Shown: positions 1-64,000 of the stretch, one piece after another
How positions within the stretch are numbered: the first letter of the stretch is position 1
Layout of the letters: the number at the start of each line of letters is the position of its first letter
IMG/VR virus record: IMGVR_UViG_2724678985_000012
DNA length: 64,000 bases
Direction: 5' to 3' (one strand)
Source of the DNA: a virus
Lineage: Duplodnaviria; Heunggongvirae; Uroviricota; Caudoviricetes
The notes under the pieces: model-generated
The model's input: only the letters and a program-made list of their open reading frames with translations
Database searches by the model: none
Told to the model about the DNA's origin: nothing
Position numbers and translations under genes: made by a program

Positions 1-4
1 CGAG

Positions 5-30
5 TTCTCTTAAACCAAGGTTTAGGATTG
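5..30. other. cix/hix-type crossover site for the DNA invertase
   Basis: TTCTCTTAAACCAAGGTTTAGGATTG; imperfect 12-2-12 dyad with conserved inner AAACC-AA-GGTTT, overlapping the cin stop. Confidence 0.5.
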
Positions 31-582
31 AAATGATGACGCCGGAAACTTCTTATAAAGAGTGGAAACAGCCACATCATAGATGATTGCAACCTGCTTA
101 CGGGGGATGCCCTTCTCCAGCAATCGCCGCATTTGCTGCCATGTTTCTTCCTGGTATTTAGGCCGACGCCCACCTATTCGACCTTCTGCGCGAGCTGCAT
201 CAAGTCCAGCGCGTGTACGTTCAACAATAAGTTCACGTTCCATTTCTGCCAGCGCCCCCATTACGTGAAAGAAAAAGCGCCCCATTGGTGTACTGGTATC
301 GATGGAGTCAGTGAGACTCCGGAAGTTAATGCCTCTGTCACGCAGCTCTTCCACCAGCACAACTAGGTGACGCATGCTGCGCCCAAGACGATCTAACTTC
401 CATACGACCAGGGTGTCGCCTCTGGAAAGCATACGGAGAACCTTTTTTAACCCTGGGCGTTCAGCCTTTTTGCCGCTCGCCTTATCCTCAAAAATTAGCT
501 CACATCCTGCGCTTTCAAGGGCGTTTCGTTGTAAAGCGGTGTTTTGGTCATTAGTTGATACGCGAATGTATCCAATAAGCAT
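22..582 (-). CDS. cin: Cin/Hin/Gin-family serine DNA invertase
   Basis: 186 aa; N-terminal GYIRVSTNDQ catalytic Ser motif; C-terminal HTH; near-identical over its length to recalled Hin/Cin sequences. Confidence 0.9.
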   Translation of the reverse strand: MLIGYIRVSTNDQNTALQRNALESAGCELIFEDKASGKKAERPGLKKVLRMLSRGDTLVVWKLDRLGRSMRHLVVLVEELRDRGINFRSLTDSIDTSTPMGRFFFHVMGALAEMERELIVERTRAGLDAARAEGRIGGRRPKYQEETWQQMRRLLEKGIPRKQVAIIYDVAVSTLYKKFPASSFQS

Positions 583-687
583 ATGTCCCCCCTTGTATGT
601 TAAGGGGGGAGATTTTAGAAGATGTCCTGTAAGGAAATAACAAACTGACTAAGTTAGTGGCGCATTAGATGTTATTTCTGGAGGGGT

Positions 688-1014
688 ATGTTTGCAGATT
701 ATGAAAATCTGGCTGTAGTAGTCATAACATCCCTACTAAGTGGAACCGGCGTATTCCTTCTCGGAGTTAGAGACGGGCGCATTTCTGCGTCCCTGCTCAA
801 TCTTGCGAGTGAATTGTTTACTGCGGTAACAGCCGGGCTTGCGGGGTATGGGGTGGCGGTTAGCCAAGAATGGCCTGAAGGTATCATTTTCTGCGTTGTT
901 CTGATTGCCAGTAACAACGGTAGTGAAATTTTACAGGGCTTGAAGTCCAGAGCTAGTAACGTCTTGAATCTCTTAAGCGTAATAGCGAATGGGGGAAAAG
1001 GTGGAGAGAAATAA
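688..1014 (+). CDS. small membrane protein, possible holin (LydA-like by position)
   Basis: 108 aa, hydrophobic segments, ATG with GGAGGGG SD; first gene of operon next to cin. Confidence 0.35.
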   Translation: MFADYENLAVVVITSLLSGTGVFLLGVRDGRISASLLNLASELFTAVTAGLAGYGVAVSQEWPEGIIFCVVLIASNNGSEILQGLKSRASNVLNLLSVIANGGKGGEK

Positions 1015-1460
1015 TGGGTAACTTTGGAAATTATTTCATTTTTATCATGGCATTTGTTGCCATCATTGACCGTTTCATTTTTCGTCGCAAGAGTGTTGAG
1101 ATTTTGAGTATTGGTGACGCTGTAGTGAAAGAATCCGCTATAGCATTTCCTGTTTCGCTACGTGTTAAGCGAAGCTGGGTCAGCAATGCTCAAATCGAAT
1201 ATTGGTTGCAAGACCTGAAAAATCCATCTGTGGTTATTTCAGGGAAAACGCGACCAGTTGACGCCTCAAAACGCGGTGAGAGAGAAGAGTATTTGCTCAT
1301 CGATACGAAATATCTTGAGCCAACGAAGTGGGATCTGAAAGTCACATTGACTAACGGTAACTGCCGACTGAATCCGCTTTATCGCATTTTCCCTATCAAT
1401 GACTGCATAGAGCGCCAGTTTACGATCGAAAAGCGTGAAGGAGACTGGGATGTCAAATAA
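1014..1460 (+). CDS. hypothetical protein (LydB-like antiholin by position)
   Basis: 148 aa, start overlaps upstream stop (TAATG), N-terminal hydrophobic segment. Confidence 0.3.
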   Translation: MGNFGNYFIFIMAFVAIIDRFIFRRKSVEILSIGDAVVKESAIAFPVSLRVKRSWVSNAQIEYWLQDLKNPSVVISGKTRPVDASKRGEREEYLLIDTKYLEPTKWDLKVTLTNGNCRLNPLYRIFPINDCIERQFTIEKREGDWDVK

Positions 1461-2070
1461 GAATAATTATGTTCTTCTTAATTATGATGAGTTAAACGAA
1501 AAGGGGCTGGCAAAACTCGTCAAAGAAATCAGCAAAGGTGGTTACAAGATAGCGAGGGTGATCCCTGCAAGTAATGGCAGGAAGAAAGATGGGATCATGA
1601 CGCGCACGTTTACTCTTATTGGTATTGATGAACAGACAATGGAAGTTCAGGTTAACGATACCGGTGATATATCTGGGATCAAACTGAATGGTAAAACAGT
1701 ACCGTTCAAGCCAGTAAAAACAATGTCGGCTTTGGGGCAATCTCTTGCGGCTTTATTTAATCGCGGAGCAACTTCTTTCCAGAAGTCATTAGCTCGAAAA
1801 CTTGCTCGTGCAGCAAAAAATATTGATGATGGAAATAAGAAGCGGCAGGGAGTTAAATCTAACGCTCAGAAATTAGCTGAAGCGAAAGAATCACGTGATG
1901 CACTCCGTGAAGATATCGCTAATGCTAACGACAAACTGTCTAAACTCCAGAGCAAGTCAGACAAAGTAATGCAAGATACGGGTAACGTTAAAGCTGCCTT
2001 GTCTCAGGAAGTAGCTAAGACACGTGCTCTTAAAGAAGAAATCGCGCGCCTGGAGGATGAGCATGATTAA
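1450..2070 (+). CDS. hypothetical coiled-coil protein (Dar operon, Hdf-like position)
   Basis: ATG at 1450 with AGGAG SD; C-terminal coiled coil; overlaps neighbours. Confidence 0.35.
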   Translation: MSNKNNYVLLNYDELNEKGLAKLVKEISKGGYKIARVIPASNGRKKDGIMTRTFTLIGIDEQTMEVQVNDTGDISGIKLNGKTVPFKPVKTMSALGQSLAALFNRGATSFQKSLARKLARAAKNIDDGNKKRQGVKSNAQKLAEAKESRDALREDIANANDKLSKLQSKSDKVMQDTGNVKAALSQEVAKTRALKEEIARLEDEHD

Positions 2071-4000
2071 CAATCCTTTACGAATTAATATTCAGTCTAC
2101 TTTTGCTGATACGATCCCCGGCTATATGCCAAGTCGCTGGTCTTCAGAAGAATTAAGCGAAGATGACCTGATTTTTGAGGCGGCGACCTTAGAAGATATT
2201 GAGCTTGCCTATATGGGCAATGAAATTCTGGTTGTGTCTGACGAAGCTATGTTTGAGTCCATAACTACAACCAGAATTCGGTTAGCTCAAACAATGCGAG
2301 CTTTCGTCCGTGCGCTGAATCGTGGCCTGAATGGTACGAATATTATGGCAGGGACTGATGAAGCTGGGACCGATGAAAATGGACGTAATTGTATTGGTGG
2401 TGCGATTATCGGTCGTGTACGTCGGGTAGCTAATATCCCTGTTTTGACCGCGCAGATACCGCTTACTGACGGGCAGAGTACAAGCATAATTTTCCACTCT
2501 CCAACAGCTGACGGGGCAAAAATAAAGAGTAACGACGAGCTTGTTGCATTTCAGTTTTTACTTAATAAGCGTAACGTAACTCACGTTGTCGCCCCGATTG
2601 GTGGGAGAGATGTTTCTTTAAGCCAGGTATGCCAGGCGCTATCTAATTTGATTGAGCGTAACAGCGAAAAATTTAAGAAAGCAAAAGAGCGCCAGGACAA
2701 AATGAAGGCAGATATTGAGAGTTATCTCAATGAAGCAGATAAACTGGCAGAAGAACGGTCAATAATGATTGATCAGGTGGAAGTTGCGCAACGTGGGCTG
2801 ACTGAAAAGCGTGCTGCTCTTACGGAGATGCAAAAAAAACTTGATGCCCAGAAAGCTATCAATGAGGAGTTACAAGCAAAACGCGATAAATTGTTGTCTT
2901 CTAAAGGAGAAAAAACGAAAGAACGAGCGTTTAGTGACCAGCTGCGACATGTAAAACATAATCTTGCCATTGACGGAAAAACAGTGCTGGATAATGGCGC
3001 TGAAGTTAATTATGTCACGTCCGGCAGTGACAATTTCGTTACGATAGTAGCACCTGAAGGTAAATTCAGTATTGATGCCAGTGCTGTCAAAGGAGGCAGT
3101 TTGGCAGATGCTGCAACCAAATTACTTAAAGCCTACCGAGAGCATAACGCAGAAAAATATAAAGTTGATTTGTTACCAGGCCAGCTGGAAGACTCCGAAC
3201 CACCACAGACGGACCCCGAAACAAACCCAGTATCACAACCAGAGAGCCAAGATGTAGGTAAATACCACTATGCACTTCAATCTCGCCCGGCTGGTGTTGG
3301 TGCTGTTCCGGATGGAAATAAAGCCGTGCTTGATCGTCCTGACCAGGCTGATCAGTATTACGAATATGCTCGTCACGGTATCATTACGTATGACCGTAAA
3401 CTGACAGATGAAGAAGTCAGCCAGTACGAGTTGCTTTATCTTCCTGATGAAGATGAGCTGAAAGATTTTGCAGGCCAATTGGTTGCGTCCAGCATGTCGA
3501 AACATATTGATGGCTATGTGGACCTGTTTGGCAGTGACCTGAAAACATTCAAGGCGCAAGTGAAAATTCTTTTCCGCAAAGCGTTTCCAAACGTGGCGTA
3601 TCCACTTAGTGATGGGGAGAACCTTTTCATTATGGACGTGTATAACGCCCTTCAAAATCATTCAAGCGAAGTAAAAACAGAGCATGTGGTTGAGCCAGAA
3701 TCACAACCACAACCACAACCACAACCAGCACCAGAACAGGAGTCGGAGCCAGAAGAAGCGGGTGAATCAGCAAGTGAAGCTGATCAGGAAGCAGATAAAG
3801 CGCTGGAGTACCTGAAATCCGTGCCGGAGCAGTTTACATCCCGCGATCTGACGGTCATCAGTGCTGAACTTGATCATGTGCAGGAAGCAGCAAACGCTCT
3901 AATCAGTGCAGGTCGATACGACGAGAACGAAGCCACTGTGGGTGCAGCAGTTGACTACCTGATCAATATTCTGGCTGAAATTCAGCAGGGAGGTGTTTAA
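2057..4000 (+). CDS. large coiled-coil protein, candidate DarA-like internal head / antirestriction protein
   Basis: about 647 aa, central coiled coil, acidic QP-repeat linker; size and synteny with P1 darA operon. Confidence 0.35.
   Translation: MSMINNPLRINIQSTFADTIPGYMPSRWSSEELSEDDLIFEAATLEDIELAYMGNEILVVSDEAMFESITTTRIRLAQTMRAFVRALNRGLNGTNIMAGTDEAGTDENGRNCIGGAIIGRVRRVANIPVLTAQIPLTDGQSTSIIFHSPTADGAKIKSNDELVAFQFLLNKRNVTHVVAPIGGRDVSLSQVCQALSNLIERNSEKFKKAKERQDKMKADIESYLNEADKLAEERSIMIDQVEVAQRGLTEKRAALTEMQKKLDAQKAINEELQAKRDKLLSSKGEKTKERAFSDQLRHVKHNLAIDGKTVLDNGAEVNYVTSGSDNFVTIVAPEGKFSIDASAVKGGSLADAATKLLKAYREHNAEKYKVDLLPGQLEDSEPPQTDPETNPVSQPESQDVGKYHYALQSRPAGVGAVPDGNKAVLDRPDQADQYYEYARHGIITYDRKLTDEEVSQYELLYLPDEDELKDFAGQLVASSMSKHIDGYVDLFGSDLKTFKAQVKILFRKAFPNVAYPLSDGENLFIMDVYNALQNHSSEVKTEHVVEPESQPQPQPQPAPEQESEPEEAGESASEADQEADKALEYLKSVPEQFTSRDLTVISAELDHVQEAANALISAGRYDENEATVGAAVDYLINILAEIQQGGV
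3703..3728 (+). repeat. in-frame hexanucleotide microsatellite (ACAACC)x4 encoding a QP repeat
   Basis: cacaaccacaaccacaaccacaacca inside the 2057-4000 ORF. Confidence 0.8.
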
Positions 4001-4368
4001 TGACCATCTCTGTTTTAGACCGCCTGAAATTAGGTAAAGAGCTATCAGATCTAATGCAGGCGCAGAAAACTGCGCCAGTATTGCAACGCGTCACCATTGG
4101 TAAGCAGATTGTTGATGTGATGCTGAAATTGGGCCTGGGGACTGCCGCGCAACCGGCAGCGGAACCGCAACAACAGGCTGATCCTGTTGTAGATGAAGTC
4201 CCTAAGATAGTGACTGACTTCCTGGGCGGTGTGTTCACAAAGTCCACACAAATGGAATTTATTGATGCGCTGCGTGGGATCTCAAACTATGTTGGCGAGT
4301 TCCTTACGTTGGAGCAGGCTAAAGAGCAGACCATAAGCTGGGTGAAAGCTAACGGTTATGCCGGGTAA
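4000..4368 (+). CDS. hypothetical protein
   Basis: 122 aa ORF, ATG overlapping upstream stop; hairpin downstream. Confidence 0.4.
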   Translation: MTISVLDRLKLGKELSDLMQAQKTAPVLQRVTIGKQIVDVMLKLGLGTAAQPAAEPQQQADPVVDEVPKIVTDFLGGVFTKSTQMEFIDALRGISNYVGEFLTLEQAKEQTISWVKANGYAG

Positions 4369-4450
4369 TCAAAAGGGGCTGAAATGCCCCTTTCACTTAT
4401 CTGTTCTCACATAAATCACACACTTTTTACACTCACAGCTTTCTCTATAG

Positions 4451-5848
4451 TTGGAGTGTATTTTGAACAAATCAGTTACTTCTGCGCTTTCCGAGGCCGC
4501 AGATATTAACAGCGTCATTGCTCTGGTTTCTTCATTAGAGAGGAAAGAAACACGCCTGGGGCGAAGTAGCTACGTAGTCACCAGCAAAGGTGCAGAGGTA
4601 AAGACGGCTTTTAAGGTCGTTGACGCCAGCAGTCTGATCATTTCGAACAACCTTGACGGTGCGATTAACCCGGCCTTCCCGGAAGAACTCCAACCACGAG
4701 ATCGTACCCGGCTATCCAGCAAACTCCAGGTTAACCGTATTGCCTCCAATTTACGCCCGGCACAATTAACGGATTCCGGTATGAGCAGCCACGGAGCGCC
4801 TATAGTTGGTCCGGACAACGTTGTTGAATCCGGCAACGGAAGGAGTATGGGTATCTGGCGTGCCTATGAGCAAGGACAGGCGGATGAGTATCGCCAGTAC
4901 CTGATCGACCATGCGAAAGAGTTTGGTCTGAATCCTGACGAAATTTCGCAAATGTCTATGCCCGTACTGGTGCGAGAAAGACTCACAGATGTAGACCGCG
5001 CTCAATTTGCCCGCGATTCAAACATTAGTGATCTGCAAGAGATGGCAGCAAGTGAAAAAGCGTATGCGGATGCGCAATTTCTCACTGAGAGCGTCATGGC
5101 GCTATTTAATCCTTCAGATGATGGAAATCTGCTGGCGCGGTCCAATGATGCGTTTATTCGTGCGTTTTTGCGCGAAATTGGCGATACAGCGATGGCAGGC
5201 TTGCTTACTGCCGATGGGCGTCCCACGAAACAGCTTATCGATCGCATCCAGAATGCAATTTTTGCCAAAGCGTACAAGGATGAAAGGCTTGTTCGGCTGG
5301 TGTCGGAAGAGCCAGATCCGGAAATGCGTAATATCCTGACCGCATTAAATACGGCAGCCAGCGATTTTGCGCAAATGCAGTCGCTGTCTGGCGACGCTCA
5401 CCATGACGCAGTAACAGGCTTAGTGGACGGTATAGAGCAGGTTAATGGCCTGGATACACAGGCGATAGCAGCACTCCAGGAAGCAATTAATCTTGTTCGT
5501 GAAGCCAAAGACAACGGTCAGGCCGTTGAAGAAGTGATCGCCCAAAGGGGGTTATTCGGCGACAGTACACCGGAAGCTGAGGCATTGGCGCTATTCATCG
5601 TAGCAAATAATCGCAGTGCGAAGCGTATGGGGGCAGCATTCAAAAAAATGGCGCAAAAAATCAACGACGAGCTGACTCATAAACAACAGGCATTGGGCGA
5701 TATGTTCGGCGGTGGCGATGTTGATCTGCGTCGTATTTTGTCTGCTGTATCTGATGAAATTGAGGGTGAATTTGGCGAAGGGAAAGGTCTGAACTTTGCT
5801 ATGTTTGAAAATTCTACAGATCTAAATAATTGCCGTACGGAAAACTAA
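4451..5848 (+). CDS. ParB/Srx-like nuclease-domain protein
   Basis: 465 aa; N-terminal motifs PAFPEELQPRDR and VVESGNGRSMGI resemble ParB N-domain boxes; alternative TTG start. Confidence 0.45.
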   Translation: MECILNKSVTSALSEAADINSVIALVSSLERKETRLGRSSYVVTSKGAEVKTAFKVVDASSLIISNNLDGAINPAFPEELQPRDRTRLSSKLQVNRIASNLRPAQLTDSGMSSHGAPIVGPDNVVESGNGRSMGIWRAYEQGQADEYRQYLIDHAKEFGLNPDEISQMSMPVLVRERLTDVDRAQFARDSNISDLQEMAASEKAYADAQFLTESVMALFNPSDDGNLLARSNDAFIRAFLREIGDTAMAGLLTADGRPTKQLIDRIQNAIFAKAYKDERLVRLVSEEPDPEMRNILTALNTAASDFAQMQSLSGDAHHDAVTGLVDGIEQVNGLDTQAIAALQEAINLVREAKDNGQAVEEVIAQRGLFGDSTPEAEALALFIVANNRSAKRMGAAFKKMAQKINDELTHKQQALGDMFGGGDVDLRRILSAVSDEIEGEFGEGKGLNFAMFENSTDLNNCRTEN

Positions 5849-5912
5849 ACCAACCGCTGAAATCACATACTGATTATGCTGCCGCAAAACTGGAAACAAT
5901 TTGCGGTGATTC

Positions 5913-7595
5913 ATGGCAACGAAAGACAAAAACAAAGGCTTTCTGTCAGCATTGAAGAAAGCCTTCAACGGTGGTGATGTTACGCCCGCCGATCCGGTCG
6001 TTTTTACGAGCGGGCATAGTGTCGTTGCTCGTTCCGGCCTGTCTGCTTTACGCCCAGGTATACTGGGGAGCAACAGCGATGGCATGACGAGTGCAGCAGA
6101 TTCAATTTCTTTATCCTCTGAACTGCCCGGCGAGCGCCTGCAAAAGTACAACATCCTGGAAACGATGGCTAAAAGCCCGACTATCTCGACGGCTTTAAAT
6201 ATTCACATTGCACATGCGCTTGCGCCTTCAAAAAAAACCGGACAAGCATTCATCCTTTCGCCAAAGGATGGTTCCGATGCTGAGGCAGTAAGTAGATGTG
6301 AAGAGTTAACTGCTGATTTGGGGGCGATGATTAATGACGGACTTCCTTCATGGGCCATGATTATGGCGATCTTTGGGGTGTCTTATGTCCGCCCTTATGC
6401 TGAACAGGGCAGGGGGATAACAGGCATTGAGTCCAGTTATTACACTCTGCCACACTTCGTCCAGGAGTTTTATCGTGGTAGCCAGCTGGTAGGTTTCAGT
6501 GGTGATTACATCCTGGATACGCATAGTTTGCGCAGAGTAATAACCGAACCGTGGAATCTGGTTTCCATGAAAAATCCCTATTGGACGCCGCAGCATAAAG
6601 TTATTCCGGTCAGCTACGGCACAAAAGGGTACTCACTGTTAAGTGAGCAGGCTGATAAGCCGTTAATGGAGACGCAGAATTACGGAACTTCATTCCTTGA
6701 ATACAGCTATGAACCTTACCTGAATTTATGTGCTGCGCTCGCCGCGCTGAAATCAACGCGAAATAATGCAGCCAAAATTGACCGCCTGATTGCTCTTACG
6801 ACGAACACACTGGACCCGGTTAATGCGGCGAACTATACGCGTGGCGTCAGCCAGGCATTGAAGCGACATAGTGACCTGGTGGCGCAAAGGTCGATTAATG
6901 CCAACGCTATTCCGACGGTGCTTAACCACCTGATACCTGTTATGGGAGACGGGAAGAACGGTATCACTATTGATACGCAATCCATACCCGCAGATATCAG
7001 TGGTATCGAAGACGTTATGTTTCACCTCCGGCAGCTTGCTGCAAGCCTAGGCATTGACGCAACAATGCTTGGCTGGGCTGATCAGATGAGTGGTGGACTT
7101 GGGGAAGGCGGTTGGCAGCAAACAGCTATCCAGGCCGCATTACGTGCGAACTGGATCAGACAGGCCGCGCAGCGAACTATTTATCGGCTTCATGATATTC
7201 ACCTCGCTTATAAATACGGGAAGGTTTACACCGAAAAAAACCGTCCTTATGACGTGCAATTCAACTCAATGAACACTGCTATCCAGGAAGAGGAAAACCG
7301 GGAACTGGATGCACGCGCCAACTTTGTTGCTGTCATCTCCCAAATTATGGACCAGATCCAGAACAACCCGAAACTGGCTGGTAGTGACGCGTTTATGCGT
7401 TATCTGTTCACCGAGCAGTTGCACATCGACGATGACACTCTCAACACCATGATCAAAGAGTTTAAGGCGAATGAATCAGAGCAAAACAACGAGCATGGTA
7501 TGTACGAATCCGCGCCGTTGTCGTCCGGTGACGATCCGGAAAACTGGACGCCAGAACAGTTAATAAACTTTGCAAAATTTGTGATGAGCAATTAA
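5913..7595 (+). CDS. putative portal protein
   Basis: 560 aa, acidic C-terminus, followed by protease/scaffold-like gene; P1 prt-pro-like synteny; not motif-verified. Confidence 0.4.
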   Translation: MATKDKNKGFLSALKKAFNGGDVTPADPVVFTSGHSVVARSGLSALRPGILGSNSDGMTSAADSISLSSELPGERLQKYNILETMAKSPTISTALNIHIAHALAPSKKTGQAFILSPKDGSDAEAVSRCEELTADLGAMINDGLPSWAMIMAIFGVSYVRPYAEQGRGITGIESSYYTLPHFVQEFYRGSQLVGFSGDYILDTHSLRRVITEPWNLVSMKNPYWTPQHKVIPVSYGTKGYSLLSEQADKPLMETQNYGTSFLEYSYEPYLNLCAALAALKSTRNNAAKIDRLIALTTNTLDPVNAANYTRGVSQALKRHSDLVAQRSINANAIPTVLNHLIPVMGDGKNGITIDTQSIPADISGIEDVMFHLRQLAASLGIDATMLGWADQMSGGLGEGGWQQTAIQAALRANWIRQAAQRTIYRLHDIHLAYKYGKVYTEKNRPYDVQFNSMNTAIQEEENRELDARANFVAVISQIMDQIQNNPKLAGSDAFMRYLFTEQLHIDDDTLNTMIKEFKANESEQNNEHGMYESAPLSSGDDPENWTPEQLINFAKFVMSN

Positions 7596-7608
7596 CCGGA
7601 GGGAAATA

Positions 7609-8607
7609 ATGCAATCACTGAATACTGTTACGGATCGCTTCTCCCTGGTAGAGAAAATCCGCAAACACACACCGCAGAACAACCGAAATTATGTCATTCA
7701 GTCGGTACGAGACACATTCAACTCGCCAGAAACAAAAGAGCGTATCGCGCTGGGTGAGATGTATGGTTATTACGGTCATGGTCGCCGGGCGATGCACTAT
7801 AACAAAACGAAAAGCCTGAACTTGCCGGAAGTCTCTGTTGTGATGGTAGATGGGAAGCCTGTTGTATTGGAGAACGTGCCGTCAAACAGGACTATCGACA
7901 TTTCGATTGACGACAACGGCATTGTTACGCATACGCAGGAAATACTGGATACAGACACCGGGCGTATTGTTCAGGGCATGATTAATTCTGGTGCTGGTGG
8001 TTGGTCGTGGGCTACATCTGGTCCAGATTCATCGGTATCCCTGGTAAAGTCTTTCCACGGCTTTGATTACGTAACTGTGCCTAACTATATCAGCCTCGAC
8101 AAGAAAAGCCTGATGCTTGAATCAGCAGAAGAGCGCGATGCGGCTATTCATGCAGCACTTATCGAACAAGGTTTTACCGATAACGCTGCTACGGATCTGG
8201 TTCACCACTTTTCAGCAATGAAAAATCAGCAAGCCATGCTCGAATCTGCACATCGTGAAGCCCTGGAATCAGAATTGATGCTCCTTGAAGTGGAAAACAT
8301 ACAGCTTCGAGATAAGCTGCGCGCTCAAACAGCGATGATGGAAAGCCAGGGGGAAAATGCAAAGCAATGCCGCCGGATTTTGCGTGACGCTATCCAGGAA
8401 ATGCCTGTTTTTATCAGCGCAGAACAGCGCCGGGCGCTCTGCCGTATGCAGTCTGAAGATGATGCCCGCATAGTGGCTGCGATGCTTGAATCTCTTGGGG
8501 CAAATGCTACTTATGGCTTACCGGTATCAGGCAAGAAAGAACCAGAGTTATCACCGAAGGAGAACAAAAACACCACCCCGTTACTCTTCGTTTCTAGAAG
8601 GGGGTAA
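7609..8607 (+). CDS. putative head maturation protease / scaffold (Pro-like)
   Basis: 332 aa, C-terminal coiled coil, immediately downstream of portal candidate. Confidence 0.3.
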   Translation: MQSLNTVTDRFSLVEKIRKHTPQNNRNYVIQSVRDTFNSPETKERIALGEMYGYYGHGRRAMHYNKTKSLNLPEVSVVMVDGKPVVLENVPSNRTIDISIDDNGIVTHTQEILDTDTGRIVQGMINSGAGGWSWATSGPDSSVSLVKSFHGFDYVTVPNYISLDKKSLMLESAEERDAAIHAALIEQGFTDNAATDLVHHFSAMKNQQAMLESAHREALESELMLLEVENIQLRDKLRAQTAMMESQGENAKQCRRILRDAIQEMPVFISAEQRRALCRMQSEDDARIVAAMLESLGANATYGLPVSGKKEPELSPKENKNTTPLLFVSRRG

Positions 8608-8618
8608 CCGCCTTGTTA

Positions 8619-8637
8619 AGTTAAATTTCTAACATAG
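8619..8637 (+). promoter_or_regulatory. C1-operator-like motif site 1
   Basis: AAATTTCTAACATAG; member of 13-site family; followed by dyad AGTGTATTTATATACACT. Confidence 0.5.
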
Positions 8638-8720
8638 TGTATTTATATACACTGTTGATCCTGGTGGATGGGATCGAGTAGGATCGCGGTCACTGCTCCG
8701 GTAGCGACTGCCAAAAAAGC

Positions 8721-8746
8721 AAAAGCCGCTGAGAAGCGGCTTTTTG
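8721..8746 (+). terminator. rho-independent terminator
   Basis: agccgc-tgagaa-gcggc stem-loop followed by TTTTT. Confidence 0.6.
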
Positions 8747-8807
8747 GGTGTATAAATCCACTGCCATAGATTTATACGGTAGATAGATTTTTTCACGGAA
8801 CTATCTG

Positions 8808-9770
8808 GTGAGTATTTTAAATTCAGTTTCAGTAACTTTCAACACTTCTGAGTATAAAAACAACACTGAATACCACAAAAAAATCAAAGGTCATCAGTTG
8901 AGTTTTTTTGCTCGTCATAGCGGTCTTCTTTCCCCTTCACATAGCGCCATTATTGCCGAGTTCGCCAACCTGGCAGGGTCTACCGATGAATACATGATCC
9001 GTCGCTCATATGCTGATATGTCCGAGATTACAGGACGCAGCATTTCTACTGTGCGCCGGGCATTTGCTGAAGCGACGAAGTGCGGAATGCTTGTTAAGCA
9101 ACATCAGGTAGCGAATAACAATGCCCAGGTGTGTAACGTATATCGGTTTACGACACAATTTCTCCACTTCATTCATGTAGCAATGGAGATAGGGGGTAAG
9201 CAGGGCATCAAATTTGCCAACGCCACAAAGCTGGTTAAGCAGTTGATTTCAAAGGTTCGTTATTTTTTTGAAACTGGGAACCCCCTGTTCAAATTGAACA
9301 AGTCCCCCCATGTTCAAAATGAACAGCCAATAGAAAATAAGAGTCACTCTATAGCCAAAAGAAGAGAAAGATCATGCGCGGTTCAGCCAAAGGCTTCACC
9401 AGCAGATAGTACTCAAGCGGATAATGGGGGACTGGATAAAAAAACAGTAATCAGGGAAGAACATACCAACCACTGCCTGGCGGCGGCAAAAGCGAGAGCT
9501 GCAAAGCGTCGTTCAGACGAGGGGCACGCAAAACGGCAGGCTCTGTATCGTACCGCTGAAAAGCTGGCAAAAAAATTTGCATGGATACGTAGTGCCGCTA
9601 CCGCAGTGAATAAGCCTAAACAATCCAGTGCCCTGGATTTCTCAATGGATTATTCTGGCTCCCAGGGGTGTGTAACCATTGGTGAAGCCTTTGACCTGAT
9701 GAAACAGCGTGGCTATCGGTCTGAATTTGACCGGGAGGATTGGTCAATCCCTGCGGGATTTAGGGGATGA
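8808..9770 (+). CDS. hypothetical protein with winged-helix-like segment
   Basis: 320 aa; GTG start uncertain; segment ITGRSISTVRRAFAEA HTH-like; basic C-terminal half. Confidence 0.3.
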   Translation: MSILNSVSVTFNTSEYKNNTEYHKKIKGHQLSFFARHSGLLSPSHSAIIAEFANLAGSTDEYMIRRSYADMSEITGRSISTVRRAFAEATKCGMLVKQHQVANNNAQVCNVYRFTTQFLHFIHVAMEIGGKQGIKFANATKLVKQLISKVRYFFETGNPLFKLNKSPHVQNEQPIENKSHSIAKRRERSCAVQPKASPADSTQADNGGLDKKTVIREEHTNHCLAAAKARAAKRRSDEGHAKRQALYRTAEKLAKKFAWIRSAATAVNKPKQSSALDFSMDYSGSQGCVTIGEAFDLMKQRGYRSEFDREDWSIPAGFRG

Positions 9771-9821
9771 CCTGTGTGTCTACAAAGCATCCCAATGATC
9801 GGAAAATGCTCGCTCGATGAT

Positions 9822-9838
9822 TTGTGTTAGAAAATTAA
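9822..9838 (-). promoter_or_regulatory. C1-operator-like motif site 2 (with inverted partial partner at 9845-9856)
   Basis: TGTGTTAGAAAATTAATTT then GTTTCTAAAT. Confidence 0.45.
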
Positions 9839-10019
9839 TTTGCTGTTTCTAAATCGGAATGTATGATCTGCATCATCGACTGAAGTCATCCATTGCTGAA
9901 ATTTTTAGTTGATCTTCCATGTTTTCAGGCTTATATTCATGCCGTCGTAGCAAATTCTGCGACCAGGTTTGACAGCCTGAATGTTAGTGCGGACAACCGC
10001 AGATTTCCGATATTGCGGT

Positions 10020-10183
10020 ATTTTTGTGTCCGTAAACCGCGTTACGCCCGAATTATGGTGGGGCGTGATGGGGAGGCTTCGGCCTGCTGGTTTCACTAAC
10101 GCCAGTCTGTCAACCCTGTCACGTCCTGCCACCTGTTTGACAGCGGGTAGCAGGTTGTTAAACCTGTTAGTGAGGCCGTAACT
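10020..10183 (+). ncRNA. c4-like antisense RNA / icd leader region of immI module 1 (boundaries approximate)
   Basis: structured leader directly upstream of icd-like ORF; internal complementary segments GGTTTCACTAACGCC / CCTGTTAGTGAGGCC. Confidence 0.3.
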
Positions 10184-10408
10184 ATGGTTAATGCCAATCC
10201 TTGCTCACGTCCTGAATTCATCTGGCGTTTCCACTCCCTGCAAAAACACTGCGATCACTTCGCAATTGCCGCAACCGAAAAAGAAGCCCGTTCTCTGATC
10301 CCTGATCAGCATGGTGTTCTTACTGGTCGTTTCTCTACTTCCCCACAACCAAACACTAATCCCTGGTATCGCAATATTACCAATCCCGGCATTGCGGAGG
10401 CACACTGA
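10184..10408 (+). CDS. icd: Icd-like small protein (immI module 1)
   Basis: 74 aa ORF whose stop overlaps ant start; c4-icd-ant arrangement; paralog at 49482. Confidence 0.5.
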   Translation: MVNANPCSRPEFIWRFHSLQKHCDHFAIAATEKEARSLIPDQHGVLTGRFSTSPQPNTNPWYRNITNPGIAEAH

Positions 10409-11115
10409 TGGATATCTGCATTCTTGAAAAGCCATCAATGACCAGCATTGAGATCGCGGAGCTGGTGGGAAAACGTCATGACAATGTGAAGCGTACCATT
10501 GAAACATTAGCCGAATCCGGCGTTATTGTTCGTCCTCAAATTGAGGATGAACCAAAAATAGATGTAATGGGGCGTTCTCGATTAATTCAGGTGTTCCGAT
10601 TTAGCGACGAGCAAGGCAAACGAGACAGTATCATTGTCGTTGCGCAGCTCTCTCCGGAATTCACCGCCCGGCTGGTGGACCGCTGGCGCGAACTGGAAGA
10701 ACAAGTACGCCAGCCGTTGACCGAAATAGAGATGATCGCCGCAATGGCTGCAAATGCAGTTCAGCAGCAAAAGCGGCTTCATGCTGTTGAGTCAAAGGTT
10801 AGCCAGGTCGCTGAAACCGTCGAGCAAATCAAGAAGGGCAATATGCCAGATGGTTACATTGGCTACCGCCAGCTGGCGGCGAAATGCGGCCTGACTGAAG
10901 CCAAATGTCGCAACCTTGTCAACGCTTACCGGATTCCCACCGATACACATGAGTTTTTAACTCCAGAGGGGGTATTGTCGCGTCGTTCCATCGTGGCCTT
11001 ATCTCCCTTCATGAATGCTTTTAACCGGATGATGTCGGAGGCTGAACACCGAGGAAAACGCTGGTATCACCCCAAAATGGGGCAATTCCAGGTGATCGGT
11101 TGGGGAGGTGAGTGA
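10408..11115 (+). CDS. ant: antirepressor Ant (Rha-type N-domain), copy 1
   Basis: 235 aa; conserved N- and C-terminal blocks shared with paralog at 49697. Confidence 0.7.
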   Translation: MDICILEKPSMTSIEIAELVGKRHDNVKRTIETLAESGVIVRPQIEDEPKIDVMGRSRLIQVFRFSDEQGKRDSIIVVAQLSPEFTARLVDRWRELEEQVRQPLTEIEMIAAMAANAVQQQKRLHAVESKVSQVAETVEQIKKGNMPDGYIGYRQLAAKCGLTEAKCRNLVNAYRIPTDTHEFLTPEGVLSRRSIVALSPFMNAFNRMMSEAEHRGKRWYHPKMGQFQVIGWGGE

Positions 11116-11312
11116 TGGACATCATGCAGGCGGTAAAAAAAATCAGGGAAGGACAGGCTGAAGTGTGCCGCCGTAAAGCATGGAGTGTTGGTGTATGGGC
11201 CTGGCCTGATAATTACTCTACTACCGGATGGTTTTGTATTAATGGACTCCAGATCCGGGAAGTTGATTTATCGACGGCTGATATAGTCGGTAATGATTGG
11301 ATCGTGACTTGA
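11112..11312 (+). CDS. small protein with DUF2829-like signature, homologous to C-terminus of Ant copy 2
   Basis: 66 aa; VCRRKAW...NDWIVT aligns with ant2 C-terminal ATVCRRSSW...TDWIVS; ATGA overlap with ant. Confidence 0.45.
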   Translation: MMDIMQAVKKIREGQAEVCRRKAWSVGVWAWPDNYSTTGWFCINGLQIREVDLSTADIVGNDWIVT

Positions 11313-11320
11313 AGCGTGAT

Positions 11321-11346
11321 GCCCCGGCCTGGCCGGGGCTTTTTTC
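11321..11346 (+). terminator. rho-independent terminator after immI module 1
   Basis: gccccggcc-t-ggccggggc hairpin followed by TTTTTT. Confidence 0.7.
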
Positions 11347-11830
11347 ATGCCTCATTAGTTGAGGTTGCTGCGTCTCCGACTGGTAACAGAGCGGTATTGT
11401 GTGGTTCGCCAGCAGGCCAGCGATAGCCAGACACTCTTGATGTTGGGAATGCGCGAATATTAACCGCATCCCCCTGGTTCCCACCCAAGACAAGCAGATC
11501 GCCATTGGCGCGGCGTCCGACAACGAAGCCTACGTGCCCACCGCCTACGCGGGTAAATACAACGATACATCCGTATGCCGGTGTATCTAATTTCTCGCCC
11601 CAATCCAGATAGGATTTTGCCGACTCAAATCTTGTTGAGCGGATGCCTACACGTTCCAGCATTGCACCGACAAATGCTGCGCACCACGGCGTTTCATCGT
11701 CTTTAATTCCGCCGCGCTTGATGTCGCGCCAGAACTGAACGATTTCAGGGTTGTGTTTAGCGCCTTTTATTTCAGTCAGGCCAATGTGCTTACGGGCTTC
11801 AATTAGCCAGCGAGGTTCAATGTTTGCCAT
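11345..11830 (-). CDS. TIGR02594-family (NlpC/P60-like) putative cell-wall hydrolase
   Basis: 161 aa; PWCAAF Cys and GGHVGFVVG His motifs characteristic of this phage-associated family. Confidence 0.5.
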   Translation of the reverse strand: MANIEPRWLIEARKHIGLTEIKGAKHNPEIVQFWRDIKRGGIKDDETPWCAAFVGAMLERVGIRSTRFESAKSYLDWGEKLDTPAYGCIVVFTRVGGGHVGFVVGRRANGDLLVLGGNQGDAVNIRAFPTSRVSGYRWPAGEPHNTALLPVGDAATSTNEA

Positions 11831-11981
11831 ATTTTTCTCCCGGTAATGGGTTAATAAGTAGGCAAACTATGGGGAGTATGTGATTTTGACGGTAGTATCG
11901 TCCCCCTGAAAATAACATTCTCCATACCCTCTCAACCGTACCGCATAGCGGAATTTTTTACGGTTTAGAGGGGGAAATCCT

Positions 11982-14900
11982 TTGGACAAACTACTTCATT
12001 CAATCAGTGAAGCCTCCAGCTTAGGCGAACTGATTGAAATTGTTAGTCGGTTGCATAAATTACGTGCTGTTGCGACCTTTGGCGTCAGGAAAGCCGATGG
12101 CGTCAGTATTCAGAAAACACGCCGGGCAGCAAACAATGCCGCAGTAAATCTTCTTAATTCCCTTCCGCCCGGCTTCGATGGGGCGAAATTAACTGACGAA
12201 CAACGTCAGATTCTTGCCGGGTATACCGGTGAAGGCGGCCTGACAGATGGTGAGGGCAGCCAATACGAATACTACACGCCACAGTTTATGGCTGAAGGTA
12301 TATGGGATCTGTTTGCTGACTACGGTATTGATGGCGGGCACGTACTGGAACCATCAGCGGGCACAGGTATTTTCCAGGAGACAAAACGGCAGGGCATGAT
12401 AATGACCAGCGCCGAACTGTCTCCGATTTCCGGTCGAATAAACCAGCTTTTGCACCCGGAAGACGATGTGAATATCGGGGCGTTTGAGGCGCTGGCGGCG
12501 AAAGACGCAATGTATGATCACGCTGTAGGTAACGTACCGTTTGGTGAAGGGCGTTCCGGTGTCGCCGGGCTTGATCCGGCATATGCAAACGAGAAGAACG
12601 TTGGCAATTACTTTGTGCTGCGCACGATCGACAAGGTTAAGCCTGGTGGGCTTATCGTATTGGTGGTGCCGAATGGCATGACCGATGGTGCGAAATATAA
12701 AAAATTGCGCGATAAAGTCAGCCGTAAAGCGGAATTTTTGGGCGCACATCGTATGCCTTCTGGTACGTTCAGCGAATCCGGTACAGATACCGTGGTGGAC
12801 GTATGGGTATTGCGTAAACACCCGGAAACCTTCCTGGAGATGATCCCCGACACGGATGATTCAACACTCAAATCGGCAAACGTCCTTTGGGATACCTTCC
12901 TCAAAGGAAAATGGTTTACAACCGAAGGGAAGCGATTTGTTTACGGCGACATGGAACGTACCAGCTTCCGCAATACCCTGGTGGTGAAAAAAGACGGTCG
13001 TGTATCCAATGAGTCGATGAAAACCGCGCTATCTCGTCGCTTTGATAGTCGCATCAATTGGGATTTGCTCGGCGTAACTACTCAGGCATGGCAGGGCGCG
13101 AAAGTGGGCGATAAACGCCTTGTAGGCGGTATCTGGCATGAGTTTGATGGTCTGAAATGGGTTAAGGACACGACAACCAAATCCTCCGCGCTTGATGTAA
13201 GTCGATATGGTGTTTCGACGTTTGGCGATCTGCAGATCGCGTTCCAGTCAACAAACGGGATTCTGGCTTTGTCATGGGACCAGATATCGGCGATCGCGTC
13301 CGACTATCCATCGGTTGTCAGTGATGAAGTGGCAGCAATGATTCGCTTTGCTGGCAAGCAGCGAGAAAAAGACAGGGAGCGCGTTATGCGCGGTGCGCTG
13401 ATAGGTCAGTTGATCAACAAGGCACTTGATTTGCGTAACCTGGGTGTGAACGTTGATGACAAACTGGCAGATGCATCCCGCCTGGCGGCAGCAGAAGTTG
13501 CGAAGTATGGACCACCGCACGCCATTAAGCTGAATGGGCTTGCTGAAGCTGGCGCTAAAAACTGGATGACGTTCACTGGCAATGTGAAACAGGATGGTTC
13601 CACTTCTGACCTTCTGGCAGGGCGACTTGATGTAACGGATGGTGCTGCCGGTATTGACTTTACACGTCCTGAACAAGTGATAGCACATCTTTTCAGTGAT
13701 GTAGCCCTTAATCCTATAACGCTGGGAGACTTTCGTGAGGCGTTTGCTGGTGAACTGCCAGAGGACGACGACGCGGCCCTTGAATACCTGGCGAAATTTG
13801 ATGATATCGCTATTGATGGGTATGGCTGCCTGCTGCCGATGGACCGCGCCACCAGCGGCGATATTGCAACCAAAACAGCATTGCTGATGGGCTGGCGTGA
13901 TGCGTCAACAGGTGAGCAGAAAGCGAACTTTGAGCGTCAGTTGGCGAAAATCGAAGAGAAACGTATTTTCACGCCACTAAATAAAGTCACCGTTAATCTG
14001 AATGCCCGCTGGCTGGATCGCCGCTTGATAAAAGAGTTCCTGGCAGAGCAGGGCTATGACGAGTTTAAGTACACTGAACCTGATCTGAAGGTCGTCGATG
14101 GCATTCTGGTATCTCCGGACGATTACGAAGGTAAGGACGGGGTATTTACCGGCTATCAGCTACGAACCGTAAACGGCAAAAACGGGAATGAGTTCAAGAA
14201 GGCCAACAATAAAGACGGCTTCCTGAACCAGTTAGAAAACTACCTGAACGGTGTTAAACCGCGTGGGCAGAACGCTAACGAGTACCTGGATAAAATTGCT
14301 CAACTGGAAGTTAGTTTTAACGACTGGTTACGCACTCACCCGCAGGCTGATCAGATAGCCCGCGAGTATAACGACGCATTCAATGGTTTCATTCCGTTCA
14401 CGCATTCTGACGCACCGCTTGGCCTGGAAGGGCTTAGTGGAAAGCGCATTCCTCTTACTTATCAGAATGAAGAAGTTCGGCGCTTGTCAGAAGATGGGCG
14501 CGGCATCATGGGATTTGGTACCGGGCTGGGTAAAACCACGACCGCGCTTGCGCTTGAGGCGTATAACTTCGAAACAGGTCGCACTAAACGCACGTGTATT
14601 GTTGTTCCGAAGGCGGTTTATCAGAACTGGTATCACGAGGCACAGAGTTTCTACAGTGCTGATGCCTTCGCCAATATGATGTTTATCGGTTTGGATGAAG
14701 TTCGTGATGACAGCGGAAATATTCTGACCGCGCCGGTGCTTGATGAAAATGGCGAACCACGCCTCGACAGTAACGGGCAGCCTCTTACCAGAAATGTTGT
14801 GAAAGAGTCCGCCAGCGCCGTTATCGTTCAGCGCATGAACATGATCCCGTCGTCAAATTGGCGAACGGTCATCATGACAAAAGAACAATTCGCGTCTATC

Positions 14901-17900
14901 CCGCTACGAGAAAAAACCATCGAGGAGAACTCACAGCAAGCTGTCTTTAATGCTGTGGAAATGGGGCGTCTTGACCTGGCGTCCGGTAAACACCGTGATG
15001 CGCAGAAGAAGAACAAGATTAAGGATCAGGCCGCGAATACCGGTACAACGAAGAAGCAGAATATCCCGTACTTTGAGGATATGAACTTCGATAGCGTGAT
15101 TGCCGACGAGGGGCATAACTACCGCAACTCCTTTAATGCCGGGCGTGAAGCGGGACAACTGGCATATTTGCCTAACCCGGCAGTATCCAAGATGGCCCGC
15201 GACATGGCTGTAAAAGCTGCGTACATGATGAAACGCAACAACGGGCGTGGTGTAGTCATGCTGACGGCAACTCCGCTGGTGAACAGTCCGATTGATGCCT
15301 TCAACATGCTGTCTACTGTCATTCCGCAGGAAGAGTGGATGCGCATGGGCATCATTACGCCTGATGATTTCGTTCGTGTGTTTGGCAAAACAGCCACAGT
15401 TCAGGTCCAGAAAATTTCCGGGGAAGTGGAAGAGAAGCAGGGGCTGGTGGGCTTCCAGAACCTTGACGGCCTGCGTGGTATTTTCCATCGTTGGACCACT
15501 CTGAAGACTGCTGCAGATGTCGGAGCAACGGTTAAAATTCCCGACATCATTGAGAACACCTTGCAGATCCCGATGACAGGGGAGCAGGAGACTGCTTATG
15601 AAGAGCTTCGTAAGCGTGCTCAGGAGTTAAGTCGCAATGATGAGCTGACAGTCGATGAAAACGGGCATATCACTAACGACAAACCGGATGATTTCATCTT
15701 CTCCATCATCCGTGACATGGACAAGGTTGCTATAGACCCGGATCTGTATGCCAGTGCGATTACATTCCAGTTCCCCGTTGAGCTTGCAGACCAGGTAAAA
15801 GCTATTGCTGATGCCTTGCCAAAAGTAGCTGGCGGTAAAGTGGCAGATGATGTTGATGAGGCCGAGGAAGACGGCGCTGGCGGGCTGGTCAGTACGCGTA
15901 CCAGCAAGGTAGTGAAGACCGCTTTTAGTGAACATCCGACGCATGTTGAAATACGTGCCAGCATTGAACTGGAAGCTGAAATACTTAAGGCCATTGCGGC
16001 TGCCGGTATTGATATGCAGCAGGTATCGCACCCCATCCCGCCGAAGTATGCCGCGCTGATCGAAAATCTTCGTGAAGGTCTGAAGAACGGTAAGCAGATC
16101 GTCTTTATTGATGAAAAAGCCCAGCACCAGAAGCTGCGCCGTATTATCGCCAGTGCACTGCAAATGCCGGAGCAGGAGATTGGCATTATCAATGCGACGA
16201 CAGTTAGCCAGGCTGGCGGCATCAAGCTGAAGAAGGTGAATAAGCCGACCGAACCTACTCCAAACAAAAACGGTGAATACAAAGAAGGGGCATGGGAAAC
16301 CTACTACAGCAAACTTGCCCAATATGAGGATTATCTCTCAGCCAAAAATGATGCTGGCCTTGAGGGCATGGAAGGTATTGCCGCCGACTATAACGAAGGT
16401 CGCACGCGCATCATAATCTGTAACAAGAAGGCTGAAGTAGGTATTAACCTGCACATCGGGACAACCGATATCCACCACCTGACACTACCCTGGACACCAG
16501 CCAGTATCGACCAACGAAATGGGCGCGGTGCGCGCGTAGGTTCACCGCAAGAGAAGGTCAATGTTCACTACTATTGTGGCAAAGGCACATTCGACGACTT
16601 CCGTCTGGATACGCTGAAACGTAAGAAAGACTGGATCAAGATGGTGATGACCTCCGACATGTCAGAGATCGCCAATGGTGATGCGGATGATGCTGATGAA
16701 CGCGCCATTATGCTGGCGGCAAACCCGGAAGAACGCCGCGCAATCATGGCTCGCCAGGCGCAAGAGCGTGAAGAACGTCTGAAACTGAAAGCACAGCGCG
16801 AGGCCAACAATGCTCTCGATATCTACCTGAAAGCGGCAAACGCCGCCGGAAAAGATATCGGCATGATGGAGACAGAACTGAAAAGCGCGATGGAACAGAT
16901 AGAGTATTACCAGCGCAATCTTGACGACCTGATAAAAGCGGGTACGAACAGGAATGGGCAAAAATACGCGCTTGAGCAGTTGAGTAGCTACAGAAAACGT
17001 GCGCGGGTGCTGAAGTTTGCGATCACCAGGGCAAAAGACGCGGATACCATAATGAAACGCTCTCGTGGTGATGTGGAGCGCGCTATTAAGTCTGGTGTGC
17101 TGGATATCAGTATCGATGTTATTCAGAACCCACAGGAATATATGCGCACTGACAAGAATATCCTGTTGCATAAAGGTAGTTATTACCGTGCAGTCATTGA
17201 TGATCGCGAAACAACAGCGATTGTCCGGGTGGAAAAAATTGACGGTGAAAAAGCACAATACATCTGCCGTATCGCCTGGCTGGATAGAGCAAGTCGTTAC
17301 GCTCGATCACCGGGGTCAATCGTTACATTGCCGTTTGACTCTGTGATTGAAGCGGTAACTTTTGAAGAGGGGGTAGCTGAATCGCGCGCAACGGCTGCGC
17401 GTGGTGTTCAGTGCCACCAGCTATCAACGTCACTTACTCGCGATCAGTTCTATGATGCTATTCGTAACGGAGTAATGAAGGTCACTACAGGCCAGCCTGG
17501 TAGAGCATGGGGCGGTGAACCAGGTATTAAATACTGGGCCTATCGCACCGATGATGGTCAGATCGCGCTGTCATCGACCTATGATGGCATGATAGGACAG
17601 AAAATCGGGCGTACATCGGATATTGCACCAGAGCAGTGGATTTACCCTGATATCAACAATGAGGCGCTGAAGCGTGAAGTGGCAAAAATACAAGCCAGTG
17701 ATAATCCGCTGAATATCGTGGACGGAGAGGGATTCCTCCAGGCATTGTATGGGTATGATTACATCCAGGGAATGCAGGCATGGGGCGCACAAGCAACGAT
17801 GGATGATGTTGCCCAGGAGTTCGAAAACTGGATGGCTGGGCGTGGTCTGTCAGGTCGCTCGCTTAATAAAGTCACTTCTGAAGATATTCTTAGCTTGTTC

Positions 17901-18818
17901 CGCAAACCGTCCGGAGAAGGTCTGGAATCATTCTGGAGGACCGTGCTGGCATACCGTTTATTCCAGGGCAGGATGAAAGCCTTTAGCAATATCGATGATA
18001 TTGAACGGATGTTTAATCAGGTCAAGATAGCGAAAATTAAGACGAAGATCGAAAAAACACGTTCTGCGCTGGTGGCCTGGCGCGATGCATTGTTTGAGCA
18101 ATATAAATCACTCAGTGATGCAGATGGATGGGCGGCATTGGAACAGCTGGCGAATAATGGGGTAGATGGAGCGAAACTCGCCATTGTTCAGGCTGATAAC
18201 CCCCTGGAATCACCGGCAGCACAGTGGATTAAGGTGGGGGCTGTCATCAATGCATTTGATGAAAAATACATTAGTAAGGACGATTTTGCTGATGCTGTTT
18301 CTGTTAATCGCCTGGTAGAAATGGCTACCCGCCGCGCCCGTGAGTTGAAAGACGGCGACTATGTGAATGAGTTGCCGGATACGCTCAAATCGGCAACGTG
18401 GCAGGACTATGTATCGCTGAAAAACGGCGGGGCCACTGAATCAGAGATCGCGGAAAGGCTTGAGCAGGCTGAAAGCAAAAGAGAAGAGCAGGCGGCAGTG
18501 GCTGAAGCCAGAGCTGATGAAGCGGCGAATGATGACTATATCATTGTGGTTAATGATAAGCCGATTCGCGCTAAGGCGCGTGTTCGCGGGCGCTGGTGGA
18601 GCGTCAGCGAGGACGTTGGCGCGGTTTATCTCATTGCCGACCAACCAGGTTCCTCGACAATACGGAACGCCAAAGACGCGATTAAGAAGATTGGCGGGCG
18701 TTTCTGGAATTTTGAAGCAAACCCGGTTGCTGATGTGAACTTTGACCGTCCTGCATGGATGGTATCTACGCGTTACTCGGTAGATGAACTGCGTAAAATA
18801 ATCGCCGATGCGGCCTAA
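11982..18818 (+). CDS. darB: DarB-like giant N6-adenine methyltransferase + DExH helicase fusion (antirestriction)
   Basis: 2278 aa; TTG start with AGAGGGGGA SD; MTase motifs EPSAGTGIF and NVPFGE; helicase motifs GFGTGLGKTT and ADEGHNYRN. Confidence 0.8.
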   Translation: MDKLLHSISEASSLGELIEIVSRLHKLRAVATFGVRKADGVSIQKTRRAANNAAVNLLNSLPPGFDGAKLTDEQRQILAGYTGEGGLTDGEGSQYEYYTPQFMAEGIWDLFADYGIDGGHVLEPSAGTGIFQETKRQGMIMTSAELSPISGRINQLLHPEDDVNIGAFEALAAKDAMYDHAVGNVPFGEGRSGVAGLDPAYANEKNVGNYFVLRTIDKVKPGGLIVLVVPNGMTDGAKYKKLRDKVSRKAEFLGAHRMPSGTFSESGTDTVVDVWVLRKHPETFLEMIPDTDDSTLKSANVLWDTFLKGKWFTTEGKRFVYGDMERTSFRNTLVVKKDGRVSNESMKTALSRRFDSRINWDLLGVTTQAWQGAKVGDKRLVGGIWHEFDGLKWVKDTTTKSSALDVSRYGVSTFGDLQIAFQSTNGILALSWDQISAIASDYPSVVSDEVAAMIRFAGKQREKDRERVMRGALIGQLINKALDLRNLGVNVDDKLADASRLAAAEVAKYGPPHAIKLNGLAEAGAKNWMTFTGNVKQDGSTSDLLAGRLDVTDGAAGIDFTRPEQVIAHLFSDVALNPITLGDFREAFAGELPEDDDAALEYLAKFDDIAIDGYGCLLPMDRATSGDIATKTALLMGWRDASTGEQKANFERQLAKIEEKRIFTPLNKVTVNLNARWLDRRLIKEFLAEQGYDEFKYTEPDLKVVDGILVSPDDYEGKDGVFTGYQLRTVNGKNGNEFKKANNKDGFLNQLENYLNGVKPRGQNANEYLDKIAQLEVSFNDWLRTHPQADQIAREYNDAFNGFIPFTHSDAPLGLEGLSGKRIPLTYQNEEVRRLSEDGRGIMGFGTGLGKTTTALALEAYNFETGRTKRTCIVVPKAVYQNWYHEAQSFYSADAFANMMFIGLDEVRDDSGNILTAPVLDENGEPRLDSNGQPLTRNVVKESASAVIVQRMNMIPSSNWRTVIMTKEQFASIPLREKTIEENSQQAVFNAVEMGRLDLASGKHRDAQKKNKIKDQAANTGTTKKQNIPYFEDMNFDSVIADEGHNYRNSFNAGREAGQLAYLPNPAVSKMARDMAVKAAYMMKRNNGRGVVMLTATPLVNSPIDAFNMLSTVIPQEEWMRMGIITPDDFVRVFGKTATVQVQKISGEVEEKQGLVGFQNLDGLRGIFHRWTTLKTAADVGATVKIPDIIENTLQIPMTGEQETAYEELRKRAQELSRNDELTVDENGHITNDKPDDFIFSIIRDMDKVAIDPDLYASAITFQFPVELADQVKAIADALPKVAGGKVADDVDEAEEDGAGGLVSTRTSKVVKTAFSEHPTHVEIRASIELEAEILKAIAAAGIDMQQVSHPIPPKYAALIENLREGLKNGKQIVFIDEKAQHQKLRRIIASALQMPEQEIGIINATTVSQAGGIKLKKVNKPTEPTPNKNGEYKEGAWETYYSKLAQYEDYLSAKNDAGLEGMEGIAADYNEGRTRIIICNKKAEVGINLHIGTTDIHHLTLPWTPASIDQRNGRGARVGSPQEKVNVHYYCGKGTFDDFRLDTLKRKKDWIKMVMTSDMSEIANGDADDADERAIMLAANPEERRAIMARQAQEREERLKLKAQREANNALDIYLKAANAAGKDIGMMETELKSAMEQIEYYQRNLDDLIKAGTNRNGQKYALEQLSSYRKRARVLKFAITRAKDADTIMKRSRGDVERAIKSGVLDISIDVIQNPQEYMRTDKNILLHKGSYYRAVIDDRETTAIVRVEKIDGEKAQYICRIAWLDRASRYARSPGSIVTLPFDSVIEAVTFEEGVAESRATAARGVQCHQLSTSLTRDQFYDAIRNGVMKVTTGQPGRAWGGEPGIKYWAYRTDDGQIALSSTYDGMIGQKIGRTSDIAPEQWIYPDINNEALKREVAKIQASDNPLNIVDGEGFLQALYGYDYIQGMQAWGAQATMDDVAQEFENWMAGRGLSGRSLNKVTSEDILSLFRKPSGEGLESFWRTVLAYRLFQGRMKAFSNIDDIERMFNQVKIAKIKTKIEKTRSALVAWRDALFEQYKSLSDADGWAALEQLANNGVDGAKLAIVQADNPLESPAAQWIKVGAVINAFDEKYISKDDFADAVSVNRLVEMATRRARELKDGDYVNELPDTLKSATWQDYVSLKNGGATESEIAERLEQAESKREEQAAVAEARADEAANDDYIIVVNDKPIRAKARVRGRWWSVSEDVGAVYLIADQPGSSTIRNAKDAIKKIGGRFWNFEANPVADVNFDRPAWMVSTRYSVDELRKIIADAA

Positions 18819-18854
18819 CAGATAAGGAGCGGCCCCAACCGGGGCCGAATTTGA

Positions 18855-19289
18855 ATGACGACATTAATTGACACTGTAAAACCGACGGAATCCTACCTTG
18901 AGGACATTTTGCCGCAGGCGCTCAATGGCAGGAGTGAAGAAGAATACCTGACAGTTTATCTTGATGGCATGGTAGAAAGACTGAAGAAAAATCCACAGCT
19001 TTATCACCTTTATGGGCCGTGGTGGCCTGCGCTTAAAACGTTATTGCTGGAGCGCGGCGACATATCATTTGGACAAGTTGTAGATAGTGATGTGGCAGAG
19101 ATCTACAAAATGAGTCGCCCGGCGCTTACGGTTTTGGCTGGGCATCTGTATTCGAGCGATCGCCTGGGAAATGACGCGGTATACAATCCCGTTCATGCTC
19201 TGGAAGTCGCACCTTATGCTGATGATACAGAGCCATACGTGTACATAAGTTACGACGAGTCTATAGAGAAATATCGAATCATGGGGTAG
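18855..19289 (+). CDS. hypothetical protein
   Basis: 144 aa ORF immediately downstream of darB-like. Confidence 0.4.
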   Translation: MTTLIDTVKPTESYLEDILPQALNGRSEEEYLTVYLDGMVERLKKNPQLYHLYGPWWPALKTLLLERGDISFGQVVDSDVAEIYKMSRPALTVLAGHLYSSDRLGNDAVYNPVHALEVAPYADDTEPYVYISYDESIEKYRIMG

Positions 19290-19291
19290 CC

Positions 19292-19552
19292 ATGCGAAAG
19301 AATCGTAGGTTTACGGTCGAAGACCTAAAGGAATATTCCATATCGAAGGGGTATATCCTTGAGTTCCACCGATACAAGAAGGTTTTTACGCTGCGAAAAG
19401 CAGAAAACCCTGCGAACTGGAGCTGGATATACTTTCCTCACACCGATGATAAGTTGGTAGAACTTGTTGATGATTTAACCTATGAAGGTTGGTTGATCGC
19501 AATCGACAAGACAATCAAAGAATTATCCGAACAGGATAAAATAACCCTTTAA
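19292..19552 (+). CDS. hypothetical protein
   Basis: 86 aa ORF, tightly coupled to upstream gene. Confidence 0.4.
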   Translation: MRKNRRFTVEDLKEYSISKGYILEFHRYKKVFTLRKAENPANWSWIYFPHTDDKLVELVDDLTYEGWLIAIDKTIKELSEQDKITL

Positions 19553-19723
19553 AAATAACAGGTTGGGTAAATGCCATGCGATTTACCCTCCTTGTTGATT
19601 AAGGTCACTCTTTACTCTAAAAGCAAATCCGACCTGTTGCATATAGACCATCCTTGAGTAGTATCTCTCTTGTTTTACAAATCTAACGTTGTTGTTATTA
19701 TTTCGCATATTTACTATCAATGG

Positions 19724-19740
19724 GTGTGTTAGAAAATAGC
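19724..19740 (-). promoter_or_regulatory. C1-operator-like motif site 3
   Basis: GTGTTAGAAAATAGC in AT-rich intergenic region. Confidence 0.4.
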
Positions 19741-19885
19741 GCGAAAGAGAAGGCGTCGCAGTGAATATTCTGAAACATCCCCACATGCCGCAGCTCTTAG
19801 AGAACTGGAGAAAAACCCAGATCTAATCAAAAGGAACCATGAGCATTACGAGCAGGTTCGCGTCCTGGACTGGTTGTATCGCAAT

Positions 19886-20182
19886 ATGCGTTATGTGTAT
19901 GAGCATACTCACGCCACTCCAAACGGTGGCCTGCGAGGCATAAGGACGGCAATAAAAATGGTGGCAGAGGGCCAAAAGAAGGGATATCCCGATCTTTCTA
20001 TAGACCTTGCTTGTGGGGGATACCACGGAATGCGCATTGAGATGAAACATGGGAGAAATCGCCTGACTCCCGAACAACTCGTCTGGATGACCCGCCTCAC
20101 TGAAGCCGGTTACTACTGCTTTGAGGCGCGCAGTGCCGCTGAAGCCATAAAAGCTATCACGGAGTATGTTTGTCTTGATTAA
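19886..20182 (+). CDS. VRR-NUC domain nuclease (PD-(D/E)xK)
   Basis: GYPDLSID...GMRIEMKHG...LTPEQ pattern typical of VRR-NUC; ATG at 19886. Confidence 0.55.
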   Translation: MRYVYEHTHATPNGGLRGIRTAIKMVAEGQKKGYPDLSIDLACGGYHGMRIEMKHGRNRLTPEQLVWMTRLTEAGYYCFEARSAAEAIKAITEYVCLD

Positions 20183-20196
20183 ACGGAGAAATCGTT

Positions 20197-20397
20197 TTGC
20201 GTTTACTTAACGTGGCAGAACTTATCCCTGCAGGAACTAATGCTATCGCTCGTCGTCGCTCATGGCAGCAGGCTCTATGTATTGAGATCTCGAAACGTAT
20301 CAATGGAAGTTTTGAAGCTCGCAATATTGTTACTGGCGATAAGGTTCACATAACCCCGGAAAGTGCAAGCGCTGATGATTGGGAGTTTGTACATTGA
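20197..20397 (+). CDS. hypothetical protein
   Basis: 66 aa ORF. Confidence 0.3.
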   Translation: MRLLNVAELIPAGTNAIARRRSWQQALCIEISKRINGSFEARNIVTGDKVHITPESASADDWEFVH

Positions 20398-20693
20398 GCA
20401 AAAAATATTATGTGAGTCTGGCGTTCGCTGACGATGCGGGGAGGACGCGGAGTATCACGTTGAGCACACCGGTTAAGGCTGTGACAGCGCCGTTAATCCG
20501 TGAAGCTCTCAGAGAGCTGGAATTGGGTGAAAACTCGGCACTGTTGTCGGTTAGTTGGTTAGGGAAAATGTCAGAGAAACAATACGTGGATGGAGTTACC
20601 CCAATAACAGTAATGAGGCTACTTTCATTGCTGCAATGGGCCATCGTACCTGTATTTATCGCGTATCTTATTTATCAGGCTGCAACACAGTAA
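20379..20693 (+). CDS. hypothetical protein with C-terminal transmembrane helix
   Basis: 104 aa; C-terminal hydrophobic LLSLLQWAIVPVFIAYLIY; start uncertain. Confidence 0.35.
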   Translation: MGVCTLSKKYYVSLAFADDAGRTRSITLSTPVKAVTAPLIREALRELELGENSALLSVSWLGKMSEKQYVDGVTPITVMRLLSLLQWAIVPVFIAYLIYQAATQ

Positions 20694-20700
20694 TTGCATA

Positions 20701-20728
20701 AAAACCCGCCAATTAGCGGGTTTTTTGT
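20701..20728 (+). terminator. rho-independent terminator
   Basis: aaaacccgcc-aatta-gcgggtttttt. Confidence 0.8.
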
Positions 20729-20765
20729 TTATTGCATCTTCCGGTACCGCCATCAAACTAATAAA

Positions 20766-20782
20766 ATATGTTAGAAAACTAA
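20766..20782 (-). promoter_or_regulatory. C1-operator-like motif site 4
   Basis: ATATGTTAGAAAACTAATTTAAC upstream of 20807 gene. Confidence 0.5.
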
Positions 20783-20806
20783 TTTAACAAAGTGACGGGA
20801 ACAGCA

Positions 20807-22015
20807 ATGAGTCAACACACTGATACTTCTAATCTGGAAATTATCTCGACAGCAATTGAAACGCTGCGCACACAAATCGCTCTTATACAGAAACGGAATC
20901 CGGGTGATGACCTGTCAAAGCGACTGCACGAGAGTGTCATTGCCACTACAGATAACCTGGTGGCGGAAATCAACAAGCTGCTTGATGATGGGGCAGTTGA
21001 TTACAATAAGCTGGTGGATCAGTTTGAGGAATACCAACAAGCCGTTAATGATGGCTTGATCCGTTTTTCACAAGTCACAGGCGTATCAGCGACAGTTGAA
21101 AGCCTGGGTGATGCAGTTAATCAATTTGCCGCGAATATGCGTAATGAGATCGGCAATCTGGAAGCGCGTCTTGAACAGGCAAATACACTGCGTAAATCTG
21201 CCGAAGCCGATTTGAACCGTTACAAAAAAGACTATCCGCCCAGCCTGACAAAGCGGCTGGATGTTGCGGAGAAGGATAACCGCGCGCTGAAAAGAGAGCG
21301 CCGGGAACTAAAAGAGCGTTTAACCAAGCTCAATCAGCAATGCATTGATTATCAAGGCGAAGGCGTCACACTGCGTAAAAAGTTGGCTACAGCGCAGAGC
21401 ATTATCGAAACATTAAAGCGAGAGTGCTCACAGCTTGGTCACGATCTGAACCGTGCTTGTGGCATGGGACAAAGACCAGAGACATTTCCACTCATGTATG
21501 ATGGAAGGGATGCCATTGCCTACATCCATGAGTATCCGCACGGCCTGGTTGCGGAAACAGGGCAGCGTGGCGAAGCACTGTTGACGGCTAATTACCATCA
21601 ACAAATCAGAACCAATCGCCTGTTAACGATGGATGTGATCCCATCGGTATGGGGAACGCCGCTTTACTATCGCCTGCCGGGCTTCGAAAAGGACTGGAAT
21701 ACCGACATAGACGAATGTCTCGCAGATAAAATTATGGCGTACCTGGAGACGGATTTTCCGCGCTTATATCGCCGGATTATGGACTCTAAGGATGCGCCAA
21801 TCGATGAATTAAAAATGCGTCCGGAGACGCTGGAGGCAATCAAGCAGACGGAGTTTGATACTGTATTCAGTGTGGCCTGCATTCCAAGCTGTTTCCATGA
21901 AAGCATCCCGTTCATGCAAGGAGATCGTCGTCAGGAAATCATTGACGCTTGCCGGGTATGGGCGAACGAATGGGATAAGAAGAATGGGGGTGTAGAAGAT
22001 CTTTATGGGAAATAA
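20807..22015 (+). CDS. hypothetical coiled-coil protein
   Basis: about 402 aa; N-terminal coiled coil, C-terminal globular domain; start chosen at ATG 20807. Confidence 0.4.
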   Translation: MSQHTDTSNLEIISTAIETLRTQIALIQKRNPGDDLSKRLHESVIATTDNLVAEINKLLDDGAVDYNKLVDQFEEYQQAVNDGLIRFSQVTGVSATVESLGDAVNQFAANMRNEIGNLEARLEQANTLRKSAEADLNRYKKDYPPSLTKRLDVAEKDNRALKRERRELKERLTKLNQQCIDYQGEGVTLRKKLATAQSIIETLKRECSQLGHDLNRACGMGQRPETFPLMYDGRDAIAYIHEYPHGLVAETGQRGEALLTANYHQQIRTNRLLTMDVIPSVWGTPLYYRLPGFEKDWNTDIDECLADKIMAYLETDFPRLYRRIMDSKDAPIDELKMRPETLEAIKQTEFDTVFSVACIPSCFHESIPFMQGDRRQEIIDACRVWANEWDKKNGGVEDLYGK

Positions 22016-22032
22016 TGTGTTAGAAATCTAAA
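22016..22032 (-). promoter_or_regulatory. C1-operator-like motif site 5
   Basis: GTGTTAGAAATCTAAAATC. Confidence 0.45.
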
Positions 22033-23249
22033 ATCACAATTCGAATGTATTGATTGTGGAGATAACTTAACATAGAATTTTCCTTGCTGGTGGGCAGTAC
22101 CCACGTTTCGCTTGCTGGGCTTGATAGTCACTTATTGGTTATTGTTCGCCCACCAGCATTTAACAAATTAAAGTGTTAGAAAAGTATGGTAATGCAAGAG
22201 CACGCTTTGGCACCGTGCAGGCCAAAGTTCAGCAGGTTTAGTGCGGAAAGTGGTTTCAGAGAGAGCACTTTGCGGAGTAAACGACAATACATGTTGAGCC
22301 ACGGAAGGTCTTTTTAAGGTGTTCATTGATGATGGTCCGGCAGAGAGTAACGGTACATGCTGCATCTAATCATCAATGCACATCTTCAACATTAAGGAGG
22401 CATAGGGATTTTTGTGGCGGTTACCTTTTGCCCTGAGTCTCCTTAATGTTGCGGTAATGCACCTATGCGGATGTGGCCTTGCATTGTGTCTTGAAAGAAT
22501 GGGGTAAGGCCGGGGATATCCCCAGGGGGAGGCACCCCCGCTGCAACGAACAGCCACAGACGGCAGTCGAGTGATGGAAACGTGTAAAGACTTTAAACCT
22601 CGTTACGGCTGGCGTGGCAAACGCGACAACCGAGACAGAGCGGTGACGGGCGGAGAGAGTGCCGCATCAAGAAAGAAGCCGACTTGTGATCCCTTTCTGC
22701 GGGCATTTGAAAGTGAATCCAGCTCAGGCAGTCGGCTTCTTTCTTGTGTGAGATGTAGCGTATTTGCCCATCTTCGGGTGGGCTTTTTTAGGGTTTTCGT
22801 CATGGTTAGCGACTTTGCGGCGGTTTAGAAACCGACCATTAAAGTAAATGCAAACGATGATCTGATGATGGTAGCGGCCTAAGAAGCCAGACGCCACGGG
22901 GTATGAGTCGTCCCCCGTCAAAAAATCGACCGCAGAGTGTCCCCGTCTGTGTATTAGGGAACGGGGAGGCATAACAGGCAAGGGCGCTGGTGTGATTAAC
23001 CAGATGAATGAGAAGGGTCAGGTCTTTCTGGTCAGCGCCCTTACCTGTTACGTCCCTCCCGCGTAACAGCCATTGATTAATGGCTTTCTGGGATAACATC
23101 CTACTACGGGTATATCCCGTCATGCTGAAGGCGCTAATCACGCTGGAAGCCAGGGTTGTGCATCCCCTGTTACCGAATTGCAGCCAGGGCGCGGTGCGCC
23201 GAAAAGCATACGGAGGTGGAAGCCCTCGCCGGAGACGTACCCGGCAAGT
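22033..23249 (+). other. about 1.2-kb GC-rich non-coding leader of the tRNA array with many stable hairpins; candidate structured ncRNA
   Basis: no convincing ORF (only short low-complexity frames); multiple perfect 10-14 bp stems and terminator-like gcccatcttcgggtgggctttttt near 22763. Confidence 0.4.
22171..22187 (-). promoter_or_regulatory. C1-operator-like motif site 6
   Basis: AAGTGTTAGAAAAGTATGG. Confidence 0.45.
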
Positions 23250-23326
23250 GATGGTGTAGCTCAGTAGGATAGAGCAGCAGCCTTCTAAGCTGTCGGTCGG
23301 TGGTTCGAATCCACCCACCATCGCCA
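23250..23326 (+). tRNA. tRNA-Arg (anticodon UCU)
   Basis: 77 nt cloverleaf: acceptor GATGGTG/CACCATC, anticodon loop CTTCTAA, T-loop TTCGAAT, encoded CCA. Confidence 0.85.
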
Positions 23327-23331
23327 ATTTA

Positions 23332-23418
23332 GGGGAGTTAGTCCGTAGGGGTAGCGGGGTAGACTGTAAATCTACTGTCATTGCGACTCGGGTGGTTCGA
23401 CTCCATCACTCCCCACCA
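23332..23418 (+). tRNA. tRNA-Tyr (anticodon GUA), long variable arm
   Basis: 87 nt; anticodon stem-loop GTAGA-CTGTAAA-TCTAC as in E. coli tRNA-Tyr; acceptor GGGGAGT/ACTCCCC; CCA. Confidence 0.75.
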
Positions 23419-23422
23419 AATT

Positions 23423-23498
23423 GCCGGTTTAGCTCAGTTGGTAGAGCGCCTGCCTTGTAAGCAGGATGTCAGCGGTTCGAGTCCGTTAACCGGCACCA
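23423..23498 (+). tRNA. tRNA-Thr (anticodon UGU)
   Basis: 76 nt; acceptor GCCGGTT/AACCGGC; anticodon loop CTTGTAA; CCA. Confidence 0.85.
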
Positions 23499-23704
23499 AC
23501 ACAACAGGTAAGGGCATTCTCCCTTATGGGGCTTGGCTTAAATGCATCGAGTGCTCTTACCGTTGTGATGAAGTGCAGCTCTTTGAAGCAACCAGAAGAT
23601 AAGCATCTGGCTTCACAACATAAACCGCAGGAACGACCAATAAACGGTAGTCCGTATGGAGAACACCCCGTTGAGGAAGAGGCCTGGCCGGAACCGTAAC
23701 CGGC

Positions 23705-23803
23705 ACCACAACGTTGAGAACACTGGCGTAACGGGGTCATATCCCAATCTATGAATAAATGTTGCGTTGCAGCGTGACAACCAGTGTTCTCAACATTGTG
23801 GTG
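23705..23803. repeat. long inverted repeat (20-bp arms) of the tRNA-island leader/trailer repeat family
   Basis: CACCACAACGTTGAGAACACTGG ... CCAGTGTTCTCAACATTGTGGTG; related copies at 23498-23518, 23562-23592, 23881-23902, 24080-24111. Confidence 0.7.
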
Positions 23804-23900
23804 AATGCACAGGCTGATGTGCCGCAACTACAGTAGTGCGCGCTTTGCGGGGCTTGCTACAACCCTGTGTCGGAGTTCAGCACCGACCATCACAATCACT

Positions 23901-23987
23901 GGAGAGTAGGGAGCATGGTGCTCAAGCGGTCTTGAAAACCGTCCCATTGCGCAAGCGATGATGGTTCGATTCCATTACTCTCCGCCA
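23901..23987 (+). tRNA. tRNA-Ser (anticodon UGA), class II with long variable arm
   Basis: 87 nt; acceptor GGAGAGT/ACTCTCC; anticodon stem-loop GCGGT-CTTGAAA-ACCGT; CCA. Confidence 0.7.
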
Positions 23988-24250
23988 GTGCAACGTTAAG
24001 AGTATTTGGCTAATTAAGCGAATGCCGGAAGCAGAACCGGATCACCAAATGCGTACAGGCGTCATCGCCGCCCAGCCAGCCAAGTGCTCTTACCATTGCG
24101 GTGAATGCGGCTAAGCGCACGCGGAACAGTTAAAACAATCCTCCTTAGTGGTTAAGTCAAACATCCCGGCGTTAATTGTTAACTGGTTAACGTCACCTGG
24201 AGGCACCAGGCACCGCAGCTTTTTTATTCGGTAAATAATGGAGTGAGAGG

Positions 24251-25294
24251 ATGCAGAACAATCCGAACAAATGTCGAACGCTATGGGTGCGGTTATATAT
24301 TTATGTCGTCCTCTGTTTGATTGTGTCACTGGTTCTGTATGTTTGGCTTTTGCCAAATATGATCTCATCTGACAGCACAATACTTGTATTGTTGGGAGTC
24401 CTTCTCGCGCTCATTTACCCGGCTTTTGCAGTAGTCTTTTTTCGTGAAAAAACCAGGAAATTGATTAATGAAAAAACGTTGATTAGTGCAGCGATTATTT
24501 TTGGTTCTTTATGTCTGACCGGATGCGATCGGGTAGAGCCAGGTAACGTAGGGATCAAAGTAAATAAGCTGGGGGATGATAAAGGTATCGGTGAAGTAGT
24601 TGGCGTTGGTCGCTACTGGACAGGCTTGAATACTGAAGTTTATATCTTCCCGACCTTTAAGCAAATGAAGACATACGATGAGCCGTTCAGCTTCCAGATG
24701 AGCGACGGAACAACCATTGGTTACCACATCGGCGTAGCCTACAAGGTTGATCCAGCAAAAGTCACAACGGTATTTCAGACCTATCGCAAAGGTGTAGATG
24801 ATATTACTGATACCGATCTACGCCAGAAGGTTGCAGATGCTCTGAACCGGTTAGCCAGCAAAATGACCACCGACAAATTTATCGACGGTGGCAAATCTGA
24901 ATTGCTTGATGCAGCCCTTAAAGACATTCAGGAAGAAATGACGCCCATCGGTATTCAGGTAATGAGCCTCTCATATGTGGGCAAGCCGGAGTACCCGCCA
25001 ACCGTTATCGACAGCATTAATGCCAAAGTCACGGCGAACCAGAAAACTCTGCAACGCGAGCAGGAAGTCAAGCAACGCGAAGCAGAAGCCAACATGCTGC
25101 GCGCAGAAGCTGCTGGACAGGCCGATGCCATTCGCACAAAAGCCCAGGCTGAAGCTGATGCCATTCGTTTACGCGGTGAGGCTCTGCGCCAGAACCCCGG
25201 CGTTATGGAGTTGGAAGCGATCAACAAATGGAACGGAACGCTACCGCAGTATATGACCAGTAATACCGCTGTTCCGTTTGTTCCGGTGAAATAA
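24251..25294 (+). CDS. SPFH (band-7/prohibitin)-domain membrane protein
   Basis: N-terminal TM/lipobox-like LTGC; SPFH-like core then Ala/Glu-rich coiled coil; true start likely downstream (24358 or later). Confidence 0.55.
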   Translation: MQNNPNKCRTLWVRLYIYVVLCLIVSLVLYVWLLPNMISSDSTILVLLGVLLALIYPAFAVVFFREKTRKLINEKTLISAAIIFGSLCLTGCDRVEPGNVGIKVNKLGDDKGIGEVVGVGRYWTGLNTEVYIFPTFKQMKTYDEPFSFQMSDGTTIGYHIGVAYKVDPAKVTTVFQTYRKGVDDITDTDLRQKVADALNRLASKMTTDKFIDGGKSELLDAALKDIQEEMTPIGIQVMSLSYVGKPEYPPTVIDSINAKVTANQKTLQREQEVKQREAEANMLRAEAAGQADAIRTKAQAEADAIRLRGEALRQNPGVMELEAINKWNGTLPQYMTSNTAVPFVPVK

Positions 25295-25448
25295 CCAAAT
25301 AGATAACATGATGGAATTTTGGACGTTTGCCGACAAGAACCCTTGGTGGACATTTTTATTTCTGCTGGTGGTTGCATATGGGGTCGAGCAAGCAGCAAAA
25401 GCCTTACGCGGTCCTGGCAAAAAGCGTAAGCGGAATTAACAGTAATCT

Positions 25449-25524
25449 GGCCCTTTAGCTCAGTGGTTAGAGCTGGCGACTCATAATCGCACGGTCACCG
25501 GTTCAAGTCCGGTAGGGGCCACCA
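25449..25524 (+). tRNA. tRNA-Ile2 (anticodon CAU, ileX-like; Met not excluded)
   Basis: 76 nt; near-identical architecture to E. coli ileX; anticodon loop CTCATAA; CCA. Confidence 0.75.
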
Positions 25525-25978
25525 TATTTGGTTGTAACACGGCGTCTGGCACATGCGTCGTTAGCGGTCTGGTGACGTTAAAGGGGTATCTTTGACTCTT
25601 GCTCAGGCAAACGGACCAGGTAGCCGGAATGTGCAAGCCCCGATAACAGTGGCGGACCGAGGACTCACCATCCTGGCGATTCGGTGTGACAGCCGGAAGA
25701 GCACGGCGCACAACAGGAAAAGGCGTTTAATTAGCGTGAGCGCCGTTTCCGTTGTGGTAATTGCGGCTATGCGCTCGTGACGAAGCCATTTTTATTCACT
25801 ACGTTCTGATAAGTGACGTCGCCAGGAGTGGCTAACCTGGCAGGTGGAGGCACCACCGCCACAACTCCTTTCAATTCATCATATAGCCGCTCAGGCTGTA
25901 CCCCTTAATTAATACGAATTTACGACATCACTACCGGCACTTCCGGGGGATAGTCGCGCGTGTAAAAAAGGAGACGTT

Positions 25979-26554
25979 ATGTTAATGGCGAACGATAACG
26001 CATATGCAGAAGAAGATCTCATTTTGAGTGACTTCATAGGGAAGCGGGAACGCTGGACCCAAAAGCGAGAGGAACTTTACGCCTCATTAGTTCGCAAAGG
26101 CGTCAATATCGAAACCGCACAGAGCGGCGATATGACAGTGGTAAGCGTTGGATTGCACGGTGTAAGCGTGTCAGCAATCAATCATGAGCCATACGTTGCG
26201 TTATCCGAGTCAATGGTAAGGTTAGTTAAGTTCCTGAAGTACACAGAAGCGAATAATGTAATCATTGGCAAAAAGAATATCCCTTTTTCCTCGGCTTTTT
26301 ACTGGATGATGAAAGGGCTTGATGCCCGGCGGACATCATGGCCTAAAGGGAGCTATATATCGATGTTCCGTGGCAGCATTGGCAGCAAAGAAAAGCTCTT
26401 CGAATTCTTGCCGGAAGAGGCATTCGATATTGTGGAAGGGTGCGATGTGATGGTGATGCCTCGCCTGGTAATGATGAATGGGGATTTACAGGCGCAGACA
26501 GACTGGTTTGCAACTGGTGTGGATATTATCGCGACTGACTGGGAGGCTTTCTGA
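25979..26554 (+). CDS. two-domain protein with C-terminal DUF2829-like domain
   Basis: 191 aa; C-terminal MKGLDARRTSWPKGSYI ... DIIATDWEAF matches DUF2829 signature. Confidence 0.45.
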   Translation: MLMANDNAYAEEDLILSDFIGKRERWTQKREELYASLVRKGVNIETAQSGDMTVVSVGLHGVSVSAINHEPYVALSESMVRLVKFLKYTEANNVIIGKKNIPFSSAFYWMMKGLDARRTSWPKGSYISMFRGSIGSKEKLFEFLPEEAFDIVEGCDVMVMPRLVMMNGDLQAQTDWFATGVDIIATDWEAF

Positions 26555-26946
26555 TGTACGGGACTACCAAATTAAGCACTCAACAGGCCACCAATATGGA
26601 GTGGTCTATCGCTAACTGTAAGATCGTGTCATGCAATGCCACGCGTACTGATGTGGGCCATAAAAGCACTATAACAGGCTATCTAGTAATGACCACCAGG
26701 GGGATGAGGGTTAGATTTCGCTGGAAAGCAGAGCAAGTAACGCCATTCAGAGAGCCATCAATGCCGCTGCAGGTTGAGCAGGATTATCTATGTTTACCAG
26801 AAATAGATGGAGGAATGCTGGTGGAGTCTGATGGTAGTAAGGCTGATTTTGAAGCCAATTTGAAGCTGGCACAGGCCGTAATCAATAGTTATCGCGGAAA
26901 GTGGATCGCAAAAGTGAAACATGTTGTTCGTTTGTCTCGCTGGTAG
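26554..26946 (+). CDS. hypothetical protein
   Basis: 130 aa; ATG overlaps upstream stop. Confidence 0.35.
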   Translation: MYGTTKLSTQQATNMEWSIANCKIVSCNATRTDVGHKSTITGYLVMTTRGMRVRFRWKAEQVTPFREPSMPLQVEQDYLCLPEIDGGMLVESDGSKADFEANLKLAQAVINSYRGKWIAKVKHVVRLSRW

Positions 26947-26961
26947 CGTTAGGTATTTAAT

Positions 26962-26980
26962 ATTAATTTTCTAATATAAT
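26962..26980 (+). promoter_or_regulatory. C1-operator-like motif site 7 (variant TTTTCTAATATAAT)
   Basis: upstream of Lpa-like gene, as P1 lpa is C1-controlled. Confidence 0.4.
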
Positions 26981-27054
26981 CATCTTTTTACCAGTCTATA
27001 CAGTTTTAACATTCTCATTATCATCCCCTCGGTCATTTCCTGCCCGGGGGATTA

Positions 27055-27447
27055 ATGGAACAAATCAGCAGCGCAGAAATTGCGGATATCATGATCAGGG
27101 CTGACTGCTATCTGACAGTCACTGAAATTACCACTCTCGCCAAAGAAAAATACCCTCATCTCCATGTTTCACGAGTAAGTGTAACTAACATCATTCGTCA
27201 TTTTGTTCGTTCAAGCAGGGCAATCTGTGAGCTGGATGATCGTGTGTATCCACGAAAATACTGGCTACATGGTCTGAACGGATATCAGTTCAAGGTGCGC
27301 GGGCGCACGCCTGAATACGGTAGCTTACTGGTTAAAAACTGTAGCAGGAAATCAGTCGAACAGGCGCGAAAAGAGCAACGAGAGCTGGTGGACATGGCGA
27401 ATAAGCTGTGGAATGCCGCCGTTAAAAAGCGTGGTGTTGCTTTATGA
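27055..27447 (+). CDS. putative late-promoter activator (Lpa-like) by synteny
   Basis: 130 aa, immediately upstream of pacA-like gene; operator-like motif in its promoter region. Confidence 0.3.
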   Translation: MEQISSAEIADIMIRADCYLTVTEITTLAKEKYPHLHVSRVSVTNIIRHFVRSSRAICELDDRVYPRKYWLHGLNGYQFKVRGRTPEYGSLLVKNCSRKSVEQARKEQRELVDMANKLWNAAVKKRGVAL

Positions 27448-28808
27448 GTCTGGTTAATTGGGAGGAGCACCGCGCCCGCTTTATAGCGTTGCGTGAAGAA
27501 AAAGGGATCACTGTAAAGGAATACTGTGAGGAGCATGGCCTTAGCTTCAATACAGCCAGAAAGCATCTCAATATGAAAAAAAATGAGGTGCGGTCGCAGG
27601 TAAAGACAACAAAAAAAAGCACCAAATCACCTGAAAAAAAACGGGCGGGAAGAGCAACAAAAAAGCTGGAAGAGGGTGCAGAAAAAACAAAATTTACAGA
27701 AATTGACAATTCGCAGGGCGCAGGTTCTTTCCGAAGTATGCCGAGAAAGAAAACTTCGGATCATGAAAATAATGCAAATAATAACAATGAGATAAAAGAA
27801 TCTGTCAGGAGATCATTGCGCGAAAAAATGGCGAAAATGATCCCCGAAGAAGATAAAAGCGCCCCAAAAATTGAGGGATCTTCAGCAATGATCCCTGGCG
27901 GTGCTGTGCAACGTGCCACATTGCCCACTACGAATGTGGCTCGCGACATGATGAAGAACGGCGCAGAAGAACACCTGCGGTTAGCAATTCAAATGGCGCA
28001 AGAGCGCGCACTTCAGTATCAAAGCATTGTTGATCAGGAGGCCGAACGTCTACAGGCGGAAATAGACGCCTTGGGCGATAAAGAGCCAGAAGGAATGCAC
28101 CCTGGGCAGCGCCTTCTCGGTCTAATCAGTGACGCGGCCTACTACATGAATGATTTTATCAGTAGGTTGGCAGCTATATATCAGTCCGAACAAAAGCTGC
28201 GACAGGGGGATGAAAAGCTTCGTCAGAGCGCTCGCCAGCAAGCATTCAAAGAGGCTGAGGCCAGAGAAAAACTCGAATTAGCACGCCTACAGGCCGAACA
28301 GCGTGGCAAAGAGATTGAATATCGCATTGGCGCTGACGCACGCGCTGCCAGAGTTATCGCCGCCGCTATACGTATGCGTGAGCGCGAGGAACTGGATGAT
28401 ATCGGTGTTGCTGAATACATCGAGCGCCAGGGGGTCAGCGTCCCGGCTATCCTCGCGGCGCGCGCGGCGAAAGCTATCACTCTTCTCGAACCACCTGTTT
28501 CTGACGTCAATGATGTTGATGATGAACAGCTGGACAAAGAGGCAAGGGAGTTTGCAACGCTTCAGGCTAACCATCCGCAATGGCTGGCAGAGCGCCGGGC
28601 GGATGTGGCAACCATTGTTGAAGAATTGGGGTGCGGAGATTACGACCGCAATGGCGAGCGTAAAGCTGGAGAATTCGAGGCCAACGACGAAGAGCTGGAT
28701 ATTGACCCTTCGGCAACGGCTGAAATTTACGGTGATTATGATGCATCTGATGCAGGGTATGACGCCGGAGATGATGATATCGCGATAGAACCGCCGGAGG
28801 ATGATTAA
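27444..28808 (+). CDS. pacA: terminase small subunit PacA-like
   Basis: 454 aa; N-terminal HTH; acidic C-terminus; translationally coupled to large subunit; GATC cluster inside. Confidence 0.6.
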   Translation: MSLVNWEEHRARFIALREEKGITVKEYCEEHGLSFNTARKHLNMKKNEVRSQVKTTKKSTKSPEKKRAGRATKKLEEGAEKTKFTEIDNSQGAGSFRSMPRKKTSDHENNANNNNEIKESVRRSLREKMAKMIPEEDKSAPKIEGSSAMIPGGAVQRATLPTTNVARDMMKNGAEEHLRLAIQMAQERALQYQSIVDQEAERLQAEIDALGDKEPEGMHPGQRLLGLISDAAYYMNDFISRLAAIYQSEQKLRQGDEKLRQSARQQAFKEAEAREKLELARLQAEQRGKEIEYRIGADARAARVIAAAIRMREREELDDIGVAEYIERQGVSVPAILAARAAKAITLLEPPVSDVNDVDDEQLDKEAREFATLQANHPQWLAERRADVATIVEELGCGDYDRNGERKAGEFEANDEELDIDPSATAEIYGDYDASDAGYDAGDDDIAIEPPEDD

Positions 28809-30316
28809 TGGCTGGCGGGCGCAAGATTAAATGCGTCACCAGCGATCCACGCTGGCGCGATATGGTAATCAAATACCGCTACAACTTTACCCAGGCTGTT
28901 GTCGATATTTTTGGGATGTTCCCCTCCCACCAGCAGCAGCAGATCATTCAGTCAGTGCAGGAAACGGGGAGTAGGACGACCGTCACGTCCGGACACGGAA
29001 CGGGGAAGTCGTCCCTTACCGCGATGTTGCTGTTGATTTTTATGATCCTGTTCCCCGATGCCCGTGTCATCATTGTTGCTAACAAGATAGGCCAGGTAAA
29101 AACAGGCGTATTCAAATACGTTAAACAGTATTGGGCGAATGCAGTTAAGCGTCATGGGTGGTTGCAGACCTATTTTGTCCTCTCTGACACCATGTTTTAT
29201 GAGCGCTCCCGTAAGGGGATTTGGGAAGTTCTCTGCAAAGGTTATCGACTCGGCAACGAAGAAGCGCTGGCGGGGGAACACGCGGCACATTTGCTTCTAA
29301 TTCTGGACGAAGCATCTGGTATATCTGATAAGGCGATCGGCGTAATGACCGGTGCTCTTACTGAAGAAGATAACCGGATGTTGATGCTATCCCAGCCAAC
29401 AAGGCCAAGTGGTTATTTCTACGATTCGCACCATTCTCAAGCAAAAACCCCAGACAACCCGAAAGGGATCTGGACAGCAATTGTTCTTAACTCGGAAGAA
29501 TCACCGTTCGTCACACCACAATTCATCAAGCAGAAGCTTCTGGAATATGGCGGGCGCGATTCTATTGAGTACATGGTCAAGGTGCTTGGTCAGTTCCCAC
29601 GAGAAATTAACGGCTATTTGCTTGGTCGTGATGAATGCGATCGCGCTGCTCGCCGCAAGGTGTTGTTGGAGAAAAACTGGGGATGGGTGGCAACGGCTGA
29701 CGTTGGTAATGGGCGAGATAAGTCGGTCCTCAACATCTGCAAAGTATCTGGTCACAGGGATAAGCGGCGCGTTGTTAACTTTAAGGTAATGGAGATGCCT
29801 GGCACTATGGACCCATTGGCCTTTGCTGACTTCATATATAACGAATGTACGCCGGAAAAATACCCGAATATAACAATCGCGGTTGATGCTGATGGTTTTG
29901 GTTCTGATACGTGTGCGCAGTTGGTGCGTCGTGGTGCGAACCCGGTACGTATTCGGTGGGGAAAACCCATGTTTGCGAACAAAGACAGGGAGCGATTTGT
30001 TAATCAGCGTGCCTACGCAAATATTATGGCGCGAGATGCCATAAAGTCAGGGCGTATGCGGATAGACAGTGACCCTAAAACGGCAGAGCAAGCGTCAAAA
30101 ATCCCCTTTTTACTGAATGAAGAAGGGAAAATGGCGATGATGCGCAAAGAGCACATGCGGCAAAAGCTAAACATCAAATCGCCTGACCGATGGGATACCT
30201 ACTGCTTCACTATGCTGGTGGACTATGTGCCTGCTAATGAAGATATTGGTGCCGAAATGGCAACTTTCCGAGATCAGGTTCTGGCGGATATCGAAATGCC
30301 GGATCTGGATATATAA
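28808..30316 (+). CDS. pacB: terminase large subunit PacB-like
   Basis: 502 aa; Walker A SGHGTGKSS and Walker B LLLILDEASG. Confidence 0.75.
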   Translation: MAGGRKIKCVTSDPRWRDMVIKYRYNFTQAVVDIFGMFPSHQQQQIIQSVQETGSRTTVTSGHGTGKSSLTAMLLLIFMILFPDARVIIVANKIGQVKTGVFKYVKQYWANAVKRHGWLQTYFVLSDTMFYERSRKGIWEVLCKGYRLGNEEALAGEHAAHLLLILDEASGISDKAIGVMTGALTEEDNRMLMLSQPTRPSGYFYDSHHSQAKTPDNPKGIWTAIVLNSEESPFVTPQFIKQKLLEYGGRDSIEYMVKVLGQFPREINGYLLGRDECDRAARRKVLLEKNWGWVATADVGNGRDKSVLNICKVSGHRDKRRVVNFKVMEMPGTMDPLAFADFIYNECTPEKYPNITIAVDADGFGSDTCAQLVRRGANPVRIRWGKPMFANKDRERFVNQRAYANIMARDAIKSGRMRIDSDPKTAEQASKIPFLLNEEGKMAMMRKEHMRQKLNIKSPDRWDTYCFTMLVDYVPANEDIGAEMATFRDQVLADIEMPDLDI

Positions 30317-30317
30317 A

Positions 30318-30336
30318 GCCCCGCGATGCGGGGCCG
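30318..30336. terminator. bidirectional hairpin between convergent pacB and 30344-31381
   Basis: agccccgc-gat-gcggggc; T-rich run on minus side. Confidence 0.5.
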
Positions 30337-30343
30337 GTTGTGA

Positions 30344-31381
30344 TTACCAGAGCTTCGCGGCGTACTGCGTTTGGGGGAATGTGTATCCGTAACGTTCTTC
30401 GATTGCTTTGCCGTATTTTTTACGAGCTTCATTCAGTTTAATGCCGGTCAGGTCGTCTCCAGAGGCCATCATTACGTCTAACAATTCCAGATCCATTTTA
30501 TCCAGCCTTGCCATTGCTTCACGTGATGTACGTATCTTACGTTCAATGATATGGCGAATAGCCGGATCGGCATCCTCCAGCATCTTAGCGGATTTCTGCT
30601 TAAGGCTTTCATTGCGAATATCGATGTTCCTTAAGATGTACGACTTCGCAACGTAGCTTGGCTGGTGTTTTTCCAGGTCACGAACACGATATAAGTTAAA
30701 ATCGCCGAGAAGGCTGCAAGGTACCGATTCGACGCCAGAATAAATTGTAATGCTCCGGCGTTCACCAACATTATTGACAACGGGGATCGTTGTCTTCGGT
30801 AGTCTTGCGAAAACCAATGCGCCATGTGCGCCAACTCTAAAGCGAGAAAGGGCATTGCTGCCTTCGATGTTTGTTGTCAGCACAACATCTGTATATGCCT
30901 CTTTACGCGCCCGGTAGATCTCGCCTTCAGGCTCAGCTTCAAAGAAGCGCTGTTCTTCTTCAAGAGCACCTACGATTTGAGAAAAAACCCTATTTTTCAG
31001 GCTTTTCTTTATGATTTTGTCGTATTTTTTTAGCAATTGTTCACGTGTAAATGTACGTGTTGTTGTAGCGCTTTGCACAACGACATGCGTGCTTTGATTG
31101 GTGTCCTCAATGATGAATGGGATCGGAGAATATACAGACTCAACAATGTTCGACGCTTTGCCGTCGGCATCGCGGCACATGTCAACGAAGGCTTTCCATT
31201 CAGCAAGACATTTTTCAGCTTCTTCTAATATGTTTTGGTCATGCGTTAATGCAACATGGCGGAATTCCTCGCCAGCATAACTGGTATCATGGAAAACAGA
31301 GTTTGCGACCACCAGCTCTTTCCACCGTTCAGCGGTTTGCAGGAACCGTTTGTACTCTTTCTCGATCGACTTCTTACTCAT
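30344..31381 (-). CDS. hypothetical protein in the pac-to-rox interval (candidate immunity repressor by position only)
   Basis: 345 aa; operator-like motif overlaps its promoter/start region. Confidence 0.3.
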   Translation of the reverse strand: MSKKSIEKEYKRFLQTAERWKELVVANSVFHDTSYAGEEFRHVALTHDQNILEEAEKCLAEWKAFVDMCRDADGKASNIVESVYSPIPFIIEDTNQSTHVVVQSATTTRTFTREQLLKKYDKIIKKSLKNRVFSQIVGALEEEQRFFEAEPEGEIYRARKEAYTDVVLTTNIEGSNALSRFRVGAHGALVFARLPKTTIPVVNNVGERRSITIYSGVESVPCSLLGDFNLYRVRDLEKHQPSYVAKSYILRNIDIRNESLKQKSAKMLEDADPAIRHIIERKIRTSREAMARLDKMDLELLDVMMASGDDLTGIKLNEARKKYGKAIEERYGYTFPQTQYAAKLW

Positions 31382-31394
31382 TATTCCTACTCGA

Positions 31395-31413
31395 TTTAGT
31401 TTTCTAACATAAA
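31395..31413 (+). promoter_or_regulatory. C1-operator-like motif site 8
   Basis: GATTTAGTTTTCTAACATAAAAT immediately upstream of 30344-31381 start. Confidence 0.5.
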
Positions 31414-31591
31414 ATTACTATGACAAATTTATGTCGAATAACAGAGTGAGTAAAGGATCGAACTGTGATTTTTTGTCATCAATTTTAGAAAACCAACCGT
31501 AGAAACCACACTTCGCAAATTAAAGACCATGAAGGCAACGTGTTACTGGTCATCATCAATCTATGATGGATTTAAAAAAATCGGCATTTTA

Positions 31592-31623
31592 TAACTTTAA
31601 ATAATTGGCATTATTTAAAGTTA
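31592..31623. other. rox recombination site (target of Dre)
   Basis: TAACTTTAAATAATTGGCATTATTTAAAGTTA, exact reverse complement of the recalled 32-bp rox site; about 150 bp upstream of dre. Confidence 0.85.
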
Positions 31624-31775
31624 AGCTATAATCATGGGTGGATGATCAGTGTTGACATCACTGAAAATACGTGCCTCGAATCAAAGGTTTGAATCTTGAA
31701 AATTAACTTATAGCTACCCTGTCATTTTTATATTTTTCGCGTAGCGTCATCTGTATATAGAGGTTAAATAGTTTC

Positions 31776-32804
31776 ATGAGTGAATTAATTATCTCTGGCA
31801 GCTCCAGTGGTTTTCTGCGCAACATTGGCAAAGAGTACCAGGAGGCCGCAGAAAACTTTATGCGGTTCATGAATGACCAGGGGGCTTACGCGCCTAATAC
31901 TTTGCGCGATCTCCGGTTAGTGTTTCACTCCTGGGCGAGATGGTGTCACGCTCGCCAGCTCGCCTGGTTCCCGATCTCTCCAGAGATGGCCCGCGAGTAT
32001 TTTCTTCAGCTGCATGATGCTGATCTGGCTTCGACCACCATTGATAAGCACTACGCCATGCTGAACATGCTGCTTTCGCATTGTGGCCTTCCGCCACTTT
32101 CGGATGATAAAAGTGTTTCTCTGGCTATGCGGCGCATCCGGCGTGAAGCGGCAACGGAAAAAGGCGAACGAACAGGCCAGGCTATACCGCTGCGGTGGGA
32201 CGATCTGAAACTGCTCGACGTCCTGTTGTCCAGGTCAGAACGGCTGGTGGACCTGCGCAACCGGGCTTTTCTCTTTGTTGCATACAATACGCTGATGCGC
32301 ATGTCTGAAATCTCGCGTATTCGTGTAGGAGATCTGGACCAAACAGGTGACACTGTCACGCTACATATTTCACACACGAAGACAATAACGACCGCCGCCG
32401 GGCTTGATAAGGTGCTTTCCCGTCGCACTACTGCTGTGCTGAATGACTGGCTGGATGTTTCCGGGCTTCGTGAACATCCTGACGCGGTGCTGTTCCCGCC
32501 GATACACCGTAGCAATAAGGCCAGGATTACGACAACGCCCCTTACTGCACCTGCAATGGAGAAAATATTTAGTGACGCCTGGGTGTTGCTGAATAAAAGA
32601 GATGCCACTCCAAACAAGGGGAGATACCGGACGTGGACCGGGCATAGTGCTCGTGTCGGGGCTGCTATCGATATGGCAGAAAAGCAGGTGTCTATGGTGG
32701 AGATCATGCAGGAAGGAACCTGGAAGAAACCGGAAACACTTATGCGGTATCTGCGCCGTGGCGGCGTGTCTGTGGGGGCTAATAGCCGCCTGATGGATTC
32801 ATAA
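31776..32804 (+). CDS. dre: Dre tyrosine recombinase (Cre homolog of D6-type phages)
   Basis: 342 aa; aligns along full length with Cre (LNML, SLAMRRIR, RIRVGD, GHSARVGAA, IMQ-G-W motifs); adjacent rox site. Confidence 0.9.
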   Translation: MSELIISGSSSGFLRNIGKEYQEAAENFMRFMNDQGAYAPNTLRDLRLVFHSWARWCHARQLAWFPISPEMAREYFLQLHDADLASTTIDKHYAMLNMLLSHCGLPPLSDDKSVSLAMRRIRREAATEKGERTGQAIPLRWDDLKLLDVLLSRSERLVDLRNRAFLFVAYNTLMRMSEISRIRVGDLDQTGDTVTLHISHTKTITTAAGLDKVLSRRTTAVLNDWLDVSGLREHPDAVLFPPIHRSNKARITTTPLTAPAMEKIFSDAWVLLNKRDATPNKGRYRTWTGHSARVGAAIDMAEKQVSMVEIMQEGTWKKPETLMRYLRRGGVSVGANSRLMDS

Positions 32805-32822
32805 ATTAAATTTCTAACACAT
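32805..32822 (+). promoter_or_regulatory. C1-operator-like motif site 9
   Basis: AATTAAATTTCTAACACATC right after dre stop. Confidence 0.45.
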
Positions 32823-32877
32823 CTTTTTAGATTGTTATCTTTGCTGTAAAGTACCCTCGCCTATTTCGGAGGGTGCT

Positions 32878-33222
32878 TTGCAGAGTCAAATCACGGAATC
32901 AAGACGCTTTAAGGTGGATGGTTACACCGTAACCTTCGCCGCTGGTGTTAAGAACAGTCATGCTGTCGTTGTGTTCGGCATCATGACCGGGCTTGAGGCC
33001 GTCCCTGTGTTTACCCTCGAAAAAAACTGGCGAAATCTGGAGGAAGCAGAAAGCTACGTCCGGAAAGTAACCATCATTGCCGCCGAAAAACTCCTGGCCC
33101 ACTATCAGGAAAATTATCGCACTATGGTCGAGAAGATTAATCTCGCTTTCACTCGCCCCACTACCGGCTTTATTGCACCGGATACTAATGCAGGTCGCTA
33201 TCCTGCAAGGGGGCGTCGGTGA
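32878..33222 (+). CDS. hypothetical protein
   Basis: 114 aa ORF, non-ATG start likely. Confidence 0.3.
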   Translation: MQSQITESRRFKVDGYTVTFAAGVKNSHAVVVFGIMTGLEAVPVFTLEKNWRNLEEAESYVRKVTIIAAEKLLAHYQENYRTMVEKINLAFTRPTTGFIAPDTNAGRYPARGRR

Positions 33223-33695
33223 AAACTTATTACACATCTCTGAATTGTTACCCGTCTTCCTATCCAGAATTATCCGGGAAGCTGTTAGCTCTATTAGCTA
33301 AAGCACCTACGGAATGGTTTAAGCCAGTCGTTATCAATCCACACTTCCTGGATTACGGATCTGTTCGCACTCGTAACGAACTCAAAAACCTACTGGCGCA
33401 TGGATTCATTCGACACCGTGCCGGGAAAGGCTATCAGTTAGCGATTGCGCCAGAAGAGGCCGTGCGGCTATTCGCATATCGTGACAGCCAGACAAAAGCT
33501 CGGGTAATAGCTCAAATACTTCATAACGGCAGCACCTATGCCCGCCAGTTTGGCGGCGACACGTCGCAGTTCTTGCGGGCGGTGCGATCGCTGGAGGAGC
33601 AAGGAGTTATTGAAAGTTCCTGTCTTCCTGTTCCTACCGTTCCACATATCAAACGTCGGGTTTACACCTTCACGCAGAGAGCTAAAAAACAATGA
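33219..33695 (+). CDS. hypothetical protein with possible winged-helix segment
   Basis: 158 aa; GTG start; overlaps neighbours by 4 nt. Confidence 0.35.
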   Translation: MKTYYTSLNCYPSSYPELSGKLLALLAKAPTEWFKPVVINPHFLDYGSVRTRNELKNLLAHGFIRHRAGKGYQLAIAPEEAVRLFAYRDSQTKARVIAQILHNGSTYARQFGGDTSQFLRAVRSLEEQGVIESSCLPVPTVPHIKRRVYTFTQRAKKQ

Positions 33696-34186
33696 TTTAC
33701 GTAAAAGTGAAACGCCTACATCCGGCAGCAAAACTTCCAGCTTATGCCACCTCCGGATCGGCGGCGATGGATTTTGAGGCTGTTGAAATAAAACCATGCG
33801 TCGATAGCAATGGTGCAATTTCCTCAAGCTGGTGGGTGTATACCGGACTGGCTATGGAGATCCCGCCCGGCTGGTGTCTGAAACTCTATCCGCGATCCGG
33901 ATTGGGCTGCAAAAAACATACTCGCCTGGCTAACTGCGTAGGAATTATCGACTCCGATTATCGCGGCGAAATCATGGCAAAACTGATTACTGATCCCGGC
34001 GGGGAAGGCGTTTGTCTCAAGCCTGGAATGGCTGTCATGCAAGGAATTTTTGAACGAGTTGAACAAGTCTCACTAGTCGAGGTTGAGGAACTCAACGAAA
34101 CGGAACGTGGTGCTGGTGGCTTTGGTAGCACATCGGAAGGCCACTTTGAAATTAAGCGTTCACCGCTTCAGTACGAAAAGTTATAA
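33692..34186 (+). CDS. dut: dUTP diphosphatase (dUTPase)
   Basis: motifs SGSAAMDF, PRSG, GIIDSDYRGE, RGAGGFGSTS. Confidence 0.85.
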   Translation: MIYVKVKRLHPAAKLPAYATSGSAAMDFEAVEIKPCVDSNGAISSSWWVYTGLAMEIPPGWCLKLYPRSGLGCKKHTRLANCVGIIDSDYRGEIMAKLITDPGGEGVCLKPGMAVMQGIFERVEQVSLVEVEELNETERGAGGFGSTSEGHFEIKRSPLQYEKL

Positions 34187-34200
34187 GCAGAGAAAAGACT

Positions 34201-34878
34201 ATGAATAACATGGCAACGAAAGAGCTTTTTAAGTTCCTTCCCAAATACAAAGCTCACAAAAACGTTAGTGCATCGAAAATCAAAAATGTTGTTATTTTCG
34301 GAGTAACTGATGCCCCACTTTGGGGCTGCATCGAACTCGTTGAACCAAAAGGGGCAACAGTTTGTGTTGACGCAATGTTTTTACAAAAACACCGACCAAA
34401 AACTGGCGGGTATCTGATCGTTTATGAAAACGGTTATCTGTTCTATGCCCCGGAGAAACCATTTGAGGAACGCTATGGCCTGGTTAACGACGCCTCCAAA
34501 AATGGAACCACGGTCATCATTACGGATGACAACGGCGTGATGATTAATCTTACCGGGAGCGTAACTATTTCTGCTGGTGGCATCACCACCCAGCAAGAAG
34601 AAATCGACCTTGAAGCAGCCGACTTTTCTGACGCGCTGATGTGGCTGAAGGATGGCAAGAAAGTTGCTCGACGCGGGTGGAACGGCGAAAACCAATTCTG
34701 CTGGCTGGTTCCTGAAGGACAGTACCCGGCACGAATGGAAGCCATTAAGGGATATTTCCCCGGCGACCTCGTTCCGTATGGTGCTTATTTCGCCTTAAAA
34801 AATGCACAAGGTGTAGTTGTTCCGTGGGTTCCTTCTGTAGGCGACTTACTGGCATGTGACTGGTTTGTAGTGGAGTGA
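34201..34878 (+). CDS. two-domain protein with canonical C-terminal DUF2829 (Tad2-like) domain
   Basis: 225 aa; C-terminal ALMWLKDGKKVARRGWNG ... VVPWVPSVGDLLACDWFVVE. Confidence 0.55.
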   Translation: MNNMATKELFKFLPKYKAHKNVSASKIKNVVIFGVTDAPLWGCIELVEPKGATVCVDAMFLQKHRPKTGGYLIVYENGYLFYAPEKPFEERYGLVNDASKNGTTVIITDDNGVMINLTGSVTISAGGITTQQEEIDLEAADFSDALMWLKDGKKVARRGWNGENQFCWLVPEGQYPARMEAIKGYFPGDLVPYGAYFALKNAQGVVVPWVPSVGDLLACDWFVVE

Positions 34879-34884
34879 TTTGAC

Positions 34885-35661
34885 ATGGAAAGCACCAAAA
34901 CAATTCAATACCGCTTGCGTAATGGCCTGCTGGTGGCTGTTAACGCCGACATGTCACTGCCGTTTGACACGATTGAACGCACTATCATGACGTATCTCGG
35001 CTTTAATGAAGAGCTGAATGAAGAGCATGGCGTAGCTATATGGAGTGATGCAGACAGCGGCGTTCGTCGTTACATCACCGCCAGGGGCAAAGACTACTCT
35101 CTGGAAGAACTGTTTACCCTTGCGCAGTCTTTCGAATGTGTAGCATTAGACCTGTTTAATGATCCTGCTATAGCGCAACGACTTATACGCGAGCTTGGGC
35201 TATCCGTTACACCAATTATCTTTAAAAATGGCAGCCTGACTGGCACATGGCGCGTAGAACGCATCTCAAACTACCTTCCATATAACCGACAGTTAAATGG
35301 AGTAATCTCCGGCGTTAATCAGCCCGTAGCGTGTGAAAATGTAAACCTGGTTGTCGCTGTTTTGGCAACCGCATGTCGTGTTATCGGTTTGGCTAAACAG
35401 GCATTTATTCATTTCCCAAATGGTGCAGAAGGTAGCGCAGAGATTATCGCGTGTGATTTCGAATTTACCTGGATGCTACGCGAATATCTGGACCAAACAG
35501 TATTCCGTGCCGAAGAACTGGATATGTATATCACGTCAACGATTCCAGACGATGTGCGAGCTGAAGCAATCGCTATAGCCAGGGCGAAATGCCGTGCGGC
35601 GATTGCAGAACGGGCCAAAGAAGAACAGTCCAATGATACAGCGGCAGAAGAGGTGAAATAA
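34885..35661 (+). CDS. hypothetical protein
   Basis: 258 aa ORF followed by strong terminator. Confidence 0.4.
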   Translation: MESTKTIQYRLRNGLLVAVNADMSLPFDTIERTIMTYLGFNEELNEEHGVAIWSDADSGVRRYITARGKDYSLEELFTLAQSFECVALDLFNDPAIAQRLIRELGLSVTPIIFKNGSLTGTWRVERISNYLPYNRQLNGVISGVNQPVACENVNLVVAVLATACRVIGLAKQAFIHFPNGAEGSAEIIACDFEFTWMLREYLDQTVFRAEELDMYITSTIPDDVRAEAIAIARAKCRAAIAERAKEEQSNDTAAEEVK

Positions 35662-35663
35662 CA

Positions 35664-35695
35664 AAAAGCCCGCTTGGTATGGCGGGCTTCTTTTC
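35664..35695. terminator. rho-independent terminator (between convergent units)
   Basis: agcccgc-ttggtatg-gcgggct followed by TCTTTTC. Confidence 0.7.
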
Positions 35696-35912
35696 AAATA
35701 CTGGAAGCACTTTGCCTGCTACCAAGCATTCTCTGTTTAAGCACAACCATTTCCTGACGGCATAACACAGCAATAGCGGTCCTGGCGCCAATTTGCTTAC
35801 CAATCAGGTATTGCTTTACCTCGCGGCGACTCACGCCATCAAGAAGCATCTTTAACGCTTCACGGGACAATTTGTTGTATCTACGTGCCATTAATCTACT
35901 CCGCGGAACCAT
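35694..35912 (-). CDS. small hypothetical ORF downstream of doc (HTH-like), questionable
   Basis: 72 aa; overlaps doc 3' end; post-doc position. Confidence 0.2.
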
Positions 35913-36276
35913 ACAATCTACGTAACGTGTCGGCGACAGAAGATACAGATATCTCTCCGGTCGCAGCCCCTACGGTAAGGTCTGCCAGTTCAGGTGAATC
36001 AAATACCTGCACCCCGTTACGGCGTAGAAATAGCAGCGCACTGTTTAGCGCGGTACGCTTATTGGCATCATTGAATATATGCCCTCTCGCCGTAGCCACC
36101 AGGTAGGTGGCGGAGACTTCGAAAAGGTCGGTGATCTCTTCGTAGGCAACTCTGGCCTGAACTCTCCCGATAATGGCCTCTGCCCTACCCGGATCTGACA
36201 TGCCCGGCAGTCCGCCGTAGCGGCTTATATTCGCATCATGAAGCGCAATAAGTTCTTCCGGTGATATATGCCTCAT
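35896..36276 (-). CDS. doc: Doc toxin (Fic-family kinase) of Phd-Doc addiction module
   Basis: 126 aa; matches recalled P1 Doc sequence ([22 protein letters not shown]...); TAATG overlap with phd. Confidence 0.9.
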
Positions 36277-36497
36277 TATCGGTTAACCAGTTCCTTGTTG
36301 GTGGAATCCAGAGTGTCAAACAGAGATGCAAATTCGGCATCCAGCGCCGCTTTTTTGTAGGCTTCGAAAGTAGCCTTGCTGACAATTACTGCTGGCTCAC
36401 GGCCTCTGCGGGTGATTTCAACCTCTTCCCCGGCTTCAACATTGTTGAGCACTTCAGAAAAGTTGCCGCGCGCGGTACGGAAGTTAATGGATTGCAT
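36276..36497 (-). CDS. phd: Phd antitoxin
   Basis: 73 aa from [12 protein letters not shown]...; immediately upstream of doc. Confidence 0.9.
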
Positions 36498-36503
36498 AAA
36501 CAC

Positions 36504-36560
36504 CTCGTGTACTCATTATGTGTACACAATTATAAACCTCACAGGCATAAAGCACCAGCA
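36504..36560 (-). promoter_or_regulatory. phd-doc promoter/operator region
   Basis: GTGTAC-containing palindromes (cgtgtactcattatgtgtacac) upstream of phd. Confidence 0.6.
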
Positions 36561-36569
36561 CTTTGCAGC

Positions 36570-36946
36570 TTAAATAACCGGACAATCATCAAACTCCCCA
36601 CTTCGGGCATCATTGATGACATGAGTGATCACACCAAAAACAGCATTACTTCCCGTGCATCCATCGTCATCTACTGGTAACGCCTCTTTCTTCCCGGTGC
36701 TTAAATCCTCCAGGTGCTGGCGCGGATACTTCCTGTATCTCTTTATGCGATATTCACCCTCCATAGCGCACACAAGCAGCGAACCATCAACTGGAGTAAG
36801 CGAAGAATCAACCACCAGCATATTCCCTCACGGTGATGGCTATCAGCTGCCCGCATGAAGTAGGTTGCTGATGGATGCCTGATTAGTTGCTGATCAAGAG
36901 AAATTCGGCTTTCAACATAATCCGCCGCAGGAGAAGGGAAGCCCAT
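36570..36946 (-). pseudogene. humD: humD (UmuD-prime homolog) with apparent frameshift
   Basis: N-terminal MGFPSPAADYVE...YFMRAADSHHREGI in one frame, C-terminal LVVDSS...FGVITHV in another; 2 nt where 3n expected. Confidence 0.6.
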
Positions 36947-37215
36947 AGCGTTTTCACCTCAATAATACTGTTCATTTATACAGTATACATTAAATGGACA
37001 CCTTTGGTGCAAACGCGTTACGTACATCAACCACCGCTGATGATTTTGTGCTCTTTGCTACTATTCATCACCAACGGATCAGCGTAACCTCGTTGCCAAT
37101 CAGTTAATAAGGAATTGGCTATGCCTAATCGCATTCCTCTCGATCCTGTATTGCCCAAAAATTTTGACTGCACTCCTAACGAGAAACATTTTAAAATAAA
37201 GCTCGCCGGTCATCA

Positions 37216-37500
37216 TTAACTCCTACATTCAGGGCAAGAGTTCCCTTCCGCAAAATAGGGGAAACTGCTATCAAGCTCATCACACCATCTGCGATGGTCG
37301 TAGCACCAAAACGCCTCCCACGGTACACGGAAATACTTCATCCACCAGGACACTCGATCAGGTATATCTGCTGGTGGCAGCTCTTCTGGCAATAATTTGC
37401 CTGATAATTCCCTTTCCGCCCGCGCCAGCATTCCTTTTAGACTCGCATTTTCTTTTTCAAGAATCTCTACGCGAGCCTGTAACTCAGCTTTCGTTGGCAT
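37216..37500 (-). CDS. hypothetical protein
   Basis: about 94 aa from MPTKAELQARVEILEKEN; coiled coil then Cys-rich tail. Confidence 0.3.
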   Translation of the reverse strand: MPTKAELQARVEILEKENASLKGMLARAERELSGKLLPEELPPADIPDRVSWWMKYFRVPWEAFWCYDHRRWCDELDSSFPYFAEGNSCPECRS

Positions 37501-38251
37501 GGCCCGCCTCATGTTTATCAGCCACCAGCGGCAATAAAGCCTTAGCCATTTCATGAACCAACATGGCATCAATGACGCCTAGCGTATGGCCCGGCTTAAT
37601 CTTTAATGCGGCCTCAAGATAGCCTCTTTCCAGAGTGGTTTTTACGCTTTTCCTAGGCGCTTGTTGGGAACCATCCGGAAGAACCGGATGGTTCCCAGCC
37701 TCATAAGCTACCCGCAACCAGTGCATGAATGTTTCCGCAGACACACAACCGCAGTCCACATCGATTTCCCCGCGTTGCTGCTCCAGCCATTGCTCAAAAT
37801 CTAACTTGTAAGCCTTACTTTCAGACTTGACTTTCTGAGACGCTATGCGAGCTGCTTCATACTGTTCACGAGTGACAACCGATGTAAACGCACTGCGATC
37901 AAGGTCACTGATATCGCAAATAATGCCATCAATGGAATAATTCTTTGATGATTGGTAATTTTTATGGCGCGTACCAAAAAGAACCGTAGCGCGACTACTA
38001 CCTGGCATCGTAATGGATAGATGGCAAAAATCTTTTCCATCAGGCCATCCATGCCCCTTAGATAATTCCTTCACTAACAAGTCAATCAGTGTCATAGCTT
38101 TACCATCCTTGCAAGGCGCTAAAGCTATTTTGGCAAGTTCCAATACTTCATCTGCTGTGTATCCAGCACCGTGACCATACATTTCGATACGGGAAATAAT
38201 ATCTGAAATACGCTCTTTAGTGATTCTTGTCATAGTTTTATTTCCTTGCAT
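37484..38251 (-). CDS. hypothetical protein
   Basis: 255 aa ORF. Confidence 0.4.
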   Translation of the reverse strand: MQGNKTMTRITKERISDIISRIEMYGHGAGYTADEVLELAKIALAPCKDGKAMTLIDLLVKELSKGHGWPDGKDFCHLSITMPGSSRATVLFGTRHKNYQSSKNYSIDGIICDISDLDRSAFTSVVTREQYEAARIASQKVKSESKAYKLDFEQWLEQQRGEIDVDCGCVSAETFMHWLRVAYEAGNHPVLPDGSQQAPRKSVKTTLERGYLEAALKIKPGHTLGVIDAMLVHEMAKALLPLVADKHEAGHANES

Positions 38252-38439
38252 GGTTCGCCTTTACGGCAAACAGCTACACGGTCATTTCTTACATTAACCA
38301 CAGTCACCGTTCCGTCATCGCATTGAATAACGATGAAAGGGTGTTCATTCTCTTTTGTGCAATGTTGCTGTTCCCCTGCTGTAACAGTGAGGGGAATTAA
38401 TAAAATAATAATTACTGCGAATTTACTAAATGTTGCCAT
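38230..38439 (-). CDS. small secreted Cys-containing protein
   Basis: 69 aa; N-terminal signal-peptide-like segment. Confidence 0.35.
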   Translation of the reverse strand: MATFSKFAVIIILLIPLTVTAGEQQHCTKENEHPFIVIQCDDGTVTVVNVRNDRVAVCRKGEPCKEIKL

Positions 38440-38463
38440 AGCAATCTTTCTTTCTGTTTTTCA

Positions 38464-38757
38464 TTATGGTTGAATCCAGTTATCTTCAATAGCAATGCTT
38501 AATCTTTGTAACCATTCTGCTAATTTCAGCATTGCTTCTCTTTCGCTTAAACCACACGGAAAATCATCAAGCGATATTGTTGGCTTGAAGTTTCCTAAAT
38601 TATCCATTTCGACGGTCAGATTTTGCTCCAGCACGGTATTTCTTACGCGGCTATTGTGCCGAAGCAAATATACTGAACGTGATTTATTGGTTTTGTGGTC
38701 GAAAGTATATTCGGTAAGTATCATCTGGCTTCCGCCATGATTATTACCGCGCCACAT
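38464..38757 (-). CDS. hypothetical protein
   Basis: 97 aa ORF. Confidence 0.35.
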   Translation of the reverse strand: MWRGNNHGGSQMILTEYTFDHKTNKSRSVYLLRHNSRVRNTVLEQNLTVEMDNLGNFKPTISLDDFPCGLSEREAMLKLAEWLQRLSIAIEDNWIQP

Positions 38758-38780
38758 AATTACTCCGTGTTAATTGAAAT

Positions 38781-39062
38781 TTAGCTATTAATCTTCACTT
38801 TTATCGCGAACACCTTTACCGGTTTATCACCGAAGTGCGGATGTGTGATTGTTTTTATTTCATATCCGTTATACGGGACGTCAATTCTGCGACTGAAGTC
38901 TTCGCGCTTCGGATATCCCTTTGTGATAATCAGGCGGTCATACTTACGGTTAACGAGGCGCTTATTCCAGTAGTCATTACACAGGCGATACTCTTCCGTT
39001 TTCTCCCCTCGAATCATGGCATCGAAGTATTCACCTTTAACGGCAAGTTGCAGGTTAGCCAT
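38781..39062 (-). CDS. ASCH-domain protein
   Basis: about 93 aa from MANLQLAVKGEYFDAMIRGEKTEEYRL; ASCH-like signature. Confidence 0.45.
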   Translation of the reverse strand: MANLQLAVKGEYFDAMIRGEKTEEYRLCNDYWNKRLVNRKYDRLIITKGYPKREDFSRRIDVPYNGYEIKTITHPHFGDKPVKVFAIKVKINS

Positions 39063-39322
39063 TACCTCACCTCCAGTCTCCATACCGCCTGACCAATCCG
39101 GCTGGCATGGGTATCTTTGGATACTGTTCCGTCTTTAGCCAGCTCCATAAGAATTTTGCGCAAATCTGCCGAACGCCATTCTTCATCAGGAAATTCCTTC
39201 TCCATTGCCAACCGCAGATTCCAGGTTGCCATCCTGAATGGATATTCCCCGCCGAGAGCTTTATCTTGCAGGGCAGCCCGGGAACGCATCACCTGCAAAA
39301 CCTTCTCTTTTACATCCATCAT
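39062..39322 (-). CDS. hypothetical protein
   Basis: 86 aa ORF. Confidence 0.35.
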   Translation of the reverse strand: MMDVKEKVLQVMRSRAALQDKALGGEYPFRMATWNLRLAMEKEFPDEEWRSADLRKILMELAKDGTVSKDTHASRIGQAVWRLEVR

Positions 39323-39894
39323 TTCGCCTCCTGCGGCGGTTCCGGTAGCGGCATCCAGTGAGTTGCTTGCTCAATACCATTACCCGGCTTAATCGTTGCA
39401 TCTCCGCGCCGAAAGGTGCTTCCGGTATAGCGTGCGGAGCATATTAGCGGTTCAACCAGAGAGCTATCGAAATTCACCGAAATAAGCACGTTCTGGTTCT
39501 TTTCAGGCATCCGCTCACTACAGCTTATCCAACCATCCGGAGTTACCGGCACTGGCTGGGCGGTGTAAAGTGGAACAACTCGCCCTCCCCATTGCTTAAC
39601 ACTACTCTCAGCGAACACTAAATGCTCAGTCCGATAATACCCAGGGGCATCAATATCTTTTCTTTCGCTATCCCACATGTAAACCACCGGTTCTGCTTCC
39701 AGTGATGCCAGTGCAATTCGTGCCAGCTCACGCACAACTTCAGGGGGCGCGTAACGGTCATTCAGGTCATCCCACAGGCGTAGCATGTTATCGCTACCAG
39801 GGTGAACATCCTCGTTAGTTCCGGCAAGCGCACTAATAACCTCATCGGCTGCTTCAATAATTTTCTGTGCCTGTTCTCTGGTAATAGTGGTCAT
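39319..39894 (-). CDS. DUF551-domain protein
   Basis: 191 aa; C-terminal ...HWMPLPEPP motif. Confidence 0.45.
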   Translation of the reverse strand: MTTITREQAQKIIEAADEVISALAGTNEDVHPGSDNMLRLWDDLNDRYAPPEVVRELARIALASLEAEPVVYMWDSERKDIDAPGYYRTEHLVFAESSVKQWGGRVVPLYTAQPVPVTPDGWISCSERMPEKNQNVLISVNFDSSLVEPLICSARYTGSTFRRGDATIKPGNGIEQATHWMPLPEPPQEAK

Positions 39895-40172
39895 TTGTTA
39901 ATCCTTAAAACTTTATGCCCTGGCGCAAAAGCACGTGTTTTGTCTTTGCTTATTCGCCAGCCATCCTTACGTGCCTCTTTTGCACAGCCAGCCCATGACG
40001 TACCGATATATTCACCGAAGTCTGGTACTGGATATACACCTTCCGTACACTGGCGGCAGTCACAATAGAGATGCATGGTGTAACTTGCGGCAATAGCCAT
40101 ATCACTCTCCTTTAGTACGCAAGTGGTTTTTCCAGCGGTTTTGCGCCGCGCTGGGCTTTTTGCAAAAACCAC
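39891..40172 (-). CDS. small Cys-rich protein
   Basis: 93-aa ORF; likely starts at internal MAIAASYTMHLYCDCRQC. Confidence 0.3.
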   Translation of the reverse strand: MVFAKSPARRKTAGKTTCVLKESDMAIAASYTMHLYCDCRQCTEGVYPVPDFGEYIGTSWAGCAKEARKDGWRISKDKTRAFAPGHKVLRINK

Positions 40173-40276
40173 AATCCATCATCCCGTAATATTTCATCAA
40201 CCCCATCCGTCGGTTGCTGAGTCTCACCCACTGCCAGACGCTAGGGGCGTTTCTACGAACTAACAGAATCTTTGCT

Positions 40277-40843
40277 TTACGGTTTTTCATCGTTTTGCTC
40301 TCCTGCGTCTCCTTTGATGCAAATGCCAGCGACGCGTGGCACATTAACTTCCACGATGCGCACAGTTGGTTTGTACATCTCAATCGCTGTCAGCCAGTCA
40401 GCGCCGGTCATATGCTTTTCTGCATCGCCATTAGTCCATTGAACCGGCACACCAATAGCTTTCATCGCAATTTCTATTTCCCCGGCGATGGCGCTTTTTC
40501 CGCAACCAGTAAAACCAGAAACAACGACAAGAACTTCGCCTTTGGCTGGTTTTATTTCCCGTGCTTCCAGTTCTGCAATGCGCTTCTCTGCGGCTTCCAG
40601 CTCAACACGCAGCTTCCCTACCGTTAGCGCAATTTCCTCGTTCTCCTGGTCGCGGCGTTTGATGTATTGCTGGTTTCTTTCCCGTTCATCCAACAATGCC
40701 AGCGCGATATCTGGCGAAAAGTGCTTCATAAAATCGTTAAGCGCATTAATTCGCTGATCGAAAGGCATTACAGGTGCTTCACCAGCAATTTTTGTTTTTT
40801 CAGCGATTTCACGAAGTTTTTGATAGTCAATTTTGTTTGTCAT
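40277..40843 (-). CDS. Ead/Ea22-like protein with P-loop-like C-terminal segment
   Basis: 188 aa; N-terminal MTNKIDYQKLREIAEK, coiled coil, VVVSGFTGCGKS. Confidence 0.35.
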   Translation of the reverse strand: MTNKIDYQKLREIAEKTKIAGEAPVMPFDQRINALNDFMKHFSPDIALALLDERERNQQYIKRRDQENEEIALTVGKLRVELEAAEKRIAELEAREIKPAKGEVLVVVSGFTGCGKSAIAGEIEIAMKAIGVPVQWTNGDAEKHMTGADWLTAIEMYKPTVRIVEVNVPRVAGICIKGDAGEQNDEKP

Positions 40844-41718
40844 ACCACTACCTCTTCGAATTTCAACTCCAATTGGTCACCCCAGATTTCACATGATTCG
40901 GAACACGAACCAGTATCAAACCGCTTGGCCTGCACCATCGCCTGATACAAATTTCTGTAGTCGCTGTCGGCATACATTCTGGCAATCCCGTCAAGCGTCA
41001 GGTGACCACGGTACATAACGTCTTTACCTGTTCTGCGATGACCATCCCTGACGTGTTTGCCTGTAACCAGTTCATTAAAAACCCGCATCAGACCAGGTTC
41101 GTCTTTACATGCAAGCCCCAGCTTTTGCGTTGACTTTTTGATGCAAAAAACACAGTTCCCGAGGTGCTCCGGGATTTGCAAATCAAAAGGTTGTTTTCGC
41201 CACCACCGAATAACATCCGACTTATCAAAATCTGACAGTTCTGCAAGATACCGGACGCCCGGTTTCGGTTTCAGCCTACGGTGTTCGTCCGCACGAATAC
41301 CCAGCCATGTGATGTAATTCCCTCGCCCAAAATGGTCATCGCAATATTTCGTGAAAGGGGTGAGTTTTAGCCTGTCAGTACAGAACGCGCCGCCGATGTA
41401 AGGCGTACCGTACTTTTTAACCATGTCCATAAACGGTTTAAGCACCGGCATTCGCGTCTGAATATCCTTTGGTTCCCATTCCGTATAACCATTTGGCTGC
41501 CCAAGTTCTGGATTTATATCGACCTGCAACACCGTTAGCGGTACGTTCCAGAACTTCACAACCTCACGAATAAAGCGATACGTCAGAGGATGTTCACAGC
41601 CGGTATCCATAAAAATGAAATGGACGCTAGCGCCAGCTTTTCGCTGTGCTTCCATCAGATGAACGAGATAAGCCGATGTTCGTCCACCTGAAAAGCTGAC
41701 AACTTGATGCATACTCAC
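40840..41718 (-). CDS. PAPS-reductase-family PP-loop ATP pyrophosphatase
   Basis: 292 aa; N-terminal VVSFSGGRTSAYLVHLM PP-loop motif. Confidence 0.65.
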   Translation of the reverse strand: MSMHQVVSFSGGRTSAYLVHLMEAQRKAGASVHFIFMDTGCEHPLTYRFIREVVKFWNVPLTVLQVDINPELGQPNGYTEWEPKDIQTRMPVLKPFMDMVKKYGTPYIGGAFCTDRLKLTPFTKYCDDHFGRGNYITWLGIRADEHRRLKPKPGVRYLAELSDFDKSDVIRWWRKQPFDLQIPEHLGNCVFCIKKSTQKLGLACKDEPGLMRVFNELVTGKHVRDGHRRTGKDVMYRGHLTLDGIARMYADSDYRNLYQAMVQAKRFDTGSCSESCEIWGDQLELKFEEVVV

Positions 41719-41721
41719 GGT

Positions 41722-42387
41722 TTATTCCTGAACGCGCTTAAACTCGATTACCCATACCCACGGGTTAGATAGCCAGTTATCCTGCCCGTAAATACTGCGC
41801 CAGATATCACCAAAACCAACGCGATAAACAGCTTCCGGCGGCGTAATTTTGTACATCGCCGGAGATGCGCCTTCTGCTTTAGCATCTGCCTCGCTCATAT
41901 CACGCAGCCGTTCCACACGCACGTCGGTAATTTCCAGCAAAATACGCGAAGCCCAGCGCGGCATGTGAATTGATGGACGCCACCCGCCATCAAACTTTTC
42001 ATTCACAGTGTGAGGTTTCCAGTCGACATCATCGGGTATCGACCACAAACCGTAATCACCAGGCTTTTGCTCACAACTGGCCCGATAAATCCTTGCTGCG
42101 TTCTTCTCATCGCCACGACAAAGGTTGTCGTTCCAGTCCACACTGCAACCATCCTCATTGCCTAATATCGCCCACGCCTCACGGACCCATATGCGATCAC
42201 CAACGTTACCGAACGGGCATAAACCATGTTCAGGTGCATCCATAACGTGGGTATAGACACCATTGCGTTTCTTTGTCGGTTTACGGATAACTAGGCAGTT
42301 ATCGGCCCTGACATTTTTTACAGGTCGGCGAGTCTGCGTCTTCCTTCCTTCGAGGATGGCCCTGACCATCTCATCGTTAAAAATCAT
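41722..42387 (-). CDS. phage protein with ASCH-like N-terminus
   Basis: from MIFNDEMVRAILEGRKTQTRR; family common in lambdoid prophages. Confidence 0.4.
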   Translation of the reverse strand: MIFNDEMVRAILEGRKTQTRRPVKNVRADNCLVIRKPTKKRNGVYTHVMDAPEHGLCPFGNVGDRIWVREAWAILGNEDGCSVDWNDNLCRGDEKNAARIYRASCEQKPGDYGLWSIPDDVDWKPHTVNEKFDGGWRPSIHMPRWASRILLEITDVRVERLRDMSEADAKAEGASPAMYKITPPEAVYRVGFGDIWRSIYGQDNWLSNPWVWVIEFKRVQE

Positions 42388-42418
42388 CCCGCGTTCTTTC
42401 ATTTTTTGATCCACCTCA

Positions 42419-43414
42419 TCAGTTATTGAACGTGATCACTCCGCGCTCGATGGCGAAGTCAAAAAGCTGGTTAGCGGCTACGTAAAGGCGTATGCCATGT
42501 GCTTTTTCCCATGCCCGAACATCGTTTTCTGCGCTTCTGGCGCAGTCATCGCAAAGAGGAACAGCCCAGCGGTCGTGTTCGTTTAACGAGCGGGCGCGGT
42601 ACATGAACGGGTGGTTAACTTTGCCACCGCATCCGATGCACGGACGAGAAACCACAAACCGGAGATAAGCCGGGCTTTTACCGAGGACCGCTTTTGGTCG
42701 GCGCATATAAAGCAGGCCGGAATCCTCATCTACAGACAGGTTGACGATCTGCTCTGCGGTTATGTCCACCAGCTCGCGGGTACTGTGCTCCCAGGTGATA
42801 TCTGATTCTTTCAGCGTACCGGTAGGGATTTCAGTTTTTGGCTGACAAAATGCAATGCGACCAGCTTCATCAGGCAGTTCGTCTTTAAGATTCCGGCGAA
42901 TGGCCCAAAAGGTGAGTTCAACCATGCTCAGATCGCGATCCGGCGGAAGTTTTAACTCGCTGGCAGCCCAGTTCATAATCCAGTTGGCGCGATTCCGTGA
43001 CAGTTGGTCTTCCAGCTTGCCGTATCCCTTCATCATGTATTCCGCATCATGCTTCCAGCACAGGCGAACGGCAGAACCGTTATAGAAATGGGTGGTTAGC
43101 TGGTGGCTGCAATCGCGCTTATCATGCGCCTGGCAATCGTGAATGTTGGTGCTAACCCAGTGAACGAGAGAATCCTCACCACCTAACGCGTTAAATACAC
43201 GCTCACTTTGAAAAAAGGGTGCCAGTGACTGGTTGGCAACCAGTGAATAATTCAGGTCAACGACACCATCAGGGGTGTTTTCAGCCTGTTCACGCGGCAA
43301 TGGGGATATAAGAAAACGGCGTCCTGCGCCGATGTAATTGCTGGTGGGCTTATCTACAGGAAAGACAGCCACACCAGTTTCATTTACGACATATGGGGTG
43401 ATTATTGCACTCAT
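42419..43414 (-). CDS. DUF968-like protein with C-terminal Cys/His nuclease-like motif
   Basis: 331 aa; C-terminal CIGCGG...HPFMYR...CDDC. Confidence 0.45.
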   Translation of the reverse strand: MSAIITPYVVNETGVAVFPVDKPTSNYIGAGRRFLISPLPREQAENTPDGVVDLNYSLVANQSLAPFFQSERVFNALGGEDSLVHWVSTNIHDCQAHDKRDCSHQLTTHFYNGSAVRLCWKHDAEYMMKGYGKLEDQLSRNRANWIMNWAASELKLPPDRDLSMVELTFWAIRRNLKDELPDEAGRIAFCQPKTEIPTGTLKESDITWEHSTRELVDITAEQIVNLSVDEDSGLLYMRRPKAVLGKSPAYLRFVVSRPCIGCGGKVNHPFMYRARSLNEHDRWAVPLCDDCARSAENDVRAWEKAHGIRLYVAANQLFDFAIERGVITFNN

Positions 43415-43454
43415 AATGCATACCGACTCTGTTTTGTTCCGATCGGTAAAATAA

Positions 43455-43471
43455 TATGTTAGAAAACTAAA
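43455..43471 (-). promoter_or_regulatory. C1-operator-like motif site 10 (inverted pair with 43478-43487)
   Basis: ATGTTAGAAAACTAAAATCAATGTTCTAACG. Confidence 0.5.
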
Positions 43472-43512
43472 ATCAATGTTCTAACGTGATTTTGAGTGCG
43501 TAAATGATTTGA

Positions 43513-44205
43513 TCAGACTTTAAGCTGCCCTCCCTTCACCTGCATTAGCGTCAGATTTCCGCAAAAAACCGCGCCCGTGTCTATGTAGTGCTGATTCCAG
43601 TATGCTTTTGGTCTTCGTACCGGTGTGTGCCCAAAGATAAAGCGATCTGCGCCTGTGATTTCTCCACCAATGCCATCTATCGAATCACCGACGCGACTGC
43701 GCGACCAGACAACATCAAAAAGCGACACATCCTTACCGAACTGGTACTCTCCACCTGGATAGTCGGCATGGGCTATAACGATAGTTTCATGCCCGGCGTT
43801 CAACTCAATGATATATGGCAGACGCTTTACCAGCTCCACCAGCGCCTTGGCTAATATTTCCTGATCAGTGTCCAGCATGAAGAACCATTGTCCGCCATTC
43901 ATTAGCCAGTTATTCACGTTGCCATCAGGACTTAACGCATCAAGCATCAACCGCTCATGGTTCCCCATTACTGCCCTGAACCAGGGCATCTGCAATAGTT
44001 CCAGACATTCGACATTTTCAGTACCGCGATCGATAAGGTCGCCAACCGATATCAGTAAATCCTGCGCCGGGTCAAAATCCACACGATGGAGTTCGGACAT
44101 CAGTCTGGTGTAGCAACCATGCAGATCACCAACAACCCATATGTTTCTATAGCCAGAACCATCAATACGGCTATATAAATTCACTTCATGCAGAGCCTGG
44201 GTCAT
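43513..44205 (-). CDS. Ser/Thr protein phosphatase, PPP family (lambda PPase-like)
   Basis: 230 aa; GDLHG, GDLIDRG, GNHE motifs. Confidence 0.85.
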
Positions 44206-44513
44206 GCGGCAACCTTCTCACGCAGCCAGATACAAACCGGACCATCTTCAGTGTCATGAATAGAGCCAACAAACCAGCCTTCACCCTCTGGTCGCTCCGG
44301 TTCCCAGGCGGCAATATCGGGACCAGCTGCGTCCAGATCAAAATCATCTTCATCCATACTGCGAATAGTCCACTGAAGATTATTTTCCTTCATCCAGGCG
44401 TCAAATTCCTCAGTGGAAATATATTCACGACCTGCGCAAAACTTCTCATACTCCGGATGTGTCCAGCAGCCATATTCATCACGTTCTACCGGCATTTCTT
44501 TAATGATGCTCAC
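44202..44513 (-). CDS. hypothetical protein
   Basis: 103 aa ORF, 4-nt overlap with neighbours. Confidence 0.4.
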
Positions 44514-44734
44514 TCTTCATCCTCCAAGTCGGCAACGGCCTCCATCACATCAGAACCGCGAATAACCTCAAAAGCACGGCAGGCCATTTCAAACACCTGT
44601 TGTTCTTGCGGATGCGGTGACTCCCAATACTTAAAACCAGGTCGATGCTCGTAACCCATCATGGAATAAAAATCGCCAGCAAGTTCAATCGCGGCATCAA
44701 CAAGTTCGCGATTTGTCATCGTCTGTTCTGTCAT
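44510..44734 (-). CDS. hypothetical protein
   Basis: 74 aa ORF. Confidence 0.35.
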   Translation of the reverse strand: MTEQTMTNRELVDAAIELAGDFYSMMGYEHRPGFKYWESPHPQEQQVFEMACRAFEVIRGSDVMEAVADLEDEE

Positions 44735-45006
44735 TTGGTTTTCTCCTGTCTGAACATCACTATCATCAGGTCGCCTTTTGTCGCTATTCTGGCTGTTGTG
44801 CCTGGTTCAATGCGGCTAAGCTCAAATGCGTCATAGAACGCTTCTAATGCCTTCTGGCGTAGTTCCTGTTTGCGCCGTTTTTTCCACTCTTTTAGGAAAA
44901 TGGAACCCAGCCATCGCCAGGTACGGGACATGATGTAAAGCCAACCGAAAAGTGCCAGACCGGTATTTAGGGCCGTATCGATTGTTATCGTGGTGTCGAT
45001 ATTCAC
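44731..45006 (-). CDS. small membrane protein
   Basis: 91 aa; N-terminal TM helix, basic stretch. Confidence 0.35.
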   Translation of the reverse strand: MNIDTTITIDTALNTGLALFGWLYIMSRTWRWLGSIFLKEWKKRRKQELRQKALEAFYDAFELSRIEPGTTARIATKGDLMIVMFRQEKTK

Positions 45007-45251
45007 TGTGGTGGCTCCTGCTTTTCTGCCTTCAATACCATGCGAGAACCATCATCCAGCTCCCAATTAATTTCACCGCCTTCAGCCATGACTAGATGCC
45101 AAACGAGTTGTGCGGCCTCGTTGGTTACATCACGACCGCGATCATTGCCGACACGACGTTTTGTTCCATCCCCTAAGTCACGCATTTTTGCCAACACGAT
45201 GGTTTTTGATAGCGGTGAAAAACCAAGCTGTAGTCGTGCGGAATTACTCAC
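45003..45251 (-). CDS. hypothetical protein
   Basis: 82 aa ORF. Confidence 0.35.
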   Translation of the reverse strand: MSNSARLQLGFSPLSKTIVLAKMRDLGDGTKRRVGNDRGRDVTNEAAQLVWHLVMAEGGEINWELDDGSRMVLKAEKQEPPQ

Positions 45252-46012
45252 TGTTTGCCTCCTTTTCCAAGCTGGGCGGCGATATCTTCGAGAACGCCAT
45301 CAGAGAATGAGCGGTCAAAATCGCCTTCCGGCGCATTAGCCATAAACTCAGTAGAGGTAAGAATCATCCGGGCAATATCCGCGGCGTTCTTCGCAGTATC
45401 ATCAATAAAACCAGCTTCCCAGGCAGCCAGCATTCTGTTCGCCACAAAGTAAGCGCCCTCCTTGCGTGCTTCAGTCTTCACTTCAGCCAGGAAAGCATCG
45501 GTGGCTGGTGTTTGCGGCATCCCTCCATCTGTTGCGCAGATATACGCATCAGATATTTCATCCTGCTCGCCATCAAACACGTAGCAACTCTGTGCGATGA
45601 ATTTATTCAGCCCCGCATTCTCCGCCGCCAGCGCCGCGCGATTACCCTCCAGCTCTGCAATGCGCTGTTTTGCGGTATCAAGTTCAATCGATAATTTTTC
45701 CAACTGCTCTTTATGCTTCTTGTATTCCTGATATGCGTGCCAGGACTGACCTTTGCGCACACTATCAGTAATATCAGTAATCTGTTCTGGTGTTAGCGTA
45801 GTCAGTGGCTGTGCTGGGAAAATCAGCACTTTCCCGGAATCCCAATCAAAACCAGCGTGAATTGACTGAACCTCAACTGAGGGTGTTGAACCAATGCTGC
45901 CAGGCGAATGAACAACGATCGTTACATCCATATCGCGACGATGGCTGTGGTTGTTGGACAAAATACGATTCACCAACTCAGAAAATTTGGAGAATTTCAT
46001 GCGGAGCCTCAA
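45248..46012 (-). CDS. Ead/Ea22-like protein (paralog A)
   Basis: coiled coil AALAAENAGL then TPATDAFLAEV... domain shared with 46416-46904. Confidence 0.45.
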   Translation of the reverse strand: MRLRMKFSKFSELVNRILSNNHSHRRDMDVTIVVHSPGSIGSTPSVEVQSIHAGFDWDSGKVLIFPAQPLTTLTPEQITDITDSVRKGQSWHAYQEYKKHKEQLEKLSIELDTAKQRIAELEGNRAALAAENAGLNKFIAQSCYVFDGEQDEISDAYICATDGGMPQTPATDAFLAEVKTEARKEGAYFVANRMLAAWEAGFIDDTAKNAADIARMILTSTEFMANAPEGDFDRSFSDGVLEDIAAQLGKGGKQ

Positions 46013-46410
46013 TATGCAAAATAGACCGTTGCCACGCCGTTATAGTGATCAAACGATACGGCGTTTACTTCATAGCTGGCAGGGAGCTTCGAGCCGAGAA
46101 CATATCCGGGCCACGTTTTCCATGGAATTTCTCTACTCTCACTATCCCCATATACCGTACATCCAAGTGAACCTACAGCCTCGTCAGAACGTTTGCCGCA
46201 TGTTATGAAACCTATATTTTTCTTGCCGGTCTTAATGGCGATTGGGTGAACACTGGCTGATGCATTGGCAGCACGCTGTGACTGTTGGTTTGCGATATTC
46301 GCAGAGTTCGCAGCAGCTACAGCAGCCGTGGTCGCGGCGGTAGATGCCACAATAACTGCTGAAGCCTGCGCCTGTTGGGTAATGGTCAGCAATGCCGCCA
46401 CAAAAATCAT
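46009..46410 (-). CDS. small secreted protein
   Basis: signal-peptide-like MIFVAALLTITQQAQASA; start uncertain. Confidence 0.3.
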   Translation of the reverse strand: MIFVAALLTITQQAQASAVIVASTAATTAAVAAANSANIANQQSQRAANASASVHPIAIKTGKKNIGFITCGKRSDEAVGSLGCTVYGDSESREIPWKTWPGYVLGSKLPASYEVNAVSFDHYNGVATVYFAY

Positions 46411-46415
46411 CCTCT

Positions 46416-46904
46416 TCACTTGCCAGCTCCTTTGCGAATCTGTTCCGCCCATTCTTCAAGGGATTTCTCCGCATATTCACCAGACAGGCCATCAATCGGA
46501 TGCGCTTCATTAGCCAACTCTTCTTTCGCTGACAAAATCATGCGTGTAACGTCGAAAACTTCACGCAAAGACTTATTGATAAATCCGTGATTGAACGCAG
46601 CAGCAAGACGGCTTGCGGTATAGTTAATCCCCTCGTTGCGAGCCGCCGCACGAATTTCAGCCAGAAAAGCATCGGTGGCTGGAGTTTCGCTGTGGTGCAG
46701 GGCATCGTTGATAATCATTGCAGCAACTCCGGCCTGCCCTGCATCCGTGACCGACACATGCTCAAGAGTTACAGCCATTGCATGTTTCAGCCCAGCATTC
46801 TCCGCCGCTAGCGCAGCACACGCTTTCTCAAGTCGGGAAATTTCCGTTACATACTCAGCGTTACGCTCTGCCAGTTGTGCGGGCGTTAAACCTTCAGACT
46901 TCAT
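46416..46904 (-). CDS. Ead/Ea22-like protein (paralog B)
   Basis: 162 aa; AALAAENAGLKHA and TPATDAFLAEIRAAARNEG. Confidence 0.45.
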   Translation of the reverse strand: MKSEGLTPAQLAERNAEYVTEISRLEKACAALAAENAGLKHAMAVTLEHVSVTDAGQAGVAAMIINDALHHSETPATDAFLAEIRAAARNEGINYTASRLAAAFNHGFINKSLREVFDVTRMILSAKEELANEAHPIDGLSGEYAEKSLEEWAEQIRKGAGK

Positions 46905-47211
46905 ACACTCTCCTTTCGAAATAAACGTACTGATTAATCATGCCCAGGGGCATTTCGAGTTTTTCCGCGATCTCACGGCGGGGAACACCACACTGATGAA
47001 GCTGCCGTGCCAGTTCTATATCGCTCTGCCGGTATTTGGCTGACGGATGAAAGTCTCCTTTCAGAATCATGCTGATCCCCAACTCCCGCGCTTTAGTCCT
47101 GACGGCATCACCGGTACGACCGATCAGCTTCCCAATACTCTCGACCGTCATAGTTCCGGCGCACTGGCGGAGTATCATGATTTCTGCCCTTCCCCATCCC
47201 CGCCAGCTCAC
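46894..47211 (-). CDS. putative HTH DNA-binding protein
   Basis: 105 aa; two HTH-like segments (ESIGKLIGRTGDAVR, RREIAEKL). Confidence 0.35.
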   Translation of the reverse strand: MSWRGWGRAEIMILRQCAGTMTVESIGKLIGRTGDAVRTKARELGISMILKGDFHPSAKYRQSDIELARQLHQCGVPRREIAEKLEMPLGMINQYVYFERRVYEV

Positions 47212-47819
47212 GCAGAACTCCTTCTAACCAAAAGAACGCCATCTTCAGAAACAACGTTGCAGGACTTCAGGTAATTCATTGCCTCTTTCGGTAATGGATT
47301 CTTTGGATCGGCGTTTGCCAGGGATTTCGATAACCTCATGATAAATTTGATCATTACCTTCTGGCGGAGCTTGTGCTCATGAGATAAAGAAAGGTAATAG
47401 GAAATGGTATGGGCTAAACGCTCACGAAGCTGTTCTGTGCCGTGATATACAGCAGCGATATCACGCAGTGCATTGACCAGTTCCCGGTAAATATGTGGAG
47501 CAACCTGGCATTCAATGTTGGTTGGTGACTCATAAATTACAGTCAGCCCCAGCTTTTCAGCCAGCGCGTGCTCTGCACGAGCACCAACCGATTCTTCCCA
47601 TCGATTGAGCAAATAGATCGCATCAGCAGAACGCACCATTGCCAGGCAAATATCCATGTATTCACTCTGGCAAAGGCCACCAGGTAACACCGCTGGATTC
47701 AGAACGATATGCCCTTCAGCCATCAGCTCGATCGCTTTCGCATTAAACGCCGCACGGTTGTAATCTGGATAACCAGTCATCGGCCCCGCGATGTAAATTT
47801 TCAAAACACGTTTCACCAT
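47208..47819 (-). CDS. DUF4406-like (nucleoside 2-deoxyribosyltransferase-like) protein
   Basis: from MVKRVLKIYIAGPMTGYPDYN...; C-terminal extension. Confidence 0.4.
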   Translation of the reverse strand: MVKRVLKIYIAGPMTGYPDYNRAAFNAKAIELMAEGHIVLNPAVLPGGLCQSEYMDICLAMVRSADAIYLLNRWEESVGARAEHALAEKLGLTVIYESPTNIECQVAPHIYRELVNALRDIAAVYHGTEQLRERLAHTISYYLSLSHEHKLRQKVMIKFIMRLSKSLANADPKNPLPKEAMNYLKSCNVVSEDGVLLVRRSSA

Positions 47820-48010
47820 CAAAATTTCCCCAAAATCGTGACGCAAAACATAAGCACTGCGAAAAGCTCAATACCAAGTTCAAGTAGCGCCAACGCCCCG
47901 AAAAACAACACATAGAACAGGCCAATCTCATTCACAGATGGCTGGTGGATCGCACTTAAAGCTATAAGCATCATGTCCTCCAAACAGTTATCAGGAATGA
48001 TATTAATGTT

Positions 48011-48027
48011 TTGTATTAGAAAATCAA
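48011..48027 (-). promoter_or_regulatory. C1-operator-like motif site 11 (variant)
   Basis: TGTATTAGAAAATCAATTT upstream of ref-like gene. Confidence 0.4.
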
Positions 48028-48091
48028 TTTTGAATATCTAACCATTTTGATCAATCATAGAAAAATCGCTGAAAAGTAAGAGGCTGCCATC

Positions 48092-48670
48092 ATGCAGAAA
48101 CAGAGCTATTGGGAGAAACAGAGACAAAAAGCCATGCAAAAATTGGCTGACCCGGCCTGGCGAGAGGAACAAAGGGCAAAGCGCCTTCAACAAGCTCAAC
48201 GCCAGCAGCAGCGAGCGAGAGAAAAAGCCGCATCGCCTGAATATCGGCAAAAAAAAATTGAAAAAGCAAAGCAATATGACCAGCGGAGAAAAGAGAAAGC
48301 TGTATCCGCTCCGTCCAAAAAAACACGCACGTCACGCGGCCTGAAGGGCAGATCACTCACAGCCGATGAACGCCGGATACAGACCGCTATCGGTACTCTC
48401 CCCTGCATTGCCTGCCATATTCACGGGAAACATAGCCCAGTGGTATCCCTGCACCATATCTTCGGGAGAACGGCAGAGAACGCACATAAATATGTCCTCC
48501 CTTTGTGTAAATGGCACCACCAGTACGCAGCGCCAGCCGAGGTCCGAGAACAATATCCCTGGCTGGTCCCTGTTCATGCTGATGGAAAAATAGGCGGAAA
48601 AGCAGATTTCATACGGCACAATGCCGATGAAATGGCGTTGTATCAGATGGCGATTGAATTGATAAATTAG
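48092..48670 (+). CDS. ref: Ref-like HNH endonuclease (recombination enhancement function)
   Basis: 192 aa; basic Q/R/K-rich N-terminus then CIACHIHG...SLHHIFGR...PLCKWHH. Confidence 0.6.
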   Translation: MQKQSYWEKQRQKAMQKLADPAWREEQRAKRLQQAQRQQQRAREKAASPEYRQKKIEKAKQYDQRRKEKAVSAPSKKTRTSRGLKGRSLTADERRIQTAIGTLPCIACHIHGKHSPVVSLHHIFGRTAENAHKYVLPLCKWHHQYAAPAEVREQYPWLVPVHADGKIGGKADFIRHNADEMALYQMAIELIN

Positions 48671-48682
48671 TTTTCTAACATT
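48665..48682 (+). promoter_or_regulatory. C1-operator-like motif site 12
   Basis: TAAATTAGTTTTCTAACATTTTAAG just after ref stop. Confidence 0.5.
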
Positions 48683-49299
48683 TTAAGTTGAATTGTGAAT
48701 TTCCCCGATGTACATTCACTACCGATTGGTACACCGGTCAACTTTTTGAGACAAACTGTTTAGTTTTTCGTATTATTGCCGCCGCCATACCTATGGCGGT
48801 GCAATATAGGTGGCTGAAAAGCCCCCGTTGACTCACGGTGTTCCAGCCTTTATTGCGCCGCCACCAGACCGTGGAACAGTCGATGGCGGCTCCGAAAGCA
48901 AGGAGTCACTACACTATGAACAACTACAGTCTTTTCCCATCACTCGTCGTCCACCACTCACGCGATAATCTGCATTCTTTACTCGCGCCGGGGGTGTCAA
49001 AATGACTGTTCGCTACCTCAACTTTCAAATCAAGAACATTACTGGCGGTTGCTATGACTGGTTTGTCACTCTCGGAAAAGAAGTGATTACTGGTAAACTG
49101 GATGAAGTGAAAGCTAAAGCAATGGCCTACGCCTGCAAGCAAACCAGGAAGAAATCCGCCAAAGCATAAAATACTGACTGTTGCGCCCTGGCATTATCGT
49201 GGGGTATATTTCTACGGCACCTTAGAAAAACGGGTGCCGGGATTGGAACCCCGGATAATGTCAAAGGCGACACAGACGCCGAAAGCGTCTTTTTTTGTG

Positions 49300-49481
49300 T
49301 CACGCCATCGCACAGCCATACGTAGCGTTTAGCTCAGAGATCAATGGTAGTGCTGGCTGGGCTGCCGAAAGGCAGGCCGGTTCCCTTTGACGCCGGTAGT
49401 TCCAACCCAGTCAGTGCTACCGCCATTGAGATTGGAACCTCACGCGGTAGCTCCTTAACTTAGTCAAAGGAGGCTGCCAAT
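49300..49481 (+). ncRNA. c4-like antisense RNA / icd leader region of immI module 2 (boundaries approximate)
   Basis: follows terminator gacgc-cgaaa-gcgtcTTTTTTT; tRNA-like GTTTAGCTCAG; GGTAGTGCTGGCTGGG pairs with CCCAGTCAGTGCTACC 45 nt downstream. Confidence 0.35.
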
Positions 49482-49697
49482 ATGGCTACTATCCCTACCC
49501 CAACTCATTCTGAATTTATCTGGCGTTTCTATTCCTGCCAAAAACACCTGTATATCTGCGTCATGGCTGCTACCGAAGCAGAGGCGCGCTCATACCTTCC
49601 CGAAGAACCCTGCATTTTTGCTGCTCGCTTCACTCTTGATGCGATGGAGATCCTCAATTACTGGAATCTGCCGATGAACTGCGTGGAGGTGCACTGA
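49482..49697 (+). CDS. icd: Icd-like small protein (immI module 2)
   Basis: 71 aa; paralog of 10184-10408 (shared EFIWRF...QKH...AATE.EARS); stop overlaps ant. Confidence 0.5.
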   Translation: MATIPTPTHSEFIWRFYSCQKHLYICVMAATEAEARSYLPEEPCIFAARFTLDAMEILNYWNLPMNCVEVH

Positions 49698-50638
49698 TGA
49701 ATCTGTCCATCTCTCAAAAAGCGACAATGACCAGTATTGAGATCGCGGAACTGGTGGGAAGTCGTCACTCTGATGTTAAACGCAGCATCGAAAGACTTGT
49801 TGCTAAAGGAGTTATCCAACATACGCCATTGGCTACAGTTGAGAATAATCAATCACTTAGCCCTAATAAATACACAAAAGCCTATTTCTTCGAAGGCGAA
49901 CAAGGCAAGCGCGATAGTATTGTCGTCGTCGCGCAGCTCTCTCCCGAATTCACCGCCCGGCTGGTGGACCGCTGGCGCGAATTGGAGAATGCCCGGGTAC
50001 AGTTAAAATCAAAAGCCGAAATTCTGGCTGAAATGGCGCAAATGCATCTTGAACATGAACGCCGGATCAACGCCGTAAATGCCCAGGTAGCCGAGGTATC
50101 GGCACAAGTGTCCAGGGTCGCTGAAACCGTTGAGCAAATCAAGAAAGGCAATATGCCGGAAGGCTACATTGGCTACCGCCAGCTGGCGGCAAAATGCGGC
50201 CTGACCGAAGCCAAATGTCGCAACCTGGTCAACGCTTACCGGATTCCCACCGATACGCATGAGTTTTTAACTCCCGATGGTTTGCTTGCGCGACGCTCCA
50301 TTGTGGCCCTGGCCCCCTTCCGGAAAGCCTTTAAGCAGGTGATGTCGGAGGCAGAACCACGCAATAAACGCTGGTATCATCCAAAGATGGGGATGTTTCA
50401 GGCAATCAACCATCCTGTGCCTGAAAGCCCAAAGGATAATCTGTCACTACATACCGCCAGAGAGAAGATCAGGACTGGATACGCAACAGTGTGTCGTCGT
50501 TCTTCCTGGCCTGAAGGTATATGGGTGTGGCCCGAAGGTGGATCACGAAAGCACTGGCGCACTATCCGGGATGGGAAAATCCATGCTATTGATTTAGCTC
50601 CAGAGGATGTTGTTGCTACGGACTGGATTGTTAGTTAA
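49697..50638 (+). CDS. ant: antirepressor Ant, copy 2, with fused C-terminal DUF2829-like domain
   Basis: 313 aa; conserved blocks with copy 1; C-terminal ...TDWIVS homologous to separate ORF 11112-11312. Confidence 0.7.
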   Translation: MNLSISQKATMTSIEIAELVGSRHSDVKRSIERLVAKGVIQHTPLATVENNQSLSPNKYTKAYFFEGEQGKRDSIVVVAQLSPEFTARLVDRWRELENARVQLKSKAEILAEMAQMHLEHERRINAVNAQVAEVSAQVSRVAETVEQIKKGNMPEGYIGYRQLAAKCGLTEAKCRNLVNAYRIPTDTHEFLTPDGLLARRSIVALAPFRKAFKQVMSEAEPRNKRWYHPKMGMFQAINHPVPESPKDNLSLHTAREKIRTGYATVCRRSSWPEGIWVWPEGGSRKHWRTIRDGKIHAIDLAPEDVVATDWIVS

Positions 50639-50765
50639 TAGCTTTTGCCCCGGTCAGGCCGGGGCATGATACCAATAAATTGCATAACATAGTGTAGATT
50701 AGTAAAATAGCATACTCACACAGCTTTATAATTATTTGTTTTTTTACGTTAAAGGATGAATAACT

Positions 50766-51116
50766 TTGGCTACTAAAATTAACTTAGAAAATCCTCGGAC
50801 AGGCGAGTCCATCTCAGGCTTTTATGGATTCTCCTGGACTACGTTCTTTTTTGGTGCCTTCCCGGCTTTGTTCAGGAAAGACTTTATAACTTTCATCGGG
50901 GTGTTCGTTGTGATGCTAATCCTGGCATTCCTCACTGCAGGAATTGGTCCTTGGGTAGCTTCACTTGTCTGGGCATTTATATACAATAAATATTTCACCG
51001 TAAATAAGATAAAACAAGGATTTGTATTTGCTGGCTCTCACACAGAAAATGAGTTAGCCGCCAGCAAACTTGGATTGGTCTTAAACCAAAACAACTGCAA
51101 AACTATTACCGAGTAA
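50766..51116 (+). CDS. small membrane protein (DUF2628-like)
   Basis: 116 aa; TTG start; two TM helices; AT-rich. Confidence 0.4.
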   Translation: MATKINLENPRTGESISGFYGFSWTTFFFGAFPALFRKDFITFIGVFVVMLILAFLTAGIGPWVASLVWAFIYNKYFTVNKIKQGFVFAGSHTENELAASKLGLVLNQNNCKTITE

Positions 51117-51157
51117 AATTCAAAAAGCAGGCTTAGTCGTTAAGCCTGCTTTATCAA

Positions 51158-52000
51158 TTACGAATCTTGCTGGCAATTCAGAAACATAAATGCCCGCTTG
51201 TCCGTCAAATCAGTGACATAATATTCTCTCGTTCCTGTAGGTTTTATTCTACGGGCATATACAAACTTATGTACCGGTTGTTTATCTCCATAACTCACTT
51301 CTGTCCTAAACTCATCAACCACGCTACCATCTTTTTCAGTTTCCTTTCTCACTAGCTGATTTTCTAATACAGGCTTTGATTCGTCCATGCCACTAAAAGC
51401 ATCCTGACCTGTGCTGTTGCCTCGGTTTCCGCGTGGTAAATCCCATGAAAAATAAGTGCCATAGTCAGTAATCACACGATCCCATGTTCCGGAATCCCCC
51501 ATATAGTTAGAACGCTCCCCCTTGTAAGTTACAGCCACCTTACAGGCATACGTTTCACCATTATTTTTTTTATCATGTCCAGCCATGCTCGCTGTAGTTG
51601 CAGGAGTTGCAGGGGAATTATGAATAGATGCGCTTACATCATCTTGCGTTAATTCCTCAACTGGAGCAAATTCATATATGGGTGTGCCGAGGCTATTTAA
51701 ATATAACTTATATCTAACCCTAAGCGCACTTCCATCAGAGAATTCATACGTTCCCAGACATTGGAGCTTATTTTTTTCTCTTATCTCATTGATCTGATTA
51801 TAAGCATCAATTACAGAGATTGCTTCCTGATCGTCCTTCAGCAGTTCATTATAATCATCGATTAACATCTGTCTGGTTTTAGGGGCATTGCAGTCAATTT
51901 TGCTAAAATCATAAGCAAAGGCAAATGTGGGAACAGAGAGAGCAACAACAGTAGCAAGTATTGTTGAGGAACTTCTTTTTCCATTTTTTATAAAAAACAT
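51158..52000 (-). CDS. secreted protein of unknown function (AT-rich moron)
   Basis: ATG at 52000; signal peptide MFFIKNGKRSSSTILATVVALSVPTFAFA. Confidence 0.45.
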   Translation of the reverse strand: MFFIKNGKRSSSTILATVVALSVPTFAFAYDFSKIDCNAPKTRQMLIDDYNELLKDDQEAISVIDAYNQINEIREKNKLQCLGTYEFSDGSALRVRYKLYLNSLGTPIYEFAPVEELTQDDVSASIHNSPATPATTASMAGHDKKNNGETYACKVAVTYKGERSNYMGDSGTWDRVITDYGTYFSWDLPRGNRGNSTGQDAFSGMDESKPVLENQLVRKETEKDGSVVDEFRTEVSYGDKQPVHKFVYARRIKPTGTREYYVTDLTDKRAFMFLNCQQDS

Positions 52001-52289
52001 TTCATTAACTCCATACTTTACCATCTTAGCCGCGAGCGCGGTCCCTAAAACCCTTAACTTCACTGCACAGACCTTCATGCAATCAAAATGACTTTTATGT
52101 TATAAAAATAATCAGCCAAATCAACATGATTTAGGCCAAATTTCGGTCAAAAAATAAAATCCACAAAAAGTGGTTGACACTATTTTGGAAATCACAAACT
52201 GCACATAATCCATCGCGCTAACGGCTCCCGTTGAAGGTTCTTTTGACGATTAACTTTCAGCCGAAGCGCGGTAGGGAGTCATAACGCCA

Positions 52290-52321
52290 AAGCAGGCCGC
52301 CATGTGCGGCCTTTTTTTGTA
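52290..52321 (+). terminator. rho-independent terminator inside intergenic region (possible sRNA 3' end)
   Basis: aggccgc-catgt-gcggcc followed by TTTTTTT; TTGACA element about 115 nt upstream. Confidence 0.6.
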
Positions 52322-52345
52322 TCCGTCATCCGTGGAGGAAGGACA

Positions 52346-52999
52346 ATGGAAAAGATCGCAATATTCAGCCTGACCACCAGCAAGCCTCAAATGCTCACTG
52401 CAATACTGAAAGACGGTGCTCTCATTATTAACGAAGTAAAACCCCTTCCTGCGTCAGCATTGGAGCAAAAGCAAAAAATTCCTCCAGCTATAGCAGCCCT
52501 GCGGAAAAGCAAATTTAAGGTTCTAGTAGACGAAATTACGCCAACGATCTCCGCTGGCACCGGAGCAAGCCAGGTGACTCTCAAGACCCGTCATGCCGAT
52601 GGTAGAGCAGCAATCATCGTTGGGATGGAAAGATACAGAGAGTTAAAACTCCAGAAACTATTATCCCTGCCGCAAAATAACAAAGGTGCTTTCGAAATCC
52701 CCGACTCTATCGTTGATACCGAATACAACGGTAACGGAGAAGAAGTCTACAGGGTGAACTGGCAGGATATCAGGCCGGAGCATATTCTGATGATCCTGTG
52801 TTGCTACGCGACCGTATACCACAACGTTGCCAGTGCGGATTACGTAGAGCAGATGACCGGTACAGTCGAGAAAGAGCAAAAAACAGGCATACTCGCTTCG
52901 TTCCTTTCCATTATTGGGCATGAAAAAGTTAAAGCAGGCACCTCCCAGCCAAAGTCACTGGCTGGGAAAGAAGTTGATGAAGATACCGTGATACTTTGA
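52346..52999 (+). CDS. hypothetical protein
   Basis: 217 aa from MEKIAIFSL; GGAGGA SD. Confidence 0.4.
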   Translation: MEKIAIFSLTTSKPQMLTAILKDGALIINEVKPLPASALEQKQKIPPAIAALRKSKFKVLVDEITPTISAGTGASQVTLKTRHADGRAAIIVGMERYRELKLQKLLSLPQNNKGAFEIPDSIVDTEYNGNGEEVYRVNWQDIRPEHILMILCCYATVYHNVASADYVEQMTGTVEKEQKTGILASFLSIIGHEKVKAGTSQPKSLAGKEVDEDTVIL

Positions 53000-53327
53000 T
53001 CACATTAGTAGCTTTGTTAACTCCCTCAATACCAGGTAGAAGAGTAACAAAAATATTGACGCCAGTATTTGAGTGGACAATGAAGCGTTCATAAACAGAT
53101 CAATTAGCATTAATAATTCGAAGATAACATCCATGTCATTCACTCCGCTTAATTTTTAATCTAATGCCAGCAAATGAAGCTGGCCCCCGCATAAAGATTA
53201 ATGAAAGTCACTTGTCACCAGTGAGGGGATTTATGAACCACATCCCCCTGAACTGGTGGCCTGTCTGTTTCTCGCATTTCACACCCTGCATACAGTTTCC
53301 ACCAGGTTATGACTGAGAGGCTTTGTT

Positions 53328-53657
53328 ATGGGCTATAGCAGACTCGACGATAGGTATATTGAAGACGATATTTTTCGTGCGCTGTTTCACCAGGAAATGA
53401 TTAAGCGGGTATCGGAGTATCACTCTGATAATTTCCAGTACACGATAAAGATTGATGAAGTATATCGTTCAGACCTTGCAGCCTACAGGGCGTATGGCAA
53501 TGCAGATTTGCGCTGGGTATTCCGGGTGCTGGTGGGCCATGAGTCAGAAATGGAAGAAATGCCCGCCGGGACCACGTTAACTCTTCCTGATGTGGCATGG
53601 CTGAGGAACAAGATCCGTGATTACGCGAGCGCGGAACCGGAGATAGAAAATGCCTGA
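53328..53657 (+). CDS. hypothetical protein
   Basis: 109 aa ORF. Confidence 0.4.
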   Translation: MGYSRLDDRYIEDDIFRALFHQEMIKRVSEYHSDNFQYTIKIDEVYRSDLAAYRAYGNADLRWVFRVLVGHESEMEEMPAGTTLTLPDVAWLRNKIRDYASAEPEIENA

Positions 53658-54840
53658 TTTCCTGAAAAACCAGGACGGGCGCTATATCACTGACGGTCTG
53701 TCCTCTAAGGACTTCACGCGTTTATTCGACCTTATCAGGAAAGAACAAACCCGTAAGCGCCGACAAGCTCACCGGACGCTGACGCCAGGCAGACTTAGGA
53801 ACAAATCCGCCGAAGATATTCTCAAGTTAGGGAAGAAAAAAGGCGGCACGTTCTTTACGCGAGACGATCTGAAAGGCTTCGAAAAGCTACGGAGTAAAAC
53901 GCGCGAAAAATATGACAGCAAGACGGCTGGCATCACATACGCCCAGCTGGTGGCATCCAGCCAGGCTATCGATATTAAGCGTGCAAATAACGCCGTGGAT
54001 GACGGATCTGGTATCAAAAGAGCTACACCCGTATCTCTTCGCCACAATGTGATTAATATCCGCGTAGAAGCATCGGATATATCCGTCCACCAGCACCATA
54101 TCGTCCGGATACGCTTTGAAGAATGGGATCAGATGGTTGATGATATCGCAGAAGACGATAAATCAGCTCTCAAAATCACTAAATCACTGTGCGCCGGGCG
54201 AGTGTCTTTCGATTGTGACTGTGGTCGTCATCAATACTGGTATCGTTACATCGCCACTGCGGGTAACTTTGCCCTGGCACCGCCAAAAGAATACGCCTAT
54301 CCAAAAGTTCGCAACCCGAAGCTGCAAGGCGTCGCCTGTAAACACGTGATCCACTCAATGACGCGGTTACAGTCCGCCAGTTGGCAAATGAGTATTGCTC
54401 GTGCGCTACAAAAGGCTGCAACGCAAATTGCATTTGGTGACGATCGCCGCCGTACAACCAAACACTTCTCAAAAGAAGACGAGAAGGAGTTTAATCGCAA
54501 TCGTAGCAGTAAAACGAACGTTGACGCTGCCAAGCGAGAATGGAGGCTCTATCAGAAGCGCCAGGCCGCTTTAAGCACAAAACTGGCAAAGGACAACGGC
54601 AAGATTGACAAGCTACGTGACCAACTGACCAAGGCCAGAAAGTTGTCAGACGCACAGAAAAAACGGGCGGCAGCAAAAGAAGCGGCGTTGCAACGTGAGA
54701 AACAGAAAAACAAGGAGCTTCAGCAACGCCTGGCCGATCAGTTCGCACTGAAGAAGCAGGCGTTCATTGATGCGCTTGTCATGGCTGGAACACCACCAGC
54801 ACAAGCTGAAAAAATGTTCATGGAGTACATAAAAAATTAA
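53650..54840 (+). CDS. SWIM-zinc-finger-like protein with basic coiled-coil C-terminus
   Basis: 396 aa; FDCDCGRH...CKHVIH resembles SWIM CxC...CxH. Confidence 0.4.
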   Translation: MPDFLKNQDGRYITDGLSSKDFTRLFDLIRKEQTRKRRQAHRTLTPGRLRNKSAEDILKLGKKKGGTFFTRDDLKGFEKLRSKTREKYDSKTAGITYAQLVASSQAIDIKRANNAVDDGSGIKRATPVSLRHNVINIRVEASDISVHQHHIVRIRFEEWDQMVDDIAEDDKSALKITKSLCAGRVSFDCDCGRHQYWYRYIATAGNFALAPPKEYAYPKVRNPKLQGVACKHVIHSMTRLQSASWQMSIARALQKAATQIAFGDDRRRTTKHFSKEDEKEFNRNRSSKTNVDAAKREWRLYQKRQAALSTKLAKDNGKIDKLRDQLTKARKLSDAQKKRAAAKEAALQREKQKNKELQQRLADQFALKKQAFIDALVMAGTPPAQAEKMFMEYIKN

Positions 54841-54842
54841 CA

Positions 54843-54870
54843 AAGGTGGGTTTATCCCACCTTTTTATTA
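54843..54870. terminator. bidirectional rho-independent terminator
   Basis: ggtggg-tttat-cccacc flanked by A-run and T-run. Confidence 0.7.
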
Positions 54871-55586
54871 GCATCGCATTTAATTTTTTCAAGTGAATCA
54901 GAAAGCTTTGAGAGAAGCTCCTCAAGTGTTTCCCTGTCATTTGTATCACCCGAACGAAAAGATGAGTTTTTCACGGCGGTAAAAAATTCATAAAAATCAT
55001 CCACCGAATTTAAGCTCTCACCTTTCTCTCTATATAATTTAATAATATGAATGATATCGCTATCCACACATTCAATCTGTTTCCTAATTTCTTTAAGCCG
55101 TTTTTCTAATGATTCAAGTTCTTCTTCTTCTTGTTCAATATACTTTTTAACGTCTCTCTGCTTCTTAATGGCTTTCTTAATATCACTGTTAATTGTCCTT
55201 ATTTGTTCTTTTTTATTTGCAATTTCATCTATTTTTCTTAATTTAGCATATAATGTGCTTGTCACCAAAGAAATTAACAGGGTTAACAGTGGCGCTAATA
55301 TTGACGCCACAACACCATAAATAAAAGGCAAAACAAAATGAGCTACGAACGATGGTAAAAAAAGATTCCCCAATAATGGGATCTTTTCCCCGACAAACAC
55401 TATAGATAATGTATACATAACATCATCTTTTGACTTCAGTAATATAAATATGTCTCGCCAATTAGAAATTAAAAACGAAATAAAAATGTAGGCAAAAACC
55501 TTATTAAACAACTTATCTTTTACAGCATCTTCTAACAGATTTTGGGTAGAGGAGTTTTCCTTTTCTATTGATGAATCAGCGCTCAT
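54852..55586 (-). CDS. AT-rich membrane protein: N-terminal TM helices + C-terminal coiled coil (candidate abortive-infection / exclusion effector)
   Basis: 244 aa; about 33% GC; own promoter region; terminator hairpin upstream. Confidence 0.45.
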   Translation of the reverse strand: MSADSSIEKENSSTQNLLEDAVKDKLFNKVFAYIFISFLISNWRDIFILLKSKDDVMYTLSIVFVGEKIPLLGNLFLPSFVAHFVLPFIYGVVASILAPLLTLLISLVTSTLYAKLRKIDEIANKKEQIRTINSDIKKAIKKQRDVKKYIEQEEEELESLEKRLKEIRKQIECVDSDIIHIIKLYREKGESLNSVDDFYEFFTAVKNSSFRSGDTNDRETLEELLSKLSDSLEKIKCDANKKVG

Positions 55587-55646
55587 ATAATTACCAAATA
55601 TTTAAACATTGATTTTATGTAAAAGCGGTCATCCAGACCGCAAAAC

Positions 55647-56006
55647 TTAAACACCAACCAGACTTTCCAGTGGAATACCAAACTGGGCATGTAAACGACG
55701 AATCATAGGTAACGTCAAATTTCGTGTCCCATTAAGCACTTCGTAAACACGGTTTGACTTACCAATTGCCGGTTCCAGATCCTTCACGGTCAGTCCTTGC
55801 TGTTCCATACGGAATTTAATGGCCTCAATAGGTGATGGTGGCTCAATTGGGTAATGTTTTTTCTCGTACTCCTCAATGAGAAGACACATAACCTCAAAGA
55901 AATCGCCTTCCGGTGTGTTCATTTCCGGTTCGTTATCGAACATCGGTTCGACCGCACGCAGTGCGGCCTCATAATCTTGTTCTGTACGGATAGGTTTAAT
56001 GTTCAT
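55647..56006 (-). CDS. HigA-type (ygjM-like) HTH antitoxin-like protein, orphan
   Basis: 119 aa; C-terminal IGKSNRVYEVLNGTRNLTLPMIRRLHAQFGI HTH; flanked by terminators. Confidence 0.55.
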   Translation of the reverse strand: MNIKPIRTEQDYEAALRAVEPMFDNEPEMNTPEGDFFEVMCLLIEEYEKKHYPIEPPSPIEAIKFRMEQQGLTVKDLEPAIGKSNRVYEVLNGTRNLTLPMIRRLHAQFGIPLESLVGV

Positions 56007-56062
56007 TAATTACAAAGGAAAGCCCACTTGCTAAGTGGGCTTTTTGTATGTGTTTTACTATA

Positions 56063-56401
56063 TCAGGCTGCTTTTTTATTCAGGTTCCGCTGAGAAATAA
56101 ATTTTTCAGCAGTATTGATACGACTTAACTCTTCCTGAACGCGCATATCATTTTCGACTTCCCACAGTTCTACTGCGGTCTGAAGATTAATCCAAAAATC
56201 TACAGAAGTATCGAATGCTTTTGCCAGGCGATATGCCATATCCATCGTTAGCTTACGATTATTATTAACAAGAGCACTTACGGTGTTACGATGAACATGA
56301 AGTATTTCTGCTAACTCGTTGATCTTCAGCTCTAACGGCTCCAGGTATTCGTACAGCAGGATATCACCTACGGTCGTCGGTTTTCTGGTTGCCTGTTTCA
56401 T
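56063..56401 (-). CDS. higA: HigA antitoxin (N-terminal HTH family)
   Basis: 112 aa; VGDILLYEYLEPLELKINELAEILHVHRNTVSALVN...FWINLQ. Confidence 0.75.
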   Translation of the reverse strand: MKQATRKPTTVGDILLYEYLEPLELKINELAEILHVHRNTVSALVNNNRKLTMDMAYRLAKAFDTSVDFWINLQTAVELWEVENDMRVQEELSRINTAEKFISQRNLNKKAA

Positions 56402-56471
56402 TTTTTGCCCTTACTAGCGTGCGTATTAAGTGGACTCTGGTCAGAACCCGGTCCGTAACCGGGTATCTGTT

Positions 56472-56774
56472 TTAGTATTTGTGAGGGTCGAGATACAAGT
56501 CCTCGGCCTTTCCGTTAACCCACTTAAAAATTAACCTATATTGCTTATTCACCCTTACTGATGAATAGCCATTTAGCTTCCCTGACAGTTCCTCATACCG
56601 ATTACCTGGTGGTGATCTTAAATCCTTACAGGTAGTTGCGGCATTGATAATGTCCAACTTCCGTGACAATGTCATATGAATATCAGGAGGTATCTTTCTA
56701 TGTGGTGTTGAAAATTCAAAAAAATCATCAAGCCACGCATCCCTGAAATCCTTTATGTTAATTTTTTTGGTCAT
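56472..56774 (-). CDS. higB: HigB toxin (RelE/ParE superfamily)
   Basis: 100 aa; DLRSPPGNRYEELSG...VRVNKQYRLIFKW motif; upstream of higA. Confidence 0.75.
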   Translation of the reverse strand: MTKKINIKDFRDAWLDDFFEFSTPHRKIPPDIHMTLSRKLDIINAATTCKDLRSPPGNRYEELSGKLNGYSSVRVNKQYRLIFKWVNGKAEDLYLDPHKY

Positions 56775-56936
56775 TAGTCATTTGATCCTCCGTGATGATT
56801 ACCGAATGCCATAACTATAGCGCACCGTTGCACTGTGCGCAAGTGCATTTTATGAATTCCCCCTCCTTCATCCAAAATCACAATCTCCCGAAAATCTTCC
56901 TTTCGATACCTGACAGATCGACCTTTGAGGATGCTT

Positions 56937-57728
56937 ATGGGCCGTTTTGACGAATGGTTTGCTGACGATGCAAACCTGGCAAGTAAGGAGTCAGAACATG
57001 ACAGCACGCAGAGAGAAACGCCAGCGCCGATTGAAGCGAATGCAGGAGGCGCGCCGGAACATGGCAATACCGGTTCGGATTCATTCAGCATTCTGGAAGA
57101 GCAACCCGCCGCCAAAGCTGATAGCCATGATAATTTTGCTGATAGCAACGGTGGCCTTACTCCGGATGCTGGCGAATCAGATATAGCCATACTTCCATCT
57201 TCCCTGGCTGGCAGAGAACCGACTCCACAGTTAAAAGCACGCTATAACGGGCATAAAGCCTTTAACGACCAAATCCGCGCAGACTGGATGCTGATTATTG
57301 AATCCAGCCCAGACGCGTTTCAGGCTCTCTTATATCGACCAGATGTTGGCACATATGGGGTAGTCAGCGACGAAACAGGAGAAGAGTCATTCACTGAACT
57401 GGATAACAACCAACGCGAACTGACTTACCAGGAACCTGAAATCGTTTATGTGCTGGATAACCCTGACGGGCGTGACTCTTTCCATGCGATTGACGCAGAC
57501 GGTGAGCAGGATGGCTTAACCGATGATGTTCTGATTCTGCGTATTGCAGCAAATAACGTCCCCGTCGGCTCAATTCTTGAATGGAATGAAGAGATGGTAA
57601 ACGGCGTAGCCCGCCGCTGGTGGTACGTGCACCGTATTTTTAGCTACGGCACACAGCATGTTGGTTCGCTTTACTACTGCATACCTGCCAGAAATTTTGA
57701 TACGACTCAAAACGGAGTGATCGAATGA
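56937..57728 (+). CDS. hypothetical protein (acidic; first gene of tail/baseplate-proximal operon)
   Basis: ATG 56937 with GAGGA SD. Confidence 0.4.
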   Translation: MGRFDEWFADDANLASKESEHDSTQRETPAPIEANAGGAPEHGNTGSDSFSILEEQPAAKADSHDNFADSNGGLTPDAGESDIAILPSSLAGREPTPQLKARYNGHKAFNDQIRADWMLIIESSPDAFQALLYRPDVGTYGVVSDETGEESFTELDNNQRELTYQEPEIVYVLDNPDGRDSFHAIDADGEQDGLTDDVLILRIAANNVPVGSILEWNEEMVNGVARRWWYVHRIFSYGTQHVGSLYYCIPARNFDTTQNGVIE

Positions 57729-58492
57729 CTTCAAATAAAACCCTCCTGGCACGAACAGGTGAATGGCAAACCTCACGCACAGGAAAATTCCAGACCACGG
57801 GCTTTGAAAACGTGGATAACGCGTTTGCTACGCTAATCAGCAATATCTTTTCTGATATCTTACTGGTGGCCCCCGCGCCGGAAGAAAAACGCTTTGCGTC
57901 ATTCCTGAATCGTCCACCAGCAGAGCGTGTCTATGTGGCCCGTTTCGACAATGCGATCGAGTTTCTTAAAGCAGTTCGTCGCGCAAATGCCGGGCAAGGG
58001 AGAAAACCTGAAAACCAGAACATTAACCGGGATGCTCTCCCCCTGGTCAATATCTCACGCACTATGGATATCAATTATATCAACGATGATCAGCAGATTG
58101 ACCGCAAAAAAGTAGCCAGTTTTTGCGAACCGGATACCGGAATGCCTTTAGCAGAACTGGAATACACCCAGGCCATTCTGACGTATGACGTTACGTTAAT
58201 GGCAACTGATAAAGCGACCATGAGTCTGATGTGTAATTCGCTGGGCGCACGGCTTCGCCTGATGACAGGTACACAATTTGAAGCAACCACTCACCTTGTT
58301 CGTGTCCCGGTCCCGCTGATTTGCTCGATACAGGATGCCAAAGAAGTCGGCTTTACGGATGTTTCAGCACCAATTGGAGAAGAGCGTATTTATGCCACAC
58401 AAGCGCCGATAAGTGTGATTGCAGACGTGATCACAGCATGGGAGTTGGACGCAAAACGTATTATTACCGAAACCTCGATATCTATGGGGTGA
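57725..58492 (+). CDS. hypothetical protein
   Basis: 255 aa; ATGA overlap. Confidence 0.4.
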   Translation: MTSNKTLLARTGEWQTSRTGKFQTTGFENVDNAFATLISNIFSDILLVAPAPEEKRFASFLNRPPAERVYVARFDNAIEFLKAVRRANAGQGRKPENQNINRDALPLVNISRTMDINYINDDQQIDRKKVASFCEPDTGMPLAELEYTQAILTYDVTLMATDKATMSLMCNSLGARLRLMTGTQFEATTHLVRVPVPLICSIQDAKEVGFTDVSAPIGEERIYATQAPISVIADVITAWELDAKRIITETSISMG

Positions 58493-58495
58493 TAA

Positions 58496-59476
58496 GTGGC
58501 CCAGGAGTTACAACAATATTTTCTACAGTCAGTGCTCATTAACGATAACAAAGTGCCACGAGACTGGATTTTTACCGCAGTATATGTAGAAAAAACCAGC
58601 CTCAAAGCCCCTTTGCTAAAACTGGAAATTCATGACGCTACCGGCACCGTAATTGATGACTGGAAAGCCAAATACGGTGCATCGCTGGTGGCTGAAATGG
58701 GCGATCCAAACGGTAATGCAGGCACTTTTAAAACAGATTTCTTTGTTACGTCTGCAATGCTGGCTGGTGATGTTGTTACCGTTATTGCTGTCAGTGAAGA
58801 CGTGCGCAGGTTTAAGATCCCCTCCCCGCGCACAAATTTACATACCAACAAAACACCAGACGCTATATTCAAGGCATATTCCGGCAAACTTAAAATTACC
58901 AGCAGCGTGCTAAAACGCGCAGTTACATATCATCTGAATGCTGGTGACAAACCGTCAAAAATGCTTTCGGAGATAGCGCGAGACAAAGGTGCATTGTGTT
59001 GGGTATGTCGGGGGGAATTTAACTTTTACACCCTGGCTGATCTGATGAAGCAAACGCCATCATTTACCTACGAGGGGAATAACCCTAAAGCAGAATACAC
59101 TTTGTCAAAAATGCGCCTACTCCAACAGGAACATGCGACAACAGCAAAGAATCAATATCGTTTTGTTGGGTATTCCATGACCGATGGCTACGTCGAATAT
59201 GGCGATAGCTCACTCCCAGTGCGTTATATATCCGACTCTGATATGGAAACTCTTCGCAATATGCAGCTGTCTCTCGTCCCCAAAATGGATATAGAAGTCG
59301 CAGGCAATCCTGATATAAAACCGGGGATGGTAATAGAGATTATCGTATACCGCTATGACCAGGAAAACCGCATTGATGAATCAATGCCCCGTAAGCTGAT
59401 AGTAAAAAATGTTGCGCACTTTGAGGACCGCGTAGGCTACACAACACGAATGATATTGGGAGTGCCTAACAAATGA
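58496..59476 (+). CDS. putative baseplate hub-like protein (by position upstream of spike)
   Basis: 326 aa; GTG start; overlaps spike gene start. Confidence 0.3.
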   Translation: MAQELQQYFLQSVLINDNKVPRDWIFTAVYVEKTSLKAPLLKLEIHDATGTVIDDWKAKYGASLVAEMGDPNGNAGTFKTDFFVTSAMLAGDVVTVIAVSEDVRRFKIPSPRTNLHTNKTPDAIFKAYSGKLKITSSVLKRAVTYHLNAGDKPSKMLSEIARDKGALCWVCRGEFNFYTLADLMKQTPSFTYEGNNPKAEYTLSKMRLLQQEHATTAKNQYRFVGYSMTDGYVEYGDSSLPVRYISDSDMETLRNMQLSLVPKMDIEVAGNPDIKPGMVIEIIVYRYDQENRIDESMPRKLIVKNVAHFEDRVGYTTRMILGVPNK

Positions 59477-60126
59477 AGCGTAGAGCGCAAATTGTTGGAA
59501 CTGTGCACCCGGCAGGGCTTATGCGTGCTCAAGTCCGTGTTTTACCTGACTGGAATGGCGTTCCTGATGACGATCTACCCTGGGCGGAATACCTGTTACC
59601 CATCGGAAACGCTTTTGTACCCACAGTCAAAGGTGACCTGGTCTGGGTAGAGTTTCCTTATTTAGATGTTAACGGTCGAATAGACACCAGACGCCCAATG
59701 ATAGTTGGTGCCGCTCAGGATGCACCGGGAGGAATTCCAAACGTTGCACCAGAAGCATCTGGCAAAGGCAACGGCTGGACGCCGCCGGAAGTAGATGGAG
59801 CACCTCCCCGCCCCCAAATCTCAGCAACGAAAGACTTCGTTATTCACCGCAACAATATTCTTGAAGTACGAACTGCTGGTGGCGGCTATGAAATTGCCAA
59901 TACGGCAGCAGGCTCAAGGATTGGCATGAATGAGTCCGGGCAGATATATATCATTGGTCCGGCTGATGTAATCGTGAATGCAGGAGGGAGTGTTAACGTC
60001 AAATCAGCCAACAACATCAATGTTAAAGGGGAAAATATTGCTGTCACCGCTAACGGAGACATAGCTTTCAAGGCAGGAGGAACCTTTCAGGCCACTGCTA
60101 GCAACTTCGATTTCAAGAAAGGATAG
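59473..60126 (+). CDS. baseplate spike protein (gpV / Mu gp45-like)
   Basis: 217 aa; N-terminal OB-fold pattern RAQVRVLPDW...GDLVWVEF; C-terminal beta-helix-like repeats. Confidence 0.5.
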   Translation: MKRRAQIVGTVHPAGLMRAQVRVLPDWNGVPDDDLPWAEYLLPIGNAFVPTVKGDLVWVEFPYLDVNGRIDTRRPMIVGAAQDAPGGIPNVAPEASGKGNGWTPPEVDGAPPRPQISATKDFVIHRNNILEVRTAGGGYEIANTAAGSRIGMNESGQIYIIGPADVIVNAGGSVNVKSANNINVKGENIAVTANGDIAFKAGGTFQATASNFDFKKG

Positions 60127-60157
60127 AAAATGCACCCATTTGTGTTAGATAATTAAT

Positions 60158-60175
60158 ATGTATTTTCTAACACAA
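60158..60175 (+). promoter_or_regulatory. C1-operator-like motif site 13, embedded in 14-bp inverted repeat
   Basis: CCATTTGTGTTAGA...TCTAACACAAATGG around TATTTTCTAACAC, upstream of rdgC-like gene. Confidence 0.5.
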
Positions 60176-60185
60176 ATGGTGAGAC

Positions 60186-61091
60186 ATGAGATCAGTCGCT
60201 TTCAAAAATATCTTCATCTATCGTCTTTCACGCGAAGTTAGCTGGGATACTGCAGAAGTAAATGCAGCCCTTAGCAAGTTTGTGTTTACCCCATGCGGTT
60301 CTCAGGATATGGCTAAAGCTGGTTGGACCCCCGTTCTTGGCGACAACCTCACCCATGAATACCAAGGTTTTCTTCTGATACAGCATAAACGAGAGGAAAA
60401 AATCCTACCCTCTCAAGTGCTCAAAGAAGAGTTACAGAAAAAAATCCTGACACTTGAAGAAGAGCAAGACAGAAAGCTGAAGAAGACTGAAAAAGATTCG
60501 CTGAAGGATGAAGTGCTTCACTCTCTGCTTCCTCGTGCTTTCACGAGAAAATCAGTCGCTAAAATCCTGATAGACCGAAGCAATCATCTGGTTTTTGTCG
60601 AGGCCAGCAGTGCTAAAAAAGCAGAGGATCAGCTGGCTTTGTTACGGAAATCGCTTGGCAGCTTGCCCGTTGTCCCCTTCTCTCCGAAAGACCCATTAGA
60701 ACTGACCATCACTGGCTGGATTAAAAATGGCTTCCCGAACGGTTTCCGTGCCGGTGAGGAAGCGACCTTAAAAGCATTGCTTGATGATGGCGGCGCGGTC
60801 CGCTGCAAAAAAGTGGACCTGCTATCCGACGAGATCATGAGTCATATAGAAGCTGGTAAGGTTGCAACCACAGTTGCGGTTAACTGGCAAGACCGTGCAT
60901 TTTTCAGACTGAATGACGATATGAGTATCAAGGCTTTGTCGTTCAGCGACGAATTGTACGACCAGAACGACGATATTGATCGAGAGGATGTTGCGCAACG
61001 ATTTGACGCTGACTTTATCCTGTTTACTGCTGAATTATCCGCGATGTTCACTTCGCTGGTGGAGGCCGTTGGTGGTGAAGCAGAACGTTAA
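60186..61091 (+). CDS. rdgC: RdgC-like recombination-associated protein
   Basis: 301 aa; long collinear similarity to E. coli RdgC ([49 protein letters not shown]). Confidence 0.8.
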
Positions 61092-61104
61092 CAATAGACC
61101 TCTG

Positions 61105-61755
61105 ATGGTGAGTCTTTGTGATTTCACGGGGAAAATGGTCGCCCCCTGGCTGGAGCATGGTATAGATGCTGTTATCGTCGATCCACAACACGCAGAGACC
61201 AGAGATGAGCTGATGCAATCAGGCGCAGTTCTGACACGTATCAGTGCGATTATCGATAGTGATGAAGTTTATGCTTTTCTCCGAAATAATTTACAACGTA
61301 TTGTGTTTTTAGCTGGTTTTCCGCCGTGCACGGACCTTGCTGTTTCCGGTGCGCGCTGGTTTGCGCATAAGGCTGACAAAGATCCGTTTTTCCAGTTCAA
61401 AGCGATGCAGGTCGTCTGGCAGTGTTACGATATTGCAAAGATGATTGGTTGCCCGTACATGATTGAAAACCCGGTCAGCCAAATATCGACATTCTGGCGT
61501 AAACCTGATCACATCTTCCATCCTTACCACTTCACTGCATATTGCAAGGAAGACAATTACACCAAAAAAACATGCCTCTGGAGCGGGCAAGGCTTTGTCA
61601 TGCCTGATGCCCTAATGGACGAATCATTAGGCAAGCCAGATAACAGAATCCATACCGCGCCACCTGGACCTGAAAGGGCTAATTTTCGAAGTGCTACTCC
61701 GCATGGATTCGCAAAGGCAGTTTTCGAAGCGAATAAGGGGGTGCTCTATGAGTAA
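61105..61755 (+). CDS. small C5-cytosine-methyltransferase-like protein
   Basis: about 216 aa; motif I-like LCDFTG, PC motif GFPPCTDL, ENV-like MIENPVS; no obvious target-recognition domain. Confidence 0.35.
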   Translation: MVSLCDFTGKMVAPWLEHGIDAVIVDPQHAETRDELMQSGAVLTRISAIIDSDEVYAFLRNNLQRIVFLAGFPPCTDLAVSGARWFAHKADKDPFFQFKAMQVVWQCYDIAKMIGCPYMIENPVSQISTFWRKPDHIFHPYHFTAYCKEDNYTKKTCLWSGQGFVMPDALMDESLGKPDNRIHTAPPGPERANFRSATPHGFAKAVFEANKGVLYE

Positions 61756-62653
61756 ATCTATAGCAAGCATAGCCATAAAAAAACAGGATACGATGGCTGA
61801 AATTAGCTATATGCGCACCATTCGGACTCCGGATGAATATGAGCGCCCGATCTTCAAATGGGTAGGCGGTAAATTCTCAGAGTTGCCTACAGTGCTTGAG
61901 CATCTACCACACGGCAAGCGGTTAATAGAACCATTCGTTGGTGGCGGTTCCGTATTTACAAATGCAGGATTTCACCACAACCTGCTTAATGATATTAACG
62001 GTGACCTGATTAACTTCTATCAGACATTGCAGCGAGAAGGACATTCGCTCGTCACGCTGTCATATAGTTTTTTCCAAAATTACAACAACGCTGACGCTTA
62101 CCTCGAAGTGCGTGAGGCATTTAACAGAGGAAAGTATGACCAGCTACATCATGCTGCCGCCTTTTTGTACCTTAATCGGCACTGTTTTAATGGCGTAACG
62201 CGGTACAACCAAAATGGCGAGTTCAACGTGGGGTATGGCAAATACAAAGCGCCCTACTTCCCACATGCAGAGATGGAGGCATTTTTGGCTGATGACGTAC
62301 TCAAAAACACGTCCTTTGTATCAGGTGACTTTGCTGGCGTCATCGAGGCGGCTGGTGAAGGCGATGTGATTTTTTGCGATCCGCCGTATGAACCGCTGCC
62401 GGATACAGAAGGGTTTACCAGTTATTCAGGAAATAGCTTCCGTTTCGACGAACAGAAACGGCTGGTATCTCTATTGGTGGAAGCCCACCAGCGCGGCGCT
62501 AAGGTAGTGATAACAAATAGTGGTGCGCCAAACATCCGTGAACTATATGAAGGAAACGGGTTTAAAGTACATCATATGGCAGCCAGACGGTCGGTTTCCT
62601 GCAAGGCGTCAACACGTGTAGTTGCTAACGATATAATTGCGATAATGAAGTAA
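61748..62653 (+). CDS. Dam-family N6-adenine DNA methyltransferase
   Basis: IFKWVGGK, EPFVGGGSVF and DPPY motifs; collinear with E. coli Dam; ATG 61748 with AAGGGGG SD. Confidence 0.85.
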   Translation: MSKSIASIAIKKQDTMAEISYMRTIRTPDEYERPIFKWVGGKFSELPTVLEHLPHGKRLIEPFVGGGSVFTNAGFHHNLLNDINGDLINFYQTLQREGHSLVTLSYSFFQNYNNADAYLEVREAFNRGKYDQLHHAAAFLYLNRHCFNGVTRYNQNGEFNVGYGKYKAPYFPHAEMEAFLADDVLKNTSFVSGDFAGVIEAAGEGDVIFCDPPYEPLPDTEGFTSYSGNSFRFDEQKRLVSLLVEAHQRGAKVVITNSGAPNIRELYEGNGFKVHHMAARRSVSCKASTRVVANDIIAIMK

Positions 62654-62684
62654 AAAACGCCGCAGTAGCGGCGTTTACTTTTTT
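62654..62684. terminator. bidirectional rho-independent terminator between dam-like gene and glnS
   Basis: aaacgccgc-agta-gcggcgttt with T-runs on both strands. Confidence 0.8.
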
Positions 62685-62701
62685 ATGTGGCGAAATACCT
62701 A

Positions 62702-64000
62702 TTAACCTAACTTCGCCCAGGTATCACGCAGCCCAACGGTGCGGTTAAATACCGGTTTTTCCGCCGTGGAATGGCGGCTGTCGAGGCAGAAATAACCTTC
62801 ACGCTCAAACTGGAATGCTTTACCCGCTACCGCTTCTTTCAGCGACGGTTCAGCAAAGCCCTGTTTGATCACCAGCGATTCCGGGTTAATCACCGACAGG
62901 AAATCATCCGCAGCACCTGGGTTCGGTACACTGAACAGACGGTCGTACAGGCGAATTTCAACCGGCAGCGCATGGGCCGCGCTTACCCAGTGGATAACGC
63001 CTTTCACTTTACGACCATCTGCCGGATCTTTGCTTAAAGTATCGGCATCGTAGGTACAGAAGATGGTGGTGATATTGCCTTCGGCATCTTTCTCCACGCG
63101 TTCAGCCTTAATGACGTAAGCATTACGCAGACGCACTTCTTTACCCAGCACCAGACGTTTGTACTGCTTGTTAGCTTCTTCGCGGAAATCGGCGCGGTCG
63201 ATCCAAATCTCACCGCTAAACGGCACCTGACGGCTACCCATTTCCGGTTTGTTTGGATGGTTCGGCATGGTGACCATTTCGCCTTCGCCCTGGTAGTTTT
63301 CGATAACCAGTTTCACCGGATCGATAACCGCCATTGCGCGCGGGGCATTTTCGTTGAGATCTTCACGGATGCAGGATTCCAGCGACGCCATCTCAATGGT
63401 GTTGTCCTGCTTGGTCACGCCGATGCGTTTGCAGAACTCACGAATAGAAGCAGCAGTGTAACCACGACGACGCAGACCGGAAATGGTCGGCATACGCGGG
63501 TCATCCCAGCCTTCAACGTGCTTGTCGGTTACCAGCTGGTTCAGCTTACGCTTGGACATCACGGTGTATTCCAGATTCAGGCGCGAGAATTCGTACTGGC
63601 GCGGATGAACAGGAATGGTGATGTTGTCCAGTACCCAGTCATACAGACGACGGTTGTCCTGGAACTCAAGCGTACACAGAGAGTGCGTAATACCTTCCAG
63701 CGCATCGCTGATGCAGTGGGTGAAGTCGTACATCGGGTAGATGCACCACTTGTTGCCAGTCTGGTGGTGTTCAGCAAACTTAATACGGTACAGCACCGGG
63801 TCGCGCATCACGATAAACGGCGAAGCCATGTCGATTTTCGCACGCAGGCAGGCTTTACCTTCTTCAAAACCACCGGCACGCATTTTTTCGAACAGCGCCA
63901 GGTTCTCTTCAACGCTGCGGTCGCGGTACGGGCTGTTTTTACCCGGCTGCGTCAGGGTGCCGCGGTATTCGCGGATCTGTTCCGGCGTCAGTTCGTCAAC
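62702..64000 (-). CDS. glnS: glutaminyl-tRNA synthetase, 3' part (gene continues beyond window end)
   Basis: translation matches E. coli GlnRS from residue about 120 to C-terminus; E. coli-like GC and codon usage; ends ...TWAKLG. Confidence 0.9.

Follow-up and report, generated by a model that had tools for sequence, protein, structure and literature searches.

Two-turn hairpins downstream of tRNAs in a P1/D6-like phage as candidate sites of RNA processing and tRNA turnover

The window analysed here, a stretch of 64,000 nucleotides (64 kb) from a P1/D6-like phage, contains six hairpins of about 20 bp which belong to a single family, all located on the + strand between 22.38 and 25.76 kb (within 3.4 kb). 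Their stem structure is under selection, and the sense strand is the folding strand. We interpret the family as structured RNA elements of the P1-type tRNA/ban operon, located in its long untranslated leader and its spacers, where they would function in RNA processing or stability, probably as substrates for RNase III, and would double as recombination points for the gain and loss of tRNAs; taken as a whole, with both the RNase III and the recombination roles included, we give this explanation about an even chance of being correct.

Hairpins and modules of the tRNA region

Each stem has 19-23 pairs, interrupted by no more than one bulge or one to three mismatches, and so spans approximately two turns of the helix (roughly 20-22 bp), and all share a conserved base, 5'-CAYCACAAC(A)...GTTGYGRTG(AA)-3', containing the 9-mer CAYCACAAC/GTTGYGRTG. 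Loop sequences are unrelated, with lengths from 5 to approximately 170 nt. All six hairpins are on the strand of the tRNAs and the downstream genes, and three of them (H1, H2 and H3) start exactly at the 3' end of a tRNA or tRNA remnant. The fold z-scores of the window hairpins range from -3.6 to -6.0, with none of 200 shuffles being equally stable. At -27 kcal/mol or below, five anchored hairpins were counted on the + strand of the 64-kb window against zero on the - strand, compared with an average of 0.4 and never more than two (both strands summed) in 40 dinucleotide shuffles of the whole 64 kb.

The family is larger than the list of repeat segments given in an earlier note on this DNA, as H0a (22383..22456), H0b (22970..23052) and H4 (25705..25759) have to be added; five of the six segments listed there are true arms of long inverted repeats, the exception being 23881-23902 (see below). 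H0a has a divergent upper stem (TCTTCAACATTAAGGAGG.../...CCTCCTTAATGTTGCGGTA) with a duplex energy of -30.9 kcal/mol and a fold of -34.9 kcal/mol (z = -5.3), and is also present in D6-like loci. H0b, of the TAACAGG...CCTGTTAC type, lacks the bulged A, has a 43-nt loop (-35.0 kcal/mol; fold -45.1 kcal/mol, z = -5.1), and is the sole window member with a more stable antisense fold. H4 (CACAACAGGAAAAGGCG.../...CGCCGTTTCCGTTGTGGTA; fold -28.6 kcal/mol, z = -4.0, antisense -22.2 kcal/mol) is located approximately 185 nt 3' of tRNA-Met/Ile2(CAT) and 5' of an ORF starting at 25979, which presumably occupies the position of ban/dnaB in P1 and RCS47. Homology with P1 begins only at 22763, and from there the window matches the annotated P1 ban operon; an operon promoter in this D6-like window is putative.

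The tRNA cluster Arg(TCT)-Tyr(GTA)-Thr(TGT) (23250..23498, ARAGORN and Rfam) is preceded by a small hairpin b of repeat family D4 (23228-23245) and followed by H1 (23496..23570), which starts on the CA of the CCA of tRNA-Thr and is made up of L1 (23496-23520), a 27-nt loop and R1 (23548-23570). H1 has a bulged A after CACAAC and folds at -39.7 kcal/mol (z = -4.9), versus -30.7 kcal/mol for the antisense strand. The segment 23562-23592, previously taken as one repeat copy, covers the basal half of R1, with its remainder being downstream spacer. This spacer module, M1 (23571..23686), extends from R1 to the next 9-mer and is kept in relatives; its layout matches that of the STnc100-like module M3 described below, and M1 itself has no Rfam match. 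It is followed by a hairpin b with ACCA (23687..23708, GCCGGAACCGTAACCGGC), again of repeat family D4, which folds separately as a 5-bp hairpin and of which the first 5 nt and the last approximately 14 nt match tRNA-Thr in direct reading (GCCGG...TAACCGGCACCA), and which looks like an internally deleted tRNA-Thr.

H2 (23703..23803) starts at the CCA of this stub, and bears out the earlier description of a long hairpin without a tRNA at 23705-23803. Its arms, L2 (23703-23727) and R2 (23780-23803), are 96% complementary and form 23 pairs with one C-A mismatch around a 52-nt loop, which contains two small sub-hairpins (fold -56.0 kcal/mol, z = -6.0), and H2 is found in most P1-like arrays (as H52). 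Searches with ARAGORN and Rfam detected no tRNA in the loop of any window hairpin. Downstream of R2 there is a hairpin a (GCACAGGCTGATGTGC, 23807..23822), which follows an R arm plus GAAT in many modules, and which recurs 3' of R arms in both P1-like and non-P1 loci.

The next tRNA, tRNA-Ser(TGA) (23901..23987, ARAGORN, approximately 84% identity to the rV5-like tRNA-Ser), has a leader (23869..23896) consisting of a small hairpin (GTCGGAGTTCAGCACCGAC, 23869-23887) and the 9-mer CATCACAAT (23888-23896). It is this leader, and not an arm, which had been read as a repeat copy at 23881-23902 forming one side of an arm pair around tRNA-Ser. The duplex of 23869-23896 with R3 reaches only -13.1 kcal/mol, versus -30.8 kcal/mol for R3 with L3, and since L3 as the true partner lies directly 3' of tRNA-Ser, no arm pair encloses this tRNA. 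The description of the repeats as leaders and trailers flanking the tRNAs thus had the anatomy wrong, with both arms being 3' of the tRNA. H3 (23985..24103; fold -49.3 kcal/mol, z = -3.6) starts on the CA of the CCA of tRNA-Ser and comprises L3 (23985-24011), a 67-nt loop and R3 (24079-24103). The loop is formed by module X (24011-24076), which has 98.5% identity to lambda and approximately 88% to rV5-like phages. Directly upstream of the SPFH gene follows M3 (24097..24219), with the R3 tail GGTGAAT, a hairpin a', a hairpin b (24196-24210) and the 9-mer CACCGCAGC (24211-24219). Rfam family RF02076 (STnc100; gathering score 47 bits) matched 24097-24217 at a sub-threshold 39.4 bits, over positions 31-147 of the 206-position model, with an equivalent sub-threshold match in P1, and did not match H1, H2 or H3.

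Conservation of pairing and turnover of the arrays

Comparison with relatives showed that the repeats are conserved in P1, P7, D6, RCS47, SJ46, approximately 95 P1-like contigs from IMG/VR and lambda, and the family is also present in around 20 non-P1 phage contigs; the lack of conservation which the earlier note had named as a refutation is thus not what is seen. Pairing was assessed in 81 distinct arm pairs from relatives, aligned with the bulged A removed, and as the arm pairs were chosen by duplex energy there is ascertainment bias in the finding that 90.7% of cells are paired, compared with 75% after shuffling and 35-55% after sliding. Compensatory double changes were found at 19 of the 21 stem pairs, with pairs 3-21 being kept. 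There were 269 double-change cells versus 72 in the shuffles (0/500 shuffles reached 269), and G-U cells outnumbered A-C cells by 103 to 34 (approximately 3:1), with the note that many sequences are from close relatives and that such cell counts exceed the number of independent events. The upper stem is variable with its pairing kept, and the basal 9-mer is conserved across lambda, P1-like and other phages. The sense fold was the more stable one in 87 of 96 distinct hairpins, with a mean advantage of 5.4 kcal/mol, and in five of the six window members. With strong covariation support at 19/21 pairs, the family is a candidate structured-RNA family without a matching Rfam model.

The position of the hairpins relative to tRNAs is also shared, since in the relatives a hairpin abuts (≤6 nt) 78/82 cluster-terminal tRNA-Thr, 39/42 tRNA-Ser and 6/10 terminal tRNA-Asn genes. 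The arrays themselves differ widely, with 22 architectures among 52 complete P1-like arrays and junctions located at arms or loops, which gives good support to the earlier suggestion that these are sites of tRNA gain and loss. In SJ46 a deletion fuses the loops of H2 and H3' via a common 25-mer, in CMS-2020a tRNA-Thr is joined straight onto an H2-type arm, RCS47 has one additional module, and Ro157c2 has a 150-bp ORF insert precisely between hairpin b and the L2 arm. The loops of some relatives carry isolated T-arm-like hairpins only, and one loop from outside the window (L047) has a sub-threshold hammerhead match (24.7 bits vs 34). A search for the R-arm pattern in 185,579 species-representative genomes gave 16 matches versus approximately 35 expected by chance, with one Escherichia contig only; as this is not above chance, the element resides on phages and prophages rather than in core genomes. 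In E. coli K-12, a degenerate copy is present in prophage Qin and none in DLP12.

Processing, recombination and alternative readings

In the proposed model, each stem starts with the two 3'-terminal nucleotides of a stable RNA element, this being the CCA of a cluster-final tRNA, a tRNA-derived minihelix or the lambda tR' terminator, and the polycistronic transcript would fold the stems co-transcriptionally. Host RNase III would then cleave the two-turn helices and separate the tRNA clusters, the STnc100/PasD-like leader modules (with which the hairpins would alternate) and the downstream mRNAs, so that exonucleases would have only a short 3' trailer to trim from the tRNA to reach CCA, and the downstream RNA would keep a structured 5' end. 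The RNase III processing cassettes proposed in the earlier note fit the geometry of 19-23 bp, the selection on the sense strand and the flush position relative to tRNA and terminator 3' ends; the suggestion of a small hairpin RNA for H2 is speculative. In favour of this model, processing by RNase III is reported at sites in the lambda late leader in vivo (Daniels et al. 1988, as cited in PMC7547250), and intergenic RNase III cleavage sites are found near tRNAs in E. coli (PMC6212723). At the DNA level, the arms of approximately 20 nt would act as homology patches, because the same arms recur within arrays and across unrelated phages, and recombination between them would add, delete or swap tRNAs, small ORFs and modules. 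Two features of the window count against the model, these being the better antisense fold of H0b and the C-A mismatch in the sense strand of H2. The processing model is testable, and predicts that phage tRNAs are freed from a long operon transcript without host-type trailers, and the use of repeated arms as recombination handles is a suggested reason for the fast turnover of tRNAs in phage-plasmids.

If the arms were solely linkers or boundary scars of DNA-level mosaicism, left by repeated homologous or illegitimate recombination between phage modules, with duplication and decay of tRNA cassettes included, then no RNA function would be required. The highly variable number and content of modules with junctions at arms or loops, the resemblance of the hairpin b at 23687-23708 to a decayed tRNA-Thr, the near-identity of module X with lambda (suggesting recent transfer) and the sharing of arms by unrelated phages are all in line with this. 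However, neutral scars would not preserve complementarity via compensatory changes at 19/21 pairs, nor do they explain the 3:1 bias of G-U over A-C or the sense advantage in 87/96 hairpins, and the stem length stays at two turns when loops are replaced, and we therefore regard mosaicism on its own as unlikely. A sequence-specific role for the base CAYCACAAC/GTTGYGRTG, either in binding a dedicated protein or in a switch which toggles the R arm between its L arm and the downstream 9-mer, with RNase III cleavage not being the primary function, is in our view possible but not probable. Pairing with the downstream 9-mer would close the STnc100/PasD-like module, and the element would control the biogenesis of leader sRNAs and tRNAs. 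As RNase III has little sequence specificity, it does not by itself account for the strong conservation of the basal 9-mer next to a variable upper stem. In addition, the 9-mer of the R arm shows covariation with the 9-mer approximately 110 nt downstream (T:A 31, C:G 28, T:G 7 and C:A 0), which points to an alternative helix and perhaps to another logic, and this helix is part of the Rfam consensus structure of STnc100, which like PasD is a prophage late-region Hfq sRNA (bioRxiv 10.64898/2026.05.13.724894). Conversely, we found no candidate protein, the downstream covariation comes from few module types and thus from few independent events, M1 and M2 have no Rfam match, and the sole STnc100 match is below the gathering score.

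Neither coding on the other strand nor transcription termination explains the arms well. The P1 annotation has the antisense ORFs plp and upl, both doubtful, across H1-M1-H2 and beyond, and the window has an antisense ORF (23486-23827) which is 86% identical, but this similarity merely mirrors the approximately 95% DNA identity and breaks at the differing H1 loop. Relatives show indels with lengths not divisible by three, deletions of modules and the 150-bp insertion inside plp, there is no Pfam match, and arm complementarity and covariation are left unexplained, making it highly improbable that the repeats are incidental to minus-strand proteins. The hairpins, being stable, GC-containing stems 3' of stable RNA genes, might be intrinsic terminators, attenuators or pause sites, but none of the R arms is followed by a T-run (they continue with GAAKGC), a terminator scan was negative at H0a-H3 with only a weak upper-stem match in H4, and the downstream genes and tRNAs need transcription through the hairpins; we give this reading very little credence.

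A broader and rather doubtful version is that the hairpin is the conserved socket of a horizontally exchanged scaffold for RNA cassettes in lambdoid, P1-like and rV5-like coliphages. Here the sequence-specific 9-bp base would be recognised by a dedicated factor or would act as a left/right pairing switch with the next 9-mer, the swappable upper stem and loop would host T-arm-like minihelices, the L047 hammerhead-like ribozyme or module X, and tRNAs and small ORFs would be inserted directly 5' of the hairpin. If true, this would constitute a cassette system for non-coding RNA that is integron-like, working via RNA structure and homologous exchange. Under our preferred reading of processing elements which double as recombination points, the approximately 2 kb "non-coding mosaic" of the P1 family becomes an ordered array in which a tRNA cluster is followed by a hairpin, a leader module, a further hairpin and so on.

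Likeness to known systems

Rfam matches to mir-142, mir-223, mir-3622, Plastid-ycf2 and tmRNA_permuted on or near the hairpins scored far below the gathering scores, and were rejected as generic long hairpins. Terminal inverted repeats of MITEs or insertion sequences were likewise rejected, as the loops are unrelated and there is no flanking duplication beyond the shared CACAA motif. Integron attC sites resemble the family in being imperfect inverted repeats 3' of a cassette, with conserved ends, a variable centre and length, and arrays of variable cargo. The hairpins were rejected as attC sites, with the base ACACAAC/GTTGTGR having one mismatch to RYYYAAC and two to GTTRRRY; the family arms are conserved over approximately 20 nt, and the comparison is one of analogy only. 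No integron integrase was found in the stretches of P1, P7 and D6 compared, and we know of no integron integrase context for P1 or lambda.

The tyrT locus of E. coli has direct 178-bp repeats 3' of the gene, each starting with the 3' end of tRNA-Tyr. They are like the CCGGCACCA stub before H2 in that a fragment of the tRNA 3' end is repeated downstream, which implies unequal crossing-over, but are direct repeats rather than hairpins and have no sequence relation to the window family. Two-turn helices serve as RNase III stems in the early and late mRNAs of T7 and in rRNA operons, where they separate RNAs in polycistronic transcripts. There is no sequence similarity with the family, and the likeness is that of a two-turn helix in a polycistronic transcript. 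In T7 the sites contain internal loops, and in rRNA operons the stems surround the mature RNA, whereas in the family both arms are 3' of the tRNA.

The closest match is with the late leader of lambda, where a hairpin (NC_001416, 44787-44865) has the same arms as the window family (CACAACAGGTAAGAGCATT ... AGTGCTCTTTCCGTTGTG) and the same bulged A. Its stem of approximately 21 bp is located just 3' of tR'/6S RNA, starting 7 nt after the T-run of tR', and the 65-nt module X, which makes up the loop of H3 in the window, comes next in lambda. The lambda RNase III sites mapped in 1988 may fall in this hairpin. The lambda hairpin is a single one and follows a terminator, whereas the window has several copies after tRNAs. 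STnc100 and the related PasD sRNAs of lambdoid prophages occupy the same niche as M3, in late or leader regions of phages with TerB and tRNAs nearby (bioRxiv 10.64898/2026.05.13.724894). In the alignment of STnc100 to M3, the R-arm tail GGUGAAU, hairpin b (GGAGGCACC) and the closing CACC are all covered; the STnc100 model spans the spacer between the hairpins and not the long hairpins, and STnc100 and PasD are terminator-ended Hfq sRNAs. Common leader modules link the lambda, P1/D6 and rV5-like lineages with the prophage sRNAs STnc100 and PasD.

Hairpins at the 3' ends of tRNA genes

A family of sense-strand, two-turn helices with a conserved base is represented by six hairpins in the window. 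An earlier note, made from the sequence alone, had described repeats at 23498-24111, and repeat finding and folding confirmed three long hairpins in that range: H1 (left arm 23496-23520, right arm 23548-23570, 27-nt loop, −39.7 kcal/mol, z = −4.9), H2 (left arm 23703-23727, right arm 23780-23803, 23 pairs with one C-A mismatch, 52-nt loop, −56.0 kcal/mol, z = −6.0) and H3 (left arm 23985-24011, right arm 24079-24103, 67-nt loop, −49.3 kcal/mol, z = −3.6). Three further members lie outside it, also on the + strand: H0a (22383-22456), H0b (22970-23052) and H4 (25705-25759). An anchored scan of the 64 kb returned five hairpins with a value of −27 kcal/mol or lower; these are all on the + strand between 22.3 and 25.8 kb. 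Forty dinucleotide shuffles of the 64 kb averaged 0.4 such hairpins and never gave more than 2, both strands taken together.

The hairpins are placed flush with the 3' ends of stable RNAs. The left arm starts at the CA of the CCA end, of tRNA-Thr(TGT) (23423-23498) for H1 and of tRNA-Ser(TGA) (23901-23987) for H3, and both arms of these hairpins lie 3' of the tRNA. The proposal that the repeats flank tRNAs, with 23881-23902 and 24080-24111 enclosing tRNA-Ser, therefore did not hold: that duplex reaches only −13.1 kcal/mol versus −30.8 kcal/mol for the two H3 arms, and the true partner of the H3 right arm is the left arm 3' of tRNA-Ser. The 23881-23902 segment belongs instead to a small hairpin (23869-23887) and the adjoining 9-mer CATCACAAT, both 5' of tRNA-Ser. 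The long hairpin described as tRNA-less, H2, is real, but is preceded by GCCGGAACCGTAACCGGC-ACCA (23687-23708); read directly off the sequence, this is a copy of the 5 nt that open tRNA-Thr and the ~14 nt that close it (GCCGG...TAACCGGCACCA), so that H2 follows an apparent internally deleted tRNA-Thr.

The 1-kb stretch around the hairpins matches Punavirus (P1-family) genomes, with 93.7% identity to P7 and 91.9% to D6, and 89-95% to P1, RCS47 and SJ46 over shorter aligned parts. Its P1 counterpart lies in the ban operon, ordered as C1-controlled Pban, dicF-like region, tRNA-Asn, tRNA-Thr, tciABC, tRNA-Ile2(CAT) and ban, and two antisense ORFs, plp and upl, are annotated between trnT and tciA. 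The window also contains tRNA-Arg(TCT) (23250-23326), tRNA-Tyr(GTA) (23332-23418) and tRNA-Met/Ile2(CAT) (25449-25524), and an SPFH/Band-7 gene (24251-25294; Pfam PF01145, E = 1.9e-30) fills the tciA-tciB-tciC slot, a variant common to the window, RCS47 and Ro157c2YLVW. The tRNA-Arg, -Tyr and -Ser genes (23250-23418, 23901-23987) are ~84% identical to an rV5-like lytic-phage tRNA cluster; P1 lacks tRNA-Ser and carries tRNA-Asn where the window has Arg-Tyr. Positions 21700-23275 are 98% identical to phage D6, and P1 homology starts at 22763; the D6-like sequence upstream has no homology to the P1 Pban/C1-operator region, and the sole sigma-70-like match upstream of the tRNA array (21700-23275) is at 22050-22078. 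Within 22640-22790, a long hairpin precedes a clean intrinsic terminator (GCCCATCTTCGGGTGGGC with TTTTTT, 22766-22789), the counterpart of the end of the P1 'dicF-like region', and DicF gave no Rfam match at E<1 in 22500-26000.

Pairing and strand asymmetry of the stems

We aligned 81 distinct arm pairs without gaps, with a neutral linker between the arms, and scored a 21-pair stem after removing the bulged A which follows CACAAC in about half of them. Standard pairs occupied 90.7% of cells, versus 75.2% after shuffling and 35-55% with the partner slid by 1-3 columns, 19 of the 21 stem pairs had changes on both sides, and there were 269 double-change cells versus 72 ± 9.5 after shuffling (reached by 0/500 shuffles), figures to be read knowing that arm partners were picked by duplex energy and that many sequences are closely related. 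Entire upper stems are swapped in compensatory fashion (GGTAAGAGCA/TGCTCTTACC, GTTGAGAACAC/GTGTTCTCAAC, GTTGAGACCAC/GTGGTCTCAAC, GGAAAAGGCG/CGCCGTTTCC, ATTAAGGAGG/CCTCCTTAAT), and the AAC...GTT base is nearly invariant across the 81 pairs. The tRNA-sense strand has 103 G-U cells versus 34 A-C cells, and it folds more stably than the antisense strand in 87/96 distinct hairpins (by 5.4 kcal/mol on average; five of the six in the window), although G-T is the mildest mismatch in single-stranded DNA as well. Despite these caveats, the economical reading is that the hairpins act as RNA, because their orientation is constant relative to tRNAs and transcription in both P1 and lambda.

Spacer modules, loop contents and mosaic arrays

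The hairpins alternate with STnc100-like modules, with heavy DNA-level reshuffling at the arms. Each right arm is followed by GAAT, small hairpin a (e.g. 23807-23822), 60-100 variable nucleotides, small hairpin b (GYCGG...CCGRC) and the 9-mer CAYCACAAC, which either forms the base of the next left arm (as in H2) or precedes a payload (tRNA-Ser or an ORF). The last module (24097-24217), directly upstream of the SPFH gene, matches Rfam STnc100 with 39.4 bits (gathering score 47), and P1 has the same sub-threshold match upstream of tciA. In the STnc100 consensus structure, GGUG of the right-arm tail pairs with CACC after hairpin b; across loci, the variable fifth position of the right-arm 9-mer covaries with the 9-mer ~110 nt downstream (T:A 31, C:G 28, T:G 7, C:A 0), so that the right-arm 9-mer could pair with either of two partners. 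Lambdoid prophages encode STnc100 and the related PasD in their late regions, frequently close to TerB genes and tRNAs, and both sRNAs associate with Hfq (bioRxiv 10.64898/2026.05.13.724894).

The arms are retained in P1, P7, D6, Ro157c2YLVW, RCS47, SJ46 and CMS-2020a, with module number and content varying. SJ46 has lost ~280 bp through a junction, at a common 25-mer (GTAACGGGKTCATATCCCAATCTAC), between the H2 loop and that of the following hairpin; in CMS-2020a tRNA-Thr runs straight into an H2-type arm; RCS47 carries one additional module; and in Ro157c2YLVW a 150-bp insert, which includes a 42-aa ORF, lies precisely at the boundary between hairpin b and the left arm of H2, the position equivalent to that of tRNA-Ser in the window. 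An exact-pattern scan matched the right arm in 115 IMG/VR contigs, ~95 of them P1-like arrays, where a hairpin abuts (≤6 nt) the cluster-terminal tRNA for Thr in 78/82, Ser in 39/42 and Asn in 6/10 cases; the 52 complete arrays have 22 architectures. In the remaining ~20 contigs these arms enclose unrelated loops (25-170 nt).

The H3 loop holds a 65-nt element, module X (24011-24076), with 98.5% identity to lambda, where it lies just after the late-leader hairpin, and ~88% to rV5-like Vequintavirus phages, where it sits in a different stem, again after tRNA-Ser. It contains a hairpin (CCGGAAGCAGAACCGG) and matches no Rfam family. In L047 (IMG/VR UViG_3300000333_000017), the loop of a family hairpin contains, at 2138-2184, a complete hammerhead type I-like core (CUGAUGAG...CGAAAC...GUC); its RF00163 score over model positions 1-45 of 45 is 24.7 bits, short of the 34 bits required for gathering. 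Isolated T-arm-like hairpins (GGTTCGAWTCC) beside an arm, at which ARAGORN and Rfam called no tRNA, occur in the loops of L004 (1705-1797, P1 H1), L007 (~2030-2117), L013/L069 and L079, which suggests tRNA-derived or tRNA-mimicking cargo.

The lambda member (44787-44865) begins 7 nt past the T-run of tR', the 6S RNA terminator. The sole copy in E. coli K-12 is degenerate, in Qin, and species-representative genomes gave right-arm matches at chance level only, so the element travels with phages. This Qin copy (NC_000913.3 ~1641161-1641225; L126 5160-5225, − strand; ACAATGGCTAGCATA...TATGCTAACCATTGTGGTGAA) lies between cspB and essQ, overlapping an unannotated 11-codon ORF with a strong Shine-Dalgarno sequence.

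Possible roles and related systems

The earlier note holds up in part, in its observation as well as in its interpretation. Of the roles offered there, tRNA gain and loss fits the reshuffling evident at the arms, and RNase III processing is one which we infer from stem geometry and the lambda homologue. The stems would be RNase III substrates dissecting a long leader transcript; the tRNA cluster would then keep a short trailer, to be trimmed by exonucleases, and the downstream RNA would have a structured 5' end. For the lambda late leader, Daniels et al. reportedly described sites of RNase III processing in 1988. Such sites would presumably lie in the lambda member of this family. In an E. coli RNase III atlas, cleavages adjoin tRNAs in intergenic regions (PMC6212723).

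The weak sequence preference of RNase III leaves the conserved 9-mer unexplained, which counts against a pure RNase III role and makes a sequence-specific factor, or a switch between left and right pairing, a serious rival. Reading the arms purely as scars of DNA recombination accounts for the mosaicism, but leaves the covariation and strand asymmetry unexplained. Antisense coding (plp/upl) is unlikely: an ORF on the − strand (23486-23827), homologous to P1 plp (86%, 107 aa), does run through H1, the spacer module after it (M1) and H2, but the homology is interrupted in the loop of H1, indels of non-3n length and insertions occur in relatives, and Pfam gave no match. Because of this divergence and these indels, plp in P1 is probably a mis-annotation. 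Transcription termination was rejected, as the hairpins have no T-runs.

The hairpins are not recorded in the P1 annotation and are covered by no Rfam family, and membership tests placed them in none of STnc100, integron attC, MITE or terminator. They are unusual in being flush with the tRNA CCA, in numbering six per leader, in a 9-mer base common to neighbouring modules and in hypervariable, cargo-like loops, features which leave some room for a cassette scaffold, improbable as we consider this. Their sequence homologue is the lambda late-leader hairpin, and in manner of working the RNase III processing stems of phages and rRNA would be closest. We regard them as stem-loops for the processing or stability of polycistronic phage leaders, with a putative role for RNase III.

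Follow-up and report, generated by a model that had tools for sequence, protein, structure and literature searches.

The 347-aa SPFH (Band 7) ORF in the tRNA island of the window (the whole stretch of 64,000 nucleotides that was analyzed) is probably two genes read in one frame, brought together by the deletion of a single A (A7 to A6) at the point where they overlap. In the explanation that we favor, and that we hold to be probable when taken as a whole, these two genes make up a mobile phage module that displaced tciA-tciB from a D6-like backbone and left behind tciC, the 43-aa ORF lying immediately downstream. Annotations of the SPFH gene already exist in databases. The novelty lies in the frameshift fusion, in recognizing which protein is the true partner, in assigning the small ORF to TciC and in the alternation of split and fused states, with an internal lipobox, across a large phage family.

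The window derives from a D6-like phage-plasmid of the P1 family, being 98.3% identical to phage D6 across 74% of positions 14000-36000 and at least 98.6% identical to the E. coli plasmid pWP8-S17-ESBL-05_2 over ~50 kb. The alignment with D6 is near-identical through position 24217, divergent after it, and identical again from the tRNA at 25449 onward; because D6 identity ends and returns at these two points, the cassette between them (Table 1) appears to have replaced tciA-tciB. At the same position, D6 and P1 carry tciA (TerB-like), tciB (DUF3927) and tciC, followed by the CAU tRNA; the window thus shares with the P1/D6 tciABC operon its locus, its upstream flank and this tRNA, whereas tciA and tciB are absent from it. 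The cassette sequence is also found in the P1-like phage Ro157c2YLVW. The setting within a tRNA island, described in an earlier note on this DNA made from the sequence alone, was confirmed by five flanking tRNAs. The CAU tRNA is called Met by ARAGORN, is labeled tRNA-Ile in RefSeq on an identical gene, and has as its counterpart the trnI of P1, listed in the P1 gene table (PMC10695390). Rfam returned tRNAs only between 22000 and 27000, with no RNA family over the small ORF, and consensus scans of 23200-26100 yielded no promoter-like site and terminator-like sites no commoner than in shuffled sequence. Earlier work counts tciABC among the eight highly variable regions of P1-like phage-plasmids and describes its loss in about half of one subgroup (PMC9603915); the genes are non-essential by a CRISPRi screen (PMC10695390) and have been seen as moron cargo that D6-like elements carry in their tRNA region (PMC6799933).

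Table 1. Positions of the cassette, its parts and the neighboring tRNA genes in the window.
Feature	Position	Strand	Details
tRNAs Arg, Tyr, Thr	23250-23498		
tRNA Ser	23901-23987		
Replaced segment (cassette)	24218-25448	+	Slot of tciA-tciB-tciC in D6 and P1
Fused ORF	24251-25294	+	347 aa
Two-TM small membrane protein module	24251-24460	+	Residues 1-70 of the fused ORF; PHROG 1130
Former lipoprotein signal peptide	24461-24526	+	Now an internal third hydrophobic segment, residues 71-92
Fusion point	24468-24476	+	Ancestral lipoprotein ATG at 24468-24470, out of frame; A6 tract at 24471-24476
SPFH / Band 7 domain	24530-25090	+	Residues 94-280, Pfam PF01145
Single long Ala/Glu-rich helix	24998-25192	+	Residues 250-314, predicted by AlphaFold2
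TciC-family small ORF	25308-25439 (including stop)	+	43 aa
tRNA, CAU anticodon	25449-25524	+	Right cassette boundary; nine bases past the small ORF

The composite nature of the ORF is apparent from its profile matches, which lie adjacent to each other in the order small protein to lipoprotein: residues 12-75 match PHROG 1130 "membrane protein" (E=7.7e-14) and residues 42-346 match PHROG 200 "lipoprotein" (E=5.9e-115). In Ro157c2YLVW, the gene for a 78-aa membrane protein overlaps the start of a separate gene for a 275-aa lipoprotein. Where this phage reads TTAATGAAAAAAACG across the A tract, the window reads TTAATGAAAAAACG; the window is therefore short of one A in a seven-A run. In its present context the ancestral ATG reads M-K-K-R-stop, and the lipoprotein can therefore be obtained only as the C-terminal part of the fused chain. 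Separate initiation of the lipoprotein was accordingly judged unlikely, as the in-frame TTG codons at 24461 and 24479 also lack a properly spaced Shine-Dalgarno sequence. A programmed -1 frameshift on the A_AAA_AAC of the A7 allele was likewise considered as a route to the fusion and rejected, because the coordinates 5176 and 5393 of an A7 allele (L001) put the SPFH frame at +1 with respect to the small gene, out of reach of a -1 shift.

The deletion itself is very probably real. The contrary reading, that A6 is a sequencing or assembly error and that the real phage has two normal overlapping genes, draws on the prevalence of the intact tract: A7 was present in all 55 unbiased loci (44 IMG/VR contigs with the junction, Ro157c2YLVW and ten loci recovered via the small ORF), A6 being seen only in the window and in the loci L050 and L051. 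Additionally, the ten best-matching complete plasmids are 99.9% identical to the window over 1261 bases, the sole difference being a 1-nt gap at the A tract, and the exact 347-aa protein has no entry in a 15-billion-protein collection. However, only two indels separate the window from a near-identical plasmid over ~50 kb, and at the second of them it is the plasmid that carries the frameshift, in an annotated frameshifted pseudogene; the assembly thus does not look prone to homopolymer errors. Moreover, independent assemblies show the same LINEKTLIS fusion junction, namely a 94-kb D6-like contig in an NCBI assembly and several Logan assemblies, and the A6 junction is present on three different allele backgrounds. 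An error is therefore improbable. Further fused variants comprise a 348-aa form with NEKKT, which would fit A9, and one of 363 aa that has an insertion. The fused allele is nonetheless rare, being absent from the 55 unbiased loci, whereas the standalone 78-aa protein (P0148) occurs in at least 1000 contigs; this rarity could mean that the fusion is mildly deleterious or very recent.

Judged from sequence, the small membrane partner of the SPFH protein would be the two-TM N-terminus of the same ORF and not the downstream peptide. The idea put forward in the earlier note, that SPFH proteins work with small membrane partners, thus keeps its force with a different partner, the upstream two-TM protein, which is fused here. 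Correspondingly, the TM/lipobox region that the note placed at the N-terminus is present, both as helices and as L-T-G-C92, but its TM part is a separate gene in nearly all relatives, where it encodes the 78-aa protein. In the window, hydrophobic 19-mers at residues 15-33 and 44-62 form two strong helices, and the short loop between them bears the motif P35-x-M-I-S39; among 19 diverse homologues of the small protein, Ser39 is invariant, Pro35 is found in at least 90% and the inter-helix turn follows the motif P-x-[LM]-x-S. Partners of 78, 67 and 62 aa gave no significant Pfam or NCBIfam match and no NfeD/OB-fold domain.

The pairing extends well beyond the P1 family. The P2-like phage P88 and the lambdoid phage phiP27 both have a two-TM ORF of 55-78 aa, with its stop overlapping or abutting the start of the lipoprotein gene. 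The pair is conserved across P2-like, lambdoid/Stx and P1-like phages; it recurs in prophages of Salmonella, Yersinia, Kluyvera, Buttiauxella, Pantoea, Lelliottia and Chimaeribacter, and in the virulent N4-like Stenotrophomonas phage Paxi, where it likewise follows a tRNA cluster. Two chromosomal copies without the small ORF were discounted as true exceptions, since an IS1 end lies immediately upstream of them and explains the loss. An exhaustive HMMER search yielded 217 clusters at E<1e-30, and virulent phages of Pseudomonas, Stenotrophomonas, Erwinia and Staphylococcus are among the 763 phage records that the sequence of a relative matches. Of 5426 complete E. coli genomes, 192 carry the cassette, whose family is also represented in phages of environmental bacteria.

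Fusion of the two modules has occurred naturally elsewhere in this family. The core motif could be located in 112 family representatives, of which 23 are single chains laid out as two-TM module, linker, hydrophobic stretch and SPFH domain; a lipobox-type Cys persists at the junction in at least 17 of these 23 (21 by eye), and many of the chains lack an internal Met. In the Roseobacter phage DSS3P8, the two genes lie in the same frame with one stop codon between them. The recurrence of split and fused states provides direct genetic evidence that the two-TM and SPFH proteins act together, and the natural fusions indicate that the architecture created by the frameshift in the window is viable elsewhere. 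These fusions also weigh against the reading that a genuine deletion has inactivated the product, leaving the fused chain misfolded or mislocalized and the cassette a decaying cargo. The rarity of the fused allele would agree with such decay, as would the disruption of other copies by IS1 and the fact that the slot is non-essential (PMC10695390) and often lost (PMC9603915). However, the frame is open through all 347 codons, stable natural fusions that preserve the module order and the junction Cys make up about 20% of the distant family clusters, and the predicted topology (see below) still puts the SPFH domain in the periplasm. Inactivation is thus unlikely.

By homology, the 43-aa ORF downstream is a TciC homologue and a member of a real gene family. 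It consists of MMEFWTFADKNP, a short hydrophobic stretch (WWTFLFLLVVAYGV) and a basic tail. The small ORF reported in the earlier note does exist, but with 43 aa and an end at 25439 including the stop, not 44 aa and 25442; its basic tail stands, whereas the single TM helix ascribed to it is borderline (best 17-mer Kyte-Doolittle value, 1.48). D6 contains an unannotated 37-aa ORF, MMDFWTYIDKNPGWSLLFLLVIVYGVEQVAKNLRRRK, whose start overlaps the tciB stop, and the 35-aa TciC of P1 begins MGFWDFADKHP, a start common to the ORF in the window. The N-terminus MM(E/D/G)FW..DK.P is shared, as is the position right before the CAU tRNA. The small ORF in the window is 61% identical to that of D6, and the 20 differing codons comprise 10 synonymous and 10 non-synonymous changes, most of the latter conservative, which argues for purifying selection on this frame and for a conserved coding gene. 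A match to PHROG 23152 (E=0.002) is weak alone. The exact 43-aa protein is found in 24 contigs.

These data bear directly on the model of the earlier note, in which a single SPFH membrane protein would have the downstream 43-aa peptide as its partner, for example in tuning FtsH. The two ORFs share a strand, with 13 nt between them, and in all ten places examined the exact 43-aa allele occurs only downstream of the cassette. Against this, tciC follows tciA-tciB in D6, P1 and P7, where no SPFH gene is present; a 127-nt deletion removes the small ORF from 34 of 40 cassette loci, leaving its last ~25 bases; and no small downstream ORF is conserved in the other SPFH-carrying phages and prophages. 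Additionally, the small ORF has no Shine-Dalgarno sequence, which, with the 13-nt gap after the SPFH stop, makes its expression in the window uncertain. The proposed partnership is therefore very improbable. Instead, as part of the joint explanation given at the outset, tciC is probably a leftover of the displaced tciABC operon and stands outside the SPFH module.

As to the lipoprotein half, the SPFH core recognized in the earlier note was recovered by Pfam Band_7 (PF01145) at 106.7 bits (cutoff, 23.6; E=1.9e-30). The labels "serine protease" and "transposase" on some homologues found no support in the domain searches run. The AlphaFold2 monomer has a mean pLDDT of 73.5, with values of 75-93 over the SPFH domain at residues 91-247 and low confidence at the C-terminus and in the TM region. 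It places helices at residues 6-37, 42-64 and 75-88 ahead of this domain and, after it, renders the Ala/Glu-rich coiled coil of the earlier note as one helix of 65 residues. Such a long helix is an oligomerization or cage-wall element of SPFH proteins. Foldseek matched the model to erlin1/2, HflK/C, prohibitin, stomatin, flotillin, QmcA and major vault protein over 260-300 columns, with E values of ~1e-13 to erlin, HflK/C and prohibitin; the best PDB sequence match was HflK (E=2e-4). Many uncharacterized viral Band 7 proteins are present in BFVD. By analogy with the solved SPFH assemblies, we infer that the phage SPFH protein may assemble into a ring or cage.

The lipoprotein of relatives begins MKKTLISAAII(L/F)GSLCLTGC and continues, past the lipobox Cys, with DRVEPGN; all standalone enterobacterial homologues have L(T/V)GC at residue 20-21 and read C-D-R-V-E-P-G-N. 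In the window, the corresponding lipobox, L-T-G-C92 at 24515-24526 with Asp at +2, belongs to a signal peptide that has become internal, 70 residues with two TM helices preceding it; natural fusions keep this Cys. Membrane topology is set by the positive-inside rule, and the Lys/Arg residues number three at the N-terminus, none in the 34-43 loop and five in the 63-76 loop, these five falling in the stretch REKTRKLINEK before the third segment. This distribution therefore predicts that Cys92 and the SPFH domain are periplasmic. Asp at +2 is the inner-membrane retention signal of E. coli lipoproteins, and we infer that the SPFH domain probably sits on the periplasmic side, anchored to the inner membrane.

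In the mechanism that we propose, gene 1 would encode a two-TM hairpin protein of about 60-78 aa and gene 2, translationally coupled to it, a ~275-aa lipoprotein whose SPFH domain and long helix would be periplasmic. The fused chain would insert N-in, with TM1 running outward, TM2 inward and the former signal peptide outward as TM3; Cys92, at the periplasmic face, would probably receive a lipid, with possible cleavage by signal peptidase II, and, owing to Asp at +2, the product would stay in the inner membrane. Through its SPFH domain and long helix it may then oligomerize as a ring or cage that covers the inner membrane on its periplasmic side, above the membrane-embedded two-TM partner, thus fencing a patch of membrane. 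Our best guess for the role of this assembly is control of the inner membrane during infection, either as superinfection exclusion or as envelope stabilization or control. Since the family is found in virulent as well as temperate phages, its role is probably exerted during infection and is not purely one of lysogenic conversion. A scan with PADLOC-DB 2.0 assigned no defense family to the fused ORF, the lipoprotein or the 43-aa ORF, and gave one chance-level match (E=0.023) for the 78-aa protein; a literature search combining SPFH with prophage, phage infection, Stx and defense returned no experimental work on the phage SPFH lipoprotein family.

The full form of this proposal is a conjecture that we advance tentatively and that, all its parts taken together, is unlikely to be correct. 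It holds that the two-TM and SPFH proteins are halves of one machine, encoded split or as a single precursor. The fused form would be cut by signal peptidase II at the internal lipobox, after a polytopic pro-region, into a membrane peptide and a lipid-anchored SPFH subunit, and these would co-assemble as a periplasmic inner-membrane cage that blocks the entry of competing-phage DNA or otherwise controls the envelope. The searchable literature yielded no internally processed lipoprotein precursor of such a kind and no viral periplasmic lipid-anchored SPFH cage.

The main functional rival is an HflK/C-like effect on FtsH, in which the phage protein would bind, or compete for, the periplasmic side of host FtsH and so shift the proteolysis of phage regulators, the lysis-lysogeny decision or plasmid-prophage maintenance. 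In favor of such mimicry are the predicted topology, which is likewise periplasmic and anchored to the inner membrane, the PDB match to HflK mentioned above, and the presence of HflK/C among the top structural matches, together with prohibitin and erlin. Nevertheless, the protein scores 23.5 bits for hflC and 22.5 bits for hflK, whose NCBIfam equivalog cutoffs are 134.4 and 159.4, respectively, the structural scores do not set it apart from stomatin or flotillin, and virulent phages, in which no lysogeny decision is taken, also carry the family. Mimicry of HflK/C is thus rather improbable.

Another prophage SPFH protein suggests a different role. PM0222 of Pasteurella multocida, a prophage-encoded HflK/C-like protein and the subject of the one paper that the literature search did return, has been reported as an activator of TLR1/2 and a contributor to virulence (PMC9872710). 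By this precedent, the window would encode a lysogenic-conversion or virulence lipoprotein acting on the animal host, in agreement with the carriage of the cassette on Stx phages and plasmids of pathogenic E. coli. However, the family also occurs in phages of environmental bacteria, Asp at +2 predicts retention in the inner membrane and not surface exposure, and the likeness to PM0222 is drawn from its published description. A virulence role is, in consequence, highly improbable, and control of the inner membrane during infection remains our preferred role.

Several implications follow from the fusion and its relatives. The phage SPFH module is distinctive in being very widespread, predicted to be lipid-anchored on the periplasmic side, and provided with its own conserved, non-NfeD two-TM partner. 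By existing both split and fused, it offers a natural test of lipobox processing within a polytopic chain. Annotations should treat the 347-aa ORF as a frameshift fusion, and the 78-aa partner and TciC are mostly unannotated in RefSeq plasmids.

SPFH proteins act as scaffolds that enclose membrane patches, and recent cryo-EM work has revealed cages of HflK/C, prohibitin, stomatin, erlin, flotillin and QmcA. Among the known systems, HflK/HflC, the FtsH-modulating SPFH cage of E. coli, shares with the phage protein a membrane-anchored SPFH domain followed by a long helix, on what is here predicted to be the same, periplasmic side. However, HflK and HflC each have one N-terminal TM helix, whereas the protein in the window has a lipobox/lipid anchor or three TM segments; moreover, HflK/HflC is a K/C pair, whereas the phage module has a single SPFH gene that scores far below the hflK and hflC cutoffs. 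The SPFH-NfeD operons (QmcA-YbbJ, YqiK-YqiJ and archaeal stomatin-NfeD) likewise combine an SPFH gene with a gene for a small membrane protein; their members are co-transcribed, and natural fusions of the partners occur. In contrast to these, the phage partner has no NfeD/OB-fold and precedes the SPFH gene, and the phage SPFH domain is predicted to be periplasmic, whereas that of QmcA is cytoplasmic. In the Imm / Sp superinfection exclusion of T4, a small two-TM inner-membrane protein and a membrane-anchored periplasmic protein are both made by the phage; the likeness to the present module is one of form only, with no homology expected. The direct homologues are the PHROG 200 and PHROG 1130 genes of other phages (P88 gp12/gp11, phiP27 L05, the "serine protease" of Stx phages, RCS47 and Ro157c2YLVW), the PHROG 200 products being 73-96% identical to the SPFH part in the window. 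In these phages the two genes are separate, whereas in the window they are fused, set in a D6-like backbone and followed by a tciC that, at 43 aa, is longer than its counterparts in D6 and P1.

The two-TM/SPFH module of the window has relatives in other phages (see table). One of these is found in Stenotrophomonas phage Paxi (L080), a virulent N4-like phage in which a small two-TM ORF is likewise paired with an SPFH lipoprotein gene; like the window's module, the Paxi pair lies directly 3' of a tRNA gene cluster, and an annotated terminator is located 3' of the pair. Another relative, gp123/gp122 of Roseobacter phage DSS3P8 (L081), forms a single reading frame in which a stop codon alone separates the two parts. 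Its SPFH part is anchored by a plain TM segment, without the lipobox Cys, and carries a 'transposase' label that is unsupported by its SPFH family homology. In the Shigella flexneri and E. coli chromosomal loci (L053 and L054), the expected place of the two-TM partner gene is occupied by an IS1 end.

Features in the window and in related loci
Feature	Location	Strand	Details
tRNA set: Arg(TCT), Tyr, Thr, Ser(TGA), CAU	window 23250-23987 and 25449-25524		
Tad2-like ORF, 191 aa	window 25979-26554	+	Pfam PF11195, E=1.1e-9
Small two-TM ORF and SPFH lipoprotein pair	L080 (Paxi) 2281-3292		
gp123 and gp122, two-TM/SPFH module	L081 (DSS3P8) 2423-3529		
IS1 end	L053 / L054, ~2600-2950		directly upstream of SPFH lipoprotein gene

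In the near-identical plasmid NZ_AP022217.1 (L077), the 275-aa SPFH gene is the only gene annotated by PGAP within 1501-2762, and both the 78-aa partner gene and the 43-aa TciC gene are unannotated there; thus, annotations commonly omit both small genes. Across ~50 kb of near-identical sequence, the sole other indel between the two is at window ~34286, where the window has A5 and the plasmid A4, and the corresponding DUF2829 gene of the plasmid is annotated as a frameshifted pseudogene. Because NZ_AP022217.1 58653-50478 aligns with window 55825-64000, a plasmid-borne glutamine--tRNA ligase gene (glnS), described in the literature as cargo of D6-like elements, should be located at the end of the window (~62700-64000).

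The 191-aa ORF just 3' of the tRNA contains a Tad2-like (Thoeris anti-defence 2) domain, and the identical plasmid gene is named 'Thoeris anti-defense Tad2 family protein' in RefSeq; therefore, an anti-defence gene adjoins the variable tci slot. The tRNA island is itself mosaic in make-up. The CAU tRNA is assigned to Met by ARAGORN and to Ile by PGAP and the P1 gene table. Compared with the five tRNAs of the window, D6 carries Asn, Thr and Ser, and P1 carries Asn, Thr and CAU.

Follow-up and report, generated by a model that had tools for sequence, protein, structure and literature searches.

Proteins of the DUF2829 family have the fold of Tad2, and the residues that bind gcADPR have been shown in SPO1 Tad2 (W25, N26, W73 and D79) and in HgmTad2 (W21/N22 and S90/T92/D93). 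The insertion between strands β2 and β3, with helix α2, forms the interface of the V-shaped Tad2 dimer, and in HgmTad2 it is the cyclic-dinucleotide site. MoTad2 binds His-ADPR and cUMP/cCMP. In the sponge screen of Hadary et al. (2025, bioRxiv 10.1101/2025.08.24.671296, Table S2), the IMG/VR metagenomic protein Tad2_68 blocked type II Thoeris (y/y/y) and, on individual re-test, type I too. Tad2_72 (WP) inhibited type I Thoeris, Tad2_79 (WS, W73 present) types I and IV, and Tad2_69 (WP variant) and Tad2_80 (WP, no W73) none of 7 systems. Tad2 has also been reported in 93% of D6-like phage-plasmids (2025 survey, preprint).

We analysed a window of 64,000 nucleotides, which is a D6-like phage-plasmid of the P1 family (E. 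coli/Salmonella) with 98–99.5% identity to phage D6 and to ~92-kb E. coli/Salmonella plasmids. A preliminary description had proposed that it encodes four DUF2829 (Tad2) domains, all of them candidate sponges and each on a different N-terminal partner. The four open reading frames or segments are present at the coordinates given below. Two of the domains (copies 1 and 2) exceed the Pfam threshold, and the other two (copies 3 and 4) lie below it and are related to Tad2 remotely, by hhalign. Overall, the window carries one probable anti-Thoeris sponge (copy 1), one divergent paralogue (copy 2) and two remote mini-relatives (copies 3 and 4), these last three being more and more degenerate.

The Dec-like/Tad2 fusion protein and its gene string

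34201..34878, + strand: 225-aa Dec-like/Tad2 fusion protein, copy 1 (ORF; PF11195; AlphaFold2 pLDDT 82)
34201..34605, + strand: Dec-like module of copy 1, OB fold at residues ~15–95 and β-rich stalk at ~105–131 (profile, Foldseek)
34621..34875, + strand: Tad2 domain of copy 1, residues 141–225, ADPR-signal pocket intact (Pfam, PDB phmmer, Foldseek)
31605..31632, + strand: sigma-70-like promoter TTGGCA-16-TATAAT, 11/12 consensus match, 5' of dre, candidate promoter for the gene string
35663..35692, no strand assigned: terminator-like hairpin 3' of the isaA-like gene, closing the gene string (consensus match)

The assignment of copy 1 to DUF2829 proved correct. PF11195 (Tad2-like; gathering cut-off 25 bits) matched residues 141–224 with 80 bits (E 1.8e-22, profile positions 2–73 of 73). 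Using phmmer against the PDB, we found MoTad2 (9EIB/8V3E) at E 6e-21, as well as HgmTad2/AcrIIA7 and SPO1 Tad2. The AlphaFold2 model has a pLDDT of 87–93 across the Tad2 domain (82 for the whole protein) and shows the N-terminal helix and five-stranded antiparallel sheet of the solved Tad2 fold. When this model was compared with Tad2 structures by Foldseek, it matched 9EIB at E 1.5e-9, with a target-normalised TM of 0.75–0.87 (8v3e: 0.86). The pocket residues W25/N26/W73/S76/D79 (SPO1 numbering) are all present in copy 1 as W160, N161, W209, S212 and D215. W160, W209, S212 and D215, together with R157, D220 and W221, are kept in 68/68 homologues, and N161 in 57 of the 68. The β2-β3 insertion is present here and in copy 2. 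The sequence signature quoted earlier as canonical holds fully for copy 1 and not fully for copies 2, 3 and 4.

Copy 1 is a strong candidate for a signal-nucleotide sponge. Its Tad2 domain would assemble as a tetramer with the ligand pockets between protomers, like solved Tad2, and may sequester ADP-ribose-derived alarm molecules made by TIR proteins. The predicted ligands are His-ADPR (type II Thoeris) and probably 3'cADPR (type I), and sequestering them would prevent activation of the ThsA effector.

The N-terminal domain of copy 1 had been called unknown; it is a Dec-like OB/stalk module. An 18-sequence profile of the N-terminus matched 6E3C, the Dec protein of phage L, at E 7.2e-7, with positions 21–125 against 24–124, and Foldseek aligned the model with 6e3c (E 3.4e-3, probability 1.00). 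The N-terminal half of copy 1 is thus homologous to the phage L Dec module, including the start of the β-helix stalk. This homology would fit a capsid decoration protein, with the OB domain on the D6 head and the stalk displaying a Tad2-like ligand- or glycan-binding tip outward. Stalks resembling coiled coils, or a tail-fibre repeat (P0008, PF03406), occur in some homologues, and one homologue is annotated as 'capsid decoration protein'. We consider such a role unlikely. Dec is encoded with head genes, whereas copy 1 lies far from them, in the dre-dut-isaA accessory string behind the sigma-70-like promoter. The context is likewise accessory or early in Klebsiella phage SopranoGao and Pseudomonas phage Dolphis, where Dec-like/Tad2 or Dec-like genes stand among small early-type genes outside the capsid modules. 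In the D6 reference, 79 aa of the Dec part are lost and Tad2 is kept, and the D6 type phage is viable though much of its OB domain is lost. Moreover, the Tad2 pocket residues are invariant, which would be expected if they bind a nucleotide.

We read the Dec-like module as oligomerising or accessory, and not as capsid decoration. If its stalk trimerises as in phage L, a closed Tad2 tetramer would conflict with it. Among the homologues of copy 1, the OB, stalk and Tad2 modules are reshuffled independently of one another; some close homologues carry a C-terminal PF21825 Sequestin domain, and dUTPase-Tad2 fusions occur in some elements. The selected part of copy 1 seems to be the Tad2 module. Fusions of a Dec domain with Tad2 are a known class, which the published sponge screen deliberately removed.

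The genes of the string (dre-orf-orf-dut-Dec/Tad2-isaA-like) lie tightly together on the same strand. No second promoter-like site besides 31605..31632 was found in 31300–36000; the promoter and terminator calls are consensus matches only. Since the tight string stands behind a near-consensus sigma-70 promoter, copy 1 is probably expressed in the plasmid-prophage state and in early infection, and would not be a late virion gene.

The divergent 191-aa paralogue

25979..26554, + strand: 191-aa protein, copy 2, with an N-terminal domain of unknown kind and a divergent 'WP'-variant Tad2-like domain (ORF, PF11195)
26285..26548, + strand: Tad2-like domain of copy 2, residues 103–190 (Pfam, hhalign)

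The ORF of copy 2 is preceded by AAGGAG and is syntenic in another D6-like element. PF11195 matched residues 103–190 with 39.1 bits (E 1.1e-9, profile positions 3–72 of 73). The family profile of copy 2 reached SptTad2 at E 0.014, and its alignment with Tad2 by hhalign gave a probability of 95.8% (E 6.5e-9). The proposed membership in DUF2829 is borne out, and these comparisons show that copy 2 does belong to the Tad2 family, as a divergent paralogue. W25, W73 and D79 of the pocket are kept, N26 is changed to P and S76 to T; the resulting WP is invariant in 7 homologues. Proline here replaces a phosphate-contacting asparagine. Were copy 2 a sponge, it would probably take a different or as yet undescribed ligand.

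The NCBI name of P0131, a 56% homologue of copy 2, is 'MW1434 family', and AcrIIA7 is a DUF2829 protein. This would suggest that the DUF2829 proteins of the window act as a type I toxin or as an anti-CRISPR, which we regard as highly improbable. The MW1434 label comes from a purely bioinformatic list and is not reproduced by NCBIfam, and soluble domains of 190–225 aa are not small membrane peptides. On re-test, Cas9 was not inhibited by AcrIIA7/HgmTad2.

Mini-domains linked to the antirepressors

10408..11115, + strand: Ant copy 1, Rha/Roi-type, 235 aa, translationally coupled to copy 3 (Phage_pRha; D6 annotation)
11112..11312, + strand: 66-aa mini Tad2-like ORF, copy 3 (phrog_7385 E 1.8e-49; hhalign 96–97%)
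11321..11340, + strand: GC-rich hairpin (GCCCCGGCC...GGCCGGGGC) directly 3' of the 66-aa ORF (sequence reading)
49697..50638, + strand: Ant copy 2, 313 aa, mini-domain fused in frame (ORF, Pfam, phrog)
50441..50638, + strand: copy 4, C-terminal mini Tad2-like domain in residues 249–313 of Ant copy 2 (phrog_7385 E 5e-15; BLASTP to copy 3)

The two Ant proteins share 62% identity across 238 aa. Both have the N-terminal Phage_pRha winged helix (PF09669, 32.7 and 37.5 bits) and the conserved central region of Rha/Roi antirepressors (phrog_63 E 1.5e-62), and an icd-like gene precedes each of them, as in P1 immI. Copy 3 probably starts with the ATG at 11115; behind GGAGGTGA, this codon and the stop of Ant1 overlap as TGATG. 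Copies 3 and 4 are paralogues (42% identity, E 1e-18, BLASTP). The earlier statement that every copy has a different N-terminal partner was overstated, because copies 3 and 4 belong to one duplicated unit, a truncated remote Tad2-like mini-domain with a Rha/Roi-type antirepressor, coupled in one case and fused in the other. A search of 50,697 phage records found the mini-domain, fused or coupled, in no lineage but that of D6.

The relationship of the mini-domains to Tad2 is remote. The PF11195 scores of copy 3 (15.1 bits, E 0.034) and copy 4 (9.9 bits, E 1.5) are below the cut-off, the sequence search of the PDB with copy 3 gave no match, and an HMM of close relatives of Tad2 gave E above 1. 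The AlphaFold2 model of copy 3 is weak, and its best matches, which are non-significant, are SH3-like barrels. It is possible, but rather doubtful, that the minis are not Tad2 relatives, and that an unrelated small β-domain (e.g. SH3-like) has acquired the motif RR..W ... D..A.DW by convergence or chance. End-to-end hhalign of the copy 3/4 family against Tad2 gave a probability of 95.6–97.1% (E 1e-8 to 7e-11), against at most 1.8% in all controls (20 shuffles of the columns, reversal of the query and three unrelated domains), although it dropped to 70.6% when only the two mini sequences of the window were used. PF11195 is the best or near-best Pfam family for 4/5 members of the mini family, and a distant relative, P0138, passes the cut-off with 37.4 bits. 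The predicted order of secondary structure, α1-β1-β2-β3-β4-(short helix)-β5, is also that of Tad2.

Of the four copies, copy 1 alone retains every residue of the ADPR-signal pocket (W, N, W, S, D). In copy 3, N26 is changed to S and W73 to V; in copy 4, N26 is changed to P, W73 to I and S76 to A. According to hhalign and MAFFT, the whole β2-β3 insertion with helix α2 is deleted in both. For copies 3 and 4 we think a canonical gcADPR sponge function unlikely; they may serve Ant as an oligomerisation or small-ligand module.

The proposal of four sponges does not agree with these changes, since N26 is altered in copies 2–4 and W73 in copies 3 and 4. The broader idea of an anti-CBASS/Thoeris/Pycsar toolkit, in which all four domains work with diversified specificities, is in our view improbable, though slightly less so than the decoration of the capsid by copy 1. 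All four are at least remotely Tad2-like, and the specificities of Tad2 homologues vary widely. Some are active with another motif in place of the canonical WN (Tad2_72, Tad2_79), so a WP or WS need not abolish activity, and the 19 of 84 tested sponges that acted on none of the seven systems may bind unknown signals. Relatives of the minis also occur on their own (P0135, P0136), as small accessory genes of other ~90-kb elements. On the other hand, W73, N26 and the entire insertion are missing from copies 3 and 4, the nearest tested homologues (Tad2_80, Tad2_69) inhibited nothing, and the covalent joining of one copy to an antirepressor is not a sponge-like architecture. The best explanation as a whole, to which we assign a probability of about 0.6, is that copy 1 is an ADPR-signal sponge, copy 2 a divergent member, and copies 3 and 4 non-canonical minis.

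Comparison with described systems

The novelty of the locus is weakened by the preprint's report of Tad2 in D6-like phage-plasmids and by RefSeq, which already annotates the copy 1 gene as DUF2829. Because the presence of the gene family in these elements was reported before, our result is a modest extension and not a surprise. More than 100 plasmids carry the copy 1 locus (at least 80% of the 3.2-kb query), and 'DUF2829 domain-containing protein' is the gene name in every annotated record among the 12 matches listed. In keeping with the earlier remark that four copies are unusual, tblastn found 295 places in 280 phage records, and by this count multi-copy carriage of Tad2-like domains does look uncommon.

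Tad2 is likewise joined to another module in the multi-domain sponge fusions Tad2-Acb4 and Tad2-Sequestin/PF21825 (bioRxiv 10.1101/2025.07.12.664507), but none of the partners in the window (the Dec-like OB domain, the 100-aa domain of copy 2 and Ant) is a known sponge. Antirepressors of the Rha/Roi type (phiP27, Stx phages, HK97 Roi; phrog_63) are ~60% identical to Ant copies 1 and 2 over residues 1–238; in other phages these homologues end at about residue 238, and the mini-domain is absent. Phage L Dec is homologous to the N-terminal 125 residues of copy 1 and differs in its C-terminus, which is a full β-helix spike where copy 1 has the Tad2 domain, and in its gene context, which is a head module and not an accessory/early one.

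The closest tested sequences to copies 2–4 are Tad2_80 (73 aa), Tad2_69 (80 aa) and Tad2_72 (108 aa), which have the RR..WP motif in common with them. Tad2_80 also lacks W73 and the insertion, like copies 3 and 4. Identity is 26–31% over the longer BLASTP alignments, and the best match of the 66-aa ORF spans 13 residues only. None of the three is fused to an antirepressor. SPO1 Tad2 (gp34.65; 8SME/8SMF/8SMG) and HgmTad2/AcrIIA7 (8KBI–8KBM) are like copy 1 in fold and in gcADPR pocket residues, although identity is only 36%; copies 2–4 differ from them in the changed pocket residues. Copy 1 is without the long HgmTad2 insertion that binds cGG/cGAMP, and therefore cyclic-dinucleotide binding is not expected.

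The nearest described proteins are Tad2_68 and MoTad2/ModTad2 (PDB 9EIB, 8V3E), which are 68% and 45% identical to the copy 1 domain. All three have equal length, an equal short insertion and the same pocket residues. Tad2_68 and MoTad2 are stand-alone proteins of 87–88 aa, whereas copy 1 adds the 135-aa Dec-like N-terminal module.

Element identity and census of Tad2-related domains

Over the region 25979-34878, the window shares 98.8-99.5% identity with Escherichia phage D6 (AY753669, MF356679/NC_050154) and 99.2-99.5% with many E. coli and Salmonella plasmids of ~92 kb. The following landmark agrees with D6:

31776-32804, Dre recombinase

Further landmarks of the window that match D6 are pacA/pacB, the c1 repressor, lpa, dut, phd/doc and two icd-ant modules. 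Because of this identity and these landmark genes, the window is a D6-like phage-plasmid of the P1 family. Pathogenic E. coli, Shigella and Salmonella often harbour phage-plasmids of the D6- and P1-like types.

The preliminary description had proposed that the element carries four Tad2-like domains, each on a different partner, as candidate signal-nucleotide sponges. All four ORFs or segments are present in the window where they had been placed. We compared them with PF11195 (Tad2-like, formerly DUF2829), for which the curated Pfam cut-off is 25 bits:

34201-34878, 225-aa protein (copy 1): 80 bits, E 1.8e-22, residues 141-224
25979-26554, 191-aa protein (copy 2): 39.1 bits, residues 103-190
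11112-11312, 66-aa ORF (copy 3): 15.1 bits, E 0.034, under the cut-off
C-terminus of the antirepressor Ant copy 2 (copy 4): 9.9 bits, E 1.5, under the cut-off

Thus, PF11195 recognizes the first two domains and not the last two. When all 1,178 six-frame ORFs were scanned with a narrow Tad2 HMM of close homologues, only copies 1 and 2 were recovered, copies 3 and 4 stayed at E >1, and no fifth copy came to light. NCBIfam and PADLOC gave zero matches for the four proteins or their neighbours. A PDB sequence search with the 66-aa ORF and the single 191-aa sequence returned nothing useful; the malate dehydrogenase matches from these searches (E >0.6) were dismissed. The tblastn-level census comprised 295 places in 280 phage records. 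Several Tad2 copies per phage therefore seem uncommon at BLAST sensitivity, at which divergent copies are invisible, so that this rarity is provisional.

Part of this picture was known. The RefSeq name of the 225-aa homologue is already 'DUF2829 domain-containing protein', and a 2025 phage-plasmid preprint gives the frequency of 'Tad2 AcrIIA7 (anti-Thoeris)' as 93% among D6-like elements and 56% among P1-like ones (10.1101/2025.09.12.675607). Tad2 fused to Acb4 or Sequestin has also been described (10.1101/2025.07.12.664507), and the published Tad2 family takes in short and WP variants (Hadary et al. 2025, 10.1101/2025.08.24.671296). New are the four family-related domains of graded degeneracy in a single element and the joining of one Tad2-like sub-type to an antirepressor, in split or fused form. 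These findings do not overturn the current understanding.

Antirepressor-linked mini-domains

A single genome here has two icd-ant (immI-like) modules, which in the window lie at 10183-11312 and 49482-50638 and correspond to D6 orf19-17 and orf83-82. The 66-aa ORF is 42% identical to residues 249-313 of Ant copy 2 (E 1e-18), and Ant copies 1 and 2 are 62% identical over 238 residues. Copies 3 and 4 thus lie in paralogous Ant units, and the idea that the two mini-domains have partners independent of each other was rejected. At the junction between Ant copy 1 and the 66-aa ORF, the stop and start codons overlap in the sequence TGATG behind GGAGGTGA, with a GC-rich hairpin after the ORF. Ant copy 2 and its mini-domain form one in-frame fusion. 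Ant homologues from phiP27, Stx phages and Klebsiella prophages stop at about residue 238, and by tblastn D6 alone has the mini-domain. For these reasons, we consider the mini-domain to be an add-on specific to the lineage, not the product of two separate domain attachments.

Between the window and the D6 reference, identity is only 86.6% for Ant copy 2, against 98-99% for most of the region; this drop suggests allelic replacement of the module. Directly downstream of the 66-aa ORF lies a gene for a CHAP-domain protein (11345-11830, minus strand), annotated in D6 as baseplate hub/tail lysozyme, and a 2,278-aa DarB-like helicase/methylase ORF (11982-18818, plus strand) is also located downstream. 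These two genes place the Ant-plus-mini unit next to the anti-restriction (dar) region.

An exhaustive HMMER search with the mini-domain profile over 1.84 billion representatives gave only 8 matches, which include a spurious one to a 1,816-aa repeat protein. Judged by sequence, the mini-domain family is tiny. Two of its members, P0135 and P0136, are small stand-alone genes in other ~90 kb elements having ParM-type partition genes. Another relative, P0138, scores 37.4 bits, above the Pfam Tad2 cut-off. A profile-profile comparison of the five-member mini family with 27-28 Tad2 domains aligned them end-to-end at 95.6-97.1% probability (E 1e-8 to 7e-11); none of the controls (20 column shuffles, the query in reverse and three unrelated domains) exceeded 1.8%. 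When only the two window sequences were used, the probability dropped to 70.6%. It turned out that the mini-domains miss the entire beta2-beta3 insertion of the Tad2 alignment, and that N26 and W73 (SPO1 Tad2 numbering) are changed to S/P and V/I, respectively. In Tad2, this insertion bears helix a2 and forms the V-shaped dimer interface; in HgmTad2 it carries the cyclic-dinucleotide pocket. We therefore regard copies 3 and 4 as one unit that is remotely Tad2-like by profile, and consider it unlikely that they act as canonical gcADPR sponges. Speculatively, the mini-domain might assist the antirepressor in oligomerisation or in handling a small ligand. As a long shot, the prophage could use it to sense a host nucleotide signal, such as an immune alarm molecule, and link this signal to the lysis-lysogeny switch.

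The divergent 191-aa protein

The C-terminal domain of the 191-aa protein matched the Tad2 alignment in a profile-profile comparison with 95.8% probability (E 6.5e-9), and the family profile matched SptTad2 with E 0.014. In the pocket, W25, W73 and D79 are kept, and the asparagine is replaced with proline in 7/7 homologues (SWPKG). The closest tested relatives, Tad2_69 and Tad2_72, are WP variants too; Tad2_69 inhibited 0/7 defence systems, and Tad2_72 inhibited type I Thoeris (Hadary et al. 2025, 10.1101/2025.08.24.671296). The N-terminal 100 residues gave no match in Pfam, PHROG functions or PDB, or to the Dec-like module. Among 50,697 phage records, the protein was found only in D6. Its gene has a strong ribosome-binding site upstream, and in a second D6-like element (56% identity) the 191-aa gene, the 130-aa gene, lpa, pacA, pacB, c1 and the recombinase are syntenic. 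Taken together, the pocket and profile comparisons indicate a real but divergent family member, the ligand of which, if any, probably differs.

The 56% homologue (P0131), a DUF2829 protein, carries the NCBI name 'MW1434 family type I TA system toxin', which we rejected. We traced the label to a list compiled computationally in S. aureus (PMC6266405), and the NCBIfam models now in use do not yield it; probably, a misleading name is being passed on from annotation to annotation. Five tRNA genes (Arg-TCT, Tyr-GTA, Thr-TGT, Ser-TGA and Met-CAT) are located at 23250-25524, immediately upstream of the 191-aa gene. The 130-aa ORF (26554-26946) overlaps its stop (ATGA-type junction), adjoins it also in other D6-like elements (L005-L007), and gave no family match.

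The Dec-like/Tad2 protein and its predicted ligand

Both large proteins had been described as carrying unknown N-terminal partners. Of the two, the partner of copy 1 resembles phage L Dec. A profile of 18 N-terminal halves matched Dec (6E3C) with E 7.2e-7 across the OB fold and the first part of the stalk, and the N-terminal part of the 225-aa model matched it in Foldseek (E 3.4e-3, probability 1.00). Tad2 proteins that also bear a PF21825 or 6E3C domain were dropped from the data set of Hadary et al. (10.1101/2025.08.24.671296), so this fusion class, though known, stayed outside the functional screen.

Similarity to Dec raises the question of whether the 225-aa protein is a genuine capsid decoration protein. 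The gene context argues against this. The gene is the fifth in a tight same-strand string (dre, two ORFs, dut, the 225-aa gene and an isaA-like gene), where the sole promoter-like site is a sigma-70 near-consensus TTGGCA-16-TATAAT at 31605-31632 and the sole convincing terminator-like hairpin follows isaA. Dec-like or Dec-like/Tad2 genes of Klebsiella phage SopranoGao and Pseudomonas phage Dolphis lie among small early-type genes, outside capsid modules. In the D6 type phage, 79 residues of the Dec part are gone and the Tad2 domain is retained (orf114, 146 aa). P0058 is a dUTPase-Tad2 fusion, and other elements append a C-terminal Sequestin domain. Among the homologues, each of the three modules (OB, stalk and Tad2) recombines independently. 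Because of the loss of the Dec part, the varied fusions and this independent recombination, Tad2 appears to be the constant, selected module, as far as expression and function can be inferred. A trimeric arrangement of the Dec-like stalk is possible and would be hard to reconcile with a closed Tad2 tetramer.

In the alignment of 68 homologues (A4), the OB/stalk/Tad2 identities are 59/100/100% for P0011 and 99/100/82% for P0005; such mosaics suggest frequent recombination between alleles. The locus is full-length in the window (34201-34878), encodes 146 aa in the D6 reference NC_050154 (L001, 2594-3034) and the 241-aa fusion P0058 in other D6-like elements, and can be regarded from these sequences as a deletion/fusion hotspot. 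In P1-like Escherichia phage RCS47 (FO818745), 15474-15950 is homologous to window 34201-34660 and matches only residues 1-152; it is labelled 'part 1' and adjoins an inverted repeat and isaA ('IS1-associated'), and the gene appears to be interrupted by IS1. P1 itself gave no match to the N-terminal module. The promoter-like site (11/12) lies in the rox/dre upstream region and is unique within 4.7 kb (~6 in shuffled sequence). The Dec-like OB genes of SopranoGao (L012, 3986-4582) and Dolphis (L013, 3495-3989), unrelated lytic phages, occur with or without Tad2. Since such genes sit in early-type small-gene clusters, similarity alone may underlie the 'capsid decoration protein' label of Dolphis gp96.

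A broader idea is that the D6 lineage adopted the Tad2 fold as a transferable module for small ligands, for Ant-linked sensing and in new sponge or scaffold modules; we consider this a long shot. By analogy, the Dec-like OB module and the 191-aa N-terminal domain could be such modules, found by 'guilt by fusion', for which Sequestin is a precedent. The degenerate paralogues, above all the mini-domain linked to the antirepressor, lie at the margin of the Tad2 family and could reveal whether the fold serves for anything other than signal sequestration.

Copy 1 is a clear Tad2 domain. The last 89 residues of the 225-aa protein match MoTad2 (9EIB/8V3E) with E 6e-21, and also HgmTad2/AcrIIA7 (8KBI) and SPO1 Tad2 (8SME). 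The AlphaFold2 model, built from 68 sequences (mean pLDDT 82, Tad2 domain 87-93), bore out the expected fold: Foldseek gave E 1.5e-9 and TM 0.75-0.87 normalised to the target. SPO1 Tad2 grips 1''-3' gcADPR with W25, N26, W73 and D79, and T78, S76 and others contribute; the HgmTad2 mutants W21A/N22A and S90A/T92A/D93A lose binding. The equivalents in copy 1 are W160, N161, W209, S212 and D215. All of them are identical in 68/68 homologues except N161 (57/68). In the tested set of Hadary et al., Tad2_68 comes closest (68% identity over 82 residues); it inhibited type II Thoeris in each of the three assay columns (Table S2, 10.1101/2025.08.24.671296) and, when re-introduced individually, type I Thoeris as well (same preprint). 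The exact D6 sequence is absent from the supplementary tables, so the D6 protein itself was outside the test set.

From the observed family membership, fold, pocket conservation and context, we infer that the 225-aa protein, presumably as a tetramer, is most likely a sponge of TIR-derived ADP-ribose signals, namely His-ADPR of type II and probably 3'cADPR of type I Thoeris. The proposal of four sponges narrows to this protein, given the unlikely mini-domains and the probably different ligand of the 191-aa protein. Likely produced from the dre operon, it would be on hand in the plasmid state and early post-infection. If this predicted phenotype is true, a plasmid-state anti-Thoeris sponge would help explain establishment in hosts with TIR-based defences. 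The Dec-like/Tad2 architecture is widespread, yet it was omitted from the sole large functional screen, and the 225-aa gene is therefore a handy, cultivable test case. MoTad2, 45% identical to copy 1, binds His-ADPR, plus cUMP/cCMP in a second pocket. HgmTad2 binds cyclic dinucleotides with a long insertion that copy 1 does not have, and for this reason CBASS signals are not its expected ligand.

Follow-up and report, generated by a model that had tools for sequence, protein, structure and literature searches.

The Dre/rox module of a D6-like, P1-family plasmid prophage: the site, the recombinase gene and their variation among relatives

Introduction

An inverted repeat of 32 bp standing shortly upstream of an open reading frame for 342 amino acids raises the question of which site-specific recombination system the locus carries, whether site and gene are native to the element, and what they may do there. 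A sequence-only reading had taken the repeat for the reverse complement of rox, the protein for Dre rather than Cre, and the element for a member of the D6 lineage. The Dre/rox system of phage D6 reportedly goes back to the work of Sauer and McDermott in 2004. In the following, the site, the gene and their surroundings are described for the window, i.e. the whole 64,000-nucleotide stretch of DNA that was analysed, which covers 64 kb of an element of ca. 92 kb, and the locus is compared with its relatives in plasmids, phages and IMG/VR contigs.

Results

The rox site

The 32 bp in question, TAACTTTAAATAATTGGCATTATTTAAAGTTA as given 5′ to 3′ in the window, are the reverse complement of wild-type rox, printed as TAACTTTAAATAATGCCAATTATTTAAAGTTA in PMC4777119, with 0 mismatches. 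The identification, coordinates and orientation proposed by the sequence-only reading were thereby confirmed, and the check for differences within the arms, by which that reading could have failed, revealed none against the published string. The site and its parts are located as follows.

31592–31623, published orientation on the minus strand: rox, 32-bp Dre recombination site, exact single match
31592–31605: left arm of rox
31606–31609: spacer of rox, TGGC
31610–31623: right arm of rox, forming with the left arm a perfect 14-bp inverted repeat with a 4-nt gap

The two arms of 14 bp each are 100% complementary to each other, and the 14-4-14 arrangement is the structure given for rox in the literature (PMC4777119, PMC12331466). 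Moreover, all 32 of 32 positions are identical to the annotated rox of D6 (AY753669, 4909–4940). The rox string produced one match in the 64-kb window and none in 100 dinucleotide-preserving shuffles. With up to 3 mismatches allowed, the window contained no second rox or pseudo-rox, and with up to 2 no additional half-site; the 14-bp arm was present twice, these being the two arms of 31592–31623. The gap from rox to the ATG of dre is 152 bp, contains no ORF and has the same length in D6, and the distance from site to ATG was 151–153 bp in all 35 relatives.

The dre gene and the Dre protein

The recombinase gene was identified on the basis of identity to D6 Dre, Pfam searches and Cre structures.

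31776–32804 (stop codon included), plus strand: dre, Cre-like tyrosine recombinase of 342 amino acids

The predicted protein was identical to D6 Dre (AAV84949) at 341 of 342 residues in a gapless alignment, the sole change being G11S. Serine at residue 11 recurs in wild copies of the gene (IMG/VR loci L013 and L024), and the residue is N-terminal to the part aligned with Cre, which begins at residue 22. Dre matched the Pfam model Phage_integrase with 62.6 bits (cut-off 27.1) and Phage_int_SAM_1 with 21.6 bits, just under the cut-off of 22.3, and its matches to the XerC and XerD models were weak and sub-threshold. The best PDB matches were Cre structures (E = 5e-69), and no structure of Dre itself was among the PDB matches. 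The alignment with Cre is continuous over residues 22–341 and supports the two-domain architecture for Dre, in which a helical DNA-binding domain at the N-terminus is followed by the catalytic domain.

Identity between Dre and Cre was 41.6% over 317 aligned residues. Residues R175, E178, K202, H290, R293, W316 and Y325 of Dre align with R173, E176, K201, H289, R292, W315 and Y324 of Cre, i.e. the full Arg-Glu-Lys-His-Arg-Trp set with the Tyr nucleophile is intact in the window protein. The earlier description of a downstream 342-aa Cre homologue with the conserved catalytic blocks was hence correct in length and in catalytic residues, none of the Tyr, Arg and His residues whose absence would have spoken against it was missing, and with 341/342 identities to D6 Dre against 41.6% to Cre, the protein is Dre and the system is not loxP/Cre.

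At the DNA level, dre differed from D6 dre at 37 of 1029 positions, distributed over 36 codons, with 35 synonymous and one non-synonymous codon differences. Because 35 of these 36 codon differences are synonymous, the gene, as judged from this comparison, is intact and under strong purifying selection.

The D6 recombinase has been studied in several hosts. Dre recombines rox sites in Escherichia coli, where it both integrates and excises, and is inactive on lox, vox and VloxP (PMC3553980); activity has been reported in E. coli and in vitro (PMC4777119) as well as in Bacillus subtilis, with recombinant junctions within the spacer (PMC12331466). Two rox sites are recombined by Dre alone, and the reaction works also in animal cells (PMC3553980, PMC4777119, PMC12331466). 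Activity of the Dre-rox pair is thus experimentally established in the literature for a protein of 341/342 identity and for an identical site, and for the G11S allele of the window it is predicted from the sequence.

The element and the neighbouring genes

In total, 56,277 of the 64,000 bases of the window were collinear with D6, in blocks mostly 94–98% identical and in shorter ones of 76–89%, while ca. 12% of the window was without a D6 counterpart and the tRNA sets of the two differed. In a search of a phage collection only D6 records matched, with 96.7% identity over 1701 bases, and the annotated features of the D6 immC record beneath this match are c1, rox, dre and orf2. The same 1701 bases were 100% identical to plasmids of ca. 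92 kb from Salmonella enterica and E. coli (e.g. CP092511, AP022217 and CP057521), the identical wild plasmids originating from farm, food and clinical isolates; in the best-matching ca. 92-kb plasmids there was one place of the module per record. The module was further identified in 143 PLSDB plasmids, mostly non-mobilizable and of ca. 90 kb, and in 117 of 5,426 complete E. coli genomes, in which 117 of 120 places were on plasmids.

The genes to the left of rox are the following.

27444–28808, plus strand: pacA, terminase subunit (ORF, D6 annotation)
28808–30316, plus strand: pacB, terminase subunit (ORF, D6 annotation, weak Terminase_6N match)
30344–31381, minus strand: c1, prophage repressor of 345 amino acids, transcribed away from rox and annotated as c1 in D6

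The order lpa-pacA-pacB-c1 (minus strand)-rox-dre-orf2-orf3-dut is that of D6. The c1 gene, the variable immunity gene left of rox, produced a weak match to the NCBIfam model phage_rep_C1, under the cut-off. The pacA and pacB genes are located 2.8–4.1 kb upstream of rox, upstream as pacAB are relative to lox in P1. Like D6, the element carries plasmid functions.

On these sequence comparisons, the element is a D6-like plasmid prophage of ca. 92 kb (P1 family, Enterobacteriaceae), and not D6 itself. The assignment to the D6 lineage made earlier therefore stands as regards collinearity and identical local gene order, with the qualification that the element is a D6-like plasmid prophage, 96.7% identical to D6 locally. 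Relative to Escherichia phage D6 (AY753669 for immC; MF356679/NC_050154 for the genome), the site, the gene order and the 152-bp gap are the same and the genome is collinear; the differences amount to 3.6% of nucleotides in dre, 7.9% in the rox-dre spacer and 0.1% in c1, in addition to the serine at residue 11 of Dre.

Divergence on the two sides of rox

The uneven distribution of these differences was followed in an alignment of 36 IMG/VR loci with seven others, six from plasmids and one from the D6 immC record, and the mosaic pattern described here rests on ca. 40 partly related, non-independent sequences. From pacA to the base before rox, divergence between the window and D6 was 0.1–0.9%, within rox it was 0/32, and the higher values of the rox-dre spacer and dre set in with the base directly after rox, which was the first difference. 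Separate searches with the left and the right flank returned identities that disagreed within one and the same plasmid. The plasmid CP057047 was 100% identical to the window on the left (0 differences in 1500 bp) and 96.2% identical on the right, the first difference again being the base after rox. CP069886 showed the opposite distribution, with 85.3% identity on the left and 97.7% on the right, and compared with c1 of the window, its c1 allele was 90% identical at the protein and 80% at the DNA level. Between L020 and L018, 240 of 1209 positions differed left of rox and 4 of 1200 right of it (20% versus 0.3%), and 22 pairs of loci combined at most 3 differences on the left with at least 30 on the right.

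On the left, the loci sort into a few discrete c1 types; the c1 protein of type B shares 90% identity with the c1 protein of the window. Of the 12 bases next to rox, 9 distinguish left types A and B, both of which occur with the same right haplotypes. Two right haplotypes differ from position +13 onward, and all four combinations of A or B with these exist; the cross-overs are therefore confined to 31592–31636. With a single exception, the left-arm polymorphism A9G accompanies left type B, which would be expected of an exchange within the spacer. Among informative site pairs less than 150 bp apart, four-gamete incompatibility was 20.9% across rox, 7.9% in the left flank and 10.3% in the right flank. 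The arms of rox were unchanged in relatives with Dre down to 70% identity, and the bases flanking rox varied. As read from the haplotypes, rox stands out as conserved amid variable flanks and marks a junction of recombination.

The step in divergence might also be explained as the edge of a c1 cassette that was swapped by RecA-dependent homologous recombination in the flanks and not by Dre, an explanation that bears solely on this side observation and leaves the identity of the module untouched. A discrete cassette of ca. 1.5 kb, comprising c1 and its upstream region, makes up the divergent segment; its other edge is near the 3′-end of pacB, and such an edge would be visible at rox wherever the cross-overs fell, localisation being given only by the four combinations and the short-range incompatibility results. 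Homologous recombination also acts in these elements, because a mosaic patch inside dre of CP028585 must have arisen by it. However, the four combinations place the cross-overs within ca. 45 bp including the 32-bp rox, A9G travels with the left flank apart from the single exception, and incompatibility across rox exceeds that of the flanks by a factor of 2 to 2.6, all of which speaks against a swap by RecA only. We consider such a swap unlikely as the whole explanation, and the evidence for Dre-mediated exchange between co-resident elements at rox as good but not conclusive. The lox site of P1 is a recombination hot spot, and the junction at rox would be its counterpart.

Predicted promoter and leader of dre

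Between the centre of rox and the start codon of dre, three features were identified.

31605–31632, plus strand: putative sigma-70 promoter directed toward dre (-35 TTGGCA at 31605–31610, 16-nt spacer, -10 TATAAT at 31627–31632)
31652–31657, plus strand: conserved TTGACA hexamer, with a Dam site GATC at 31644–31647 before it
31700–31775, plus strand: conserved leader block before dre, including ACTTATAGCTACCCTGTCATTTTTATATTTTTCGCGTAGCGTCATCTGTATATAGAGG, with a GAGG Shine-Dalgarno sequence at 31760–31763

The predicted -35 hexamer TTGGCA is composed of the last left-arm base, the rox spacer TGGC and the first right-arm base, and the 16-nt promoter spacer of the rest of the right arm and 3 further nucleotides, with only the -35 element inside the 32-bp rox. 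The arrangement agrees with 11 of 12 consensus positions and was the only match of at least 11/12 in the 64 kb on both strands at 16–18 nt spacing; a separate consensus scan of 31300–32950 returned the same single sigma-70-like site. Among 23 haplotypes, TATAAT was near-invariant, and the 3 bases between rox and TATAAT as well as the bases after it varied freely. TATAAT was also present in a relative with a 70%-identical Dre. The natural spacers TAGT, TAGC and GGGG, described below, weaken the -35 element. On this basis, dre would be transcribed from a promoter overlapping rox, and Dre bound to rox would occlude this promoter, which would amount to negative autoregulation. In the searchable literature, to which the original D6 paper does not belong, no report of a promoter function of rox was encountered.

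The TTGACA hexamer was kept in five of six aligned sequences of the Dre clade and changed in the 70%-identical L045; in the 55%-identical homologue it was present at an offset, and the 23 haplotypes showed hardly any variation in it. The hexamer may serve a second dre promoter as its -35 element. As a candidate for a complete promoter it was rejected, being without an acceptable -10 element at 16–18 nt. Dam sites are located at a cre promoter in the P1 record. The leader block was kept, according to the alignment, in relatives with 70%-identical Dre and partly at 55%. In a search for a structured leader, no Rfam families matched over 31300–33000 at E-values up to 1.

Natural site variants and a homologue

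In most loci, the rox spacer is TGGC. The spacer TAGT was found in pK91 of Salmonella Typhi and in a Shigella dysenteriae plasmid, where Dre is 90% identical. The other variants were TAGC in L045, GGGG in L032 and, in L042, TGGA accompanied by an altered first base of the right arm. In experiments, recombination of two rox sites can be blocked by mismatched spacers, changes of the central 4 bases being milder than changes reaching the adjoining positions (PMC4777119), and 4 bp of one-sided homology were found sufficient (PMC12331466).

A homologue of 338 amino acids, 55% identical to Dre, is encoded by two IMG/VR contigs outside the window, L047 and L048. In both, a rox-like site, TAACTTTATATAA-TGTCAG-TTATATAAAGTTA, stands as far from the ATG as rox does; written out, the site of the L048 homologue is TAACTTTATATAATGTCAGTTATATAAAGTTA. 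The same A-to-T change is present in both arms, i.e. the arms have co-varied symmetrically. On sequence grounds, the homologue and its site are a candidate for a new specificity.

The observations on the promoter, the junction and the variants might be combined into a wider picture, in which rox would serve beyond maintenance, its spacer would be the -35 element of an autoregulated dre promoter, Dre/rox exchange would reassort c1 alleles, the spacers TAGT, TAGC and GGGG would mark recombinationally isolated sub-lineages, and the 55%-identical homologue would constitute a further heterospecific pair. As a joint proposal this is tentative, and we would not quite expect all of its parts to hold.

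Comparison with Cre/loxP and other systems

The closest parallel outside the D6 group is Cre/loxP of P1, which shares with Dre/rox the fold family and catalytic residues, a palindrome-like site with an asymmetric core, the location of the site directly ahead of the recombinase gene and downstream of pacAB-c1, the independence of accessory proteins, and the presumed roles. The sites differ in structure, loxP being 13-8-13 (34 bp) and rox 14-4-14 (32 bp), and the two systems do not cross-react (PMC3553980, PMC4777119). In P1, 435 bp separate lox from cre, and cra is located in this interval, whereas here the distance is 152 bp without an ORF, and P1 has coi/imc genes between c1 and lox. The three annotated cre promoters of P1 are all outside lox, whereas here the best predicted promoter overlaps rox.

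VCre/VloxP, SCre/SloxP, Vika/vox, Nigri/nox and Panto/pox are similar in that a single tyrosine recombinase acts with a short inverted-repeat site beside its gene on a plasmid or phage-plasmid, but these recombinases are far more distant from Dre (Vika is 23% identical, PMC3553980) and their sites are unrelated. The Xer systems with cer or dif share the tyrosine-recombinase reaction and the conversion of replicon dimers to monomers; they differ in relying on a host-encoded heterodimer, accessory factors and topological selectivity, whereas Dre/rox is element-encoded, homomeric and without accessory factors.

Discussion

The locus very probably represents the native Dre/rox module of a D6-like plasmid prophage of the P1 family, whose natural roles would be of the P1 Cre/lox type, and no evidence contradicting the Dre/rox identity was found. 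The system as such is already known: it is the textbook Dre/rox module in its native place, and a standard genome-engineering tool.

By analogy with Cre, the two 14-bp arms of a rox site would be occupied by two Dre monomers, two rox sites would synapse, Tyr325 would cleave at the edges of the central crossover region, and the strands would be exchanged through a Holliday intermediate, accessory proteins not being required. As each replicon has one rox, plasmid dimers would be resolved by this reaction into monomers, which would ensure faithful segregation of the low-copy prophage; infecting linear DNA would be circularised provided that rox is part of the terminal redundancy. Exchange at rox between co-resident D6-like elements would reassort the c1 immunity side with the dre side, a consequence that the population data support. 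Transcription of dre would start from the promoter with its -35 element in the rox spacer, and rox-bound Dre would repress its own synthesis.

Dimer resolution and cyclization, which the sequence-only reading had named as the roles of the system, are drawn by analogy with P1. There, Cre/lox is reported by Austin, Ziese and Sternberg (1981) and Lobocka et al. (2004) to resolve plasmid dimers and to be able to circularise infecting DNA, and the P1 record names Cre a 'cyclization recombinase'. The presence of a single rox on a plasmid prophage fits the one-site-per-replicon arrangement of that role. Multimer resolution in a D6-like plasmid has been assigned to the Dre recombinase and its site by the authors describing it (PMC6799933), and the searchable literature yielded no experiment on stability or cyclization in a D6-like element. 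As to cyclization, a search in and near pacA located no P1-type pac site, i.e. a cluster of TGATCR hexamers; the 82 hexamers in the window correspond to chance level and do not cluster in pacA, so that a position of rox within the terminal redundancy of virions is putative.

A role mainly as integrase and attP, by which the element would be inserted into the chromosome rather than maintained as a plasmid, is suggested by the integrative rox x rox recombination that Dre catalyses (PMC3553980) and by the 3 of 120 places in complete E. coli genomes that are chromosomal. Yet the remaining 117 places are on plasmids of ca. 90 kb, the element carries plasmid functions as D6 does, and no second rox or half-site is present in the window, which makes this role very improbable as the main one. 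Still less probable is that the module is a decaying remnant without present function in the element. The copy in the window carries G11S, and its activity is predicted from sequence, but the reading frame is intact with 35 synonymous against 1 non-synonymous codon differences from D6, the site is invariant while the directly flanking bases vary, its distance to the ATG is fixed at 151–153 bp in the 35 relatives, and recombinant haplotypes joined at rox exist. A laboratory-derived Dre/rox cassette, present as contamination or construct, might come to mind as the system is a widely used tool and the rox match is exact, but is barely conceivable for a single rox without a flanking pair, in its native place with c1 on one side and orf2-orf3-dut on the other, within 64 kb collinear with D6, beside a dre gene differing from the D6 and tool sequence at 37 mostly synonymous positions and in a stretch 100% identical to wild farm, food and clinical plasmids, and genomic context and synonymous divergence rule out contamination by an engineering construct.

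The reading as the native Dre/rox module thus fixes the identity of the window as a D6-like plasmid prophage of the P1 family and adds nothing new on Dre/rox itself. A near-consensus promoter predicted across rox and its native downstream flank would be relevant to bacterial constructs that contain this flank, and to the regulation of dre. The natural spacer and arm variants together with the co-varied homologue are candidates for orthogonal recombinase/site pairs. For the biology of the family, the distribution of haplotypes around rox is population-level evidence, good but not conclusive as to the agency of Dre, that a site of the Cre type serves natural phage-plasmids as a junction for recombination.

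Mosaic junction at rox and natural variation of the site

Comparison of the region 30092-33100 of the window with the loci L005-L011 and L013-L044 of its relatives showed that wild D6-like elements are joined as mosaics sharply at rox, within 31592-31636, where divergence changed from about 20% in one flank to about 0.3% in the other. All four combinations of left type (the haplotype class on the c1 side) and right haplotype (the dre side) were present among the compared loci, and four-gamete incompatibility across rox was 2 to 2.6 times the within-flank value for distances below 150 bp. Mosaicism was also found inside dre. In CP028585, a patch corresponding to 31992-32792, i.e. the 3′ two-thirds of dre only, was 11–24% divergent from the window, and the rest of the plasmid was 0–5% divergent; the patch is evidence of mosaicism by homologous recombination within the gene.

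The spacer of rox occurs in nature as TAGT, TAGC, GGGG and TGGA(+G), and the left arm carries an A9G change in about ten loci, the other arm positions being invariant in relatives down to 70% Dre protein identity. The distance from rox to the ATG codon of dre was constant (151–153 bp) across relatives, in which variant sites were placed as follows.

L008, 1517-1548: variant rox
L011, 1515-1546: variant rox
L045, about 1817-1848: variant rox, about 152 bp 5′ of the dre start
L032 and L042, about 1817-1848 in each: variant rox, positioned by the 151–152-bp distance to the dre start

Of 120 matches to rox-dre in complete E. coli genomes, 3 were located on chromosomes, not plasmids; these may be integrated elements or assembly artefacts.

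Sequence elements ahead of dre

Across the 64 kb, a single sigma-70 promoter match reaches 11/12 or better; it lies at 31605-31632 on the + strand and is directed toward dre.

Within 31605-31632, +: -35 hexamer TTGGCA, made by the rox spacer
Within 31605-31632, +: -10 hexamer TATAAT, just beyond the rox edge

The TATAAT hexamer forms an island of conservation among relatives. As a sequence feature, this promoter-like site over rox suggests that Dre may be autoregulated. The cre promoters of phage P1 do not overlap lox, whereas here the candidate dre promoter overlaps rox. A GATC-TTGACA motif (31644-31657) and a leader block ahead of dre (31700-31765) were likewise kept in relatives at 55–70% protein identity; neither matched a family in Rfam, and no convincing promoter partner was found for the two elements.

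Repeated 14-mer and pac

The 14-mer TTAGTTTTCTAACA was found at 18 places in the window with at most three mismatches, against 6.1 expected, a count reached in none of 100 shuffles. Four copies, scattered across the window, are exact. In addition to 15 further places, the 14-mer occurs around c1 and dre.

31396-31409, +: half of an inverted pair upstream of c1
31483-31496, -: half of an inverted pair upstream of c1
32806-32819, +: directly past the dre stop codon

The repeat may serve as the operator for the D6-type C1 repressor. In pacA (27444-28808), TGATCA/G hexamers do not form a pac cluster of the P1 type, and window-wide these hexamers were counted at chance level; this lineage must have a pac site unlike the one in P1.

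Differences from D6 elsewhere in the window

Five tRNA genes (Arg-tct, Tyr-gta, Thr-tgt, Ser-tga, Met-cat) were identified at 23250-23987 and 25449-25524, whereas the D6 record has Ser, Thr and Asn tRNAs annotated in the matching region, where alignment identity is no more than about 86%. Segments 24217-25307, 37632-39891, 40835-42417, 45008-46647 and 54836-55378 have no counterpart in D6. The following two are among the ORFs in these segments, and most of the others were without a Pfam match.

40840-41718, -: PAPS_reduct-domain protein, within a segment absent from D6
39319-39894, -: DUF551 protein, at a segment absent from D6

Dre homologue with a rox-like site

A Dre homologue of 338 aa with 55% identity is encoded at 2001-3014 of L048, a locus on a viral contig of about 90 kb, and was found in L047 too. 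It is accompanied by the rox-like site TAACTTTATATAATGTCAGTTATATAAAGTTA at L048 1818-1849, with an identical A-to-T change in each arm. The homologue and its site are a candidate for a new recombinase/site specificity.
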